Shown here: positions 1 to 55,189 of the stretch, in pieces
How the letters are laid out: each line of letters begins with the position of its first letter
Numbering within the stretch: position 1 is the first letter of the stretch
Source of the DNA: a virus
Lineage: Duplodnaviria; Caudoviricetes
Direction: 5' to 3' (one strand)
Virus record (IMG/VR): IMGVR_UViG_3300036859_000189
Coordinates: 1-55,189 of that record
DNA length: 55,189 nt
Translations under genes and position numbers: made by a program
The notes under the pieces: generated by a model
What the model was told of the DNA's origin: nothing
Databases searched by the model: none
The model's input: only the letters and a program-made list of their open reading frames with translations

Positions 1-127
1 GTTCTTTAAAAACCTAAAAGACACCACTTGCCGAACGAATTTATACCTATCCAAGTGGCGGGACCAAATCACCTCTGATGATTCGGTAATCGCATTCGCA
101 GGTTCGAATCCTGCACCCCCAGCCAAT
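1..127 (+). repeat. Left att copy (attP-like junction or attL)
   Basis: Identical to 51973-52099; the copies diverge right after ...cccccagccaat. Confidence 0.9.
86..125 (+). tRNA. 3' half of tRNA-Gln (likely att core; second copy 52058-52097)
   Basis: CATTC variable loop, GCAGG-TTCGAAT-CCTGC T-arm, ACCCCCA-G-CCA end. No matching TGGGGGT 5' strand in the window. Confidence 0.75.
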
Positions 128-142
128 AGATAGAAATAACAT

Positions 143-170
143 CCGTTTCCGGCAAGGAAGCGGGTTTTTT
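143..170 (+). terminator. Intrinsic terminator after the tRNA fragment
   Basis: ccgtttcc-ggcaa-ggaagcgg stem followed by a T run. Confidence 0.75.
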
Positions 171-174
171 ATTG

Positions 175-195
175 CCCGCCAACGTGCGGGTTTTT
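175..195 (+). terminator. Second tandem terminator
   Basis: cccgc-caacgt-gcggg followed by TTTTT. Confidence 0.6.
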
Positions 196-199
196 CAAT

Positions 200-1100
200 T
201 CCGTGGCCAATCAAGGTAAGTATTGACCACAGATAGGGCAACCCCCTAAGCCTCAGCGGCTTCACTCATCCTCAAGAGGAAGTAAAGCGACTAGCGACGG
301 CTGAATGAGCTGGATGGAGTTCCAGCAGGTGTTTTAACAATCTGGTGCGCTCCCCGGTGGGAATGCTGCGGTAAAGGCTCATTAGCTGGCAGTGAAAGTC
401 TGCTCCCTCCATGTAGGTAGAACCGCTTAGAGTCTCACCCGAGAGCGCATCAACCAAGACCTTCAGTAAGTACCTGCGGTGAGCAGTAGGGGCTGGAGGA
501 AATCGTATCTTGACAATTTAGCTAGGTAGCATGAGAGGGGGAAGGCGAGATATTTTCTATGTGATTCTGCATTACTAGACTATGTACGCCACAAGTGATG
601 AGCTTGTACCCCCTCTCATGCTACCTAGAACGTTAGACGGTAGCTGATGGCTGGGATATGCAAAAGTGGGTTATAAAAGCGGCCAGCTAATAACTGGTGA
701 CAGGCAAAGTACACGCTTGACTTGGCGGGCCCAATCCCGTCCCCAGCTGCCACCTACCGTCTAACAGATTGAGCTAGCTTACGAAAGTTGAGCGCTCACA
801 CAGGCAGAAACGGCTACGGGCGAACCACGGACCCTGCGTGAACTAGCCCAACCCAGGTAACAACCTATTCAGGTACATGCAGATAGATTTGTGCGGTAGG
901 GGCAGCGAGCTCCATCAATCCAGAGATGATACCTACCGCACACACCTGTCTACATGACAGGGGAACACTTGTCTGGCACTGCCTCACACGAGCGTCATTA
1001 CGATGGTGCTGGATGAGTCTACACAGGTAGCTTGGGCTGTCATCGGCTGGGATAAGGCCGTGTCAGCACAGGGCGGCCCAAGTCTGCGTAGGGGAACATT
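200..1100 (+). ncRNA. Structured non-coding leader with an array of long hairpins
   Basis: Inverted repeats 522-541/609-628 (20 bp perfect), 632-643/754-765, 890-900/932-942, 1031-1041/1072-1082 (G-U pairs on +). No credible ORF. Confidence 0.5.
649..752 (+). tRNA. Non-canonical tRNA-like element: anticodon AAT, long variable arm, G discriminator + CCA
   Basis: GGCTGGG/CCCAGCT acceptor then GCCA; GCCAG-CTAATAA-CTGGT anticodon arm; CAGGC/GCTTG variable arm; T-loop CCCAAT and D-arm atypical. Confidence 0.45.
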
Positions 1101-1121
1101 AACTTAAGGGAGTGGGAGAAT

Positions 1122-1304
1122 ATGAGCGACAAAACATTAGTCGGCGTAAACGCTGGCATCGCATTGTTCGTCTTCGTAGGTTGTACCTACTGGACGATTC
1201 TCAGGTTCGTGCCAACACAAGGCACATGGTTGAGATACGCCCTGCCGCTGATACCAATAGGCTTAGGCCTGGTTCAGCTAGCGCCGTATCTGAAGAAGAA
1301 ATAG
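1122..1304 (+). CDS. Small two-TM membrane protein
   Basis: GGGAG RBS, two hydrophobic segments, basic tail. Confidence 0.7.
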   Translation: MSDKTLVGVNAGIALFVFVGCTYWTILRFVPTQGTWLRYALPLIPIGLGLVQLAPYLKKK

Positions 1305-1589
1305 GAGTCGGTTAGACTGGCGCTGGTTGCGAGCCACTCCTCGTTGCCAGCACTGGCCTAACCGGCCGAGGGAGGCGAAGGGTTCTTAGTCGTCGCCTCC
1401 CTCCAGGACCACCGGCTCAGGTAAGCCGATAGGGAAGCGTATATCCGAACCCACTGGCGAATGAAGACCCAAGGGAGCCAGAGGGATAAGACGCATTACC
1501 TGAACCAGTGTTCCGTTCTGCCGGGGCGAGAGACTAGCCCTACACTTGTGCTCTCGTCCTTGCAGATTGGTTAAAGCAAAGGAGAAATT

Positions 1590-1796
1590 ATGCAACCCGA
1601 TGAAGACGAAATGGAAGATTTAGACGGAATAGTTGGTCGTGGAGCCGGAGACCCTGACATACACGGGTATCCAGGTGAACCCCCGATAGGCGATCCTGAA
1701 CGCTATGACTTTGAACCCGAGGAGGTTAATCCTCCGGTCTATCACTACCACGGCGTAACGCAGTGTGCGGAAAGGCACGATGAACCGGCCTTTTGA
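1590..1796 (+). CDS. Acidic hypothetical protein
   Basis: AAGGAG RBS; first gene of the early run. Confidence 0.6.
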   Translation: MQPDEDEMEDLDGIVGRGAGDPDIHGYPGEPPIGDPERYDFEPEEVNPPVYHYHGVTQCAERHDEPAF

Positions 1797-2019
1797 TTTG
1801 CTCACGATAGAGAAGATCGAAGCGCTGCAAGCCGAAGCCAAAGAAAAGGGTATGGAGGTGGACTGGGAGGCCGGAAAACTCGTCCCCAGAAAGTACGCAG
1901 GGATGTCCCACCACCAACGGGACGCGGTCGCCGCAGCGGACACGAGACGCCAACATTACAAAGATTTGAACGATCAGCAAGATAACGACGCCGCAAGTCC
2001 TGAACAGGCTTGGGCGTAG
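1780..2019 (+). CDS. Hypothetical protein
   Basis: Overlapping operon layout; start moved to the internal ATG. Confidence 0.6.
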   Translation: MNRPFDLLTIEKIEALQAEAKEKGMEVDWEAGKLVPRKYAGMSHHQRDAVAAADTRRQHYKDLNDQQDNDAASPEQAWA

Positions 2020-2026
2020 GAGACAT

Positions 2027-2341
2027 ATGGCTAAACCAAAGAATCACATTCCAGGACTTTCAGAAAAGCTCCAAGTGTATGCAGACTCACGTTTGCTCGA
2101 TCTACACCAGTACTCGCCCTACCACGCCAGGATTATGGACGGCGGGTTTGTTGTCCTTGATATTTGGACAACTGGTCGCTACTACATTCTGACCACTGAC
2201 TACGACGAAATGACTGACGGAAATGTTATCGAGCGTGGGGGAGAAAAGGGACAGGTACCAATCTCAAGTGTTGAGGATTTAGAAAGTTTCCTAGATTTAA
2301 TATTTTTCCCAGGGAAAGGGGACGCAGATGAGCAGAAGTAA
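2027..2341 (+). CDS. Hypothetical protein
   Basis: AGGAG RBS. Confidence 0.7.
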   Translation: MAKPKNHIPGLSEKLQVYADSRLLDLHQYSPYHARIMDGGFVVLDIWTTGRYYILTTDYDEMTDGNVIERGGEKGQVPISSVEDLESFLDLIFFPGKGDADEQK

Positions 2342-3014
2342 CCCAACGCCGACTAACCCGGCGAAGAAGTTTTTTAAGTGGAGCGGCAGCAAAGGCCAGT
2401 TGGTCTACTACGACAAGGAAAAACAGCTCGAAGTTGAAGTCAAGTTACCGTTTGAGTTTTTGGTTCTGGATCAGCTATCTACGATTACGGGTTTTAGTAA
2501 GCCTGAGAAGAGTGGCTATTGGTCCAACGAAGTCCGCTCGACGGTTAAAGAAGAGCTGACTGTAAAAACCGCTACGGGTACTAAATATGTCGGTCTGTAC
2601 AAGAATGATCAGGGCATCGTGCAGATACCGAAGGGTGCGAAATACGCCAAGTCGATATACCTCGCGTTTAAAGAAGGTGACGAGTTTGTGATCGGCAACC
2701 TGAAAGCCTCCGGTTCTGCTCTGACGGCTTGGATCGAGTTGAGTAATAGAAAAGTCGTTGAACTCGGCAAAATCACTATAACTGGCTCAGAGGTGGTGGA
2801 CGGCGATCTGGGCGAATATCACGTTCCAACATTTGAGTGGAGCAACGCTACGGCCGAAGAAGACGACGCTGCTAAAAAGTTGGATAAAGAACTCCAGATT
2901 TATTTGAGCCAGTATTTGTCAGCAGCACAGTTTGATCGAGCCTCGCAGCAGGATGGTCAAGAGGAAAGTGTCGATGTGTTAAACGAAGTGTTCCCAGAAG
3001 CAGAGCGCGAGTAA
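2328..3014 (+). CDS. Phage protein, possibly ssDNA-binding/recombination
   Basis: Beta-rich aromatic core with acidic C-terminal tail, near ninG; function is inference. Confidence 0.5.
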   Translation: MSRSNPTPTNPAKKFFKWSGSKGQLVYYDKEKQLEVEVKLPFEFLVLDQLSTITGFSKPEKSGYWSNEVRSTVKEELTVKTATGTKYVGLYKNDQGIVQIPKGAKYAKSIYLAFKEGDEFVIGNLKASGSALTAWIELSNRKVVELGKITITGSEVVDGDLGEYHVPTFEWSNATAEEDDAAKKLDKELQIYLSQYLSAAQFDRASQQDGQEESVDVLNEVFPEAERE

Positions 3015-3031
3015 TACCTGAGGGGGTATAG

Positions 3032-3361
3032 ATGCACAAGCAACTAGACTGGCTCGATCAGTTAGAAACGAACAGACGGCCATATATCGAAGAAGCCCGG
3101 CAAACCGCCCGGAAGCTTCTTTCAACGCGCCCCTACATCACGATTGATGATGTTAGGGCAGTTCTCCCGCCTCCAGAAGGAGTAGACCCTCGGGTTATGG
3201 GAGCGGTCTTTAAGCAGGACGAATTTGTGAGCGTGGGCTGGACGACCAGCAAGCGGAAGGTAAATCATCGCCGGCCGATTCAGCGGTTTAAGCTGAAATA
3301 TGATCCGCCTGAGGACGATCCGGATGAAACGCCGGAGCGGGAATATCCCGATGTCGCCTAG
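3032..3361 (+). CDS. Hypothetical phage protein
   Basis: GAGGGG RBS; DPRVMGAVF motif. Confidence 0.65.
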   Translation: MHKQLDWLDQLETNRRPYIEEARQTARKLLSTRPYITIDDVRAVLPPPEGVDPRVMGAVFKQDEFVSVGWTTSKRKVNHRRPIQRFKLKYDPPEDDPDETPEREYPDVA

Positions 3362-3734
3362 CGTAGCAAAGCTCAAGAAGAAAGCGGACGCGGCGTTCAG
3401 TTTGTACATCCGTCACAGAGACTCTAAAGACGGCCTGACGCAATGTATTACCTGCCCTGCCAGACGCCCGGTAAAGGAAATGCAGGCAGGGCATTTTGTC
3501 CGCAGGTCAGTTAATCTTCTTCGCTACAACGAAGAGAACGTCAACGCCCAGTGCCCCAGTTGCAACGTCTGGAAGTACGGAGAGCAGTACTTATACGCCC
3601 TTGCATTGGATGAGAAGTACGGTCCTGGAACCGCTGAGAGGTTGATGTCTCAGAGATTCAAGATGCACAAACTGACCATTCCCGAGTTGGAAGAAATTAT
3701 TAGATACAGCAAAGAACAGATTAAGGAGGTATAA
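3351..3734 (+). CDS. ninG: NinG/Rap-like recombination endonuclease
   Basis: FSLYIRHRD, CITC, QAGHF, NVNAQCPSCN motifs. Confidence 0.85.
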   Translation: MSPSVAKLKKKADAAFSLYIRHRDSKDGLTQCITCPARRPVKEMQAGHFVRRSVNLLRYNEENVNAQCPSCNVWKYGEQYLYALALDEKYGPGTAERLMSQRFKMHKLTIPELEEIIRYSKEQIKEV

Positions 3735-3735
3735 G

Positions 3736-4098
3736 TTGTCTGGGACGCTTACTGGCGGCAAGAAGGCCGCTGAAAATAACAAGAGGAAGTATGGACGTGA
3801 CTTCTACGCAAAGATCGGATCCAAGGGCGGCAAAGCTTCCACCACGGGCGGCTTCTACGCCAATCGTGAGTTAGCGAGCATCGCTGGGGCTAAGGGCGGT
3901 AAAAGGGGCCACAGAACGGCAGACACACCGGATGAACTTTTCGTTAGACTTTGGAACTGTTCACCCAGCCCCGCCACGGTGGCGAAGGTTCTTGACCAGA
4001 AACAATCTACCGCTGTTAACCGAGCGGTCCGCTTGAGAAAGAAAGGCTATGTTCTCAAGCCTATGCCCAAGGGAAGATATGCGAAAAGTAAATCATGA
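3736..4098 (+). CDS. KGG-repeat (general stress-like) protein with an HTH-like C-terminal extension
   Basis: GGKKAA..YGRDFYAKIGSKGG..ANRELASIAGAKGG; AAGGAGG RBS, TTG start. Confidence 0.75.
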   Translation: MSGTLTGGKKAAENNKRKYGRDFYAKIGSKGGKASTTGGFYANRELASIAGAKGGKRGHRTADTPDELFVRLWNCSPSPATVAKVLDQKQSTAVNRAVRLRKKGYVLKPMPKGRYAKSKS

Positions 4099-4289
4099 CG
4101 ATCCAGGCAGCTCAGTATATGACAAACAGACACAACAGTTTCAAGAAGACGTACAGGCTCGGAGAAAAGCCGTCAAACACGCGGTCAAAGCTATTCACCG
4201 CCGCAGCCGTAGCTGGCTGGATAAGTTTCGGGGTCGTGGTGTTTAAGCCTACGTGGGTGTTGGAAGTGTTACTAAATTTATTTAAGTGA
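4095..4289 (+). CDS. Small membrane protein
   Basis: ATGA overlap; C-terminal hydrophobic helix. Confidence 0.5.
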   Translation: MTIQAAQYMTNRHNSFKKTYRLGEKPSNTRSKLFTAAAVAGWISFGVVVFKPTWVLEVLLNLFK

Positions 4290-4300
4290 GGAGAAGCAAG

Positions 4301-5281
4301 ATGACACTAAAGTTTAAGCTTACGGACGAGACGAAGATCAACGCCTTTGGTGTGAAGTTGTTCCGTATTGAGGCTATCATGGACATTTCAGCGCGGAGTG
4401 TAAAGAAGGGCGATAAAGGCGGTTGGGTATCTAGCGAGAAGCTTGATAACGGTAACGCCAGGGTGTCCGGTGACGCCTGGGTGTCCGGTAACGCCGAGGT
4501 GTTCGGTGACGCCAGGGTGTCCGGTGACGCCAGGGTGTCCGGTGACGCCTGGGTGTCCGGTAACGCCGAGGTGTTCGGTGACGCCAGGGTGTCCGGTGAC
4601 GCCAGGGTGTCCGGTAACGCCGAGGTGTTCGGTGACGCCTGGGTGTCCGGTAACGCCGAGGTGTTCGGTGACGCCTGGGTGTTCGGTGACGCCAGGGTGT
4701 CCGGTGACGCCAGGGTGTCCGGTGACGCCGAGGTGTTCGGTGACGCCAGGGTGTCCGGTGACGCCAGGGTGTTCGGTAACGCCAGGGTGTCCGGTGACGC
4801 CGAGGTGTTCGGTGACGCCAGGGTGTCCGGTGACGCCTGGGTGTCCGGTAACGCCGAGGTGTTCGGTAACGCCGAGGTGTTCGGTGACGCCAGGGTGTTC
4901 GGTGACGCCAGGGTGTTCGGTGACGCCAGGGTGTTCGGTGACGCCTGGGTGTCCGGTGACGCCAGGTCTATTAAAGCCGACTTGTGGGAGCTGCTGTTAC
5001 ACGCTATTCCTGAAATCCCCGCTCTCAGACAGGCGATTGTCGATGGCAAAGTAGATGGCTCAGTATACGAGGGTGAGTGCGCTTGTTTGTGCGGCACGAT
5101 TGCTAACGTGAGACAGTGTAGTTACAAAGAACTCGAAGGTATAGACCCTAATAGCAATCGTCCCGCCGAGGCGTACTTCATGGGCATTAAAAAGGGTGAT
5201 ACTCCAGAGACTAATCCAATTGCTAAAGAAGTGCTTGGGTGGATTGACGAACTCCTGGCGTTGCTTAAGGCCGCGAACTAG
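4301..5281 (+). CDS. Hexapeptide-repeat (left-handed beta-helix-like) protein with a C-terminal GECACLCGT domain
   Basis: 28 x G[DN]A[RWE]V[SF]; GAGGAG RBS. Confidence 0.85.
4451..4966 (+). repeat. 18-bp tandem repeat, 28 units plus a partial unit
   Basis: ggt[g/a]acgcc[agg/tgg/gag]gtg[tcc/ttc]. Confidence 0.95.
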
Positions 5282-5293
5282 CAGGGAAAATGC

Positions 5294-5542
5294 ATGAACT
5301 ATAGACATTTTCTTGAAGAGAAGCACTGGAGCAGGTTCTTAGATTGGCTTAGCGAAGTGTCCTTTGACCCTCGTAACGGTGAGCACATCGACACGATCTT
5401 CTGGTGGTGGATTATCAATGTCCAGTTCCCGGCAGAAGACGAAAAGCGTGCTAAAGAAGTCGAGCGGGAAGGGTCTAACCCCACGCCTACGAGCGAACCA
5501 CCAGCCGCCGAAGGCGCGGGAACTAGCCAGGAGGGCTTATGA
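5294..5542 (+). CDS. Hypothetical protein
   Basis: Operon spacing; tail encoded by the early repeat. Confidence 0.6.
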   Translation: MNYRHFLEEKHWSRFLDWLSEVSFDPRNGEHIDTIFWWWIINVQFPAEDEKRAKEVEREGSNPTPTSEPPAAEGAGTSQEGL

Positions 5543-5928
5543 GTAAGACACCCACCACAGACGTTAAGAGCTCCCCAGGTGTAGCCGTGGTTAGCCGTCG
5601 TAATCTCAGGCGCGGGCAAGCCAGTCTGTACGACCTTATAGTTTCAAAGCTCGATACGGGAGAACGCATCACGCTCGACGAAGCTGAGAATATCTGGCGC
5701 ACGAAGGTCTGTCGCAACATGCTTAAAGGCGTTCCGCACTCTTACAGATTCTACCCCGCTGAAGACGGTACAAATAATTGGTATGGCAGGTACGACCCTA
5801 TGTCGCGTGACGAAATCACTTTCACCGTGCTCAACTGGCTTACCAAAAACATCGGTATCTTAGTCATCCGAGGGTACTTGAAAGTCATACCCATGATTGA
5901 GCTAGAGCCAGCAAGGAGCCTTAAATGA
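5539..5928 (+). CDS. Hypothetical protein
   Basis: GGAGG RBS, ATGA overlap. Confidence 0.65.
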   Translation: MSKTPTTDVKSSPGVAVVSRRNLRRGQASLYDLIVSKLDTGERITLDEAENIWRTKVCRNMLKGVPHSYRFYPAEDGTNNWYGRYDPMSRDEITFTVLNWLTKNIGILVIRGYLKVIPMIELEPARSLK

Positions 5929-6094
5929 CCACCGAAGTCGAGCGCTCTCCTCTGCTCACGCGTGCCCGTACGAACCACCGGCTCCTGCGCAAACTAGTCC
6001 ACATCCACAAATACACCACAACAGGGGACAACCTCTACACCTACACCAAAACCTGCCCCTGCGGAAAGACTAAGACAATAAGGAGGAACATGTA

Positions 6095-6766
6095 ATGAAG
6101 ATCATTACTAAAGTGGTCGTCGGTTCACGTCTCCACAACCTTCATACTGAGAAGTCAGACTATGACTATCGTGGCGTACATATAAACGACCTTAAGGATG
6201 TTCTAAGCCCTTTTGCCAAGACGCGGAGCACTACATGGATCGAGGGCGACGAAGACAATACCAGCTACGAGCTGGCGGAGTTCTGCAAACATGCCACACA
6301 AGGCAGCGCTACCATCCTTGAAGTCTTTTTCTCTAACCAAATTATTGAGTCCTCGCCGATAGCCGACGAACTGCGGGCTAACTGGCAGAAATTCATGGAC
6401 ACCGACAAGTTTGTACTCGCTAGCCGGGGGTACGCGCATAACCAGTACAATAAGATGCAGTTGTTTGAACCTGACCAGCGCACGCCTAAATTCGCTGTAG
6501 CCTACGTCCGGGTGTTGTGGCAATGCGCGGAGTTTCTAAAGGCCGGAGAATTCCCTTGCCAAATTACCGAACCGTACGTGCATGACTTCCTCATGGATGT
6601 GAAGAACAACTTTAGCATCAAGTACGTCCCTAAACTTACTGAAATGTTCATGGAAATGCAGAAGCGTGTCACCGATGCGTACAGCCACCCGGCCCTGAGA
6701 CTAAAGCCAGACATTAATTGGATCGAGGAGTTTATCTACGATGCGTACACCAGCAATAATCTGTGA
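6095..6766 (+). CDS. Pol-beta-superfamily nucleotidyltransferase (YcgL/RlaP-like)
   Basis: VGSRLHNL..SDYDYRG signature. Confidence 0.85.
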   Translation: MKIITKVVVGSRLHNLHTEKSDYDYRGVHINDLKDVLSPFAKTRSTTWIEGDEDNTSYELAEFCKHATQGSATILEVFFSNQIIESSPIADELRANWQKFMDTDKFVLASRGYAHNQYNKMQLFEPDQRTPKFAVAYVRVLWQCAEFLKAGEFPCQITEPYVHDFLMDVKNNFSIKYVPKLTEMFMEMQKRVTDAYSHPALRLKPDINWIEEFIYDAYTSNNL

Positions 6767-7154
6767 CATCGACGGCACTCTCGCGCACATGAAAGACCGT
6801 AGCCCATATGACTACTCCAAGGTGTCAGAGGACGAGGTTGACCACGCTATTAGGCTCCTGCTTATCCAAATGGGGCGCGTTTGTGCGGTCATCCTTGTTT
6901 CTGGTAGAAAGTCCTGGTGCAAAACCGATACTGAACAGTGGCTTAAGGACAATCGCGTCGCCTACGATTATCTATTCATGGATCGTCAAACCGATGACAA
7001 CCGCAAAGACACCATCATTAAACAAGAAATGTACGAGCAGCATATCAAAGGGAAGTATGATGTCCTGTTCGTGCTAGACGACCGCCAACAGGTCGTGGAC
7101 TTTTGGAGAAGCGTGGGCCTTAAATGCCTACAAGTGGCGAAGGGAGATTTCTAA
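6741..7154 (+). CDS. HAD-family 3'-phosphatase (T4 PNK/PseT C-terminal-like)
   Basis: DIDGTLA, VSGR, K, LDDR..VV..W..QVAKGDF. Confidence 0.9.
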   Translation: MRTPAIICDIDGTLAHMKDRSPYDYSKVSEDEVDHAIRLLLIQMGRVCAVILVSGRKSWCKTDTEQWLKDNRVAYDYLFMDRQTDDNRKDTIIKQEMYEQHIKGKYDVLFVLDDRQQVVDFWRSVGLKCLQVAKGDF

Positions 7155-7256
7155 TGACCACACAAGCCGAAGACACCGGGTCGCAGCAAGACTCACAAGC
7201 GAACCACACGCCCTCGCGTGAGCTAGCAACAGGGGCACTAAAGAAGAAAGAGAATT

Positions 7257-7715
7257 ATGAACAAACACTACTACGGTACAGTTCAAGAAAGTAACAAGGG
7301 CAAGTTTGCCATACAAATTCCACTTGAATACCCGTCTTGGGGGTCAGGGCTTGTCTTGCCACCCGTTATTGAGGCACAGCTTTGGGGTCAATATCCAGTT
7401 GTTTTCGTTCTAAACACAGGTCAGGCAGAATTAGCCAAGGCCTTTGATGTTAACCAACAGTCAGTATCTCGCTACCTTAAAAATGGCGAGGGGATTCAAG
7501 AGCTCATCACGGCCGGTACATATTCTGAGGTCGATATTTGGGGCTATTCGCCCACAAAACGCAGGATGAAAGCAGCGCGGGCTACTACCGAAGTTGAGCG
7601 GTTGCAAGGAAACGACACCAAGCTCCCAAGCGAATCACTGACCGAAGCGCGAACTAGCCCAGAACTAACGGGGGAGAATCGGCATGAGTTACGAGCAATT
7701 CGCGAGTTTGCTTAA
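7257..7715 (+). CDS. Hypothetical protein with HTH-like segment
   Basis: QAELAKAFDVNQQSVSRYL resembles a helix-turn-helix. Confidence 0.55.
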   Translation: MNKHYYGTVQESNKGKFAIQIPLEYPSWGSGLVLPPVIEAQLWGQYPVVFVLNTGQAELAKAFDVNQQSVSRYLKNGEGIQELITAGTYSEVDIWGYSPTKRRMKAARATTEVERLQGNDTKLPSESLTEARTSPELTGENRHELRAIREFA

Positions 7716-7872
7716 ATACCTTGCTGTAAGCATAGGTATCGGTGTGGCGTTCAACATAGGCTGGGCGATCATATTCTGGAATAATGACGACCTGTTTATG
7801 TGGCACTGGTTGTCCGTACCACTAACGATGCTAATTATGCTGTATGGCGGAATCAGGAGTTGGAAGCTATGA
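7684..7872 (+). CDS. Small two-TM membrane protein
   Basis: GGGAG RBS; hydrophobic. Confidence 0.65.
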   Translation: MSYEQFASLLKYLAVSIGIGVAFNIGWAIIFWNNDDLFMWHWLSVPLTMLIMLYGGIRSWKL

Positions 7873-8329
7873 CCGCTCCAGAATCCCCACAGGCACAAGA
7901 CCTAGTCAGCAACTGCTGCCACGCTGAAATGAAAGTTATGGGCGGTTCTCACGAAGGGGCCACCAACTACTACAAATGCCTTGCTTGTGGTGAGCCGTGT
8001 GACCCATACGCTTCCGACTTCCCTCAACCACACAAGGCTCCCAAGCGAACCACAGACCTTCCGAAAGCTAGCCCTCCCGGCCCAGGGGATGCACAGGGAA
8101 AGTTAGACAGAATCATGGAAGATTTAATCGTCGGCCATAACTTTGAATACGCCCGAAAGGCGATCCTAGCCCTCCTCTCAGACACGCTAGAACAGGTAGA
8201 GGCAGAGGGGCCAAAAGATGTAGATTATCGAAGTATGGGAGTCAAGATGACTGACTACGATGCTGGTGGGAATGAAGCCAACGCAGCCTGGCACAAACAC
8301 ATCGCTGCTACAAGACGGAGGTTACTGGG

Positions 8330-8333
<4 letters not shown>
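7869..8333 (+). CDS. Mosaic hypothetical protein with N-terminal Zn-finger-like segment
   Basis: SNCC...CLACGEPC; a copy of the early repeat splits two segments. Confidence 0.6.
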
Positions 8334-9185
<852 letters not shown>

Positions 9186-9186
<1 letters not shown>

Positions 9187-9479
9187 TGAAACTAGGTGAC
9201 TTAGAAGTAATGATTAACGGAGCAGCCCACGAACTGTTGGAGAAGCTTGAGCGTGGCGAGAACGGCCTAGACGAGTTTCTTGAAGAAATGCTCAAGATCG
9301 TAAGTGGAGCACAAGTGGACTTGTTTGAAAAGTCTATCATTAAATTCCATGATAATTTTACCGAAGACCAAGTATCAGACATCAGAGGCAAACTTATCCG
9401 CGCTTGGATTGAATGGAACGAGAAAATGACAGGTCGAAATCCCGAAAATTACAAGAAGAAGGACACTGACTATGCCTAA
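9186..9479 (+). CDS. Hypothetical protein
   Basis: AGGAGG RBS. Confidence 0.7.
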
Positions 9480-9591
9480 CAACAGCCCTCATAAATGTAT
9501 CAAGTGTGGCGAACCAGCAAATAGTCCCATGTGGAAAACATACTGTTGGGATTGCTACTACAAATACACTGACGGAAAGGTTTTTGAGTGA
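9472..9591 (+). CDS. Small Zn-finger-like protein (39 aa, not in ORF track)
   Basis: MPNNSPHKCIKC...CWDC; AAGGA RBS. Confidence 0.5.
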   Translation: MPNNSPHKCIKCGEPANSPMWKTYCWDCYYKYTDGKVFE

Positions 9592-9593
9592 CC

Positions 9594-9938
9594 ATGCCTA
9601 ACACCACACCAGAAGAGCACCACGGCATGATTTGCGGCTGTTCATCCTGCGTCAAGCTTAAAGGCGGCGCTAGTGATGTCGTAAAAGGCAGCCGCACCAC
9701 ACCAGACACAAATACCATTCGAGAAATCTTGCAACGCTACATCGCCGAGTACGAAGACGGTGACGTCCTTAAAGCCGGAGATGACGCCGAGGCAGCCCTG
9801 AAAGCCCGTGAGGATCGTCTTAGCCACCTAGCGCGGATTGATGAGATTGAGTTAATGCAGAAAGGCTGGCGGGGCTTTACGTCATGGTACGACCGCAATA
9901 GCGAACGCCTCGCCCATCTAAGAAAGGACAGAACATGA
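9594..9938 (+). CDS. Hypothetical protein
   Basis: Operon continuity; CGCSSC. Confidence 0.6.
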   Translation: MPNTTPEEHHGMICGCSSCVKLKGGASDVVKGSRTTPDTNTIREILQRYIAEYEDGDVLKAGDDAEAALKAREDRLSHLARIDEIELMQKGWRGFTSWYDRNSERLAHLRKDRT

Positions 9939-10264
9939 GCAGAGCAAACGCACAAGTTAAATTTCCCGACGGGACAATCAAGCACGGTATCTACAATGGC
10001 ACTATCGACGTCTATATGGCCTACTTGACCAATTCCAACGAAGAAGCCTGGAATCTGTGGGACGCGTACAAGAAAAGTGGCTATGACGACTCACTATTCG
10101 AAAAGCGGGGAGATACTGAATTTTTTGAAGTTGAGATTGCAGACGATTATGGTGGCGGTGACACCTATAGGGGTCAGGCCACGAAGTCCCAAATTGTGAG
10201 CGAGCTTGACACTGACGACATGGAAAAAATTAAAGACGGTCTACCTGAATGGTGGGTTTCATGA
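9935..10264 (+). CDS. Hypothetical protein
   Basis: AAGGA RBS, ATGA overlap. Confidence 0.7.
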   Translation: MSRANAQVKFPDGTIKHGIYNGTIDVYMAYLTNSNEEAWNLWDAYKKSGYDDSLFEKRGDTEFFEVEIADDYGGGDTYRGQATKSQIVSELDTDDMEKIKDGLPEWWVS

Positions 10265-10554
10265 CCAACACCCCAGACAGTGAGCTGCGAAAAAAAGTCC
10301 TAGGCAAGATACACTTAGCAGTAAGGACTGATTTCTATAATGCCAACCGAAAGAACATGGAGTTTTTGGCTGACGATATTGAAGCCATAGTCCAGGCTAA
10401 GGTAGTAGAGGCACTAATCCTAGAACTTGAGAAGCTTGCAAATGTCTACCACGGCCAAGAATATCTCGACAAAGCCAGAGAACAAACGTGTATCGTTATG
10501 TTCGACAATCTCAGGATGCTCAAGGCACAAACTAAATCAGGAGGGAAGACGTGA
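10261..10554 (+). CDS. Hypothetical protein
   Basis: ATGA overlap. Confidence 0.6.
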   Translation: MTNTPDSELRKKVLGKIHLAVRTDFYNANRKNMEFLADDIEAIVQAKVVEALILELEKLANVYHGQEYLDKAREQTCIVMFDNLRMLKAQTKSGGKT

Positions 10555-10904
10555 ACGTAAAACAATATCGTAAGAAACCAGTGGTTATTGAGGCAATGCA
10601 CCCGATTGGATATACAGAGTTCAAAGCTGTTGAAGAGTGGGCCGCAGAAAGTGGCGTAGTCGTGATTGCGATGCAAGAGAATACGGGACCAGCCTTTCTC
10701 CTCATTAAAACGCTTGAAGGCACAATGCGTGCTGAGGTCGGAGACTACATCATCAAAGGCGTAAAGGGCGAGTTCTACCCGTGCAAACCGGACATCTTTG
10801 AGGCCACGTACGAGCCCGTGGACGCTCCAGACACCGGAAGCACCACCAGTGATAGTGCGAACACTGGACCGCGTAAGCCGGAAGCTAGCAAGGAGACACT
10901 CTAA
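10551..10904 (+). CDS. Conserved phage protein (YRKKPVVIEA...GDYIIKG...YPCKPDIF family)
   Basis: Recognisable widespread phage family, function unknown. Confidence 0.8.
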   Translation: MNVKQYRKKPVVIEAMHPIGYTEFKAVEEWAAESGVVVIAMQENTGPAFLLIKTLEGTMRAEVGDYIIKGVKGEFYPCKPDIFEATYEPVDAPDTGSTTSDSANTGPRKPEASKETL

Positions 10905-10961
10905 TGGAAAGACGAGGTTTGAAGTAAACTAGTCAGGTACAATACTAGCTTAGGAGAGATT

Positions 10962-11159
10962 ATGAGCAAAGAAAAACGTGCCAAGCAGCTTTTGGACGAA
11001 ACCTACCCAGGGCTCACTAACGCACAGATCACCGAGATACAGAGAAGGCGTTTGGCGACTGAGATTGCACAACGTCGGATTAATAGAGCGATAGAACGCA
11101 TCGCGGAGCGTGGTTTACAAAAGATGGAAGAACTACGGCGTCGGGGCTTGGTGCAATGA
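10962..11159 (+). CDS. Small basic helical protein
   Basis: AGGAG RBS. Confidence 0.6.
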   Translation: MSKEKRAKQLLDETYPGLTNAQITEIQRRRLATEIAQRRINRAIERIAERGLQKMEELRRRGLVQ

Positions 11160-11261
11160 CCGACTGCTGCTTTAAACGCATCCCAGACAACTTCTACTGC
11201 CACCACGCGTATCAGAAGGTACCGTGTCATTTGTGCTGTTTAGACGGTGTATAATTAAGCC

Positions 11262-11399
11262 GTGATTAGATACATCAAACTGGAACTGATCAGATACGCA
11301 GCGTTTACGGTGTTAGTCTATGTCGTGTTGCGGTTGCTTGTCACGGGTTACCAATCAGATAAGTTTACAAGGATGGTTGCATGGCTGGAGACGAAATAA
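11262..11399 (+). CDS. Small membrane protein, possibly leaderless (not in ORF track)
   Basis: TATAAT (11250-11255) 6 nt before GTG; one TM helix. Confidence 0.4.
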   Translation: MIRYIKLELIRYAAFTVLVYVVLRLLVTGYQSDKFTRMVAWLETK

Positions 11400-11880
11400 G
11401 TGAGTATCCGAGAAAAGGTACGTTTGTTTGCCCAGACCTGGGATGTGTCCACGAGTACTGGGAAACGGCCCCTGACGAGTTCGAGCCTTACACGGGGCAA
11501 GATGCGGAATGATGGTCATTTGTGCTGGGAGGAGATGTGAAACTCCACAATTCCATTCATGTCTATATGGGGAGTGGCGGTGTGCCCCCCGACCCCATTC
11601 ACGGGGAGATAAAATACACCGGTTCCAGGAGCCTGTGTGACTGCGAGAAGGGAGAGGATCATGGGATCAAGTATCTGGAGTCTAAGGAAACCGCGCCGTT
11701 ATCCAAGCATGAGCTTGCTTTTTACCTGCGGATAAAGAAACCAAAGTTGAGTGCCCCCTGAACGACGCTGTACTTCCGTACGAACCACAGACCTGTCGCG
11801 AACTAGCCCAGTTCTACGGAACAGGTCTTTTTTTAGTTAGACCCTTGTTATAAAGCCCAGCCTGTTATTAAGTGAGCTAT

Positions 11881-12465
11881 ATGGCAGGAAACCAAAGACT
11901 CTCAATAGCAGAAGAAACCAAGATAGTCGCTCTCCTCGCTAGGGGAGACACCTACCAACAGATACAAGCTGCCTTCGAAGGACTTAGGAAGCTGAACGAA
12001 AAGACCATCCGCAAGGTAAAGATACGGAATAAAGAAAACTTAGACCTGATTAAAGAAAGACAACTCCAGAGGGAAGAAGCGGACGCTTTGGCCATTAAGC
12101 AGAAGGCTAATAAACTTATCTCTAGACGCTTGGATCAATCAGATCACGATGCCGAAGCTCTCGTTAAGGCAAACGAAGACTTTGCTAAGGGAACGATTAA
12201 TTACAAAGAGTGGCAAACACTTGTAGCTAAACTAAAGCCCACAAGCCTCCCAGAGCTTGTCTCAGTCTCTCGGGAGATGCATAACCAATCGAGTACCGAA
12301 ACTCCGCCACAAACCCCTCACAAGGATCTACAAGCGCTGGTAGCGGCTATCCGTTCGGGTGATGAAGTAAGATTAAGTGAAATGGTATTTAAGGGGAAAA
12401 GTGATGATCTCAGCCCGGCACCTCAGGGACTACCTCAACGAGATGCTGCGCCTAGCGTGGACTAG
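11881..12465 (+). CDS. Probable terminase small subunit
   Basis: N-terminal HTH-like region plus helical body; first gene after the late motif, upstream of terL. Confidence 0.5.
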   Translation: MAGNQRLSIAEETKIVALLARGDTYQQIQAAFEGLRKLNEKTIRKVKIRNKENLDLIKERQLQREEADALAIKQKANKLISRRLDQSDHDAEALVKANEDFAKGTINYKEWQTLVAKLKPTSLPELVSVSREMHNQSSTETPPQTPHKDLQALVAAIRSGDEVRLSEMVFKGKSDDLSPAPQGLPQRDAAPSVD

Positions 12466-12685
12466 CGGAATATCTTTCAAGCTGCATTATAAGGATCGAG
12501 TGTTCTTGCTGACCATCGAACCAACTGGCGAGACATATAAACGCAGGCCTCCGAAGCGCAAGAAGAAGGGCAAAGTATACGTCTACCTCAACGAATGCGA
12601 AGAGTGCAGGGGGATACTGGTGAGTGGGATGTGTATAGAGAAGTCATGCCCAAGTAATAATCAAGAGTCGCACAATATTACCTAA
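12404..12685 (+). CDS. Basic protein with C-terminal CxxC...CxxxxC
   Basis: KRRPPKRKKKGK, CEEC...CIEKSC. Confidence 0.5.
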   Translation: MISARHLRDYLNEMLRLAWTSGISFKLHYKDRVFLLTIEPTGETYKRRPPKRKKKGKVYVYLNECEECRGILVSGMCIEKSCPSNNQESHNIT

Positions 12686-13303
12686 GGTGTTATTTTACGA
12701 CGTCTAACCATGGGCAGCGCCATTCTACCAAGCAGCACGAGGTGAGGGAACTCGCGCAACAGACTGTGGGGCAGCAGTAAACGGGTAACGGCGAACAGAA
12801 TACGAACATTCTATGGTAAGGGTTATCATGAACTGGGGTGGATGGGAGGGGCTCTGTAGTACAGGTGCATTACGCAGGGCACACGCTACACCTTAGCTAT
12901 GCACGTCGTACATTCTACATTGTGCGACATAGTGTAACAGGGGTGAGTGTTATAAAGGACGTAATAATAGAGGTACACACACCACATCTAGTGTCGTATC
13001 GACCCCCATAGCACCCCGGTTAGAATCTGTCGGAGTCCCAGCACTCCAGGTTAACCCTTCCCCGACTCCCCCAACAAAAATTTTCCGTACAAACAAAAAA
13101 GGGCTTTCGCCCTCGGCTTCTGCAACCATCGTCCGTGCCAGTGTACTAACCTCCGACACCACCACAATTGTCTCTAATAAGATATTGTACCACGAGTTTT
13201 TGGAAAACAAGGCTCTGCGACAGCTTTCTTAACTTTCTACCTCTGTGCACGAAAATGGTCCAGACCCTTGTTGACAGTTGAGAATTGTCATTAGATAGTA
13301 GGA

Positions 13304-14833
13304 GTGGACTTTACGGATCTTGATGAAGATGATATTAAACGCCTGGCTTTGCAGCAGGTGGCGCTTCGTTGTAAGACGGATTTATTCTTTTTAGACAAAG
13401 AGATTTTGGGCTACGGGAAGATGACTCCAAAGACTCATCAGGAGTTGTGTGATTATACGACGTCTGTCTTGCCGAATCCTCCAGAGATTTCCCTGGAAGG
13501 GTACGACCCTAAAAAGAATCTTCTCCTCTTATTGATGCCCCGAGGGACGTTTAAGACTTCCGTGGTGACGATTGGTCTGACGTTACAGTTCTTTCTCCAG
13601 GAACCGGACGGACGTGTGCTCCTAGACTCGGAAACGTTTGCTAAATCGAAGGCTTTCCTTCGTGAGATTAAATGGCATTTGGAGAGCAACGAGAAATATC
13701 GGGAGGTCTTCAAAGCGATTCACGGGATGTATCCGTTTGAGACGAAGAATAAAGCGATTCTCTGGACTGACAGTGAGTTAATCCTCCCATGCAGGAAGCG
13801 AAGTAGAAAGGAACCCTCTATCTCTTGCGCGGGGATCGACGTTACGAAAAACGGTATGCATTATGATTTGATTATCGCGGACGATCTTCACTCGGAGCGG
13901 AACGTTACGAATAAGGAACAGATTGAGCAGGTGATCGACCATTATAAGCTGGCGTTCTCTCTGTTGGACCCGGGGAAACCTTTTATTATCATCGGGACGC
14001 GGTGGGATTACTCTGATTTATATCAACATATTCTCGACTTCGAGGCCGATGACTTCAATATTCTCAAAAAGAGCGCGTATAACGATGACGGGTCTTTGTT
14101 TTTCCCCGAGGTTTTGAACGAAATGGAGCTGGACAAGATTCGAAGGCGGCAGGGGACGTCCATCTTTTCTAAACAGTATTTAAATGAACCTGTCTCGGAT
14201 GAGAACGCGACCTTTAAACGGGATAAAATCGTTCGCAAACCCTGGGATGAGGTGAAGAATCGGCCGGTGAATTGGTATTTATCCGTCGATCCCTCCTACG
14301 AAGGGACGTATTCGGACTTCGCGGCCTTAGTGATCGCGGGGATGGACTACCAGAGAGACTTATATGTGAAGCATGTTGTCCGGAAGAAGTTAACGTATGG
14401 AGAAATCATCCAGGAAATCTTCAAACTCTATACAGAATCCGACGTTCGCATCCAAAAGATCCTTATTGAAACGGTCGCGACCCAAAAGAGTATCGGGATT
14501 GAACTCGCGAACGAACAAAAACGAAGAAACACCTGGCTGCCTATTCAAGAGATCCGTTCGAGACAGCAATCTAAAGAGGAACGCATCCGGGGGCTGGCCC
14601 CTTTCTACGAATTTAACCATATTTTCCATGTTAAAGAATGCCCCCAGATCGAGGAACTCGAATACGAGCTTCTTCATTTCCCAACCGGGAGACATGATGA
14701 CGTGGTGGACGCGTTAGCCAACATCTTAGAGGTGGCCTCGCCGCCGATGAACCGACAAACGCCGTATGATCGCGAGAGAAAGCGCAACAACCCCCTTGCT
14801 TGGAAGCCCAAGAGCGCAATCACGGGATACTAG
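13304..14833 (+). CDS. terL: Terminase large subunit
   Basis: PRGTFKT Walker A, IIADD Walker B, GTRW, SVDP, HDDVVDAL nuclease motifs. Confidence 0.93.
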   Translation: MDFTDLDEDDIKRLALQQVALRCKTDLFFLDKEILGYGKMTPKTHQELCDYTTSVLPNPPEISLEGYDPKKNLLLLLMPRGTFKTSVVTIGLTLQFFLQEPDGRVLLDSETFAKSKAFLREIKWHLESNEKYREVFKAIHGMYPFETKNKAILWTDSELILPCRKRSRKEPSISCAGIDVTKNGMHYDLIIADDLHSERNVTNKEQIEQVIDHYKLAFSLLDPGKPFIIIGTRWDYSDLYQHILDFEADDFNILKKSAYNDDGSLFFPEVLNEMELDKIRRRQGTSIFSKQYLNEPVSDENATFKRDKIVRKPWDEVKNRPVNWYLSVDPSYEGTYSDFAALVIAGMDYQRDLYVKHVVRKKLTYGEIIQEIFKLYTESDVRIQKILIETVATQKSIGIELANEQKRRNTWLPIQEIRSRQQSKEERIRGLAPFYEFNHIFHVKECPQIEELEYELLHFPTGRHDDVVDALANILEVASPPMNRQTPYDRERKRNNPLAWKPKSAITGY

Positions 14834-14878
14834 TCCAGACCCTTGTGAGCGTGACGAGATTGCTTTGTAGTTAGAATT

Positions 14879-17092
14879 ATGGCGACAAAAGATGACGACC
14901 TTGAGCAGCAGCTCAAAGATTTGACCGACCAGGAACTAGAATTAAAGACAATCGGCCAGAAAAACGGCTGGAAACCTAAGAACAAAATGGAGCGCGGCGT
15001 TCGCCGGCAGGTATACGAACGCTTTTATGAACTCAGGGACGCGCCCTCCCGACTAGAAGCCGAGGCTGACTGGGCCATCGCCGATAAAGAATTCCGCATG
15101 TTCATCCCTCCAGATGGGAGCGTTGACTTTGACCGCCGAACCGTCGCAGACGTTGACGACTGGCGATCTAAACTCCAGCTACCCGATGCATTCTCCGCGA
15201 TTCAAACCCAAATGCAGGAGACGATCGAGCGAAAATCCCGTCCGGTCTTGAACCCGACCGAAGAATCCGATGAGCCGATAACTGAGTTTGGCAATGCTGT
15301 ACTGACGTACAACATGAACAACACGAATTATGATTACGAGTGGTTCTTAGCAAAACTCGCGGCGGCGAGCCGGGGAACGGCTTTTGTAAAAGATTACTGG
15401 CGGTTGGATAAACGGATCGTAAAAGACCCTTATGATGTCGACGAAGACGGGGAACTGAAATATCGCGACAAAGAGATTATCGACATCGACGACGACTACA
15501 CCGAGTGGCTCCCAAATGAATATTTATATATAGACGAAAAAGCCCTTCATATTAATAACGCGATTGACTCGGTTGAACGCGAGATTCTGAACGTCAACGA
15601 ATTCAAACGAGTATACGGGCGTAAGCCGGGGTTCGTTAATACCGATTTCGTCCAACCTGGCGGGGATACGACAACCCGGTCTTTCTTCCAAATGCCGAAA
15701 GACATCAATGAAAACGATGTTGAGGTACTACATTACTACAATAAGGCCATAGACGCCTATTGGGTAGTAGCCAATAATATCTGTATCCACTATGGGCCGA
15801 TCCCTTATAAACACAAAGAGCTACCCTACGCCGTCCTCTACGAATACCGTGTCCCTGGCCTGTTCTGGGGTCTGGGGATACCCAAAGTAATTCATTTCCT
15901 ATCCGAAGAGCGGGCTACGATCCGACGGATGAACATGGATCGCCAGAAGATGAACATTCATAAGATGTTCCTCCACAACTCAGCATTTGGGCTCGACGAT
16001 GAGGATGTAGTAATCCGTCCGATGGGGATTATCTCTGTCGACACCAACGGTCAGAGTATTGATAACGCGATTAAACCCCTTGAATTCGGCGATGTCCCGG
16101 CTTCGTACTTTAAGACTGAGGAGATTCTCCAAGAGGATATGCGCCGGGGTCATGGTATTGACGACCGGATTGTCGTTTCTAATCAGGGGACGACTGCGAC
16201 CCAGGCAGCGATTGTTAAGGAGTCTTCCCTGAAACGATTGAACATGATCTCAATTCAAGCCGAGATGGACACGGTTATCCGTGTGGGACGGTTGAAATGG
16301 TCTAACATCCAATTCTTTTATCCCGTCCCTCGCATGGAGAAAATCTATGACGGCGATAAAGAGAGCGAAGAAAAGACTTATCGCAAGATTTCGGTTGAGG
16401 GTAAGAAGTTCGAGCTGGTTAAAAACTCAGACGATGCTAAACCTGAATTGAGGATGAATGATGTCCGTGGCGCGACAGCTCTTCGTTTAGACAAGAAGAT
16501 GGCGAAATACCTTCAGGGGTCGTTTGACATCTCAGTCGATTCATCGGTTTACACGCCAGTCTCTAAAGCTTTGCAGCAATCCAAGGTTACAGAGGTGTTT
16601 AGCCTGGTTTTGTCGAATCCTGCTACTCTATCCGTTCTCGATCCTGAGAAGGCTGTTGCTCGACTGCTTACTGTGAACGAAGAGAAGCCTGACAACTGGA
16701 TGAAGCTTAAAGACGGAAAGACGACTGCCGACTGGCAGAAACTAGCCGATGCCGAGAATATGATCATGGCAGCTGGCCAACCTCTGGCCCCCACGGAGGA
16801 CGCAACCGAAGAGCATACGATGGAGCACCTGAACTATACGAAGACGGTTGAGTTCGCCGGACTCCCAGAAGAGGTTCAACAGATAATCATGGATCACATC
16901 CTCGGAGAGCACGACGCCAACCCAGCGACGGGGATGTCTTCCGATCTTCTCGCTGCGAACGGTCTCTCTCCAGGCGGGCAAGTCCCTGCAGGCATGGCAA
17001 CTCCGGAACCGATGGGGCTGTCCGCTGAGACCAGTGAACCCCAGAACCAAGTAGCCGATCTCCAGCCAACTAACTTCGCAGTGCCTGAATAG
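14879..17092 (+). CDS. Portal protein (P22-like)
   Basis: 737 aa directly after terL; FWGLGI and GTTATQAAI motifs. Confidence 0.85.
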   Translation: MATKDDDLEQQLKDLTDQELELKTIGQKNGWKPKNKMERGVRRQVYERFYELRDAPSRLEAEADWAIADKEFRMFIPPDGSVDFDRRTVADVDDWRSKLQLPDAFSAIQTQMQETIERKSRPVLNPTEESDEPITEFGNAVLTYNMNNTNYDYEWFLAKLAAASRGTAFVKDYWRLDKRIVKDPYDVDEDGELKYRDKEIIDIDDDYTEWLPNEYLYIDEKALHINNAIDSVEREILNVNEFKRVYGRKPGFVNTDFVQPGGDTTTRSFFQMPKDINENDVEVLHYYNKAIDAYWVVANNICIHYGPIPYKHKELPYAVLYEYRVPGLFWGLGIPKVIHFLSEERATIRRMNMDRQKMNIHKMFLHNSAFGLDDEDVVIRPMGIISVDTNGQSIDNAIKPLEFGDVPASYFKTEEILQEDMRRGHGIDDRIVVSNQGTTATQAAIVKESSLKRLNMISIQAEMDTVIRVGRLKWSNIQFFYPVPRMEKIYDGDKESEEKTYRKISVEGKKFELVKNSDDAKPELRMNDVRGATALRLDKKMAKYLQGSFDISVDSSVYTPVSKALQQSKVTEVFSLVLSNPATLSVLDPEKAVARLLTVNEEKPDNWMKLKDGKTTADWQKLADAENMIMAAGQPLAPTEDATEEHTMEHLNYTKTVEFAGLPEEVQQIIMDHILGEHDANPATGMSSDLLAANGLSPGGQVPAGMATPEPMGLSAETSEPQNQVADLQPTNFAVPE

Positions 17093-17138
17093 TGCCAGAC
17101 CCTTGCACGTCTAATTAAGGCTACCTACAGTTTGTAAT

Positions 17139-17390
17139 ATGAGTACAGTTATTGACTCGCTATCCGCGACCGACAAGAAACTCCTCATCGCTCTTTACGA
17201 AACCCAGCACTACCAGGCTCTTAAGCATCTGATTGAAGCAACGCGTTTGAATATCGCGACTCAAGCGCTGGACGCGAAAGACTTTGCCGAATTGAAGTCA
17301 TTGCAAGGTCAGGCATATGCACTGAAAGCGTTGCACGGCAAATTGAAAGATTTACATAACGAGAGCGAGAGGAACAAACCTAAAAGTTGA
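17139..17390 (+). CDS. Small head-module protein
   Basis: Between portal and scaffold; LQGQAYAL helix. Confidence 0.65.
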   Translation: MSTVIDSLSATDKKLLIALYETQHYQALKHLIEATRLNIATQALDAKDFAELKSLQGQAYALKALHGKLKDLHNESERNKPKS

Positions 17391-17469
17391 TACTTGCTCA
17401 GGCGGTGCCCACCCCCTCCTGAGCGGCTACCAGCCTTTAGCTGGCCAAGAACAAATCTAGGAGTTAAAC

Positions 17470-18258
17470 ATGGCAACAAATGCCGACGACGTCCAAGAGG
17501 ACACCCAAGTAACTGAAGCCGATTTAGCGGCCCTCAAAACTAAATCCGAAGAGGTAGATGAGGAAACTCAAGACGAATCCGAGGAAACTAGCGAAGAGGA
17601 AACTCAAGAAGACGCAGAAGCTACAGGCGAGGAAGACGAGCAAACCGACGACCAGACCGCTGAGGAGGAGCAATCCGAATCAACTTTTACAAAACCCGAC
17701 AAGTTCAAATGGGTAAAAGGCGACACTCCCCAAGAATTTGCTGACAACCTGATGGCGGCCTACGAGAACTCGACATCCGAAGCCCTCAAGTGGAAGAAGA
17801 TAGCACAGGACTCAAAGACGTCAGAAGAGAGCACGAATAAACCTGTTGATCCAGCTCTGGCTTACGCCAGGCAGTTGATGCAAACCAGTATCGACACTGA
17901 CATCCAAGACTTCTCGAAAGAGTACTCCCAGATGCAGGACGAAACTCAGGTTGCAAAGATACAGGGATACGTTGGTGTAGTCAGTGAAGCAATTCAAAGA
18001 GCTGAAGATGGCCGCATTCCTTCTATGAAGGAGTGTCTGGAAAAGTCAGCAGTTATTCTAGGATGGCAGAAAACCGACAAGCAAGAGCAGGTCGGTGCTG
18101 CTGTGAAGAACGGCGCGGCTACTACTAAAACCAACTCAGCTACGAAGCAAACCCCGCAGAGTAAAGTGTCTGACAAACAGGTACTTGTTGCTCGCAAAAC
18201 CTGGGGTGCTAACAAGAGTGATGCCGAGATACGCAAAGAACTTGAAATATATGTATAG
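17470..18258 (+). CDS. Probable scaffolding protein
   Basis: Very acidic N-terminus, helical, upstream of capsid genes. Confidence 0.7.
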   Translation: MATNADDVQEDTQVTEADLAALKTKSEEVDEETQDESEETSEEETQEDAEATGEEDEQTDDQTAEEEQSESTFTKPDKFKWVKGDTPQEFADNLMAAYENSTSEALKWKKIAQDSKTSEESTNKPVDPALAYARQLMQTSIDTDIQDFSKEYSQMQDETQVAKIQGYVGVVSEAIQRAEDGRIPSMKECLEKSAVILGWQKTDKQEQVGAAVKNGAATTKTNSATKQTPQSKVSDKQVLVARKTWGANKSDAEIRKELEIYV

Positions 18259-18301
18259 CATCACATAGAGATGCTCTGCTGATAAATTTAGGAGTTTTAC
18301 T

Positions 18302-18784
18302 ATGGCACTCGATCAAGGCCGAGTCATGCTTGGGCGTGCCGATGGCAAGGTGAACTTCGCTACCTATTCCTTCCCAGTTGCTAACGGTGTAACCGTTACA
18401 GCTGGCGACTTTGTGTATTTTGCATCAGGACGCATTACTAGTGCTTCGATTGGTGGAGCACGCTGCGTAGGAATGGTGACTGAAACAGCTACTGGTAATT
18501 CCGGTGGTACTGTCAAGGCGATAGTTTGCGTTGATCCATTGATGCGCTACTTACTTAAAAACGATAACGATTCCACGACGTTTGCTGCGTCTCATGTGGG
18601 CACTAACTTCGATTTGATCGGAGCCACCGGAGCACAGCTGGTCGACACGTCTACTACCGGAACCACAGGCCAGCTACTTTGCCTGGAATATAACCCCCAG
18701 ATTGACCCAGTTAAGTCAGATACGACTTATGGTGTTTTTATTCTGGCAGAGCACATATTCTACACCGGCACTGGCGCTCAATAG
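18302..18784 (+). CDS. Probable capsid decoration/cement protein
   Basis: Gly/Thr-rich beta protein directly before the MCP. Confidence 0.6.
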   Translation: MALDQGRVMLGRADGKVNFATYSFPVANGVTVTAGDFVYFASGRITSASIGGARCVGMVTETATGNSGGTVKAIVCVDPLMRYLLKNDNDSTTFAASHVGTNFDLIGATGAQLVDTSTTGTTGQLLCLEYNPQIDPVKSDTTYGVFILAEHIFYTGTGAQ

Positions 18785-18804
18785 TCTTTGAAAGGATAAA
18801 TTAA

Positions 18805-19740
18805 ATGGCAAGTTTAAGACCCTCATGGCCGGATCTGCTTGATCCAAATTTCCGTAAGATTTATGGTGATGAACTCAAGCTGATCCCTCAGACAGGTCCA
18901 TCCATATTCCACATGCTGACCTCGACGAAGAACCTTGAGAAAGATAGCTCCGCTTCCGGTCTGTCTAAACTCGTACGGCGTTCTGAGAACCAGTCGCTAA
19001 CCTATGAAGATGAAGTTCAGGGTTTCGACGTGACTTATACCCACGTCGAAGATGCCCTGGGTACATCAGTAAGTAAACGACTCTGGGAAGACGACCAGTT
19101 CAACGTCATCATGCGCAAACCGAAAAATCTGGCGAATGCCAAGATTCGTACCCAAGAAGAGATGATGGCTCACATCTTTAACTACGGCTTTACCGCCGGC
19201 GGTGGTGGAGTGTCCACGTTTACTTCAGGCGATGCGCTGGCATTGTTCGCTAGCAACCACACCCGCGAAGACGGTGGGGCAACCCAATCCAACTACGCGA
19301 CGACTGACCTCAATGAAGCGTCACTCGAAACTGGCATGTTGGCAATGCGCTCGACGCTCGACCACAAAGGCCAGCTCTATCTAAGCCGGGCAGATACGCT
19401 TATCGTAGCCCCCGCGCTTGAGAAAGAAGCTCGCATTCTGTTGAACAGCACCCAACGTGTAGGAACCGCTAACAACGACATCAACCCATACCAGGGTGCG
19501 TTGAAGCTGGTTGTTTGGGACTGGCTCGGCTCGGCCTCGACCGGCGGTAGCGATACTGCTTGGTTCCTGATCGACTCAAGTCTGCATCAGTTGAACTTCT
19601 TCAATCGCTCCGATCGCGGTATGGAAGGCCCAGACTGGGACTTCGACACCTCCGCCGCAAAGTGGAAAGTCGAAGTTGTGCACAGTGTCGGCTTCTCCTC
19701 TTGGAGAGGGACCTACGGCTCCAAAGGCGACAACAGCTAG
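18805..19740 (+). CDS. Major capsid protein (HK97 fold, Mu gpT-like)
   Basis: 311 aa; GDALALFASNH, DTLIVAPALE, AWFLID motifs. Confidence 0.85.
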   Translation: MASLRPSWPDLLDPNFRKIYGDELKLIPQTGPSIFHMLTSTKNLEKDSSASGLSKLVRRSENQSLTYEDEVQGFDVTYTHVEDALGTSVSKRLWEDDQFNVIMRKPKNLANAKIRTQEEMMAHIFNYGFTAGGGGVSTFTSGDALALFASNHTREDGGATQSNYATTDLNEASLETGMLAMRSTLDHKGQLYLSRADTLIVAPALEKEARILLNSTQRVGTANNDINPYQGALKLVVWDWLGSASTGGSDTAWFLIDSSLHQLNFFNRSDRGMEGPDWDFDTSAAKWKVEVVHSVGFSSWRGTYGSKGDNS

Positions 19741-19756
19741 TAACTAAGAACCTGAT

Positions 19757-19774
19757 GGGGAGCTTCGGCTCCCC
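19757..19774 (+). promoter_or_regulatory. cUUCGg hairpin after the MCP (mRNA stabiliser or weak terminator)
   Basis: ggggagc-ttcg-gctcccc, no U tract. Confidence 0.55.
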
Positions 19775-19792
19775 GGGGGATTAAGGAATATC

Positions 19793-20626
19793 ATGGCAAT
19801 AAAACACGCGACGTGGCCTTGGGCCTCGCGGCACTCCACCGGCACGCTGCACTATAAGCAACTGTATAGCAATACATTCGGCTATACAGAGACACAGAAG
19901 GTAGTGGCGGCTGGAGCGACAGCTTCAGTTATCGCAGCTACCACCGGTTCGCTGACTGCGGATACAACGGTGGTTGATGGCATCACCCAACCTGATGTAC
20001 CACGAGTCCTAAAATTGACGATTACAACAGCTACTACGTCACCAGGTACGGTAGTCGTTACCGGAACAAATGTTGAAGGTAAAGTCATTACTGAGGGTTT
20101 CGTTGTTGCTCAGGGAACCACCGGTGACGTCAACGGTACTAAGGCGTTCTTCAGTGTTACCAGTTTGTTCATACCAAAGAATATGGGTACAACTACCACT
20201 TATTCTGTTGGTACTTTGAACGTACTTGGTATCAACCATCGGCTGTTCAAGCAGAATACTACTGTCAAGGTATACTCTGCATCGACTGTCTATGGAGCAT
20301 TGACGCTTCAGGCGCAACCGACAGTTTCAGCCAATGGCGGGACAGTTGAGTTGAATACGGTCACACCGGCTATTACACCGGACGGTACAAAGTTCCTTAT
20401 TATCGCCTATGCCTATGACAACTGGTCTGACGGCACGAGTGTTAACGATGAGCCGGAGTACTCCACCACGACTTCGACAAGTTCTACATCAACGTCTACT
20501 TCGACCACGACGATTACAACGTCGACATCGAGTACCTCGATTTCTACGTCCAGCACGTCAATCTCGACATCTAGCACTTCCACCTCGACCAGCTCTACAT
20601 CAACCTCAACAACGACAGCGCCGTAG
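19793..20626 (+). CDS. Virion protein with C-terminal ~52-aa Ser/Thr tract
   Basis: Follows the MCP; S/T tract at 20462-20617. Confidence 0.75.
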   Translation: MAIKHATWPWASRHSTGTLHYKQLYSNTFGYTETQKVVAAGATASVIAATTGSLTADTTVVDGITQPDVPRVLKLTITTATTSPGTVVVTGTNVEGKVITEGFVVAQGTTGDVNGTKAFFSVTSLFIPKNMGTTTTYSVGTLNVLGINHRLFKQNTTVKVYSASTVYGALTLQAQPTVSANGGTVELNTVTPAITPDGTKFLIIAYAYDNWSDGTSVNDEPEYSTTTSTSSTSTSTSTTTITTSTSSTSISTSSTSISTSSTSTSTSSTSTSTTTAP

Positions 20627-20635
20627 GAGGTTTGC

Positions 20636-20938
20636 ATGGCTGACTTTAGTAAGAAGGTACAGAGCGAGAACGAGCATTTGGGCAATCTTACTTCGGCGAG
20701 GTTTGCCCACGTTCCAGCTTCAACTACGGCTACCGTACGCTCCCAGGCTGGAAGGTTGCTTAGAGTGGTTCTCAACACCAACGGCGGGACGGTCACACTA
20801 AGGAACGGTTCAGAGGTGATAGGGATTATTGCCTCTGACGCTCCTGAGGGAACGTTCAACTACGGGGTTTACTGCAATACCGGCATCATTTGTGAGACCG
20901 GCGCAACATGTGATGTCACGGTAGTATTCGCTCCGTAA
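20636..20938 (+). CDS. Small virion-module protein
   Basis: AGGAGG RBS. Confidence 0.65.
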   Translation: MADFSKKVQSENEHLGNLTSARFAHVPASTTATVRSQAGRLLRVVLNTNGGTVTLRNGSEVIGIIASDAPEGTFNYGVYCNTGIICETGATCDVTVVFAP

Positions 20939-20943
20939 CAGAG

Positions 20944-20991
20944 ATAGACAGCTAGGTTTTCCACAACTTGGCTGTCTATTCTTTGGTTTTT
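20944..20991 (+). terminator. Terminator ending the head operon
   Basis: atagacagctag/ttggctgtctat stem followed by T-rich tail. Confidence 0.6.
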
Positions 20992-21074
20992 AATTAGACA
21001 CTTGCATTATTCCCATGCTATGATTCCGATAACGGCTAGTCTCTTAGATGCACAAGTGTAGAAGTTATCTACAC

Positions 21075-22376
21075 ATGTCTAAAAAAATCTTTATTCTCTC
21101 AAACTTCTCCACCTACCTCCGGTCTTTCTCGCCGATCATCATCGTGGAGAGCCAACTGAATATGTTAAAACGGGCTGGTTACACACCAGTCCTTATTGCT
21201 GCTGATGGTTGGGAACCACCAGAGGATAGTATCTTCGCCGAGGTTGAGACAAAGCTTCTCTCTCCCGTCGCGTATCAAGACCCGCCAATTGTCAACGATC
21301 TGTTCAAAGAGGACGTGAGTTTACTCGTCCAACAGCTAGACGATATTATCCCCGATGGGTCAATAGTCCTCACGCACGATCTGATTTTTTTGCCGGACTA
21401 CACCAAGCACAACATCGCCGCACATAAGTTAGCCGAACAAAAACCGAACATCCGGTGGATCCACTGGGTTCATAGCGCCACTGGTCCGAACTCTCTAATC
21501 CAAGAAAGAGAAATGTACGGTGACGAGTATAAACGGCTTCTCTTGGACAAATTCCCCAATTCGCTGGTAGCTTACCCGAACGCCCAAGACATCCCCCGGG
21601 TAGCACGAAACTTCAGCTATGAAGAGTACGAGGTGGTGGAAGTCCCCCATGCGACCGATCCGGTAGAGGGCATGCATCCTCTGGTTCAAAGACTGTACGA
21701 CGAGTTAAAGCTGGGTGAAAAAGAAGTCGTGATGATCTACCCGATTCGCTTTGACAGGGGGAAGAATCCGCACATGAATATCCGAGTCGTAGCTGGGCTA
21801 GAGGCAATCGGGGTGTCGGCACATCTGATATTTTGCGACTTCCAATCTACGGGCGGGGATAAGGTTGTCTACAAAGAAGAATGTAAAAAACTTGCTGACG
21901 AGCTTGGTGTCCGGTCGAATATTACCTTCCTCTCAGAATTTGACGATCTCGCCCAGCTTGAAGTCTCACACGGTGTAATTCTCGATTTGTTCACTCTGTC
22001 GAATGTCTTTTGTCTGCCAAGTCGGAGCGAAACGTATTCGCTGATCGCGCAAGAGGCGATGCTGAAAGGCAACCTCTGTATTCTTAACTATGACTTCCCA
22101 GCCTTTCGACAAATCTACGGAGACAAGGCGTTGTACCGACAGTTCGATGGCGCAGAGATAGGCATGGATGGATTCGACGGCAAGATCGAAACATCTCACT
22201 CGAATATCGATTCATACTTCCGTGAAAGATTCGCTATCCCGATCAAAGCGTGGTTGATGCAGGACAAAGTTCTACATGGCAAAACGTGGGTGCGTACAAA
22301 GCGTAACCCTGACTATGTATTTCGTGAGTTTATCGAACCGTTAATTATGAGCGAGGATGAGAATGCCGAAATTTAG
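21075..22376 (+). CDS. GT-B glycosyltransferase (GT4-like)
   Basis: FCLPSRSETYSLIAQEAM (E-X7-E motif). Confidence 0.8.
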   Translation: MSKKIFILSNFSTYLRSFSPIIIVESQLNMLKRAGYTPVLIAADGWEPPEDSIFAEVETKLLSPVAYQDPPIVNDLFKEDVSLLVQQLDDIIPDGSIVLTHDLIFLPDYTKHNIAAHKLAEQKPNIRWIHWVHSATGPNSLIQEREMYGDEYKRLLLDKFPNSLVAYPNAQDIPRVARNFSYEEYEVVEVPHATDPVEGMHPLVQRLYDELKLGEKEVVMIYPIRFDRGKNPHMNIRVVAGLEAIGVSAHLIFCDFQSTGGDKVVYKEECKKLADELGVRSNITFLSEFDDLAQLEVSHGVILDLFTLSNVFCLPSRSETYSLIAQEAMLKGNLCILNYDFPAFRQIYGDKALYRQFDGAEIGMDGFDGKIETSHSNIDSYFRERFAIPIKAWLMQDKVLHGKTWVRTKRNPDYVFREFIEPLIMSEDENAEI

Positions 22377-23199
22377 TGTTGTCCTGCCTGTCTACTCGGC
22401 TAAAGACCCCAATGTTATCAATGCCGAACACCGGCATTATCGGGGGAAGCAGGTGCAAAGGGCGATTAAATCTGTCATTAATCAGCAGTTCCCCGACTGG
22501 GAGTTGATTATTGTTGACGACGGTTGCACCGATGAAACCCCAGAGATTTTAGATAAGTTTGTTCAAGCCGATCCCCGTATACGAGTTGTGCATCAGGTAA
22601 ACCAAAACCGTGCGGTTGCGCGGAATCGCGGTATGGATGAGGCGACCGGCGAATGGATTTGCTGGTTGGACTCGGACGATGAGTACAGTACCCACTATCT
22701 CCGCGAGCTTCATCAGGCAACCTTGGACTTCCCGGACTATCAGATATTTAACTTCGGCAGTATCATCCATTTTCCCGACCATCACACAGCAATCAGAAGT
22801 GTCTTCACGCCTAGTATTGAAGAAGACGGTCACGAATACTTTAAGAGTGGGCATATCGGATGTGGGAGTTTTGTCTTCAAGCGCGACCTATGGAAGAGCA
22901 GTGACACGTACAGAATCCCCGACGAGGTAAATCCGTATCAATTCGCAGCGACTTCAAAGTTCGACATGCGTTATCCCGACGATCAGCCAGACATCGAAAA
23001 CCCTGCTGGCGCGTTCACTGACGGAGTCTATCGCCACGGTCTTAGTTTGGGCAACCCCTGGGGAGACGACTTTCTCCAGTTCTACAAACTGACAAGACAC
23101 AACCGTAGCAAACCTCTGGATGTGCTTTTGTACATTCAGTATCCCCGCGCCCATGAAGAAATATACGAGCACTTTGGGGAGATTTATGAAGCCAATTGA
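22363..23199 (+). CDS. GT2 glycosyltransferase
   Basis: SVVLPVY, ELIIVDDGCTD, ARNRG, WLDSDD. Confidence 0.9.
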   Translation: MPKFSVVLPVYSAKDPNVINAEHRHYRGKQVQRAIKSVINQQFPDWELIIVDDGCTDETPEILDKFVQADPRIRVVHQVNQNRAVARNRGMDEATGEWICWLDSDDEYSTHYLRELHQATLDFPDYQIFNFGSIIHFPDHHTAIRSVFTPSIEEDGHEYFKSGHIGCGSFVFKRDLWKSSDTYRIPDEVNPYQFAATSKFDMRYPDDQPDIENPAGAFTDGVYRHGLSLGNPWGDDFLQFYKLTRHNRSKPLDVLLYIQYPRAHEEIYEHFGEIYEAN

Positions 23200-23977
23200 T
23201 TTGCATCTGGTGAGCTGGAACCGGCCAAAGATGACCGAGTTAGTTATCAAAACCATCCACCGAAATACCAAGCGAGACAACTTCCGGTTGGTTGTGCTTG
23301 ATAATGGCTCAAGTCCCGAGCAACAGGCTATGTTATTCAATCTGCACGAGCGGGGATTGATTGACGAGCTAGCCCTGTTATCCAGAAACTTCGGATTGGA
23401 GGCTGCTCGGCAGAAGATGCTATTAGAGTCAACCCGCAGCGATTACTTCGTTTGCGTGGACAACGATTGCTTGCCTCCACCTATCTCTAAGAAAACCGAT
23501 TGGCTGGAAAAGCTTGTCGATCTCGTGAAGCAATACGATGACTTTGCGGCCATTTCCTGTCGCACTCAAGTAATGATTGGTACGGGCAATATATTTGAAG
23601 AAGCTGACCAAGCAGGTGATGACATCGTCGAGTTCCCTCACCCTGGCGGCAGCTTGCGCATTATGAGAACTGATGCCGTGAAACAAGTCGGAGGCTGGGA
23701 CAGAGAAGCGCGTGGACGCGGTGGTGAGGAGCGATATATCTGCGGAAAATTAAACGACGTTGGTTATCGGACGGCTTTCGCGACGAAGATTAAGTGCTTG
23801 CATTTGTTCGGCACAAGAGGCTCGAATGGAACCGACCCTTGGGGGTACACTCAGGATATGCGGCCTGAAGGATCAGGGCATAACGATATTTCCCATCCGG
23901 CACTGACGCAAGGAGATAACGAGAAGGACGTGATTCGATTCGCAGGTGACTATCTAGCAGGGAGATACTTCGGATGA
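23186..23977 (+). CDS. GT2-like glycosyltransferase
   Basis: SWNRP, VVLDNGS, VCVDND, VGGWD. Confidence 0.82.
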   Translation: MKPIDLHLVSWNRPKMTELVIKTIHRNTKRDNFRLVVLDNGSSPEQQAMLFNLHERGLIDELALLSRNFGLEAARQKMLLESTRSDYFVCVDNDCLPPPISKKTDWLEKLVDLVKQYDDFAAISCRTQVMIGTGNIFEEADQAGDDIVEFPHPGGSLRIMRTDAVKQVGGWDREARGRGGEERYICGKLNDVGYRTAFATKIKCLHLFGTRGSNGTDPWGYTQDMRPEGSGHNDISHPALTQGDNEKDVIRFAGDYLAGRYFG

Positions 23978-24621
23978 TTACAGTAATAATCAAGGATTCG
24001 GGCGAGCCTAGAGTCGTCCAGCTCACATATGAAAATATCTGGAAAGAGATCAAAGACATCCCAAAGTCCGAAATCATCGTGTCAGAGGACTGGTTTGCGC
24101 CGCTCAAGGATATTAAAAATACTTTCGTGTGTCTTGTGGAACCAGATTGCCTAGTCAACTCCGGTTACTTCACCTCTATGCTCGGGTTGATCGAACAAAA
24201 CCCTCGCTTTCGCAAGATGTCTATGCTCAGTTCATCGGTTGCAGTCACGCATTGGGTGAACAGATTTTATGGGTACAGTCTCAATAACGGGTACACCGAC
24301 GCGGTTGTGCCAAACCGAGAGAAGAAGTCACGCGGGCTTTATCCGATCCAGATCGGGTATGTGCCTGGCGCGATTGTCCGGATGGCGATGCTCAAGAAAT
24401 TTATTAAAGACCTTAACAGAAACCCCGGATGGCAAGATGATCTTGTGACGTTCTCTACCCGGTTGTCGCTTGAGTTCTGGCAGCAAGGTGATGGCAATCC
24501 TGTTTTTGTTAATCCAAACACAACTTACGTAACAACTGAGGACTATGTCAACAACATCACCAATATTGACCTCAACGTTGGTGAACTGCCAGAGGTATTT
24601 AGAAGGGAGATTATCTCATGA
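23974..24621 (+). CDS. Possible degenerate GT-A fold protein
   Basis: ITVII start, VCLVEPD, PGAIVR; cluster context. Confidence 0.4.
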   Translation: MITVIIKDSGEPRVVQLTYENIWKEIKDIPKSEIIVSEDWFAPLKDIKNTFVCLVEPDCLVNSGYFTSMLGLIEQNPRFRKMSMLSSSVAVTHWVNRFYGYSLNNGYTDAVVPNREKKSRGLYPIQIGYVPGAIVRMAMLKKFIKDLNRNPGWQDDLVTFSTRLSLEFWQQGDGNPVFVNPNTTYVTTEDYVNNITNIDLNVGELPEVFRREIIS

Positions 24622-24836
24622 GCGGAACGTGGCCTCACCAGTTCACTAAAAACGGCAAAGAGTACCAGATCGGTGAACAACCTTATCTGGATGAGTTGAC
24701 CCGCAAAGTTATGGCACAACCGATGATTTGCGTGCATTGTCACAAGGAGTACGTCCAGGGAGTTGACCCTAGACCGCTAGACCCTTGCCCAGCGCGAAGT
24801 GATAAGAGAGAAAAGAAGAGGATACTCAATACATGA
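24618..24836 (+). CDS. Small Cys-containing protein
   Basis: CVHC...CP; coupled overlaps. Confidence 0.55.
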   Translation: MSGTWPHQFTKNGKEYQIGEQPYLDELTRKVMAQPMICVHCHKEYVQGVDPRPLDPCPARSDKREKKRILNT

Positions 24837-25504
24837 ACTTTTGGGACAATCTTTTAGGCGACGATGACCATGCCGCAACCTATATGGAAAGCTATGGGGA
24901 GGGGCCAGGGTTTGAGCTGCGTCACCGTATTGGTGCTTTGATTAACGATGGCGAATCCGTGCTTGATGTAGGTTGTGGGCCTGGGTGGAATCTTGACCAC
25001 TTTCAAAGTTTTGGACCAAGCGTTGGCAAATATAGAGGGTTAGACTATTCAGAGAGGTTTGTCAGAGTAGCTAACGAGAGGTGGGTGGGCCGAGAGGCAT
25101 TCTTTGCCACGCACGTCGTAAATTATCAAGGGGAGAAGAATAATAATCTCTCCGATGCTCTTCCTCTGTTCCGTTTGGGCGACGTTCGTAATATCGAGGA
25201 GCCAGATAAGTCGTGGGATGTAGTCATTCTCCAAGACGTGCTTGAACACACTAATGGCTACAAACAGCCCATTCAAGAGGCGTTGCGAGTAGCCAAGAAG
25301 CGAGTCATTATTACTTTTTGGCACCTTGCCGACAGTGATTCTCCCCATATAAACGACGACGGTGACGACGGCTGGGGGGCTTGGTACGACAAACGTGAAT
25401 GGGAAAAGCACCTCGACTCTTTGGGGATTCATTGGCTGTTGGATGAAGCTGAGATCGGCAATCGAATCCGGCACATCTATGTACTTGATAAGGAGATCGA
25501 GTGA
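24833..25504 (+). CDS. Class I SAM methyltransferase
   Basis: VLDVGCGPG, GLDYS, DVLEH. Confidence 0.88.
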   Translation: MNFWDNLLGDDDHAATYMESYGEGPGFELRHRIGALINDGESVLDVGCGPGWNLDHFQSFGPSVGKYRGLDYSERFVRVANERWVGREAFFATHVVNYQGEKNNNLSDALPLFRLGDVRNIEEPDKSWDVVILQDVLEHTNGYKQPIQEALRVAKKRVIITFWHLADSDSPHINDDGDDGWGAWYDKREWEKHLDSLGIHWLLDEAEIGNRIRHIYVLDKEIE

Positions 25505-26202
25505 AAGATTTAATTATCGGTTTTGGTCAAATCGGCAAAGCAGTGCAAGAAGCTATTTGCTTTGATCAAGCAAAGACGTTAGATAGCACGGCGAAAGATA
25601 TTATGCCTGGGGTCAACGTTATGCATGTCTGTTTCCCATACTCAGACGATTTCATTTCACAAGTTACAGACTACATTAAGAGATTTCAGCCAGAGCACAT
25701 CGTCATATACTCAACCGTGCCGATTGGAACGTGCGGTGAGATAGACAGTCGTGTTGTACACTCACCAATCGAAGGTAACCATCCCAATCTGGATCTTAGC
25801 ATTCGCCACGCCAGGCGGTGGGTTGGCTACAACAACGAAGAAGAGGGTAGATTTTTCAAAACATACTATGCGAACAAAGGGTTAAGCTCGAAGCTTGTGC
25901 CGAGTACACATTTTACCGAAGCGCTGAAACTCCTCAGCACAACAGAATACGGTCTGAATATCGAGTTTGCCAGATACAAGAAGCACATAGCCGATGAACT
26001 TGGTATGACTTTCGACCTAACGAAGGAATGGAATCTGGACTACAACAAACTCTACAAGAATCTCGGGCTAGGGGACAGGTACCAAAAGTTCATTCTTGAT
26101 GCGCCCGAAGGGAGCAAGGGCGGGCACTGCGTCACGCCAAACGCCAGGCTGTTGTTTGAGCAGTATCCGGCTGAAATCTTACGAGAGGTTGCCGAGTTAT
26201 GA
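25501..26202 (+). CDS. Compact NDP-sugar (UDP-Glc/GDP-Man type) 6-dehydrogenase
   Basis: IIGFGQIG, STVPIGT, EALKL, GGHC catalytic Cys; lacks the C-terminal domain. Confidence 0.75.
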   Translation: MKDLIIGFGQIGKAVQEAICFDQAKTLDSTAKDIMPGVNVMHVCFPYSDDFISQVTDYIKRFQPEHIVIYSTVPIGTCGEIDSRVVHSPIEGNHPNLDLSIRHARRWVGYNNEEEGRFFKTYYANKGLSSKLVPSTHFTEALKLLSTTEYGLNIEFARYKKHIADELGMTFDLTKEWNLDYNKLYKNLGLGDRYQKFILDAPEGSKGGHCVTPNARLLFEQYPAEILREVAEL

Positions 26203-26774
26203 TTGTCTTCGACTCTGATGATTTTGGATGTGACCACGTTATTTCTGACATGTGCCAAAGCCATGATTGCCGCGATATTCTCCTAGAACTTAAGAATGCT
26301 AATCCAGCTTTTAAGGCTACCTTGTTTGCGATACCGGGAGAAATGACACCCGAACTAATCCTGTGGGCGGTTGCTAATAGGTCATGGATAGAACTTGCTG
26401 TACACGGTATTTTTCACAGGAGCAACTACGAGTGTGCAGGATTAACTGCTGAACAATTTAAGCAAGATATGGCGTTTGTAGAAGATGCTGGATTCATTAG
26501 GTTTTTCGCTAAAGGTTTCAAGGCACCAGGATGGCAGATAAGCGACGGCGTTTATCAGTGGCTTAAAAATAACGGCTGGTGGGTAGCCGACCAAGCCTAC
26601 AACGATGAACGCCGTCCGACAGACTTGCCTGTCTACAAGATTGGCGAGAATTCTATCCACACGCATACTTGGAATTGTGTCGGCAATGGGGTTTACGAGT
26701 TATACGATCAGCTTGTAGAGCAGGTAAAAGATGAGACTGATTTTAAGTTTGTTAGCGAGGTTGTGAATGCGTAA
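26199..26774 (+). CDS. Polysaccharide deacetylase-like (NodB fold)
   Basis: DSDD, HGIFH, FKAPGW, HTH residues. Confidence 0.7.
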   Translation: MIVFDSDDFGCDHVISDMCQSHDCRDILLELKNANPAFKATLFAIPGEMTPELILWAVANRSWIELAVHGIFHRSNYECAGLTAEQFKQDMAFVEDAGFIRFFAKGFKAPGWQISDGVYQWLKNNGWWVADQAYNDERRPTDLPVYKIGENSIHTHTWNCVGNGVYELYDQLVEQVKDETDFKFVSEVVNA

Positions 26775-27399
26775 CGATTGGTGGCACCAAGAATTCGCCA
26801 AAGGCTCTCCGGCCGCTCAGATGGGTGGCCCAGAAGGGCGGCAAGGCGTGGATCATGCGACCCATGAATGGTTTACCAAACACGTCCCAGAAGGCAGCTC
26901 TGTGCTGGACGTTGGCTGTTGCAACGCACACACCCTTGAGTCGTTCAAGAAAGCCGGCAAGAAGATTACTTACCACGGCGTTGACCAGCTCGACGGACTG
27001 GTCGCATATTGTTTGAGTACTTATCCCGATGCTGCTTTTTCACAGTCTGATGCCTCAGACTTACAGCAGTTTCAAGACAACTCGTTTGACTACGTTCTCT
27101 CCCGTCACGTAGCTGAGCACTTGAATCACTATTCTCAGCACTTTATGGAGATGTGGCGCGTAGCTAAAAAAGAAGTTGTGATTGTCGGGTTCCTAGAGTT
27201 CACGGGAACCGACTTTGACAGGTTGCAATATGGCGTCAAAGAGAATGGCAAACTTCTGGCCCATTGGTACAACCAGTACAGCCGCGCAGGAATAGAACGG
27301 TTCATCGCTTATAACATGCCGACGGCAAGCGTTGAGATCGTCGAGGACTACGAAGAAACCGGACACCCGATAATCATCATCAGAAAGGAACAGCCGTGA
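26767..27399 (+). CDS. Class I SAM methyltransferase
   Basis: VLDVGCC, FQDNSFDYV, HVAEH. Confidence 0.85.
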   Translation: MRNDWWHQEFAKGSPAAQMGGPEGRQGVDHATHEWFTKHVPEGSSVLDVGCCNAHTLESFKKAGKKITYHGVDQLDGLVAYCLSTYPDAAFSQSDASDLQQFQDNSFDYVLSRHVAEHLNHYSQHFMEMWRVAKKEVVIVGFLEFTGTDFDRLQYGVKENGKLLAHWYNQYSRAGIERFIAYNMPTASVEIVEDYEETGHPIIIIRKEQP

Positions 27400-28229
27400 G
27401 TTACAGCGTAGTCATACCAAGCCTTGCCAACGAGAAGACAAAGCCCTATCTAGAGCTTTGCGTTAAAAGCCTTCGAGAGAGCGGGTTCGATGGTCAGATC
27501 ATCGTAGTAACGAACGGTACTACTGCGCCGATCCCGTTACCGGAAATTGCCAACATGTGCGTGCGACTGCACACCCGCGATCAGGGACAATGCAACGCGG
27601 TCAATATCGGAGCGCAGATTGCAACAGGTGACTACCTGATGATTAGTAACGATGATATGTACTTCGCGCCTTACTGGGGTAATTATTTACGATTCGATGA
27701 TCCAGTATTTTCCCCGAATCTGGTAGAACCTACTGACAATGCCGGTTCCGCCCGGCCGTTTATGAAGCTCGATGGCGGGTTCACTATAGAAGCATTTGAT
27801 AAGGGTAAGGTTGACGAGTTCGTTGAGGAGTGGGGGTATAAGTTTAGCGGACGGGCTACGCCGATACGGGAAGAGCCAGGCTTTAACCTACCCTTTTTTA
27901 TAAAGAGAGACCTCTGGAATCTTCTAGGGGGGTACGATACCGCCTACGATCCCTGGGGGAGCAACAGTGACACCGATCTACAGACGCGTATAAACCTCGC
28001 GGGCGTTATACCGATGCGCCTTAGAGATGTTCTGGTCTATCACTTCTCAAATAAGTCTGGAACTTTTGACGGTACGCACCAGGACTTTTACCAGAACAAT
28101 CTCGAATACTTCAAAGATAAGTTCGGCTTTGACCGCGACGAACTAGGCTCGGATGTTTGGTACAACAAAGACATGATCCCAACTGATGAAAGCAAGATCA
28201 AATACCAGCATGAGAAGTACAATGGTTGA
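27396..28229 (+). CDS. GT2 glycosyltransferase
   Basis: SVVIPS, AVNIGA, ISNDD, LGGYD, VYH. Confidence 0.85.
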   Translation: MSYSVVIPSLANEKTKPYLELCVKSLRESGFDGQIIVVTNGTTAPIPLPEIANMCVRLHTRDQGQCNAVNIGAQIATGDYLMISNDDMYFAPYWGNYLRFDDPVFSPNLVEPTDNAGSARPFMKLDGGFTIEAFDKGKVDEFVEEWGYKFSGRATPIREEPGFNLPFFIKRDLWNLLGGYDTAYDPWGSNSDTDLQTRINLAGVIPMRLRDVLVYHFSNKSGTFDGTHQDFYQNNLEYFKDKFGFDRDELGSDVWYNKDMIPTDESKIKYQHEKYNG

Positions 28230-28719
28230 CCTTGAAGCATTAGATTTAAAAGCCAACCCTGGGGCATTCTCTACATTTGACATGGCCGTGCTGGTTCCAG
28301 AGGTAGAGAAACTAAAGTCAGGCCAACTATATCTAGAGATCGGGGTTGATAAAGGCAAGTCACTTTCAGTTGCCCGAATGGTCGCTAAGAAGGGGGTGAG
28401 AGTTTACGGCGTTGATCTGCGTGATAACCCACAAGTCCCGGATACCGTATTCATTCACGGCGACAGCACGAAGGTTGCATTTGCCGGCGAGATAGATGTT
28501 CTTTTTATCGACGGTGACCACTCTTATGAAGGTTGCAAAGCAGACATAGACGCTTGGTACCCAAATATGGCCGAGGGCGGCGTGATGCTCTTCCATGATT
28601 GCGATGAGTCGTCACCCGGGGTTGTCAAGGCGGTTAAAGAATTTGTGGAGAAATACGATCTTAAAGACGTTTACTATGATCCCAATCAACGTTGCAGCAT
28701 GGCGAGGATACGCCTGTGA
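28222..28719 (+). CDS. O-methyltransferase (Methyltransf_24-like)
   Basis: LEIGVDKGKS, LFIDGDHSYEG, GGVMLFHD. Confidence 0.85.
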   Translation: MVDLEALDLKANPGAFSTFDMAVLVPEVEKLKSGQLYLEIGVDKGKSLSVARMVAKKGVRVYGVDLRDNPQVPDTVFIHGDSTKVAFAGEIDVLFIDGDHSYEGCKADIDAWYPNMAEGGVMLFHDCDESSPGVVKAVKEFVEKYDLKDVYYDPNQRCSMARIRL

Positions 28720-29387
28720 AGGGCTTAACTTCGGTTATAGTCGTGGGGTACCATAAGACGGCCATATCAGCACACATGACGATGGCGTGTCTTGCGAACC
28801 TCACTAAATACACCGACACCGACGACTACGAATTGATCCTGATCGAAGACGTACCAGAGTTTAAAGTCCGTGATGACTACCATGTTCTGAAGATTGACAG
28901 ACACATCACCTTGGATGAATACACCAACTATTCAACGAAGATGAACCTCGCTGCTAAAGAGGCAAAAGGTGATGTTTTGTGCTTTGTGCAGAACGATGTT
29001 TTCGTGTGGGAGGGCTGGCTCGAAGGTTTGCGTTACTATCTAGATAATGGTCTAGGTGACGCTATTATCCCCGCGCAATTCCCCTGTACTCGTCAGCAAA
29101 TACTCGAATCCTATCAGACATCTATGGAAGAAGGACTCAACAAAGGCGCTCGGGATGCGTGCATGATTATGATTACACGGGATGCGTTTGACCGGACGGG
29201 GGGATTTGACGACAACCTACAAGCGTTTGTGGAGGCGGACTTTTACCAGCGCATGAGCGATAACGGCGTGAACCAGATCACAACTAACAAGGTCCAGGTT
29301 ACGCATCTTACGCTCGGCACGCACTACCAGGACATGAAAGCGTTTGACGAGAAAGTAGACCACGACTCAAGGATCAGGAACACATGA
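28716..29387 (+). CDS. GT2-like glycosyltransferase
   Basis: SVIVV, ELILIED, FVQND, TGGFD, EADF. Confidence 0.8.
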   Translation: MKGLTSVIVVGYHKTAISAHMTMACLANLTKYTDTDDYELILIEDVPEFKVRDDYHVLKIDRHITLDEYTNYSTKMNLAAKEAKGDVLCFVQNDVFVWEGWLEGLRYYLDNGLGDAIIPAQFPCTRQQILESYQTSMEEGLNKGARDACMIMITRDAFDRTGGFDDNLQAFVEADFYQRMSDNGVNQITTNKVQVTHLTLGTHYQDMKAFDEKVDHDSRIRNT

Positions 29388-30205
29388 AAAAGTACGTCTA
29401 TCTAATCACTGGAGGGTCGGGGTCTCTAGGTAAAGGGTTGTTAGAACGCATCAAAGACGCCAAAGAGATACGGATAATGTCCCGTAGCGAGACTGGACAA
29501 ATCCCCCTGAAGGCTAAGTACCCGCACGTTAAATTCATCTTGGGTGACGTTCGTGACCCCCAGGCAGTCAGAGATGCGGTCAGGGGCGTTGATATTGTTA
29601 TCCACGCAGCAGCGTTTAAGTTTCTCGACCTCGCGGAGTCCCAGGTGAGGGAGTGCGTGTTTACGAATGTTCTCGGGTCTCTGAATGTTATCGACGCGGT
29701 GAAGCAGGAACCAAGCGTGAAACTTTGTCTTGGAATCTCCACCGACAAGGTAGTCTACGCCCGAAACGTCTACGGCTGTACCAAGCATATTATGGAGAAG
29801 CTTTTCAAAGAGGCTGACACTCACTCCAAAACTAAATTCGCCTGTGTTCGCTATGGGAATGTGCTCGCTACAACCGGCTCGGTGCTAACTATCTGGGAGC
29901 GCCAGAAAGCCGAGGGGAAGGCTTTGACCATTACAGACAAGCGTATGCGTCGTTTCTTCTTTTCACTTGATGAAGCAATCGACCTTATCTTCTACGCAAT
30001 GAAACACACGAAAGGCGGTGAGGTGTTTGCGATCAAAATGCCTTCACGTTCGATTTACGAGATGGCGCAAGAAATCTCCGACGACATTATCGAAACTGGC
30101 TTGCGTCCTGGAGAGAAAATCTACGAGCATTTGGTAGGTGACTACGAAGGCGAGGAGTTCACTAGCGAAGAAAGTGGTAACAACGAAATCGTGGTATTAA
30201 GATGA
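29384..30205 (+). CDS. UDP-GlcNAc 4,6-dehydratase-like (PseB/CapD family)
   Basis: TGGSGSLG, HAAAFK, STDK, YGCTK, RYGNV, RPGEK. Confidence 0.88.
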   Translation: MKKYVYLITGGSGSLGKGLLERIKDAKEIRIMSRSETGQIPLKAKYPHVKFILGDVRDPQAVRDAVRGVDIVIHAAAFKFLDLAESQVRECVFTNVLGSLNVIDAVKQEPSVKLCLGISTDKVVYARNVYGCTKHIMEKLFKEADTHSKTKFACVRYGNVLATTGSVLTIWERQKAEGKALTITDKRMRRFFFSLDEAIDLIFYAMKHTKGGEVFAIKMPSRSIYEMAQEISDDIIETGLRPGEKIYEHLVGDYEGEEFTSEESGNNEIVVLR

Positions 30206-31098
30206 AGGCAATTATCTTCGGCAGCGAGGGGTTCGTCGGGAAACACTTAGGCGAATATCTCATCAATCAGGGCTGGGAAGCTAAGGGGTTTAATCTCCGT
30301 GGCGGGCAGAACATTCTTGATGCGGAACAAGTCCGCAACGTCCTGGATATTGAACGACCTGATGCGATCTTTCATCTCGCCGCGCAAGCGTACGTCCCTG
30401 AATCTTTTGTTAATCCGAAACGGGCTATCGAGGTTAACGTTCTCGGGTCACTGAACATCTTGGAAGCTGTCCGGCAACTCGGTATAAAACCGAAGATTCA
30501 CCTCGCAGGGACGAGCGAGGAGTACGGCGATTCTCTTTATGGTGATGGAGACACGACCGAAGAAACCCTACCAAACCCGCAGTCTCCGTATGCGATCTCA
30601 AAACTTGCGATGGACCATCTCGGACAGCTTTACGCTAAATCCTATGGACTGCATATTGTTGTTACCCGGGCCTTCAACCACACCGGACCAAGCAGAGGCG
30701 AGATGTACGCTGAGTCCTCATGGGCTAAACAGATTGCGGAGATTGAGTTAGGCAGAAGGGTTGTCTTGGAGCACGGCAATCTTGAGTCAGTGAGAAACTA
30801 CACCGATGTAAGAGACATTGTCCGAGCTTACAGCCTGGCGATTGATCTACCGTCGGGCGTATATAACATCTGCTCTGACCAAAACGTAAGTATGCATGAT
30901 GTGCTCGACACTCTGATCGATCTCTCCCCGAACCCCATCCCGACTAAAACAAACAAGGCGTTATATCGGCCGGCAGATTTTAGCTTTAAGACGCCCTCAT
31001 GCGAGAGGTTTGTAGGTCTGACTAGCTGGAGCCCGGAAATACCGCTGGCTACTACGCTGAAGGATCTCCTGGAATACTGGCGGGGGAGGCTAGCGTGA
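30202..31098 (+). CDS. GDP-sugar SDR (Gmd/Rmd-like dehydratase or reductase)
   Basis: GSEGFVG, HLAAQAYV, SEEYG, PYAISK, RAFNHTGP, GNL..RNYTDVRD. Confidence 0.85.
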   Translation: MKAIIFGSEGFVGKHLGEYLINQGWEAKGFNLRGGQNILDAEQVRNVLDIERPDAIFHLAAQAYVPESFVNPKRAIEVNVLGSLNILEAVRQLGIKPKIHLAGTSEEYGDSLYGDGDTTEETLPNPQSPYAISKLAMDHLGQLYAKSYGLHIVVTRAFNHTGPSRGEMYAESSWAKQIAEIELGRRVVLEHGNLESVRNYTDVRDIVRAYSLAIDLPSGVYNICSDQNVSMHDVLDTLIDLSPNPIPTKTNKALYRPADFSFKTPSCERFVGLTSWSPEIPLATTLKDLLEYWRGRLA

Positions 31099-32009
31099 AG
31101 ATATTATTTCTTGGAAACTTCCTCAGCCCGTCTTGGGACGGTAGTATTCCAGACGAGGAGCATATTGCTTCTGCGTTGGAGCAGTTAGGACATAACGTCC
31201 GGAGATGGCAACGTGATGGAGTGGTCCCTGCCCCAGCCGAGATAGAGTTTAGCCCTGATTTCATTCTTATTGCTCAATGGGATGGCTATGGTGATATGCA
31301 GATTGGTATCGTCAAAGAGTTCAGAAAACCCGTCATCTACTGGGCCTTCGATCACCAAGCCGACGGCCAGGATTGGCATGAGCGGCTGATCGAGGCATCT
31401 GATCTCTATCTGAGCAAGCGCATCGCTGATAGCAAATACCCGAACTGGCAATGGCTGTCGCAGGACTTTGCCCCAGAATTTCTCGATAAGTATCCTGAGC
31501 GTATCGAGAAAGATATCGATGTCTTGTTCACGGGCACATATCTGCCTTGGGCAACTGATCGCAACAAGATTCTAAAAGCGGTGGACGAGAAGTTTAACTT
31601 GACCATCCACTCCGTAAATCCTGACGAGTGGAAAGTCCAAGGATTCAAGAACGTCCACGGACCGGTTATGGACGATGCGTTACCCGCGCTGGTAGCCCGT
31701 GCGCGGATTAATCTTTCTATTGACCATACGCTAGAAGCGGGTTACTGGTCTGACCGCAACGCTCAGATTATGGCTTGTGGCGGGCTCGTAATGTTTAAGT
31801 ATGTCCCGTTATCCAAGAGCATCTTCAAAGATCATATTGTTTACTTCAAAGACGTTGAGGATTGTTTGTGGCGGTTGGGACAATTACTCGAACGTCCGCA
31901 AGAAGATTTAGACTCAGTTGCCGAAGGGGGATACAGATATGCGCACGAGTACATGATGGTTGGGGATAGAGTGAAAGATTTGTTAACGATTGTGGATGAC
32001 TACTTATGA
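31095..32009 (+). CDS. CgeB-like GT-B glycosyltransferase
   Basis: DVLFTG, INLSI, YWSDR..IMACGG. Confidence 0.75.
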   Translation: MKILFLGNFLSPSWDGSIPDEEHIASALEQLGHNVRRWQRDGVVPAPAEIEFSPDFILIAQWDGYGDMQIGIVKEFRKPVIYWAFDHQADGQDWHERLIEASDLYLSKRIADSKYPNWQWLSQDFAPEFLDKYPERIEKDIDVLFTGTYLPWATDRNKILKAVDEKFNLTIHSVNPDEWKVQGFKNVHGPVMDDALPALVARARINLSIDHTLEAGYWSDRNAQIMACGGLVMFKYVPLSKSIFKDHIVYFKDVEDCLWRLGQLLERPQEDLDSVAEGGYRYAHEYMMVGDRVKDLLTIVDDYL

Positions 32010-32986
32010 AGATAGCTCTATTCGATCCGTACGGCGGCAAATTCACCGACGGTATGCAGAAGTGGTGGCGGGAGCATGGCTACGAAGTCGAGTACCAGCG
32101 ATACTACAACCCTCAGATCGCTGAACAAGCGGATGTCCTATGGTTCGAAACCACCGATAATAATATCGCTTCAGCCACCAACCCAGGCCAAGCGATCTTG
32201 GCGGATGACGCAAACTACAAACCCTGGGATTTGCACGATATGGATATGTCGAATAAGAAGGTGATTGTCCGTGCTATCGACATCGAAGTCTGGCAAGGGC
32301 ATTTCGCGGCTGCTCACTGGGACTTAGTGGACGATCTTATCTTCATAGCCCCGCATGTCAGGACATTAGTTGACCCTGATGCTTTGCCGTTGGTTACAGA
32401 AAAACTAAAGCTTCACACGATTCCTTGCGCTGTCGATCTAGACAAGTGGACGTTCAAAGAACGCGGCCCAGGCTTCGACATAGCCGTGATTTCCGAAAAG
32501 TGGACATCGAAGGGGACCGATCTTATCCTCCAAATTGCTCTCAAACTTAAACAATTTGACGAACGCTATAAGATCCACTGGCTAGGCCAACGGAGTGATT
32601 ACCCCTGGGAGTATGCATACTTCGATGAATTTGTGGAGCATCACAACTTAAACATCGAATTTACGAATATCTTGAATGACGGATCGACGGTTGACGACTT
32701 TCTGGAGGGAAAAAACTTTCTACTCCACGCGTCGCATAAAGAAGGCTTTTCTTACGCTACGGCTGAAGCGATGGCAAAAGGAATCAAACCAGTTATTCAC
32801 CGTTTCTTCGGGGCTGATGATTTGTGGGGGAGCCTGACGTGGAGTTCTATCGACGAAGCAATCGAGAAGATTGTGATCGGAGAGTACGACTCCCACAGCT
32901 ACCGGCAGTTTTTAATCAATCACGGCTATGTAATTCCTGACATGATGGAAGCGATAGATAAAGTAATAAAAGGAGAGTCAAGATGA
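32006..32986 (+). CDS. GT4-like glycosyltransferase
   Basis: KGTD, SHKEGFSYATAEAMAKG. Confidence 0.8.
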   Translation: MKIALFDPYGGKFTDGMQKWWREHGYEVEYQRYYNPQIAEQADVLWFETTDNNIASATNPGQAILADDANYKPWDLHDMDMSNKKVIVRAIDIEVWQGHFAAAHWDLVDDLIFIAPHVRTLVDPDALPLVTEKLKLHTIPCAVDLDKWTFKERGPGFDIAVISEKWTSKGTDLILQIALKLKQFDERYKIHWLGQRSDYPWEYAYFDEFVEHHNLNIEFTNILNDGSTVDDFLEGKNFLLHASHKEGFSYATAEAMAKGIKPVIHRFFGADDLWGSLTWSSIDEAIEKIVIGEYDSHSYRQFLINHGYVIPDMMEAIDKVIKGESR

Positions 32987-33321
32987 CCAGAGAAGAAGCA
33001 CATAAGTTAGTTGACGAATTATTCGATTCTAAAGAAAAGCAGCCTGCCTTAACAGCGGAAGACATAGTTACTCCAGCATCAGCAGCCAACGAGCCAGACC
33101 CAAAACCCGAGCCATCAAAAGACAAGCGCGCGGTCCGTACTAAGTCAAGCGGCGACAGGGTTTACTTACTTGACGAGACGAAGAAAACCCGTCAGTGGGT
33201 CACGAATCCGACGGTTCTAAAAAATCTTGGCTTTGAGCTGCCCGATGTCAAAGAGATAGACGATGCCGAGATGCTGAAGTATCAAATGGCACCTGCCCTC
33301 TACCGAGTAGAAAATGGATAG
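32983..33321 (+). CDS. Hypothetical protein
   Basis: AAGGAG RBS, coupled. Confidence 0.65.
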   Translation: MTREEAHKLVDELFDSKEKQPALTAEDIVTPASAANEPDPKPEPSKDKRAVRTKSSGDRVYLLDETKKTRQWVTNPTVLKNLGFELPDVKEIDDAEMLKYQMAPALYRVENG

Positions 33322-34267
33322 ACCGAAACTCAATACATTCATAATTCCGATCCTGCGTACTGATCTGATCGAGCGGTGCTTGGAGACGCTTTACCGGTAC
33401 ACGGAACCGAACTTCTACGTGTTTGTTATCGATCAGTCGATTGAGGGTCTGGACCCAGAACTCAGGGACAAGTACAAGAATCTGATGGTCATCCGAACAC
33501 CGAAAAGTGATCTCCACTACACGGGGAACCTCGGCCATAGCCAGGCCACGAACTTAGGAGTTCAACTCGCACAGACGCCCTACGTGACGTTCCTGAATGA
33601 TGACGTTGAGTTTGTCTCGAAGAAATGGTGGCAAGGTGTCCTCGATACGTTCGAGAAGGTAGAGACAGCCACACCTACTCGGCCGGCGTTACTCATCAAT
33701 GTAGGCTCGATAAAGCTTCCTGATTGGTCTGTTGGGAAACCGAAGGGGGAGGACCACTACATCCTGCCTTACAAGGACGAATACACAGATGCGGACTGGG
33801 ATTTTTTGGTCAACGAAGAACATTACGTTAACGAACATCTGACAATTCAACCAGGTTCTATTATTGATGGTATCAATCTCTACTGTTCGGTTGTCGACAC
33901 TAAACGTCTGCTGGAAGTTGGACTGATTGATGAGTTCTGGTATCCGGGCAACTTCAATGATTATGACCTCTGTTGTCGAGCCAGTATGTTCGGCTATCGC
34001 TGCGTTGGGACGACTCTATCCTGGGTTTTTCATCATTGGAGCCAGACCTTTGAAAGCGCAGATCAGGTCAGTCTATTGGTTCAAGACGAACTGAAGCACT
34101 TCAACGAACGAGAGAAGTGGGGAGATCGTTTCGAACTCTGGGGCGTGCGCTGCTCGAAGGAAGGTTGTGACGAGATCATGCACACCAAAGACGGCGTGAA
34201 GGCAACTTGCCCAAAGCATCCTGAAGAAGTCTACGCTATGCCAGAGAATACGATCGAACCGCTCTAG
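33314..34267 (+). CDS. GT2 glycosyltransferase
   Basis: FIIP, VIDQS, NLGV, FLNDD, NDYDL, VFH. Confidence 0.82.
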   Translation: MDRPKLNTFIIPILRTDLIERCLETLYRYTEPNFYVFVIDQSIEGLDPELRDKYKNLMVIRTPKSDLHYTGNLGHSQATNLGVQLAQTPYVTFLNDDVEFVSKKWWQGVLDTFEKVETATPTRPALLINVGSIKLPDWSVGKPKGEDHYILPYKDEYTDADWDFLVNEEHYVNEHLTIQPGSIIDGINLYCSVVDTKRLLEVGLIDEFWYPGNFNDYDLCCRASMFGYRCVGTTLSWVFHHWSQTFESADQVSLLVQDELKHFNEREKWGDRFELWGVRCSKEGCDEIMHTKDGVKATCPKHPEEVYAMPENTIEPL

Positions 34268-34306
34268 ACCCTACCCCGAGGCCAGTGTCTTTGCCATGCT
34301 GAAAGT

Positions 34307-36109
34307 ATGGCACGCCTGCGCTCTAAGGGTTTTGAGTTTAACTCCGCTACGGCGGGGATGGAGTGGTCAGACGTTGTTAATGCGCCGACCATTGTTACTT
34401 CTCCCGTCCGCTCGGGGACTTACGCTGGTTCGATCCCGAGTTTGACCAGTGGCGTAGAGAAGTTCTTTGAGGATGTTTTTGCCACCTCCGATCAAGCTGG
34501 CGACCACTTTGTCCGGTACTACCTCTATATCACTACGCTACCGAATGTCACCACTACGATTTCGGCTTTTGTCAACACCGCTGGCGATCAAACGGGGTGG
34601 ATTGACCTCACAACCACCGGAGTCTTGGAACTGTTTGATGGAGTTGGTAATTCTGTTGGCACGTCATCTGCCCTCAACACCGGGCAATGGTACAGGATCG
34701 AGCACAAGCACGGCGCGACTACGACCATAGATGAGTTCAAGATCGACGGCACCGTGATCGCTACGACGGCCACGGGCGGTGGCGGGAGTATCGCCAGGTA
34801 CCGCTTGGGCGGCAACATCTTCACGCAGACCACTACTACGATCTCAATCCAGTTTGATGATTATGCCATTAACAACACGGCTGCTGGTGCGGGGCAGACC
34901 GGCTACCCCGGCGACGCTAAATTAGTCCTAGCCTTGCCTACTGGTGCTGGTGACAACGCTGCCACGACCGGTACGTTCAGCATGATTAATGAGATCCCGC
35001 CCTCCGATACTGCCACCACAGGCGTGACGATGATTGAGCTGGACACCAACACTTCTATCGGTGACTACGCGATGACCGATAGCTCAACTCTGGGCATTGC
35101 ATCTGGTGACACGATTCAGTTGGTGGACGTTTACGCTAGGGTGCGCGAGGAGACAGCAGGAACGTCAAACTATACGCTGCGGATCAAGTCCGCTTCTGGC
35201 GGCACGGTATCAGCTAGCACCAGTGTGGATGCCGGCGACGCTACCCCTCGGACAAACCCGAGCGGTACTACTGCCTTCGGAACACGGCTTGTATCGTACA
35301 CTGACCCGACGACTGCGGCGGCGTGGACGCCCACAGGGACCAATTCGATAGACAACATGCAGGTCGGAGCCGCTACTACTGATGGTACGCCTGATATATG
35401 GGTGTTGTGGCTCGGCGCTTACATTGAGTATGTCCCATCGGCTACCACAACCTCAACATCCTCTACGTCGTCAAGTATTAGTACAAGCTCTACGAGCTCT
35501 TCAATTTCGACTTCATCGACCAGCTCAAGCATCAGCACATCGTCAACTTCCAGCTCAACTTCTACCAGTAGCACTAGCTCATCACGGTCGACTTCTACGT
35601 CGAGTACGTCAAGCAGCGTCTCCACCTCATCGACGTCCAGTAGTCGATCCACGAGCACCAGTAGTACGTCTAGCTCTCGGTCGACATCGACCAGCTCAAC
35701 GTCATCATCGATTTCCACGTCTTCGACTAGCTCGTCAATAAGTACTTCGTCGACGAGCAGTTCAATTTCGACCAGCTCCACCAGTAGTAGCATCTCGACG
35801 TCTTCGACGTCTAGCTCGATAAGTATTTCGACGAGTAGCACATCTAGCTCCACGAGCCTATCGACGAGTTCGACAAGCTCGTCCGTGTCCACCTCCACAT
35901 CCTCTACGTCAAGCAGCACGAGTTTTAGTACATCGAGCACTTCGTCTTCGACATCAACGACTCAATCGTTCACGACCTCCACCAGCAGTACGAGTACTTC
36001 TTTTTCAACCAGCACGACGGCCTTAAATGTTATGGCCTTTCCTAGACCGCGCATTCGTCCTGAGGTGATGGGATTTAGAATTAAAAAACCAAGGATCGCA
36101 TTTCGATGA
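34307..36109 (+). CDS. Virion surface protein: beta-rich domain plus ~194-aa Ser/Thr tract and basic tail
   Basis: S/T tract at 35438-36019; preceded by the late motif variant. Confidence 0.75.
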   Translation: MARLRSKGFEFNSATAGMEWSDVVNAPTIVTSPVRSGTYAGSIPSLTSGVEKFFEDVFATSDQAGDHFVRYYLYITTLPNVTTTISAFVNTAGDQTGWIDLTTTGVLELFDGVGNSVGTSSALNTGQWYRIEHKHGATTTIDEFKIDGTVIATTATGGGGSIARYRLGGNIFTQTTTTISIQFDDYAINNTAAGAGQTGYPGDAKLVLALPTGAGDNAATTGTFSMINEIPPSDTATTGVTMIELDTNTSIGDYAMTDSSTLGIASGDTIQLVDVYARVREETAGTSNYTLRIKSASGGTVSASTSVDAGDATPRTNPSGTTAFGTRLVSYTDPTTAAAWTPTGTNSIDNMQVGAATTDGTPDIWVLWLGAYIEYVPSATTTSTSSTSSSISTSSTSSSISTSSTSSSISTSSTSSSTSTSSTSSSRSTSTSSTSSSVSTSSTSSSRSTSTSSTSSSRSTSTSSTSSSISTSSTSSSISTSSTSSSISTSSTSSSISTSSTSSSISISTSSTSSSTSLSTSSTSSSVSTSTSSTSSSTSFSTSSTSSSTSTTQSFTTSTSSTSTSFSTSTTALNVMAFPRPRIRPEVMGFRIKKPRIAFR

Positions 36110-36315
36110 AAGACATTAAACCCGTTAGCAAGCTGAAGAACCAACCACTGACCTCTAGCCCGCAAGCCGGGTATCCTTCGGCGATTATGGACGATACTGT
36201 TTACACGATGGACGACAGCCGAGTGCTCATGGGAGGGGAGGTCAGCACAGCCTCAAGTGTCAAGGGGCGTATCAAAACAGTGAAGCCCTCCAGCACCATC
36301 CGGCCGTATCGTTAA
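36106..36315 (+). CDS. Small hypothetical protein
   Basis: ATGA overlap, AAGGA RBS. Confidence 0.55.
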   Translation: MKDIKPVSKLKNQPLTSSPQAGYPSAIMDDTVYTMDDSRVLMGGEVSTASSVKGRIKTVKPSSTIRPYR

Positions 36316-36362
36316 CGCCCCAGACCCTTGTAGGGTCTCTTGGGTTGTCATTAGCTAAAGAT

Positions 36363-37019
36363 ATGGCATTCCCCGGGGCACTCCCAGCAGCAGGTACCGC
36401 ATCGTCAACGGATACTCTAGCCGCTGCCGGCCACACATCACTACACAATACTGATCGCGACGAGATACGAGCAATTGCTACAAAGGTCGGAACTGGCGCT
36501 TCAACCCCAGCAGCAGGTACCGTTATGCGCGGAACCGGTGTAGGTACATCCGCGTGGGGTGCCGTTAGCCTAACGACTGATGTGACTGGCACACTCCCCG
36601 TTGCAAGCGGGGGTACTGGGGTGACCTCAACAGCTGATCTCATCCAGCTCGTCCTACCTACAGCCTACCCCGTCGGCTCGATATATACGTCTGTTGTTTC
36701 AACCAATCCAGCAACACTTTTCGGGTTTGGTACATGGGTTGCTTTCGGTCAAGGCAGGGTACTTGTTGGCCTTAACTCAGGTGATACGGACTTTGACACG
36801 CCTGAGGAAACAGGTGGCGAAAAGACTCACACATTGACAGTGGCTGAAATGCCCGCGCATCAACATACTGGCGGCATTACTACTGGTGGGGCACTAGGCA
36901 TTAAGTCAGCTCCGGACGTCGGGACGACTCTTCAGGATACGGGCAGTGTGGGTGGTGGTGGGGCTCATAACAATGTCCAGCCTTACATTGTTGTTTATAT
37001 GTGGAAAAGGTCGGCGTAA
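36363..37019 (+). CDS. Short tail fibre/baseplate-tip protein
   Basis: YPVGSIY..NPATLFG.GTW, GGEKTHTLT.AEMPAH, HNNVQPYIVVYMWKR. Confidence 0.8.
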   Translation: MAFPGALPAAGTASSTDTLAAAGHTSLHNTDRDEIRAIATKVGTGASTPAAGTVMRGTGVGTSAWGAVSLTTDVTGTLPVASGGTGVTSTADLIQLVLPTAYPVGSIYTSVVSTNPATLFGFGTWVAFGQGRVLVGLNSGDTDFDTPEETGGEKTHTLTVAEMPAHQHTGGITTGGALGIKSAPDVGTTLQDTGSVGGGGAHNNVQPYIVVYMWKRSA

Positions 37020-38224
37020 TGATTATTCCTGTAATAAATCCCGAAACTATTGATCTGGAAAAGTCCTACTTGGCTGATCCAATTGCAGCAGGTACGACGT
37101 CCCTAACGGTTAAGAATAATAATCGCTTCGTCGCGAATGATCGGATCATGATCGGTGAGATGGGGCATGAGAAGACGGAGGTTGTCACGATTTCCTCCGT
37201 CTCTGGCGGAACGGTCGCGGCTGTCGGCTCGACGGTCTTTGAGCATGAGGCTGACGCTCCTGTGTACAAGCTTTTGTTTGACCAGGTTAAATATTACCGT
37301 GCGACCTCTCTAAACGGTTCCTACTCTGTTATCTCCACACAAGATATGGATGTCGACAACGCCAACTTAACCACGGTTTACGATGACACATCCGGTACAG
37401 TTAGCCACTTCTACAAGTTCACGTTTTATCACAGCGTGTCGGCTGTTGAGAGTTCGTTCTCTGATCCTATTGCTGGTGGGGGGTATCGCCGACGGCAGGT
37501 TGGAAATATCATCGACGAGGTACTCCAGGAGGTTTCTGACCCGAACGAAACACACGTCACCAGGAACGAAATGCTCGGATACTTTAATGATGTAAACGAC
37601 GATTTGACCATTAATGTTTCCAAGCCATATGACTTTCTTCGGACACGCACAGCTCTGACAAGAACCGCAAATACGATTACTCTGGATTTTCCAACGGATT
37701 CAGATGGAGATGAGACCATGTGGAAATTTGACCGCATGGATTATAACTTCACTGACACGACTCCTGATCCTGACACGGATACGATGAAGACCATTGACGT
37801 TATCCCGGAGGAGGAGTTCCGCAATCGCTATTCGGACATTGAGATAACGGCGACAAACGTGGACGATCGAATGCCAGACGCAATTTCTTTGGATACGGCA
37901 GTCAAAAAAATTCGCTACTGGCCTGCCTCAGAGAACACGATTGCTAACGCTTTCTATCTGTACTATTGGAAGTTCTTTACACGTATTGATTCTGAAGGGG
38001 ACGTGATCGAAACCCCGACCCCGAAAATTTACAAGCTCTACTCCAAGGGAATGTACTACCGGAAGCGTGGTGTAACCGAGCCAAGCTACAACCAGACTGC
38101 CGACAGGTATTTTGCTGACTATGGGATAGAGAAATCTAAATACACCGGGATCGACCGTCGAGATAAAGGGACACCCCGTAGTTTTAGACCAGAGACCCGA
38201 ACGATTAAATCTTTCAGGAGATAG
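37019..38224 (+). CDS. Probable head-tail adaptor/tail protein
   Basis: Position before the gp10-like gene; function is inference. Confidence 0.55.
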   Translation: MIIPVINPETIDLEKSYLADPIAAGTTSLTVKNNNRFVANDRIMIGEMGHEKTEVVTISSVSGGTVAAVGSTVFEHEADAPVYKLLFDQVKYYRATSLNGSYSVISTQDMDVDNANLTTVYDDTSGTVSHFYKFTFYHSVSAVESSFSDPIAGGGYRRRQVGNIIDEVLQEVSDPNETHVTRNEMLGYFNDVNDDLTINVSKPYDFLRTRTALTRTANTITLDFPTDSDGDETMWKFDRMDYNFTDTTPDPDTDTMKTIDVIPEEEFRNRYSDIEITATNVDDRMPDAISLDTAVKKIRYWPASENTIANAFYLYYWKFFTRIDSEGDVIETPTPKIYKLYSKGMYYRKRGVTEPSYNQTADRYFADYGIEKSKYTGIDRRDKGTPRSFRPETRTIKSFRR

Positions 38225-38226
38225 CC

Positions 38227-40209
38227 TTGCCACAGCAACGTCAGTATAACCAGCTTGATCTCTCTGGCGCGGTCCAGCGAGCCACCTCTCATTTGCTCCG
38301 CAAGGGGAATGAAGTTGTCGATTCCAGAAACGCGGCCTACAACATCCGCATAGGTTCGGCTGTTCGACGCCCTGGATATGAGAAGGTGGGCAGGACAATT
38401 GAGCATGGCAACGATTCTCTGGGGGCGACGGTTTATAAATACGATCAGAACAACAAGATCGTCGTTGGGATCAATAATTCTACAAACACAAACGCGACAC
38501 TTCGGTATCTAGACACCGCCGACTACTGGACGACGATTCTCTCCAACGCTGCGGCTAATACTCGCTTTCAGATGACGACTTTGGGTGGGCTGGATCAACT
38601 CTTTGTAGCTGGTAAATCAGACAATGAGGTTTACCTGCCATTAACAAACATCGATTCAACCCTCACGGCCTCTACAACGAGGAACGTTTACACAGCACCG
38701 AAAGCAGCTTTCATCGCGCCGTTTAATGGCGGGATGCTCGCTATGAATGTCGAGGTGAATGGAAAGAAGTACGGGGAGCGCATGTATCCCTCTTCTCCAG
38801 CTATAGGCCCAATTACCTTTGTTCAGACAGATCAGAAGGGGCTTTTGAAACAACTTCGTATCGATGCAACTACCTATTTGAAGGTAGGCATGAGCTTAGA
38901 CATCTACGGCGCTGGGACGGAAGCTAAGAAGGTTTCAGGCTTGACGATCGTTTCTGTGGACAAGAAGAACAAACGATTCTCATTCGCTGATGCCACAATC
39001 GATGTAGCCGATAACGATGAGATCTGGCTCTCCGGTACCAAAGGGAAACTCAATATTTTCTGGAACGTGGACGATCCAAACACCGAAGATGCGGAATACT
39101 TTGAGACCAAGAATGGCCGGCCGATTACTGGTTGGACGGGGAATAACAACCGTCTGCTCGTATTTACCGACAGTTCTTTTACCAAGCTGGACGGAGCGAA
39201 TGTCATTACTATTTCTGAAGAGATCGGCTGCGTGTCTCACGAGACGATCCAGAATATCGGCTCTTGGACGATCTGGCTACACACCTCGGGGGTCTGGGCG
39301 TACAACGACAACACAGGTGACCTGAAGCTTTTATCCAAGGCTATCGAGCCGTACGTCCGCTCGATTAACCAAGCGAACTTTCGCTTTGCCTCCGGTGGAG
39401 TGGTGGGACGTACTTATAAACTGGCCGTTGGTGAGCTGCTGCCGATCGAGAGTGTAACGACCTCAACATCGACTTCCTCAACTAGCACATCCTCTACAAG
39501 CAGCAGCACCAGCTCAACGTCGACCAGTAGTACGTCCACATCATCCACGTCCAGCTCGACAAGTTCAACGTCGACCAGCACGTCGCTTACGACTACGTCC
39601 ACGAGTTCGACAAGTTTTAGCACGTCATCCACGTCATTCAGCACCAGCTCAACTTCTACGTCGATGTCCACCTCGACCAGCTCAACAACTACGACCACCG
39701 CAATATCCACGAAAAAAGTAGTGAGATTTGTTTACGACTTCGATATGAATGCCTGGTGGTTAGAAGAGCACAAACGCGAGATCCGCTTCCAGTTCAACCA
39801 CACCATGCACGGATATACTAAGCCGTACTTCACCGATGACACTGGCCGATTGTTTAGAGACGAGACCGGCAACACCGACAACGGCGATTCAATCCCTGTC
39901 GAGATCGAGGTGGGTCGCGATAACTTCGGTAGCAACCTGAGAAAACAGTACAGCACGGTGATCTCAGACAGCGAGAACGCCCGGGGCGCGATCATTCAGT
40001 ATGCAACTGACGGCGGGCAGCACGTAACCCTAGGTCAGATTACTAGACCTGTACAAGTCTTTGACTATCCGCAGGGGAATCAGGCTATCGAAGGGCGTGA
40101 CATCAACTACAAGATCACACACAACGACAAAGGCGCACCTCCGTACTTTAACGGACTGGGAAGCTATTACTCCGTAACAGAAAGCATCCCAAACGCGGGT
40201 CAACAATGA
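38227..40209 (+). CDS. Podovirus tail hub/nozzle (P22 gp10-like) with an inserted ~83-aa Ser/Thr tract
   Basis: RRPGY near N-terminus, IGCVSHETI propeller-like segment; S/T tract at 39451-39699. Confidence 0.7.
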   Translation: MPQQRQYNQLDLSGAVQRATSHLLRKGNEVVDSRNAAYNIRIGSAVRRPGYEKVGRTIEHGNDSLGATVYKYDQNNKIVVGINNSTNTNATLRYLDTADYWTTILSNAAANTRFQMTTLGGLDQLFVAGKSDNEVYLPLTNIDSTLTASTTRNVYTAPKAAFIAPFNGGMLAMNVEVNGKKYGERMYPSSPAIGPITFVQTDQKGLLKQLRIDATTYLKVGMSLDIYGAGTEAKKVSGLTIVSVDKKNKRFSFADATIDVADNDEIWLSGTKGKLNIFWNVDDPNTEDAEYFETKNGRPITGWTGNNNRLLVFTDSSFTKLDGANVITISEEIGCVSHETIQNIGSWTIWLHTSGVWAYNDNTGDLKLLSKAIEPYVRSINQANFRFASGGVVGRTYKLAVGELLPIESVTTSTSTSSTSTSSTSSSTSSTSTSSTSTSSTSSSTSSTSTSTSLTTTSTSSTSFSTSSTSFSTSSTSTSMSTSTSSTTTTTAISTKKVVRFVYDFDMNAWWLEEHKREIRFQFNHTMHGYTKPYFTDDTGRLFRDETGNTDNGDSIPVEIEVGRDNFGSNLRKQYSTVISDSENARGAIIQYATDGGQHVTLGQITRPVQVFDYPQGNQAIEGRDINYKITHNDKGAPPYFNGLGSYYSVTESIPNAGQQ

Positions 40210-40466
40210 TGTCTGAAGATAAATACTCCTACGAGAAAGCAGGCTTCGACGCATTTCTCTCTCGATCAATAGACAACACGCCGCAGTTTAACCTTGACTC
40301 ACGCGGCCCGGTTTCAAGACAGGTAGCCTACGACCGAACACAAGTGACCGGAACACTTGGGGATACTTTGCAGATCGGTCAGGTACGCGTAAATAGGACC
40401 AACATCACGATGTCTGACGGTACTAATGAACGCTTACTGATTGGCGAGGACAAGGGTGGTTTCTAG
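40206..40466 (+). CDS. Tail-module protein
   Basis: Coupled; DGTNERLLIG. Confidence 0.6.
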   Translation: MMSEDKYSYEKAGFDAFLSRSIDNTPQFNLDSRGPVSRQVAYDRTQVTGTLGDTLQIGQVRVNRTNITMSDGTNERLLIGEDKGGF

Positions 40467-41302
40467 TGGCCGAAGATTTTGGGGTTAAAGTCTCCCAAGC
40501 CGGTAAGGAAGTCGTCGGGGCAGGAGATCAAGACTTACTGTTTAGTTCATCCTGGCCGAACCTGAAGATCGTTTTTAACGGTCGTATTCGCGCAACCACA
40601 CGCGAGGTTGTCGAGCCAGGCGTTAGCTCGGGGATTGTGATGAAGCACAACCTCAAATACGTTCCTTTTTTTATTCCATACAAGATTGTAAAGCCAGGCG
40701 ATGCCGGGTCTACCAGCAGCAAGGATGAGTACTCGATACGGATGGATTTTCCGATCTCAGCAGACAAAGACTATATTTACTTGTCAGCGTCGACTGGAGG
40801 AGCTGCCCGGGTTGCTTTCGACATCGGTTTAATCATTTTTGCTCTCGATATTGAGAAAAACTTCAAGGCTCCTAATATCGATGCGGGAACCTCTTCGGCT
40901 GCTGGCAAGAGCGACGATGTTGGTATCAAGTTCACTAAGGAAGGCAAAGATATATCGTCCAACGACCTGAGAGACTATCTGATTCACTCTCGTACTCGCA
41001 GCCCGATGGTACACGAGGTCTTCAACCAGCTCCCATCAGAATCAGGCAGTACATCCGTGCTCAAGGATTTTGTCTACACGCATGATCTGCCGTACAATCC
41101 AATGTTCTTCCTATTCGGGCAGGAGAGCAATAAGACGCTCGCTCCGAACAACGCCTATGCGTTCATAACCAGCCCGTTCCCGGTTGTTACCCAAGGGAGT
41201 ACGATCAGACTGCGAGACTGGAGCCTTAATAAAAGAGTCTCAATCGTCGTCTTAAAAGACCCGTTCATTGTGGACGACAACATCCAGAAGGTAGTCGTAT
41301 GA
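40466..41302 (+). CDS. Tail-module protein with internal duplication
   Basis: GVKVSQAGK..HNLKYVPFF repeated as GIKFTKEGK..HDLPYNPMF. Confidence 0.65.
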   Translation: MAEDFGVKVSQAGKEVVGAGDQDLLFSSSWPNLKIVFNGRIRATTREVVEPGVSSGIVMKHNLKYVPFFIPYKIVKPGDAGSTSSKDEYSIRMDFPISADKDYIYLSASTGGAARVAFDIGLIIFALDIEKNFKAPNIDAGTSSAAGKSDDVGIKFTKEGKDISSNDLRDYLIHSRTRSPMVHEVFNQLPSESGSTSVLKDFVYTHDLPYNPMFFLFGQESNKTLAPNNAYAFITSPFPVVTQGSTIRLRDWSLNKRVSIVVLKDPFIVDDNIQKVVV

Positions 41303-41784
41303 CCGATGTTTTCCGGGTATCGAAGCAAGGAACTGACCTCAAGTACTCCTCTCCGACTGATCTGGTAGTTGATACCAAATACCCACACTGGAAGTGTGAT
41401 CTGAAACGTAACCCGAGGCATTATGGATTTGTCGACGCCGATGTATCTCTGGCGGCTGGGCAGTCTGTTACGATCTTTAGTGCTGAGCACGGCTACCGTT
41501 ATGCTCCGAGTTTCCTCATCATCTGGACATATCCGGCGGGGGCGGGTATTCAAGAACAGACCTACGGTATGGGCTTGCTCGAAGACTTCCTGCCACTTGC
41601 ATCCTCATTTGTCACGAGAATAAACGATACTTCCCTGACGATTGTCGGGGATAACTCCATAAATTCAGATGCGCTTTCGCATGTTTCGGTTCAGTTTAGA
41701 TTCTACATCTTTGCTGAAGACTTCCCACTCTATGACTACATTATTGAGCTGGACGAGAACACGCACAGCCCCCGCCATTTATAA
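41299..41784 (+). CDS. Tail-module protein, paralogous to the preceding gene
   Basis: FRVSKQG..HGYRYAPSF. Confidence 0.6.
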   Translation: MTDVFRVSKQGTDLKYSSPTDLVVDTKYPHWKCDLKRNPRHYGFVDADVSLAAGQSVTIFSAEHGYRYAPSFLIIWTYPAGAGIQEQTYGMGLLEDFLPLASSFVTRINDTSLTIVGDNSINSDALSHVSVQFRFYIFAEDFPLYDYIIELDENTHSPRHL

Positions 41785-41828
41785 AAAAGAGTTGTGTCCT
41801 GTAGTAACTTGTGATATTTTACAACACA

Positions 41829-42035
41829 ATGAAGAACCGCAACTTGAGAATTGCTCTTGCATGTCTTGTATTGTTTTCGGGCTATTGGTTTGGCTACCGG
41901 CCATTCAATACGAAGAAAACTTGTCATACTCTGGCAAACAACAAAATTATAGAAATGGGTTACTCTGATGATAGTGACGCCCAACGGGCGTACCTAGTTT
42001 ACTATGAAGCATGTTTGCATAGACGTGGCTTATAG
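41829..42035 (+). CDS. Small membrane-anchored Cys-pair protein (moron-like)
   Basis: TTGTGT-N17-TATTTT with extended TG, 8 nt before ATG; N-terminal TM helix. Confidence 0.6.
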   Translation: MKNRNLRIALACLVLFSGYWFGYRPFNTKKTCHTLANNKIIEMGYSDDSDAQRAYLVYYEACLHRRGL

Positions 42036-42082
42036 GAGCCAGACCCTTGTAGCCTCTTGAAATCTGTCCACATAATGTGGAT

Positions 42083-43093
42083 ATGGCAATAAGCGTAGGT
42101 GTAGCGAATCCAGGCAATATTTCAGGTGTCGGCGTTGCACAGCCTGGGCAGATCTCTGGAGTAGGCGTAGCCCAGCCGGGACGCATTACTAGCGTGGGGA
42201 ATGCTACCCCTGGTACGATCAGCGGTGTAGGTGTTTTAGGTAGCCTAAATAACGCAGCGATAGCTGGAAACGCATATGTAAACCAAGCTCAAGTCGATTA
42301 TCAAAAGCTGATTCGAGATGCACTTTCAAAGATAGGTGCTCAACAACAGCCAGTTTATGCTCCCAGGTTGGATTTTGCAGCTATTAATGCTCAATCAAGG
42401 GCAGCGGCAGAGAATGCGGTCAACCCGCTTTATACTAGAAAACTAAATGAATTTCTGGCGGAGCAATCAGCAAAGCGTGCCCGCCAGCAGCAAACATTTG
42501 AAACTGCCAATAAGATCCTTGAAGAAGATCTAGGCCAAGCTCTCGGAGCTAGTGAGTTACAACGTAGTCGAACGGCCGAAGACGTAGCTACCAACATTGG
42601 GCAGACTAGGCAGCAAGAACAGCAATTTCAAGAAGACAGCGGTACCCAATTCGAGGATCAACGGCTGGCCCAAGCGAGAGCACAGGCTGCTTCGGGTATT
42701 CTAGGTAGCGGCGCTGGTCAGCGTCAAACTACACAGGCCACTGGAGCGCGGAATACTCAAGAAAAGCGGCAAGTAGAACAGTTTAACCAGGCAAGGGCGG
42801 CACAGGAATTGTTTAAGACCCGATCATTTGAAGACCTACTCAAGTCTGATGAGCTGAGCAAGCTGAAGACGACCAGAGGCAAAGAGGCGGCTAAGTTCGA
42901 TCTTGATGCTTATATCCAGGATCTTGGATTTGAAGAAACGAAGACTCGCTCGCAACTTGAAGAGGAACGGCTAGGTTCAATCCAGAAAGAGGTGGAAAAT
43001 CAACGCTCTGGCTTGGTGAGCAACTTCATTAACTCGATTCAGAACGCGGGACAAAGAGACGCGGCGTTTAGGGCTTACGGAGGTATGTTGTAG
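42083..43093 (+). CDS. Probable internal virion/ejection protein
   Basis: Gln/Ala-rich coiled coil; ISGVGVAQPG repeats; late motif upstream. Confidence 0.65.
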   Translation: MAISVGVANPGNISGVGVAQPGQISGVGVAQPGRITSVGNATPGTISGVGVLGSLNNAAIAGNAYVNQAQVDYQKLIRDALSKIGAQQQPVYAPRLDFAAINAQSRAAAENAVNPLYTRKLNEFLAEQSAKRARQQQTFETANKILEEDLGQALGASELQRSRTAEDVATNIGQTRQQEQQFQEDSGTQFEDQRLAQARAQAASGILGSGAGQRQTTQATGARNTQEKRQVEQFNQARAAQELFKTRSFEDLLKSDELSKLKTTRGKEAAKFDLDAYIQDLGFEETKTRSQLEEERLGSIQKEVENQRSGLVSNFINSIQNAGQRDAAFRAYGGML

Positions 43094-43722
43094 TGCCCCC
43101 TTCACCATTAGGGAACTTCCCCGAACTAGCCCAAGCCTATGCTAGTTCCTTTGATCGGGTCGGTCGTCAGACTCAGAACGCTGGGAATGAATATAACACC
43201 GGTGTGCAAGCCCAAGCAGAACAAGCTCAACGAAAGGCCAGTCTTGAGGCTGAATCCCAACGCTTGAAAGATATGACCGATCCAAATAAGTATCAACTCC
43301 GTCAAAAAGAAGATGGTGGGTACGACTTCTTTGACCCAGAGGGCAACCAAATAGATGTCGCTACTTATACGCAAAGAACTGGCCAACGTGCAGCCGATGT
43401 GCTTAAGGACTCTCAAAATCCTATCGATATTCAGTACGTTGAAGATTTCAATAATCTTCAGGGGTTCTTTACGGCTTTGGTGAATAAGGACACCAAGTCT
43501 ATCGAGGCGTACAAGAAGCAGCAACCGAACCTTTCAAAATACGAAGGCGCGGGTGGTATGGACAAGTTGACACAAGATTTCAAAAAATACTACCAACGAT
43601 ACTACGTTACCAGACAACAAGATCCCAATGCCTGGGGGACTCGTCCTCAGCAAGGTACTCTCGTACCAAGCTCTCAGATGGTAGCTAGGGCTCCCCAAGG
43701 TGGTGGCGGCTTTGAACTATAG
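43093..43722 (+). CDS. Probable ejection protein
   Basis: Position between ejection-like genes. Confidence 0.55.
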   Translation: MPPSPLGNFPELAQAYASSFDRVGRQTQNAGNEYNTGVQAQAEQAQRKASLEAESQRLKDMTDPNKYQLRQKEDGGYDFFDPEGNQIDVATYTQRTGQRAADVLKDSQNPIDIQYVEDFNNLQGFFTALVNKDTKSIEAYKKQQPNLSKYEGAGGMDKLTQDFKKYYQRYYVTRQQDPNAWGTRPQQGTLVPSSQMVARAPQGGGGFEL

Positions 43723-43731
43723 AGAAGAGCT

Positions 43732-46707
43732 ATGGCTGTATTAAGTTTTTTAGCAGATATTGTCGACGCCAACACTGAAAGAGACAAGAAGAAGCGTCAG
43801 CAACGGGGCGAGCCTGAACTGTACGCAGACCAGCAGCGGGCAAGAGGCATAACCAGACCCGTACAGAATATCGGGCAACAACTGGTCGGTAATACGCTGC
43901 GCTTTTTGAACACTGTTAAGGCCGGAGGCGGAGGGGCTTTAGGGCTTGGCGAGACTTTTGCAGCGTCTATAGGTGGCAATAACCAGGCTTATGAACGTGC
44001 CAAGCAGGGTACAGCAGAAACCCTTAAAAAAGATTTGAGTCCGACGGGTGGTTTACTTGGGGCTGGGACCCTCTTTGAGAATCCTGGGCAGGCTCAAAAC
44101 ATCGGTGCCAGTGATTTAGCCAAGAAGACAGTAGGTGGTGGATTCGGTGTTGCATCTGAAGTTCTACCAATACCGTTCGGAAAAGCCGCCGAAGGTGCGA
44201 GTCTCGCTACACGGGCAGTGCGGGGTGCTGCTGCTGGTGCTACCGGGGCAGGGCTTAGTAGTGCCGCCGAGCAACTTGTCCTGAAGGGGTCTATAGACCC
44301 CAGAGAGTTGGCAAAAAGTACTGCCTTTGGAGCAGCCGTAGGAGGGACTGTACCTGTTGCTGGATCAGTTATTCGAAATCGCATACCATTGAATGAAGGT
44401 GGTTTCGTGAAGATACCAGACGATATTATGTCTCGGCTATCAAAAGCTACCGACGAAACAGAAGTAAGAAAAGTCCTCAAAGACCTTCCTGATGATGTGT
44501 CTGCCCGTGTCGCCCCAGCAATTGCACAGACCAAAGACCCAAATATCATCCAGAACATAATCAATCGAGCAAATGAACCAAAAATCTCCGACATAGGTGG
44601 CGCACGACCTTTTAATGACATCCAGAAAAATATTGAAGCTGCTCATAATGCCGGCGACAATGTAACCGCTTCCAAGCTCATAGATCAACTCCCCGTTGAA
44701 AACCAAGGGGCGATGCGATCCGCGCTAAATATCCCGCCACCCCAAGAAGTACCGGCCGCACAACGCGTTATAAGCGCACTTGATGAAGCGTCTAAGCAAA
44801 GAGGTACCCAAGAACAGCTTTACAGTGCTGAACGTTCCAAGCGTTTCGCCGCCGCCAAAAGTGCGGGTGCTAAACTACCAGGGACTGAAGGCTACAAAGC
44901 AGAACTCCGTCAGCTAAAAGGCGAACTGCCGAAGGTAGACTACCGAGGGCTGGCTGAAACAGTGGCTCCAGATGAGCAAGAGAAACTATTCTCTGAATTA
45001 CGTTCACAGGTACAAGGGCTTGGCTTGCAAACCGGGCAGAGCATCAGTACTCAAACAGCACTTCGGAAAGTTATCTTTGGCGAAGGGGGTGTACCGACTC
45101 GCAGCGAAATACAGTACTTGCGCAACGCGTTCGGTGATGACTTTGCCGAAAAGGTTGTAGACAGTATATCGGGGTTTGAGAAAGCGAAGAACCTCGCGTA
45201 TGAAGTTGCAGGTGTTCCCCGTGCCTTGATGGCAACCGCCGATGTGTCCTTTGGTCTTCGACAGGGGTTGGCTGCTGGAACAAGACATCCAGTATTGTTC
45301 GCTAAGAACTTCGTTAAGCAATTCAAATATCTTAAAAGCGATGACGCGTTTAAGGAACTCACCCAAGAGATAACTAGTCACCCCAATTATGATCTCATGA
45401 AAAAAGCACGGCTAGCTATTACAGACATAGCGGGTGATAGCGCAACAAATCGTGAGGAGCAATATGTATCGACTCTTGCAGAAAAAATACCTGGCCTCGG
45501 AAGAATCGTCAGAGCGTCGGATCGAGCATACACCGGTTTTGCTACGTCAATGCGAGCCAATATCTTTAACGGGCTTATCGATGAGGCTGATCGGGCCGGA
45601 ATACCGCTTTCGGATAAATTACTACGTAATCTGGGAGAGGTAGTTAACACCGGAACGGGGAGAGGTAGCCTCGGAAAATTGGAGGCATCGGCCCAAAACC
45701 TCAGTACTGCGCTATTCGCCCCTCGCCTCATAGCATCACGTCTTCAGATGTTCAATCCGCAGTACTATATCAAACTCGACCCGCTCGCCAGGAAAGAAGC
45801 CCTCACAACCTTGCTATCACTTGGAACCGTAGTCGGAAGTGTCGCCGGGATGGCTAAATTAGCTGGAGCAGATGTTGAAGCTGACCCACGAAGCTCGGAC
45901 TTTGCCAAAATTAAAGTAGGGGATACTCGTTTCGACATCGCGGGAGGTTTCCAGCAGTACGTCAGACTTGGCGCACAGCTCGCAAGTGGCAAGATTATTA
46001 GTTCTACGACTGGCTCAGAGATGACACTCGGTGGTGATGGTTATCGACCTCTAACTAGAGCGGATATTCTTGCGAGGTTTGCGCAAGGTAAAGAGAGTCC
46101 TGTTGTTTCTTTTGTTACCGACCTGCTCAAGGGGGAGGACTTTGCCGGCCAGCCCATAGATGTTAAGGATGCGGTCGTGAGCCGCTTTATTCCGCTTGTC
46201 GCTCAAGACTTGGCTGACATATATGGCCAGCGAAGGTACCAAGGCGAGTCTGTTGGCAAGAGCGCCACTACTGCCGTCGGTGTTGCTCCGCTAACAGCAA
46301 CCGGCGTCGGGACACAAACATATGGAACATTCAACCGAGGCGTTAGCGATAATCAACGAGCATATTTGAAGTTCCTCGATAAGCAAGGCGCAAGTAAAGA
46401 AGAGCTTTCTGCTAACGAGAGATTCTTTAAAGAACTTGGTCAAGCAAGCGGCAAACGAACTACGGTCAGCAAGAAGATAAATGATGCTATTGCTGAGGAT
46501 GATCCAGCTAAAGCTACGCAATTGGCCGAGGAGTATAACAAGATGTTAGCCGAAGGGATGACCCGGTGGGTCAAGAAATACGGCGAAGAGTATGGCAGCT
46601 CAACTCTGCAAGAGGCATACAACAAGCGGAAACTGTCGACTAGTCCTCAGTCGTTTAACAGTAGACAGAAGAGTGTCAAGCGTGCGGAACTCTTAGGAAC
46701 AAGGTAA
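43732..46707 (+). CDS. Large DNA ejection protein
   Basis: 991 aa, Gly/Ala-rich helices, DPRSSDFAKIKVGDTRFD motif. Confidence 0.7.
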   Translation: MAVLSFLADIVDANTERDKKKRQQRGEPELYADQQRARGITRPVQNIGQQLVGNTLRFLNTVKAGGGGALGLGETFAASIGGNNQAYERAKQGTAETLKKDLSPTGGLLGAGTLFENPGQAQNIGASDLAKKTVGGGFGVASEVLPIPFGKAAEGASLATRAVRGAAAGATGAGLSSAAEQLVLKGSIDPRELAKSTAFGAAVGGTVPVAGSVIRNRIPLNEGGFVKIPDDIMSRLSKATDETEVRKVLKDLPDDVSARVAPAIAQTKDPNIIQNIINRANEPKISDIGGARPFNDIQKNIEAAHNAGDNVTASKLIDQLPVENQGAMRSALNIPPPQEVPAAQRVISALDEASKQRGTQEQLYSAERSKRFAAAKSAGAKLPGTEGYKAELRQLKGELPKVDYRGLAETVAPDEQEKLFSELRSQVQGLGLQTGQSISTQTALRKVIFGEGGVPTRSEIQYLRNAFGDDFAEKVVDSISGFEKAKNLAYEVAGVPRALMATADVSFGLRQGLAAGTRHPVLFAKNFVKQFKYLKSDDAFKELTQEITSHPNYDLMKKARLAITDIAGDSATNREEQYVSTLAEKIPGLGRIVRASDRAYTGFATSMRANIFNGLIDEADRAGIPLSDKLLRNLGEVVNTGTGRGSLGKLEASAQNLSTALFAPRLIASRLQMFNPQYYIKLDPLARKEALTTLLSLGTVVGSVAGMAKLAGADVEADPRSSDFAKIKVGDTRFDIAGGFQQYVRLGAQLASGKIISSTTGSEMTLGGDGYRPLTRADILARFAQGKESPVVSFVTDLLKGEDFAGQPIDVKDAVVSRFIPLVAQDLADIYGQRRYQGESVGKSATTAVGVAPLTATGVGTQTYGTFNRGVSDNQRAYLKFLDKQGASKEELSANERFFKELGQASGKRTTVSKKINDAIAEDDPAKATQLAEEYNKMLAEGMTRWVKKYGEEYGSSTLQEAYNKRKLSTSPQSFNSRQKSVKRAELLGTR

Positions 46708-46720
46708 TTAAGGAGATCTT

Positions 46721-47065
46721 ATGGGCATATGGAAAAAACGTCTCGTGGATGTGGCTACAAAGAAAAACCAAAAAAAGGGCATTACTAAAATTCGATACAT
46801 GTACACCAAAGATGAAAAGATGATTGCCAAGAAAGAAATCCCAGCAAACATCTTTGAACTTCTGCAAACACAAGACGAAGTGGACGACACCAATCTTTCG
46901 CTAGAACAGCCGTGGAAAGAGTGTATTTTTTGTAGTGAGCGTGCCACCAAGAGTCGTTTCGTACGTCTCCAGACGGTTGATCTGTGCAATGAACACTACT
47001 TCAGTATGAACGTAGGGAAGATTGCTCAAAAACTGAACGAGACTCTTCATGCCAGCGCACGATGA
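46721..47065 (+). CDS. Zn-finger-like hypothetical protein
   Basis: CIFC...LCNEHY; AAGGAG RBS. Confidence 0.65.
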   Translation: MGIWKKRLVDVATKKNQKKGITKIRYMYTKDEKMIAKKEIPANIFELLQTQDEVDDTNLSLEQPWKECIFCSERATKSRFVRLQTVDLCNEHYFSMNVGKIAQKLNETLHASAR

Positions 47066-47501
47066 TTTCGTATCTCTGGCGGGGATCATTGATGGTGAGG
47101 GGCATATAGCCCTGGCACGTTCAAATGGTCTTTGGCACTCATTGAGATTATCAATAGGATCAACTAGTTTTGAGCTAATAGAGTACCTGAAGGACACGTT
47201 TGGTGGAAGTTACTACGTTAGCGCTCGAACGGGTCAGTACGGAAACAACAAGCGGTCCTGGCATTGGTCAACAAGCGGGAAAAATCTTTACAAGATATTA
47301 GACGAAACCATGCCTTACTTGATAATCAAAAAATCCCACGCCCTCCTAGCATTGGGATACAGAGATACGATGATTGATGGGCGTACCCAAAGACTCACTG
47401 ACGATATCATTAAGGCAAGAGTCGAGATAGCAGACAAATTTAAGCAACTAAACGCCAGAGGCTTAGACAGTTTACGCAAGCCGACAACTGGTATTACATG
47501 A
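47049..47501 (+). CDS. Free-standing single-motif LAGLIDADG homing endonuclease
   Basis: LAGIIDGEGHI, FGGS, PYLIIKK. Confidence 0.88.
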   Translation: MPAHDDFVSLAGIIDGEGHIALARSNGLWHSLRLSIGSTSFELIEYLKDTFGGSYYVSARTGQYGNNKRSWHWSTSGKNLYKILDETMPYLIIKKSHALLALGYRDTMIDGRTQRLTDDIIKARVEIADKFKQLNARGLDSLRKPTTGIT

Positions 47502-47551
47502 GAACGTGGGCCGCATCGCCCAAAAACTTAACGAGATCAAGGAGCCACAAC

Positions 47552-47644
47552 ATGCCTAAAGTTAAAGGGAAAGAGTTCCCCTACACCGCAAAAGGTAAGA
47601 AGGCGGCCAAAGCCTACAAGAAAAAGCTCAAGAAAGGTAAGTAA
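47552..47644 (+). CDS. 30-aa Lys-rich peptide (not in ORF track)
   Basis: [20 protein letters not shown]...; AAGGAG RBS. Confidence 0.65.
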
Positions 47645-47775
47645 TGCCACTAAAGAAGGGTCGATCAAAGAAAGTTATCAGCCAGAATATTCGTGAGTTA
47701 CGTCATTCTGGCAGACCTCAGAAGCAAGCCATTGCTATTGCCTTTTCTAAAGCTCGCAAGTCTAAGAAGAAATAA
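47644..47775 (+). CDS. 43-aa basic peptide (not in ORF track)
   Basis: [19 protein letters not shown]...QAIAIA; TAATG coupling. Confidence 0.7.
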
Positions 47776-47779
47776 TGAC

Positions 47780-48028
47780 ATGGACCCCATTCCCACATTC
47801 CTAGAACAAGCAGGCTTCGGCTTTATGGCAGGTATATTCCTCTGGTTGTATTTAGGCGAACGCAAGGACCACAAAGACACTCGCAAAGAGCTGAGTGCCA
47901 TGCAGGAAGCCCGGCGCTTGGACGCGGTGGAGACGCGTACAGACGTGACTTCAATCCTGCCAGGCATCTCCCAGGCTTTAGCGAATATCAGTGACAAGAT
48001 CGAGATAAGTAAGGCGAGGAAGCGATAA
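47780..48028 (+). CDS. Membrane-anchored lysis-module protein
   Basis: One TM helix plus coiled coil; start moved to the internal ATG. Confidence 0.6.
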   Translation: MDPIPTFLEQAGFGFMAGIFLWLYLGERKDHKDTRKELSAMQEARRLDAVETRTDVTSILPGISQALANISDKIEISKARKR

Positions 48029-48222
48029 TGTGGTTTCGGAAAACACGGCCGGTTGAACCAACAGAGACAGTGGAAGTCGCCGCCCACAAACGCGCCACCA
48101 AGCGTCAGATCACCGATGTCAAGAAGCAGAGTGCCAGCGTGAACCAGCAGTTTGAGGACAACGGGTTTACCTTTCAAATCTATCTAGCAGCCGGGGGTAA
48201 ACACCTAGGGGGAGGAAAATGA
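48028..48222 (+). CDS. Hypothetical protein
   Basis: TAATG coupling. Confidence 0.55.
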   Translation: MWFRKTRPVEPTETVEVAAHKRATKRQITDVKKQSASVNQQFEDNGFTFQIYLAAGGKHLGGGK

Positions 48223-48572
48223 TGGACATCAAGACGTTAACCTTGATCTTTCTCGGCCTGCGGCTTGTGTCTATGGTGTTCATCGTGGACGTTATCAAAA
48301 AACAAGTTCGCTTACTCCGCCGACCGGTTGACCCAAAGCTTAAAAATATGCGGATGGTCCTGCTTGGGGTTTCCCTGGTGATTTTCCTGGGGAACCTGAT
48401 CCCTATTGGTATAGATATTGCTACCCAATTCGTTGAAACTGGCCGCCCGACTCCCGTAAGACCCATCAGCGTCGCCTACGGGCTGTCTAGCAACATACCC
48501 GCCTTGCTATCATCGATCCTCATTTGGCTGCTCTATAAGATGGCTGAGAAGGCGCTGAAGGAGGGAAAGTGA
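48219..48572 (+). CDS. Three-TM holin-like protein
   Basis: Hydrophobic; directly before the endolysin. Confidence 0.55.
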   Translation: MMDIKTLTLIFLGLRLVSMVFIVDVIKKQVRLLRRPVDPKLKNMRMVLLGVSLVIFLGNLIPIGIDIATQFVETGRPTPVRPISVAYGLSSNIPALLSSILIWLLYKMAEKALKEGK

Positions 48573-49231
48573 TGCAGGCTCCTAGCTCAAACAGAATCAC
48601 CCAAACCGCCCACGGCCCATACAACGCGGTCGATTATTCTTACACCCCAGATATAGACTTCTATGCCCCAGAGGACGGCAAGGTTGTTTTCTATCAAGAA
48701 TCTGGAAGCTGTGGGAACAACCTCCAACTTTTAGGCAAGACTGGTCGACACGGCTTCTGTCACCTTGAGACGGCTTATGTGAAGGTCGGGGACCAAGTGA
48801 AGCGCGGCCAACGTTTGGGGAAGATGGGCTACACGGGCTACACCGAGCCCAAAGGTCCAAATGGGAGGCATTTGCATTGGGTGCTTCAACTTCCAAACGG
48901 GATTTACGCATACCCACCGGACTTTATTAACGAAGCTTTCAACCAAAAGGAGGAAGACATGATAGACGACGCTGGAGCAAGAGAACTTTTAACGTTAAGT
49001 GGGATTCTCGCCCAACCTGGAGACAAACCGGACAGACAGCCTACGTTAGAGGAAATCAAGAACCTCATTGGGAAATCTTACCCCCAAGCAATGAGAGAAG
49101 TCCGTCAATACCAACCCTGGAAGAATAATCTAGCGAAGATCAAATACTACGACGCGGACATCGAGACGGCCCGGAAGCAAACCATCAACCGGGATACCGC
49201 ACTGGCTTATCTAACCAATAACTTGAAGTAA
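48569..49231 (+). CDS. M23 peptidase endolysin
   Basis: AVDY..APEDGKV, CHL, VKVGDQVKRGQ, HLHW. Confidence 0.85.
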   Translation: MMQAPSSNRITQTAHGPYNAVDYSYTPDIDFYAPEDGKVVFYQESGSCGNNLQLLGKTGRHGFCHLETAYVKVGDQVKRGQRLGKMGYTGYTEPKGPNGRHLHWVLQLPNGIYAYPPDFINEAFNQKEEDMIDDAGARELLTLSGILAQPGDKPDRQPTLEEIKNLIGKSYPQAMREVRQYQPWKNNLAKIKYYDADIETARKQTINRDTALAYLTNNLK

Positions 49232-49317
49232 GGAGGTTAGCGTATGACCGAAATAACAATAATTCAGTAGGAAAGTTTGTACCTTAACATCACGGGCAAG
49301 TTTAGTAAGGAAAAGTC

Positions 49318-49692
49318 ATGAAGCAGAAAGTAAAGTTAGTATTCGCACGAAGTTACGTAGAAAACCCGACTAGCAACGATTGTTTTGCGGAGACAATCCA
49401 TATCGAGTTGCCAAGTCACATAAAACAAGCACATCTAATCTCAGCTCGCAGCTATCAGCCGGAAGAGATGAAAGACTCTCACACGCTCGGTGGCGACGAC
49501 ACTGCGACGATTTGGGATTACCACGATGAGCAACATCTCGTAGGAAAACTGCTCACCTATATAGATGCGACCTATTCAGACAAAGAGCAGCGGCAGGCCC
49601 ATAAAGACATCTTGAAAGATGTTGTGTATGGGTACTTCCAAGAATTGAGAACGCGTGCCATACAAACCGTGAAGGCCTATCCAGATAAGTAA
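49318..49692 (+). CDS. Hypothetical protein flanked by 24-bp inverted repeats
   Basis: IRs at 49277-49300 and 49704-49727. Confidence 0.65.
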   Translation: MKQKVKLVFARSYVENPTSNDCFAETIHIELPSHIKQAHLISARSYQPEEMKDSHTLGGDDTATIWDYHDEQHLVGKLLTYIDATYSDKEQRQAHKDILKDVVYGYFQELRTRAIQTVKAYPDK

Positions 49693-49745
49693 ACATTAAC
49701 CACCTTGCCCGTGGTGCTAGGGTACAACCTAGAGAAGGAGGATAT

Positions 49746-49925
49746 ATGGACATACCAAAACTCTACGCAGAGTATAAAAAGGCTTTTATGGCCGCTCTCG
49801 CTGCCGCAGGTGTGATTTCAGCCGCTTTAGCGGACTGGAGCCTCACGACGGAAGAAGGCGCTGCAATCGGCGCTGCGTTGGTCGGAGTGTATCTTGTTTG
49901 GAAAGCTAGAAACGAGGTTCTATGA
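49746..49925 (+). CDS. Two-TM holin-like protein (not in ORF track)
   Basis: AGGAGG RBS; KAFMAALAAAG...ALVGVYLV. Confidence 0.7.
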   Translation: MDIPKLYAEYKKAFMAALAAAGVISAALADWSLTTEEGAAIGAALVGVYLVWKARNEVL

Positions 49926-50086
49926 GTGTATCAGCACTACTAATCGGATTGTTTCTGGTAATGTACGGTGTCACCTCGCTTCACTGGGTGACTATCTCAG
50001 CTGAAGTCCTGGGATTGGTGGCTTTTATCGCCGGACTCGCCGTCTTGTTTGAGGGCGCGGTGGTAAAACTCGTGAAACGAGATTGA
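49922..50086 (+). CDS. Two-TM small protein (not in ORF track)
   Basis: ATGA overlap; 54 aa, hydrophobic. Confidence 0.6.
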   Translation: MSVSALLIGLFLVMYGVTSLHWVTISAEVLGLVAFIAGLAVLFEGAVVKLVKRD

Positions 50087-50539
50087 GATTTAGCCTGAAA
50101 TAAACTATAATGAGCTTTCTGTAAGAGAGTCTGTACTGGCAAGTGGAGGCTCTTTTACTTTTTACTTGACATTCTCATCCATCTTTGATTAGATACTTAT
50201 CTACTTACCTTGATTGGCCTCGGAACACATGTTTCGGGGCTCTTTGAGTTCCTAACAAAGAAAATACCAATACAAACAACGGACTGCTTACGAACGTGCC
50301 AAGCGTTTGCTTAAAAGGTCGGTGAAAGCCGGTGGCACATCTTGGCGCTTTTACTAAGCAGTTCGCAGTAGGGGAGAGCCATTTGAAGGCCAGACATCCT
50401 CTGGTAAAGCGAGAGATCTAGCAACGCCCCCTGATTTCTTCATGGTTTTGTAACGATTTTCAATCGCTTCACGTTCAACTCCGCTGGTATCGGTAAAGAG
50501 GGATTGTAATAGCTTCTAGAAGTAGAAGAAGGGGAGGTT

Positions 50540-50773
50540 ATGGCAAAAAAACAGTATACAGAGAAAGATTACGCTGTATACGAGCAAAATATGTTCTGGG
50601 CAAAGCAAGCCTATCGTCAGTACGAGCTTTTGGAGAGGCGTGCCAGCAAGCAGGTTAACAACAAGCCTGTGAGAAGCATGACCCCAGAGGACACTAAGCT
50701 GATTAAGGAGAAACACCTCTGGTATGATCGGTGGCAGACACACCTGCGGATAGCAAACAGCGTCCTAGAGTAA
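50540..50773 (+). CDS. Small basic protein
   Basis: GGAGG RBS; followed by two hairpin/T-run elements (50809-50892). Confidence 0.65.
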   Translation: MAKKQYTEKDYAVYEQNMFWAKQAYRQYELLERRASKQVNNKPVRSMTPEDTKLIKEKHLWYDRWQTHLRIANSVLE

Positions 50774-51097
50774 CACAATCTTAAATAAACATTAAACAAC
50801 AGGTGGACAATCGGAACATACGCTTAACAGACACGTTCCGATTTTTTAGAAAGTAACAACAGGGGTGACGCGAGAAACGCTCATCCTTTTTTAGTAGGAG
50901 AAAACAGAGTTGCTTAGACGACCAACTAGATGTATTACAGGTATAGCCACTTATATAACAGAGGTTAACCTTTACAGACTGTTATGCGTAGCGAACCAAT
51001 CAAAGAAGGTTCGTAGAATGGGCTCCCTTGAAAGTCGCCTACCTACGAACCTGGCCTCATATAATACAGACCCCGAAGCAAAAATCAAGGGGGTAGT

Positions 51098-51940
51098 ATG
51101 ACTATCTCTGAAGCGTTTGATTTATACATCTTTGAGGGGATCAAGCTCCAGGGAGGAGCGCAGAAAACCCAAGCGAACTATGTCACGGCTAAAGCATCGA
51201 TCCTCCAGGCCGTCGGGGACATACCAATTGCTTTAGTTTCTCTAGATCACGTCACTCGCTGGAAGTTATATATGGACTCCCGGGGGAATCAGGTTAACAC
51301 CATCAAAGGTAACCTCGGTAGATTGAGAAGTATCCTCGCGTTCCTTAAGGTTCGGGGGATTGCGGTCATGGACTACCGGGACATCACCTTACCTAAGGTC
51401 GAGAGAAAGGGCATCCAGCCTTTAGATTACAAGGAAGTCCAACAGATTATCGACGTCGCTTCCAACCCGAGGGATAAAGCAATCGTAGCGTGTTTGTTTT
51501 CTACGGGATGCAGAATATCCGAGCTTTTGAACTTAAACAGGGGTGAGATTATAGACGGAGCAGCGAGAGTCATGGGGAAAGGGAGTAAGATCCGTCCAGT
51601 GTACTTTGACAAGACCTCCCTAGAGCTTCTAGGAGCCTATTTAAACAGCCGGAAGGACAAGCTGCCTCCGCTTTTCATCTCAGGTCAGTATCGCCGTCTG
51701 ACGGTCTCCAGGGTGGAGCAGATTCTTCATGTCTTAGCGAGTGAAGCCGGGATTGAAAAGAACGTCACGCCGCACGTCTTCAGGCATTCGACTATCACGG
51801 ACTACATCAAGAACGGGGCTGATATGTATGCGGTTCAGAAGATCGCCGGCCATGCCAGTATTCAAACGACCTTAAATATTTACACCCACGTTTCGGACAA
51901 GTACACTAAAGAAGCATTCGAAAAGTTCCATTCGCGTTGA
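51098..51940 (+). CDS. int: Tyrosine integrase
   Basis: TGCRISE, GKGSKIR, HVFRH, AGH, IY catalytic motifs; adjacent to att. Confidence 0.95.
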   Translation: MTISEAFDLYIFEGIKLQGGAQKTQANYVTAKASILQAVGDIPIALVSLDHVTRWKLYMDSRGNQVNTIKGNLGRLRSILAFLKVRGIAVMDYRDITLPKVERKGIQPLDYKEVQQIIDVASNPRDKAIVACLFSTGCRISELLNLNRGEIIDGAARVMGKGSKIRPVYFDKTSLELLGAYLNSRKDKLPPLFISGQYRRLTVSRVEQILHVLASEAGIEKNVTPHVFRHSTITDYIKNGADMYAVQKIAGHASIQTTLNIYTHVSDKYTKEAFEKFHSR

Positions 51941-51985
51941 CAAACATATAGGCTCATGCTAAACTGTGTTTAGTTCTTTAAAAAC
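51937..51985 (+). promoter_or_regulatory. Sigma70 promoter plus boxA-like element facing att
   Basis: TTGACA (51937)-N17-TAAACT (51960) with extended TG; GTTCTTTAAAAA at 51973. Confidence 0.7.
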
Positions 51986-52099
51986 CTAAAAGACACCACT
52001 TGCCGAACGAATTTATACCTATCCAAGTGGCGGGACCAAATCACCTCTGATGATTCGGTAATCGCATTCGCAGGTTCGAATCCTGCACCCCCAGCCAAT
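51973..52099 (+). repeat. Right att copy (attR)
   Basis: Identical to 1-127; lies 32 bp after the integrase stop; host-type genes follow. Confidence 0.9.
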
Positions 52100-52167
52100 T
52101 TCTCGACTAGCGCTCTGAAATCTCTTGAATATCAGCCTGTATTTTCTTGTTAGCCGAATACTCTCCG

Positions 52168-54180
52168 TCAAATATAATCTGCAGCAGAACCTGCTTTGAA
52201 TCTGATGAACTCGATTTTATGAAATCGTTCATTACTCCTTCGTGCATTTTTGTACCAGGTTTCTTCGATAGTTAGTCCTGAAGCGGTTAGGGTTCTCATA
52301 TTTGGGTAGGGCATGGGGCCACTGTCAGTGTGGGTTCTTTCGACAGCTGCCTTTTCCTGATTCGGGCGTTCACCACCAAGCAGGTTGTATAGTTCATCTA
52401 ACAGCTCTAGCCACGCTTCCGTCTCACTCATCTCAGGGCTGAGCTCTACTGCACAGTCCTTATAATCACCTGTGCTCACAACACTATCTACAAGTCGCGC
52501 GAAGATCCGGCAGTCATCTCCCTCACCCAACTTACTTGCTATGGTACTGATAGGGCCAATATCCACGTCCCTTCCGAACCTGGAAAGACAGGAAGCCAGC
52601 TTCACGAGTGCTCTGCTTATAATTTCCGCATGCCTAGCTTCTGCCGAGTCCACTGAGCTCCCATGTTCATCATCGCTGCGCTTCACTTGCTTAGCTACTG
52701 TCCTTATAACATTGCCCAGGAATTCCCGTGAGTCCGGAGTGGTTCCGATGTTGTGTCCTGCCGGCAATCGAAACACCGTGATGCCCGGTCCTATGTCTCG
52801 GGGATCGTGTGCATCTCTATAAGCGAGACGGCCCAAAAAGCTTTTTCCAATAACTTTCCAGTAACTTTCGGCAAACCCAGGGGGAGTTATTAAGTCATAC
52901 GTACCGAGAAGATCCACAACCGAAACTCCAGTGGCAAGCAAGTTTGCCGTAACCCGGTAGGTGCTACGGTCACGCCAGTCTTTGCCATCGAAGCCCCATT
53001 TTGGATATGCTTGAACGATCCCGCCATAACCGCCCTCAGGGATAGCTTCCTCGGGGAAACCGAGATCCGCAAAGTATCGCTCAATAATTCCTTTCAGGAT
53101 TCGCTCCCGCTCGTCAACGACGGGTTCAATCCTAACGGTATCCGATTTTGGGAGAGCTATACGGCCGTCGAGCGTACTAACAACTTGTTTTTTGTCATTG
53201 AGCAAGTTTTCAGTAAAGGACTTGACGTCTACTTGCAGATTCTCCTCGAACAATCCACGCGGCAGGCCAGTATAGCGCTCCAGCCTGCTGACAATCTCCT
53301 CGCGCTCTGCTGCTGACAGTGCGTGTGGACGAGCAAGAGCGTCCGTATATATGCCATTCGCAAATTCGCGCACTTCATCAAAAAGCTCGTCAGCTGGCAT
53401 AGTCTGTTCACGCTCTCCTAGACGCTCATGATACTTTGCCGTGGCTGCGAGGGACGGCAAAGGCAAAGCATACAGCCTCGGATCTTCCGGGTGGCCTATG
53501 CCACGTTGTTCTTTGCTCGCACCTGGTTGCAGAACGTTTGCTGCGTAGTCATTGAGAGGATTGATTCGCACCAGACCGACAGACTTACCGCGCTCGGCTA
53601 ATAAACGAGCGGCTTCACTACTTCGAAAGGTCGAATACGAGGACATAGCAAAGACAACTGGATTATCTTCTAGTCCGTTGATTGATAGGTATGTTTCGAC
53701 AAAAGCGCTAAAGGCCTGGGCATCGCGCTTGACGCTATAGTAGTGTTCCGGGTCTTTGCTACGTCCATAGCCAGTATCAGGGGCGTCGTAATAGACCAAG
53801 CGCGCCACAGGAAGAGGTGTAAACTCATTTGGAACCAAGTGTGGACGGTCAGATAATCGTCCATCGGCATGATACTCAACAACCATGGGACCAGTCCTGT
53901 TTATACCAGCCTGCGCCGGGGAAATCGGCCCACCTGGACATTCGAATACGACTACTCTTGAAGAATCGGCAACTTCAGCGATATCAAAGGCAGCAAAGCT
54001 TGCCGTAGCGCGAGATTCGGGTTGCCGGAGGTGATACGTAGTGTCTGATAATTGCACCATTCCAACTGTTGCTGCATAACCCAGGCCGTCTGGTAAACGA
54101 CGACCGGATTCGACTGTTTCAGTAATCTCTGCTGTAACGTTAAGCAGGTATCCTCTTGATATCTCTCCTGGAAAAGCCAT
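52168..54180 (-). CDS. Host S10 serine carboxypeptidase-like protein (divergent)
   Basis: PGGP, DAPDTGY, SSYS (vs GESYG), TLDGR, YDLITP, AGH. Confidence 0.7.
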   Translation of the reverse strand: MAFPGEISRGYLLNVTAEITETVESGRRLPDGLGYAATVGMVQLSDTTYHLRQPESRATASFAAFDIAEVADSSRVVVFECPGGPISPAQAGINRTGPMVVEYHADGRLSDRPHLVPNEFTPLPVARLVYYDAPDTGYGRSKDPEHYYSVKRDAQAFSAFVETYLSINGLEDNPVVFAMSSYSTFRSSEAARLLAERGKSVGLVRINPLNDYAANVLQPGASKEQRGIGHPEDPRLYALPLPSLAATAKYHERLGEREQTMPADELFDEVREFANGIYTDALARPHALSAAEREEIVSRLERYTGLPRGLFEENLQVDVKSFTENLLNDKKQVVSTLDGRIALPKSDTVRIEPVVDERERILKGIIERYFADLGFPEEAIPEGGYGGIVQAYPKWGFDGKDWRDRSTYRVTANLLATGVSVVDLLGTYDLITPPGFAESYWKVIGKSFLGRLAYRDAHDPRDIGPGITVFRLPAGHNIGTTPDSREFLGNVIRTVAKQVKRSDDEHGSSVDSAEARHAEIISRALVKLASCLSRFGRDVDIGPISTIASKLGEGDDCRIFARLVDSVVSTGDYKDCAVELSPEMSETEAWLELLDELYNLLGGERPNQEKAAVERTHTDSGPMPYPNMRTLTASGLTIEETWYKNARRSNERFHKIEFIRFKAGSAADYI

Positions 54181-54231
54181 AAGACAGATAGTATAAGATT
54201 ATGGCCCAGCATGGAAACAATGAACCGATCG

Positions 54232-54274
54232 TTTGGTCCGGCATTCGGGAGTTCGAGTCTCTCCGCCCCAGCCA
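54232..54274 (+). pseudogene. Second tRNA-Gln(TTG)-like 3' fragment
   Basis: TTTGGT-CCGG-CATTC-GGGAG-TTCGAGT-CTCTC-CGCCCCA-GCCA; no pairing 5' half. Confidence 0.6.
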
Positions 54275-54414
54275 TGCAAGAGAAGAGCTATTCTGCTGCC
54301 AGCTCTTAGGTTCTAGAAAATGCGGCAAAAGTGACCAAGGACAAATAGGTTGCAAACGAGATGTGATATTGCTAGGATACAATTTGTTAACGATAAACAA
54401 AAAAGGAGAGAGAA

Positions 54415-54570
54415 ATGGCAAAACCATCCTTCGTAGGAACTTCAGGCGGCCGGAGCGCTAGCTCAATGCCAAATGCCAAGTCAACTGCAGGCAAGACTAA
54501 GGCCGCAGCTAATCAGGCATCCGCCAAGGCAAAAGCTGCTGCAGCCAAAGCAAAGGGTAAGAGCAAGTAA
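54415..54570 (+). CDS. 51-aa Ala/Lys-rich basic peptide (not in ORF track)
   Basis: TTGCAA-N17-TAGGAT promoter (54350-54378), AAGGAG RBS, downstream hairpin. Confidence 0.65.
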   Translation: MAKPSFVGTSGGRSASSMPNAKSTAGKTKAAANQASAKAKAAAAKAKGKSK

Positions 54571-54668
54571 TTCCTCGAACTTTACAGCTATAGAGGAGCC
54601 CAACATTGTTTAATGAAGGGCTTCTTTTAGTTGTAGAATAAGTCAGATGGATAGGGTTGCAAAATAAC

Positions 54669-55189
54669 ATGGCACACACAAACAACTACTTCGATAATAA
54701 GTCTCTTGCACGAAAGCAGTGGATGAAAGAGAACTTCCGGGCTTCGTGGCTTAAACTGACGGTCGGTGTGGTGTTTTCGCTGATTTCAGTCGGTTTGCAG
54801 CTACTCAACCCTTGGCCCTTAAAGATATTAATCGATTCAGTCTTTGGTAAAGTTCCGGCGCCAGGTTTTTTGCGCGCTTTTACTGGCACCTATACCTTAC
54901 TTGTCATCGTGGCCATCAGCTATGTCAGCTTGTATATAATCAGTGGCCTGTTAGACATCATAGATAGCTATCTCACGACATGGTTTACCAATCAACTCAG
55001 CATCAAATTGCAGACAGCGTTTTTCTATCACATCATCAATTTGCCAGAGGAAACACGGCGAAAAATCGAGAGCGGTGATTACGTCTACCGTCTGAACGAG
55101 CAGGCAGACAACCTGCCAGTGCTCATATTTAGTACTGCGGCTTCGGCACTGGCGAGTGTATTTACTATCGTGGCAGCGATTGTCATTTT
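54669..55189 (+). CDS. ABC exporter, N-terminal TM domain (runs off the window)
   Basis: LQLLNPWPLKILIDSVF, SGDYVYRLN. Confidence 0.8.
   Translation, partial: MAHTNNYFDNKSLARKQWMKENFRASWLKLTVGVVFSLISVGLQLLNPWPLKILIDSVFGKVPAPGFLRAFTGTYTLLVIVAISYVSLYIISGLLDIIDSYLTTWFTNQLSIKLQTAFFYHIINLPEETRRKIESGDYVYRLNEQADNLPVLIFSTAASALASVFTIVAAIVI

Follow-up and report, generated by a model that had tools for sequence, protein, structure and literature searches.

A composite repeat of about 65 bases at the gene junctions of an uncultured soil prophage: a possible promoter-like cassette shared with otherwise unrelated phage contigs

Genomic setting and copies of the repeat

The window, i.e. the whole stretch of 55,189 bp analysed here, is an uncultured soil prophage with a 127-bp att repeat at 1-127 and 51973-52099, an adjoining integrase and a tRNA-like 3' end as the integration site. 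No close relative of it was found among the GenBank phages, IMG/VR and the sequencing runs examined, and no RNA run was found to contain its sequence. The gene junctions of its accessory-gene region, a nin-like operon, are punctuated by nine copies of a composite repeat of about 65 bases. This region is gene-rich and fast-changing, and its genes have almost no homologues in the terminase relatives. Genes for RNA end-processing (RlaP nucleotidyltransferase, PNKP phosphatase and an exoribonuclease) are found among the copies, and two products are weak HTH candidates: 7257-7589 (Cro/HTH_3, E 0.01-0.04) and 3736-4098 (winged-helix, E 0.014), the latter with a homologue in L208, another contig that carries the element (see below). 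The copies (c1-c9) and an associated hairpin are as follows:

785..847, + strand: c1; forward upstream box 785-796, GCGAAC 820-825, 16-nt spacer, ACTAGC 842-847; in the non-coding leader, 274 nt upstream of the first early gene (ATG 1122)
5456..5527, + strand: c2; forward box, GCGAAC 5493, ACTAGC ending at 5527, the spacer between them aberrant (23 nt, GCC-GAA-GGC insert); within the 3' tail of ORF 5294-5542, ATG of the next gene 11 nt on
5934..5998, + strand: c3; forward box, ACGAAC 5970, 17-nt spacer, ACTAGT; inside mini-ORF 5925-6095, which overlaps the preceding stop (ATGA) and the following start (TAATG)
7164..7227, + strand: c4; degenerate forward box AAGCCGAAG, GCGAAC 7199, 17-nt spacer, GCTAGC; inside mini-ORF 7154-7294, following ATG (7257) 29 nt on
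7590..7658, + strand: c5; forward box, GCGAAT 7630, 17-nt spacer, ACTAGC; in the 3' part of ORF 7257-7715 (weak HTH/Cro-like), following ATG (7684) 25 nt on
8009..8072, + strand: c6; reversed upstream box CGCTTCCGACT at 8009, GCGAAC 8045, 16-nt spacer, GCTAGC; inside ORF 7800-8333 and small ORF 7999-8106
9085..9149, + strand: c7; forward box, GCGAAC 9122, 16-nt spacer, GCTAGC; the exoribonuclease (ORF 8602-9186) owes to it a tail of 34 residues that is missing from the L145 homologue; following ATG (9186) 36 nt on
10823..10889, + strand: c8, degenerate; reversed-type box CGCTCCAGACA at 10823, GCGAAC 10857, then GCTAGC after an aberrant spacer (21 nt, GC-GTAA-GC insert); within the 3' tail of ORF 10551-10904 (MazG-like)
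11743..11807, + strand: c9; forward box variant AAAGTTGAGTG, ACGAAC 11780, 16-nt spacer, ACTAGC; spans the stop codon of ORF 11522-11761
11790..11835, + strand: hairpin resembling an intrinsic terminator, AGACCTGT...ACAGGTCT, then a T7 run (fold of 11735-11835); 5' arm within the c9 spacer, at the end of the repeat-bearing operon

Among the window copies, only c9 is followed by such a terminator.

Occurrence in the window and in other contigs

The nine positions named in the original prediction were confirmed by a pattern search and by inspection of the two degenerate copies (7631, CGAATCAC; 10858, CGAACACT). CGAACCAC occurs exactly seven times, always on the + strand (821, 5494, 5971, 7200, 8046, 9123 and 11781), as compared to 1.8 +/- 1.4 occurrences in dinucleotide shuffles, of which 0/100 reached seven; these seven sites are also the ones that fit the bipartite pattern CGAACCAC-N8-22-RARCTAGY (shuffles: 0.00). 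A comparison with codon-preserving (synonymous) shuffles of 28 early ORFs had been set beforehand as the refutation test, and here the seven bipartite matches observed inside ORFs stand against a mean of 0.58 and a maximum of 3, with 0/500 shuffles reaching seven. A search of the window with the nine-copy profile returned only those nine (next match: E 9.4), which match the profile and the covariance model by construction, because both were built from them. The covariance-model search of the window (E<=1) reported none on the - strand and none past 11.8 kb, so that the predicted single orientation (9/9 on the + strand) and absence from the late region were borne out.

For the motif as originally formulated, the spacer is 11 nt at 821, 8046, 9123 and 11781 and 12 nt at 5971, 7200 and 7631, in line with the 11-12 nt predicted for seven copies; of the two copies for which 17-18 nt had been given, 5494 indeed has 18 nt, but 10858 has 16 nt. 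The five upstream boxes are where they had been placed (785, 5456, 5934, 7590 and 9085), and to these we add a variant with GAGTG (11743), a degenerate one (7164) and reversed CGCTnCnGAC boxes (8009 and 10823).

The same element is present in other uncultured contigs of 45-49% GC (three copies in G008, seven in L199, two in L208 and one each in L186 and L122), i.e. it is spread across otherwise unrelated phage contigs. ORF searches of the window against G008, L199, L208 and L186 revealed no shared genes other than an integrase in G008 (32% identity) and three genes in L208 that are syntenic.

Architecture of the element

The core of the element, of 28-29 bp, can be read as two hexamers, GCGAAC (the first may be G/A-CGAAC) and RCTAGC. 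The hexamers are separated by 16-17 nt in 20/23 copies, by 18 nt in one, and by 21 and 23 nt in the remaining two. The same 16-17 nt were found in 16/19 copies for which no spacing had been preset by the scan pattern, the underlying searches having allowed 14-23 nt. Two copies from L199 (6047 and 6851) retain both hexamers and their spacing with a different spacer sequence, and were missed by the covariance model. Farther upstream, ten copies exhibit a forward box AAGTYGAGCG that starts 35-39 nt before the first hexamer, while five exhibit a reversed box CGCTnnnGACT, a near reverse complement of the former, 34-36 nt before it. The occurrence of this box in either orientation at the same distance fits double-stranded DNA rather than RNA, and the fixed spacing of the two hexamers would be more in keeping with a portable signal for transcription than with an RNA fold.

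With respect to the genes, 21/23 copies are co-oriented with their local genes, the exceptions being two antisense copies (L199 3823-3862 and L208 766-804). The copies are located just 5' of ribosome-binding sites and the element contains none itself. In 10/23 copies the start codon of the next gene follows RCTAGC by 24-36 nt, a distance that would accommodate a short leader and its Shine-Dalgarno sequence; in three others it follows by just 2, 5 or 11 nt. The whole element is only 11% T, and RCTAGC(CC) is G+C-rich.

Reading frames, RNA structure and tRNA resemblance

The second box is read in all three frames across the copies (S-E-P, E-R-T and x-N-H) and the third in two, while in copies embedded in ORFs the first, upstream box nearly always reads E-V/A-E. 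The three frames of the second box place the constraint on nucleotides, as had been predicted. Mini-ORFs that overlap the flanking stop and start codons at c3 and at both L208 copies show that ribosomes traverse the element on polycistronic RNA.

RNAalifold reported 0 consensus pairs both for the nine window copies and for all 23, and single-copy folds gave z from -2.1 to +1.1. A candidate helix proposed in the course of the analysis was no better than shuffles (120/500), and no covariation, dyad symmetry or inverted repeat was found within the element. A structured RNA element (a nut/put-type antiterminator, an RNase III site or a riboswitch) was rejected for lack of conserved structure and covariation. 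The suggested role in RNA (anti)termination or processing thus gains nothing from the structure tests, although the two long-spacer copies, with their short hairpin-like inserts, still speak for RNA.

An unstructured cis-acting site in the polycistronic early mRNA, in which a protein or a second RNA would bind two single-stranded boxes (CGAACCAC and GARCUAGC) and thereby regulate, at the junction ahead of the following ribosome-binding site, translation start, RNA processing, RNA stability or termination, is in our opinion unlikely, although it accommodates several of the observations. It agrees with the strong sense-strand bias (21/23), the position just 5' of ribosome-binding sites, the T-poor composition with little predicted structure and the RNA end-processing genes among the copies, and the self-complementary inserts of c2 and c8 would hold the boxes close in space. 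On the other hand, no structure or covariation is conserved, the reverse-complemented upstream box would be a different sequence in RNA at an equal distance, two copies are antisense to genes, a rut-like excess of C over G is seen in some copies only, and most copies are translated, in three frames, so that bound factors would be stripped.

The original prediction also noted tRNA D-arm and T-loop words on the reverse strand, a resemblance that proved superficial: Rfam reported no family on either strand and ARAGORN 0 tRNA genes, and a tRNA or tRNA-like element was rejected, as neither program found a cloverleaf. It is highly improbable that the copies are relics of reverse-strand tRNA genes or code for a peptide tail that is conserved. 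GGTTCG-like and TAGYTC-like words are present on that strand, the prophage lies at a tRNA-like 3' end and the E-V/A-E frame is recurrent, but the words are 11-12 nt apart as opposed to ~35 in tRNA, and the second and third boxes occur in three and two frames, respectively. This explanation is already largely refuted by the ARAGORN, Rfam and frame data.

Divergence of the copies

Pairwise identity of the copies averages 0.47, and exact shared runs are short, the longest shared box being 8-12 nt. Mean identity is 0.474 within genomes and 0.465 between genomes, as expected of sites held to a consensus and not of recent duplicates. Sub-families common to several genomes can be distinguished, namely a reversed-box class and a 'GGGTCTG' class.

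These values bear on the possibility that the repeat is a recombination linker or a selfish miniature element with no regulatory role, persisting through cassette exchange or non-autonomous mobility. Its attachment to unrelated genes in unrelated contigs, its location in fast-changing accessory regions whose genes almost lack homologues in the terminase relatives, the ORF tails that it makes and that homologues do not have, and the two sub-families that span genomes are all consistent with such an origin. Nonetheless, we find it quite improbable: short exact runs and 47% identity make a poor substrate for homologous recombination, which weakens the earlier suggestion of recombination anchors, and do not resemble recent transposition; terminal inverted repeats and a hairpin are lacking; and conservation is concentrated in boxes at a fixed spacing, which points to selection for recognition. 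A REP/MITE-type selfish repeat was rejected, given that there is no palindrome or hairpin and the copies are not near-identical (mean 0.47).

A possible promoter-like cassette

We tentatively propose that the repeat acts at the DNA level, as a regulatory cassette that resembles a promoter and is read by a factor of the host; we favor this possibility with limited confidence. The two hexamers, G/A-CGAAC and RCTAGC, 16-17 bp apart, would act as -35/-10-like elements, and the box ~35 bp farther upstream as a site for an auxiliary factor, working in either orientation. The hexamers would be recognised by a host-encoded DNA-reading factor, of which the simplest would be RNA polymerase with a non-housekeeping sigma factor (the 'AAC' of the first hexamer is ECF-like), possibly assisted by a protein at the upstream box. 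A host-encoded reader is what the small number of genes that the window shares with G008, L199, L208 and L186 points to. Within the nin-like region, small genes or groups of genes would each thereby obtain their own transcription start a few bases past RCTAGC, before the next ribosome-binding site, with c1 serving as the first promoter of the operon, and the signal would travel with the accessory genes. In favor of this proposal are the constant hexamer spacing, kept also by the two L199 copies with a different spacer sequence, the upstream box found either way round at one distance, the sense orientation of 21/23 copies, the leader-sized gap before the start codon in 10/23, the equal identity within and between genomes and the lack of a consensus RNA structure. 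Also in its favor, c1 is in a non-coding leader, where two scans of the + strand from 192 to 1121 found no sigma-70-type promoter.

Two conserved hexamers 16-18 bp apart are present, as in a promoter, but a recognisable -10 is not. The -10 element is TAnnnT for the housekeeping sigma and of the CGT type for ECF promoters. RCTAGC has neither pattern, which counts against a promoter, and to our knowledge it is not a known -10 motif. A consensus scan found none of the copies to coincide with a sigma-70-like site. The long spacers of two well-kept copies (21 nt in c8 and 23 nt in c2, both with short hairpin-like inserts) would be tolerated more easily in RNA than in a promoter, and start codons 2, 5 or 11 nt past RCTAGC are too close for the element to serve that gene with a leader. 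Traversal by ribosomes, the two antisense copies and the lack of any sigma factor or RNA polymerase gene in Pfam scans of the window, G008 and L199 likewise argue against a promoter.

The same hexamer spacing and orientation-free box favor a DNA-level, orientation-dependent protein site. They would suit a binder that has two domains or forms oligomers no less than a promoter, and are compatible with the stoperator-like protein sites considered originally. A repressor-like protein of the phage or host might bind the copies as operators or roadblocks and block or modulate RNA polymerase in the early operon, reminiscent of the Cluster A stoperators or of the dispersed asymmetric operators known in P1 and phi105. 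In agreement with this possibility, the sites are asymmetric, present in many copies and in one orientation relative to transcription, they occupy gene junctions and the leader of the operon, and the prophage is integrated; the weak HTH candidates in the window, of which 3736-4098 has its homologue in an element-bearing contig, agree with it as well. However, no repressor was found, no DNA-binding protein is common to the window and G008 or L199 (both incomplete records), the sites are limited to 0.8-11.8 kb, and the core with its upstream box far exceeds the size of a stoperator; we consider operators or roadblocks unlikely.

Comparison with known systems

In an integron attC site, an imperfect inverted repeat (R''-L''...L'-R') forms a hairpin whose 5' end carries RYYYAAC and whose 3' end carries GTTRRRY. 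Such a site was rejected as a counterpart, since the element has no dyad symmetry or pairing and its GTTGAGC-like words are on the 5' side, i.e. in the wrong order.

Stoperators are single sites of 13-14 bp bound by the phage's own immunity repressor and spread across the whole genome (both arms). They are repeated sites of Cluster A mycobacteriophages (PMC9283540; PMC6550527). Like the element, they are asymmetric, present in many copies in one orientation relative to transcription (here 9/9 on the + strand and 21/23 sense), located in short intergenic spaces or at gene ends, and found in temperate phages. Unlike them, the element is not a genome-wide site of 13-14 bp but a bipartite core of 28-29 bp with an upstream box, confined to one operon, and its carriers have no repressor-like protein in common.

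The SAS/ESAS of Cluster K mycobacteriophages are a repeated composite sequence at gene starts whose function is stated to be unknown; ESAS, an inverted repeat of 17 bp whose spacer varies, lies immediately 5' of SAS, and SAS is tied to the translation start (PMC3203893). They share with the element a single orientation with a rare opposite-strand copy, and conservation across related phages (PMC3203893). By contrast, the element has neither an inverted repeat nor a ribosome-binding site, and the start codon follows it at 2-36 nt or more; on the distance and the lack of an inverted repeat, SAS/ESAS as described there was rejected.

The PeSL cassettes of T4-like phages join an early promoter of the sigma-70 type to a terminator stem-loop (PMC4122927; PMC2839356), are proposed to move with gene cassettes and occur in otherwise divergent phages (PMC4122927). 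The element resembles this description as a small composite motif between small variable genes of plastic regions, co-oriented with transcription; it differs in hexamers that deviate from the sigma-70 consensus, in the absence of a conserved stem-loop and in its temperate, not T4-like, phage. A PeSL cassette was rejected, as there was no sigma-70 match at the copies, RNAalifold gave 0 pairs and a terminator follows c9 only.

ECF-type promoters are alike in having two short blocks 16-17 bp apart, with 'AAC' upstream, before accessory or stress-type genes. The element is unlike them in its RCTAGC downstream block, in conservation over ~65 nt and in that no cognate sigma was found. It might, though we hold this rather doubtfully, represent a portable regulatory module so far undescribed in temperate phages from soil. 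The DNA signal, ~65 bp long, would have three parts, namely a factor box that works either way round and the two hexamers of GCGAAC-N16/17-RCTAGC, and its reader would be a host factor, perhaps an alternative sigma whose -10 specificity is as yet unknown. If so, the signal would ride with single accessory genes from phage to phage, and cassettes would arrive pre-wired into one host-controlled regulon, as a promoter-borne counterpart of integron or PeSL cassettes.

The element in the window

All nine copies listed in the original prediction were recovered; they belong to an element of ~65 nt (upstream box, AAGTYGAGCG or its near reverse complement; first hexamer, GCGAAC; second hexamer, RCTAGC). 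The word CGAACCAC occurs seven times, exclusively on the + strand, versus 1.8 expected in shuffles, the bipartite pattern occurs seven times versus 0.00 expected, and the degenerate copies at 7631 and 10858 were confirmed; profile and covariance-model searches of the whole window revealed no additional copies on either strand. Synonymous-codon shuffles of 28 early ORFs (500 rounds) yielded on average 0.58 in-ORF matches and at most 3, as compared to the 7 observed, a number reached in 0/500 rounds. The upstream box is present at all five places where it had been reported, and further boxes were found at 11743 (variant), 7164 (degenerate), and 8009 and 10823 (both reversed). The spacers are as originally described, apart from that of the copy at 10858, which has 16 nt and not 17-18.

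A word resembling the third box, GAACTAGCCCAA, is found at 43112-43139 within a late gene (positions 43093-43722). The first hexamer is missing ahead of this word, which makes up an inverted repeat of 8 bp together with GCTAGTTC, located 10 nt further downstream.

Genomic context

The window, 55,189 bp long, is a single IMG/VR virus record. An exact direct repeat of 127 bp (1-127 and 51973-52099) bears a tRNA-like 3' end, GGTTCGAATCC...CCA, and its right copy adjoins a tyrosine integrase gene (51098-51940). These repeats are the prophage attachment sites; the phage is thus integrated, and positions 52100-55189 are host flank, with an S10-peptidase-like gene and the beginning of an ABC transporter. 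The flank protein allowed no clear assignment of the host phylum. ARAGORN detected no complete tRNA at the repeat, which may therefore represent the 3' portion of a tRNA or tmRNA gene, the 5' portion being located outside the record. Nearly all phage genes are carried by the + strand, and in the repeat-bearing region (1.1-11.8 kb) small genes are densely packed in a nin-like arrangement. The main features of this region and of the terminase-portal segment are:

3300-3734, NinG
6095-6766, RlaP-type nucleotidyltransferase
6741-7154, PNKP phosphatase domain
8602-9186, Rv2179c-like 3'-5' exoribonuclease
10551-10904, MazG-like protein
11790-11835, terminator-like hairpin and T run, closing the repeat-bearing region
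13304-14833, terminase large subunit
14879-17092, portal

The genes for RNA end processing (6095-7154 and 8602-9186) are interspersed with copies of the element, and the RlaP-type, PNKP and exoribonuclease genes may constitute a tRNA/RNA-repair counter-defence module. The ORF at 4286-5281 consists of 29 tandem 18-bp units encoding a hexapeptide repeat (Pfam: YdcK beta-solenoid, bactofilin), and a comparable array of 15-bp units is present in a terminase relative, L128.

Between the left attachment site and the first early gene lies a non-coding stretch of ~0.8 kb (330-1100), with a folding energy of -317 kcal/mol versus -260 +/- 6 kcal/mol in 20 shuffles (z -9.5) and five long inverted repeats (343-452; 522-628, with 20/20 bp; 632-765; 876-956; 1031-1082). 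Rfam reported no match for it and, copy c1 (785-847) excepted, it is not conserved in any compared locus; c1 itself sits between two of its hairpins. Possibly, the stretch encodes a large structured RNA; alternatively, it may serve in control or replication at the DNA level.

Position of the copies relative to genes

As predicted, most copies overlap ORF 3' ends: they fall within the final 20-35 codons or else have a separate mini-ORF to themselves. The similarity of the exoribonuclease to its homologues stops exactly at the start of the element, and the homologue in contig L145 ends four residues further on; thus, the element acts as junction DNA and is translated incidentally. The mini-ORFs bearing c3 (5934-5998) and both copies of contig L208 overlap the preceding stop and the following start codon (ATGA or TAATG). 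The exception is c1, located in a non-coding leader 274 nt ahead of the first early gene. Among all 23 copies known from the window and other contigs, 21 run in the direction of the local genes, and both antisense copies belong to the reversed-box class; a start codon follows RCTAGC after 24-36 nt in 10/23 copies and after 2-11 nt in 3. Element-bearing ORFs are unrelated among themselves.

Anatomy of the element

The two hexamers, G/A-CGAAC and RCTAGC, are the best-kept parts. They are separated by 16 nt in 10 copies, by 17 nt in another 10 and by 18 nt in one, with two outliers from the window (21 and 23 nt); a spacing of 16-17 nt is found in 16 of the 19 copies in which it was not fixed beforehand by the scan pattern. 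Two copies from contig L199 retain the hexamers and their spacing, with a different spacer sequence. The upstream box begins 35-39 nt ahead of the first hexamer in 10 copies, and in 5 others the same position is occupied by CGCTnnnGACT(T), its reverse complement expanded by two bases in the centre. Copies are as similar between genomes as within them (identity 0.465 versus 0.474 overall, 0.659 versus 0.656 in the core). The element is poor in T (11% versus 21% for the region) and rich in C (35% versus 23%), and an excess of C over G characterizes some copies only.

Occurrence in other contigs

Among relatives of the window identified by the terminase (22 IMG/VR loci and one genome locus were surveyed), the exact motif was found in 0/22 IMG/VR loci and a profile match in 1/22 (contig L122, a single copy, E-value 1.7e-5); of the whole records of five terminase relatives, one contained a copy. 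No profile match was found in six loci related by the exonuclease gene. The other element-bearing contigs, identified by pattern scans followed by model scoring, are:

G008, 36-kb podovirus-like temperate contig: 3 copies within 1.1 kb
L199, metagenome contig: 7 copies in 8 kb
L208: 2 copies facing each other
L186: 1 copy

All element-bearing contigs have a GC content of 45-49%, and matches to the pattern in high-GC contigs (e.g. L180) are probably due to chance. Comparison of stop-to-stop ORFs (blastp and phmmer) of the window with those of G008, L199, L208, L186 and L180, L122 being left out, revealed only the G008 integrase (32% identity) and three syntenic L208 genes, and tblastx found just two short matches between the L122 region before the terminase and the first 13 kb of the window. 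In G008, L122 and the window alike, the copies are located in a small-gene region upstream of the terminase.

The two facing copies in L208 (766-889) are 46 nt apart, each in its own translationally coupled mini-ORF, with the (-) strand coding; as RNA, the pair would fold into a long, imperfect hairpin, and as promoters the two would be convergent. A further repeat family, specific to the more distant terminase relative L141, comprises four copies in the corresponding region ahead of the terminase (4206-6980) and has an internal hairpin (GACTAGTG..GCCCA..CCGGAGTGTTCCGG..CCTAGCG).

GenBank phages contain nothing close to window positions 1-12500; their terminases are at most 27% identical, and the best blastn hit of copy c7 (9085-9149) has an E-value of about 9. 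Over IMG/VR, the full tripartite patterns gave 0 matches, and single chance matches predominated in another scan across the collection. G004, a named metagenome-assembled genome with a terminase relative, has 0 occurrences of the motif versus 3-4 of a control pattern. Only two soil DNA metagenomes, one of them the possible source of the record, contain the window stretch; no RNA run is listed as containing it. The contigs of both metagenomes show the same sequence as the window, with no variant junctions. That the element is a recombination linker or a selfish repeat, the former close to the original suggestion of recombination anchors, we consider improbable.

RNA structure and other candidate signals

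Single-copy folds of the nine copies gave z-scores between -2.1 and +1.1, and RNAalifold reported no consensus pair for 9 or for 23 copies. Searches of the copies against Rfam (gathering threshold; E<=5) and with ARAGORN returned nothing. Altogether, these results leave a folded RNA element unsupported and reveal the proposed likeness of the reverse strand to tRNA D-arm and T-loop words as superficial. The reading frame differs between copies, as had been noted, and a coding explanation was rejected since the second box occupies three frames; the chance of a tRNA-derived or coding feature is in our opinion minimal. A site read as unstructured RNA is rather unlikely.

Several specific candidates were discarded. 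A hand-made helix pairing the first box with the third (box A/box C) had 70.8% of cells paired versus 68.5 +/- 2.3% in shuffles, and was equalled in 120/500 of these. As to a Rho-utilisation (rut) site, only 4/7 tested copies exceeded the 90th percentile of C-minus-G, and pooled G content was normal. An integron attC site was rejected for want of dyad symmetry, and LexA (CGAAC half-site), DnaA-box, sigma-54 and 16S complementarity were dropped because the full motifs are absent; RF00177 (16S) had no match in G004.

Late region

A second motif, AGACCCTTG, occurs seven times, on the + strand only (11839, 13262, 14837, 17097, 24779, 36322, 42041), in six cases at a distance of exactly 41-42 nt from a downstream start codon devoid of a Shine-Dalgarno sequence (11881, 13304, 14879, 17139, 36363, 42083). 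The geometry, TTGnnn-N17/18-TAnnnN-N5-7-ATG, suggests putative late promoters that would produce leaderless mRNAs. The relative L131 has the same layout between terminase and portal (5636). The late (structural) region also contains ~13 kb of glycosyltransferase, methyltransferase and nucleotide-sugar epimerase genes (21048-34267), an unusual feature in a phage this large.

Possible function

The family is a real, conserved cis-element. Three features fit a signal in double-stranded DNA that would be read by a host factor: the hexamers have a fixed spacing, the auxiliary box is equidistant whichever way it is oriented, and conservation is of the consensus type, with no phage protein in common. 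As judged from sequence, a promoter-like role would be the most economical reading, albeit a tentative one, given the co-orientation with genes, the distance of 24-36 nt to start codons and the placement of c1, in a leader where two scans found no sigma-70-type promoter. However, the second hexamer is G+C-rich (RCTAGC resembles none of the -10 motifs known to us), two well-kept copies have 21- and 23-nt spacers with hairpin-like inserts, the next start codon is too close in three copies, copies are translated through, and Pfam searches of the window, G008 and L199 found no sigma factor. Operator or roadblock sites, which would likewise be double-stranded DNA signals, are rather unlikely to be the correct explanation.

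Significance and comparison with known systems

Accessory regions of temperate phages (moron, nin-type) are home to anti-defence, RNA-repair and host-modifying genes, whose expression and exchange are, to our knowledge, poorly understood beyond a few model phages. A conserved, portable signal common to phages that otherwise share next to nothing would constitute a regulatory 'socket' that such genes have in common, indicate a host factor, perhaps a sigma specificity not yet characterised, in a group of uncultured soil bacteria, and serve as a sequence tag tying phages to one host group. Should it instead be an operator or RNA site, it would still represent a novel phage cis-element family, whose consensus is clear and directly testable.

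A literature text search with two box words returned only unrelated papers and did not find the motif in print; the family appears to be undescribed, though its general kind is known. Stoperators are 13-14 bp sites found genome-wide; the element, unlike them, neither has this size nor is spread over the genome. Together with stoperators, the closest analogues are PeSL, promoter-terminator cassettes of T4-like phages (PMC4122927), and SAS/ESAS, the start-associated sequences of Cluster K mycobacteriophages, the function of which is left open by the authors (PMC3203893). The element resembles all three in being repeated, oriented and associated with junctions; unlike PeSL it has neither a sigma-70 consensus nor a stem-loop, and unlike SAS/ESAS it has neither an inverted repeat nor an association with ribosome-binding sites.

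Follow-up and report, generated by a model that had tools for sequence, protein, structure and literature searches.

The window, by which we mean the whole stretch of 55,189 nucleotides from an IMG/VR virus record analysed here, is the circular genome of a temperate soil phage (51,972 bp) that was opened in the P arm of its attachment site attP and fused to one host arm. For the early operon of this phage we consider it close to an even chance, falling slightly short of one, that it is split by attP and is read through only in the circle, in a manner resembling Tn916. Comparison with related phages supports the core of this idea, the attP-split operon. Sequence features, their conservation and their complementarities were observed; each step of transcription described below is predicted from them.

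In the proposed switch, transcripts from the promoter P_att at the end of the integrase gene (int) would carry a boxA-type word first, then the 36-bp tRNA-Gln core, and would run into the P' arm. Behind the terminators located there, a long untranslated stretch and early genes predicted to lack a sigma70-like promoter of their own would follow. The terminators would be passed through pairing of the leader with the terminator left arms. Some assistance may come from a boxA/Nus complex, chiefly by counteracting Rho along the untranslated stretch. P_att transcripts would reach the early genes solely in the circular or concatemeric form. Integration would sever the operon between leader and terminators; the phage terminators would then close the restored host tRNA gene and keep its transcription out of the prophage. 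Small antisense RNAs from upstream of int probably provide a lock at the RNA level on transcripts that pass the terminators.

Window identity, att core and gene layout

Bases 1-127 of the window are an exact 127-nt duplicate of 51973-52099, and the two sequences part at the next base. The initial annotation had taken 1-127 for the left att copy. This was wrong: the contigs of the probable source run, with their 36-nt shared unit, identify the repeat as an assembly overlap. We placed contigs of the probable source run on positions 49000-55189 and compared depths and junctions. A phage contig of 47 kb (depth 67) terminates inside the 127-nt repeat, while a 4.4-kb contig (depth 62) begins in it and runs on as window 128 onward. 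The shared unitig comprises 36 nt (52064-52099, depth 74). A host left-arm contig with a depth of 8.2 meets the phage arm at 52064, and in its unmatched part the tRNA-Gln(UUG) anticodon arm can be read. On the other side, the host flank (52070-55144, depth 9.3) departs to the right after 52099. Since the phage contigs were thus about 7 times deeper (62-67) than both host arms (8-9), the window must consist of the circular phage genome plus one host arm, and the attP form must have been present in the sample. The evidence for the circle is the 1-128 junction together with the depth. The 127-nt repeat is the overlap left by an assembler that went once round the circle and exited via attR; 127 is presumably the largest k of the usual metaSPAdes setting.

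The following features define the recombination site and its surroundings:

52064-52099 (same DNA as 92-127), + strand: true att core, over whose 36 bp phage and host agree completely (the 36-nt shared unitig)
52100-55189, no strand assigned: host flank (B' arm), with a minus-strand open reading frame of 670 aa and the beginning of an ABC transporter gene
51098-51940, + strand: tyrosine integrase of 280 aa, XerC/D-sized (Pfam Phage_integrase, 7.7e-33; PHROG integrase)
198-1121, + strand: untranslated stretch of about 920 nt from the terminators to the first early open reading frame, holding no credible open reading frame

Because the host arm joins at 52064 and the shared unit is 36 nt long, the true identity between attP and attB amounts to 36 bp. 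With the core starting at 52064, window 1-91 and 51973-52063 are one and the same piece of the P arm, and the edge of att does not lie at the boxA-like word described below. This P-arm DNA adjoins 128 onward in attP only. The core, which sits in non-coding DNA past the int stop, corresponds to the 3' part of tRNA-Gln(UUG) through the CCA (52095-52097) plus 2 nt, and over its final 35 nt the repeat matches, base for base, the 3' part of a tRNA-Gln(UUG) gene in a metagenome-assembled genome (MAG). ARAGORN and Rfam, the latter run with gathering as well as E-value cut-offs, found neither a whole tRNA nor a tmRNA in the window, and no described RNA family at the site; only the last 36 nt are tRNA-Gln, which does not make a cloverleaf. 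We had also considered the repeat as a tmRNA 3' end and dropped this assignment, as the repeat end matches the tRNA-Gln 3' part instead. The junction of core and host flank gave no match in the metagenomes searched. In the flank, the 670-aa reading frame is an orphan, and for the ABC transporter fragment a relative at 80% was found.

The integrase has 1637 homologues at E<=1e-20, one of which stems from a Candidatus Saccharimonadales MAG. All credible genes, which span 1122-51940, lie on the + strand, bearing out the earlier claim that all phage genes share this orientation. The untranslated stretch contains inverted repeats that form three long hairpins (522-628, 632-765 and 876-956), and no Rfam family was detected in 1-1600. 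The early region also carries an 8-copy motif, with its first copy at 820-849, which could represent independent promoters of another kind.

The promoter at attP and its conservation

The stop codon of the integrase gene (TGA) falls within the -35 hexamer of the putative promoter P_att, which is followed closely by a boxA-like word:

51937-51965, + strand: P_att, TTGACA-N17-TGcTAAACT, sigma70-type with extended -10; start predicted near 51972
51973-51984 (same DNA as 1-12), + strand: boxA-like word GTTCTTTAAAAA, perfect match to GYTCTTTAANA

P_att consists of TTGACA (51937-51942), a 17-nt spacer, the extending TG (51957-51958) and TAAACT (51960-51965), and a gap of 7 nt (51966-51972) separates its -10 element from GTTCTTTAAAAA. 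All these elements, as initially described, are present in the sequence. The hexamers score 10/12 against the sigma70 consensus, on the assumption that sigma70 and boxA rules apply in the host. In the whole window 8 promoter matches of at least 10/12 were seen vs 7.1 expected; with the TG there were 2 vs 0.41 expected, and 32% of simulated windows contained at least one. By itself, the score of P_att is thus within chance, and we take the promoter as real because of its conservation in relatives.

To find such relatives, we used an alignment of 36 integrase homologues, which recovered 36 viral loci. A perfect -35 element with 17-nt spacing follows int in 8 of the 36 (L004, L005, L006, L007, L009, L011, L016 and L018). 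These loci share the architecture of the window and represent 7 phages, L007 and L009 being the attR and the attP form of one phage. Their integrases are 30-53% identical. As the spacers are unrelated between the phages, the P_att hexamers are under selection. In all 8 loci int is followed by TTGACA, exactly 17 nt, TAnnnT, then 7-25 nt and the leader, which opens with GTTC or contains a TTAACAAT-type word. After another 100-150 nt comes the 3' portion of a tRNA, either tRNA-Gln or a different one, up to and including its CCA, and then, where the locus reaches further, an intrinsic terminator. The overall gene order in the relatives is M23 peptidase and holin (lysis), int, P_att/attP, tRNA fragment, terminator and early genes, and the genes past attP (YqaJ, NinG, HNH, KGG) are mostly on the + strand. 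The initial proposal that promoter and boxA-like leader are separated by att from the terminators and early genes, and are directed towards them from the side of int, is upheld by this order, which is kept in the 7 related phages.

Other searches added little to this set. Single-protein and exact-DNA searches of viral contigs yielded no relatives, a search with the P-arm pattern returned L005 and L006 only, and a metagenome scan with the integrase alignment returned distant integrases only (28-44%). Among 80 metagenome integrases, 6 were followed by TTGAC[AT]-N16-18-TAnnnT; we rejected these loci as examples of the same architecture, at least 2 of them preceding whole tRNA genes.

Within the window, no sigma70-like promoter was found on the + strand of 1-2400. 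This range includes 200-1590, where a strong independent early promoter had been named as the finding that would speak against the switch. In L004, L005, L006, L007, L009, L011 and L018 there was likewise no further + strand match of at least 10/12 downstream of P_att, and L016 has one other, about 660 nt downstream.

The boxA-like word was compared with the gamma-proteobacterial consensus GYTCTTTAANA, as given in the accessible part of a published account (PMC5725501). Its section GTTCTTTAAAA fits this consensus perfectly, and GYTCTTTRAMAA is the sole exact site in the window. In the portions of the literature available to us the consensus words for E. coli and B. subtilis are UGCUCUUUAACA and AUGAUCUUUGAAA. 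The relatives have boxA-like words at the same place with 1-3 mismatches. The Nus/boxA complex is described, in the available sections of the same account (PMC5725501), as preventing Rho-dependent termination, not termination at strong intrinsic sites. Of the antitermination by boxA that was initially suggested, the perfect consensus word stands; it is doubtful that boxA alone would carry RNA polymerase past two strong intrinsic terminators. Pairing between the leader RNA and the terminators is the better-supported candidate for this task.

Leader pairing, candidate small RNAs and alternative readings

The elements that may take part in such pairing are:

141-196, + strand: terminators T1 and T2, intrinsic, phage-borne, in the P' arm (141-165 plus T run; 174-191 plus T run)
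51999-52009 (same DNA as 27-37), + strand: leader segment CTTGCCGAACG, complementary to T1 (left arm and loop)
52027-52035 (same DNA as 55-63), + strand: leader segment GTGGCGGGA, complementary to T2 (left arm)

Both terminators, like those of the relatives, have a G+C-rich hairpin and a T run. The initial annotation was thus right about two terminators (given as 143-195) but not about the left att copy that they were thought to follow. A terminator occupies the same place in each related locus that reaches past the CCA (L004 ends there). The GTGGCGGGA segment belongs to a degenerate copy of a T arm within the P arm.

In the minimum free energy fold of 1-200 (z = -4.1), leader positions 27-37 are paired with 144-156, i.e. 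with the left arm and loop of T1, and the freed right arm of T1 pairs with the left arm of T2. Folds of the growing transcript retain the pairing of the leader with the T1 left arm. The predicted probability of the T1 hairpin is 0.285 with the leader vs 0.963 without it, and values as low were reached in 2 of 100 shuffles. For the leader-T1 duplex itself the test in the window was not significant (p 0.09-0.34). The left arm of T2 gave p 0.004-0.033 vs 0.75 for its right arm, and it is the best leader-pairing 20-nt window after the CCA.

The leader sequences differ between the relatives, each being complementary to the left arm of its own terminator. With 1000 shuffles, p values of.031 (L005),.001 (L006),.002 (L009),.022 (L011) and.004 (L016) were obtained. 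Their Fisher combination is 1.2e-7, a value to be read knowing that the target windows were fixed after some pairings had been seen by eye and that only six attP-form phages, which share ancestry, entered the pairing tests. The best pairing window was the terminator left arm in 5/5 attP-form relatives, and its pairing energy exceeded that of the right arm by 3-10 kcal/mol. No pairing signal came from two controls in the attR form, whose terminators belong to the host (p.63 and.84).

Upstream of int, the gap at 50083-50250 reads as two promoter-hairpin units:

50083-50163, + strand: candidate small RNA 1, TTGAGA-N17-TATAAT; hairpin 50121-50158 followed by T5
50166-50250, + strand: candidate small RNA 2, TTGACA (50166-50171) and a weak TG-extended -10; start near 50202; hairpin 50216-50241
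199-222, + strand: target site directly past T2, reverse complement (23/24) of 50202-50225

The first 24 nt of candidate small RNA 2 pair with 199-222. Complements between the region upstream of int and the region behind the terminator were also found in L005 (22 nt), L009 (24 nt), L011 (26 nt) and L016 (28 nt at 82%). Shuffled sequences were as good in 0/200 cases for the window, L005, L009 and L011, and in 4/200 for L016. L006 has no such complement (130/200 shuffles as good) and instead carries segments complementary to the antiterminator blocks of its leader. In L005, L009, L011 and L016 the complementary left arm begins 3-8 nt after a -10 element, which is TG-extended in three of them, and in L005, L009 and L016 a terminator-like hairpin with a T run, read from sequence and fold, follows 50-90 nt later. 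Candidate small RNA 1 presents a loop, GGCAAGTGG, complementary to CCACTTGCC in the leader (51996-52004); this 9-nt match alone is near chance, and the L006 equivalents are 16 and 14 nt. Extended complementarity to the early leader over 22-28 nt, as in small RNAs of the P4 CI or P1 c4 type, is thus found for candidate units. No Rfam family was detected in 49700-51100 at E<=5 save two chance-level rows.

A rather unlikely alternative is that P_att makes a discrete RNA, some 190-225 nt long and terminated at T1/T2, and that the early genes are started elsewhere. The unit would derive from a phage tRNA-Gln gene with a stable-RNA promoter and a boxA-type leader, with attP in its 3' part, and the RNA would be a relic or have a function of its own as decoy, regulator or tRNA-like molecule. 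The company this kind of promoter keeps agrees with such an origin. The pattern TTGACA-N17-TAnnnT-N6-9-GTTCWTTMAMA, run on viral contigs, matched at least 120 of them, many clearly related to one another. Among the 122 matches listed, 78 have a tRNA within 140 nt downstream, and these listed cases comprise 41 tRNA-Gln(UUG), 15 tRNA-Leu(UAG) and 9 tRNA-Glu; of the remaining matches listed some are tmRNA-like and some lie ahead of open reading frames. Promoter and leader are thus of the type used by stable-RNA genes in many phages, which fits a role of boxA in protecting untranslated RNA and equally feeds the notion of a tRNA-gene remnant. So do the degenerate T-arm copy in the P arm and an RNAalifold consensus of five sequences, a tRNA-like fold without D arm that has one compensatory pair in an acceptor-like stem. 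Furthermore, the terminators of the relatives stay favoured at equilibrium: even with the real leader the hairpin is dominant (P 0.89-0.96), an outcome that also counts against the leader pairing proposed above.

A discrete RNA accounts less well for the other observations. ARAGORN found no tRNA in the window or in the 16 relatives scanned, and the promoter has been kept perfect despite loss of the 5' half of the tRNA. It is the left arms of the terminators, not the right arms, that the leader complements. A conserved antisense target lies just past the terminator, where it would be meaningful only if transcripts get there, which argues against transcription ending at T1/T2. Finally, no other sigma70-like promoter was found for the early genes on the + strand of 1-2400 or, except in L016, downstream of P_att in the related loci.

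Transcription across attP could also control int rather than the early genes, by a sib-like retroregulation, which we consider improbable. Transcripts from upstream of int would pair 199-222 with their own 5' end (50202-50225) and be cut or destabilised, in the attP form only. The 22-28-nt complements do bridge int and attP at conserved places with different sequences in 5 of 6 phages, and L006, L009 and L016 have further complements just upstream of the int start. However, the left arm starts at a promoter in four relatives, three of which have the terminator-like hairpin and T run within about 90 nt, suggesting a separate small RNA instead of an int mRNA. The conserved P_att would also be left unexplained. 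Control of int can be compatible with the attP-split operon.

The split operon was initially put forward as a switch free of any repressor, and the failure to recognise a cI-like gene was confirmed by searches with profile models, which revealed no protein repressor in the window and four relatives. Pfam gave no repressor match at E<=0.01 among 138 + strand and 20 of the 135 minus-strand open reading frames, PHROGs gave none at E<=0.001 among 71 open reading frames, and none was recognised among 78 open reading frames of four relatives. At a relaxed cut-off the open reading frame 7257-7712 (P0143) shows a weak helix-turn-helix (HTH) signal (YdaS 0.013, Cro 0.032, HTH_3 0.067). It has 5 homologues and an AlphaFold model with a mean pLDDT of 58, for which Foldseek, a PDB sequence search and the protein atlas returned no usable match. 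Because of this reading frame and of the candidate antisense RNAs conserved upstream of int, the label repressor-free is not supported.

The same findings bear on the simplest form of the switch, in which the phage lacks every kind of repressor and RNA polymerase gets through both terminators by boxA/Nus loading alone. The perfect boxA consensus 7 nt past the -10 and the negative repressor searches agree with it. Considering the conserved small transcription units complementary to the early leader, the weak HTH signal, the poorer boxA matches of the relatives and the Nus complexes, which the accessible literature describes chiefly as acting against Rho, we regard it as very unlikely. It is just as hard to credit that the complementarities are DNA sites, either inverted repeats for Int or accessory proteins or the ends of a movable int-attP cassette, with P_att as a read-out promoter without lytic role: the repeats flank the recombination module and core-like repeats occur in the P arm, but the sequences are wholly different between phages with 45-53% identical integrases, one partner is always a terminator arm or the first bases of a promoter-terminator unit, and Pfam detects no arm-binding domain in the 280-aa integrases.

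Known systems and implications

The closest known system to the attP-split operon is Tn916 with its promoter Porf7, antiterminator canT and terminator T1. According to the sections available to us of the study in which this switch was shown by experiment (Wirachman and Grossman 2024, PMC11658703), canT is a 452-bp processive antiterminator RNA and T1 an insulator terminator. Expression is coupled to excision there, since promoter and antiterminator become connected to the genes in the circle alone. As far as this account extends, Tn916 resembles the phage in having its main promoter and a cis-acting antiterminator at one end and its genes behind a terminator at the other, and in a terminator that shields the integrated element from host read-through. 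The window has the corresponding layout of int, P_att, core, T1/T2 and early genes, joined in the circle. Unlike Tn916, the element here is a tailed phage integrating in a tRNA gene, and its terminators also finish the rebuilt tRNA. Whereas canT is a long RNA, the antiterminator proposed from sequence here would consist of a boxA-type word and a few short stretches of the leader able to pair with the terminator arm.

In lambda, int is subject to retroregulation by sib, a local hairpin on the far side of attP. The phage shares with it a regulatory RNA element across attP from int and a transcript content altered by integration, but here the pairing partners are 1.5-2.2 kb apart or meet in trans, and attP also separates int from the early genes.

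With the boxA of rrn operons and lambdoid nut sites, as described in the accessible parts of PMC5725501 and PMC13753749, the leader has in common an 11-12-nt word early in an untranslated transcript. In contrast to these, neither boxB nor an N-like protein was recognised here, and the word would sit at +1 to +12, counted from a start site that is predicted only, rather than tens of bases downstream. The CI RNA of P4 is processed from the operon it controls, in the available portion of its description (PMC4825925). In both cases a small RNA has complementarity to sites on the early leader and no protein repressor is evident, and by analogy the candidate RNAs may halt early transcription; unlike the CI RNA so described, the candidate RNAs have predicted promoters and terminators of their own upstream of int. 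In mycobacteriophage BPs, the accessible text of PMC4557955 places attP inside the repressor gene and reports integration-dependent immunity. There, too, the position of attP makes gene expression integration-dependent, but the phage is not of this type: its attP is part of an untranslated leader, with the promoter on one side and the terminators on the other.

Beyond the single genome, we regard it as possible, though doubtful, that a clade of temperate phages, perhaps of small-genome soil bacteria, keeps lysogeny without a protein repressor by means of an attP-split operon, an rRNA/tRNA-style boxA leader that disarms the tRNA terminators of the phage and permits early transcription solely from the excised circle, and antisense RNAs that catch read-through and maybe give immunity. 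If true, the Tn916 insulator/antiterminator switch would have its first counterpart in a phage, built entirely from RNA elements around a tRNA att site, and a mechanism proven only in a conjugative transposon would extend to tailed phages. BoxA-type leaders would gain a role in stable-RNA and early transcription of phages, and the elements, being short, could serve as compact excision-sensing switches. The lysis-lysogeny state would be held in DNA topology, with the early genes disconnected upon integration and reconnected upon excision. The place of cI-type repressors would be taken by RNA structures and antisense RNAs, which would explain many uncultivated temperate phages that carry no recognisable repressor.

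Complementary sequences across int and attP

Long-range complementary sequences were found to span the region from the integrase gene (int) to attP, and this arrangement was conserved between the window and four loci of related phages that had been found via integrase homologues:

Complementary sites bridging int and attP
Window: 50083-50250, 199-222, 50996-51010
L005: pair 4544-4565/6098-6119
L009: pair 4351-4374/6150-6173
L011: pair 3297-3322/5011-5036
L016: pair 3915-3942/6166-6193

The RNA directly beyond the terminator of the P' arm, i.e. the side of the attP core that is distal to int, is complementary to the 5' ends of small promoter-terminator units located 5' of int. Additional complements lie immediately 5' of the int start in L009 and L016 as well as in L006, a further related locus. 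In the P arm, on the int side, the tRNA T-arm/core sequence occurs a second time in degenerate form, approximately 40 nt 5' of the real core (52029-52044 vs 52068-52083); such a copy was also seen in the P arm of L006. Behind the P' terminators, 920 nt (198-1121) are non-coding and contain three long hairpins, one of them with a perfect 20-bp stem (522-541/609-628). This stretch may constitute an origin or a structured leader.

Promoter-boxA leaders in other phages

At least 120 phage contigs (L120-L239) possess a consensus promoter that is immediately followed by GTTCTTTAAAAA-type boxA words. The genes behind these elements encode tRNA, tmRNA-like and other products, with tRNA-Gln UUG accounting for 41 of 122 among the matches listed.

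Motifs and genes of the early and late regions

An CCAGACCCTTGT motif is repeated directly 5' of the terminase, portal, baseplate and another late gene (13251-13289, 14826-14846, 36311-36349, 42039-42068, also about 11840) and may be a late regulatory element. Within the structural region, approximately 13 kb (21048-34267) hold glycosyltransferase, methyltransferase and sugar-nucleotide epimerase/dehydratase genes.

In the early region a PNKP-type phosphatase adjoins an RlaP-like nucleotidyltransferase (6095-7151), which looks like an RNA-repair pair in a tRNA-integrating phage. ORF 4286-5278 is made up of an 18-nt period repeated about 29 times (YdcK beta-solenoid/bactofilin-like repeats). 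Residues 50-80 of the early ORF 7257-7712 (152 aa) weakly match a helix-turn-helix of the Cro/YdaS/HTH_3 type; for this ORF, a search of 1.8 billion representatives returned only 5 homologues. A further motif, GCGAACCAC-N9-13-GCGnGAACTAGCCC, occurs in 8 copies in the window, most of them 20-60 nt 5' of early genes:

Copies of the early motif
820-849
5493-5529
5970-6000
7199-7228
7630-7660
8045-8074
9122-9151
11780-11809

This motif does not resemble a sigma70-type promoter, and its copies may represent phage-specific promoters or operator sites.
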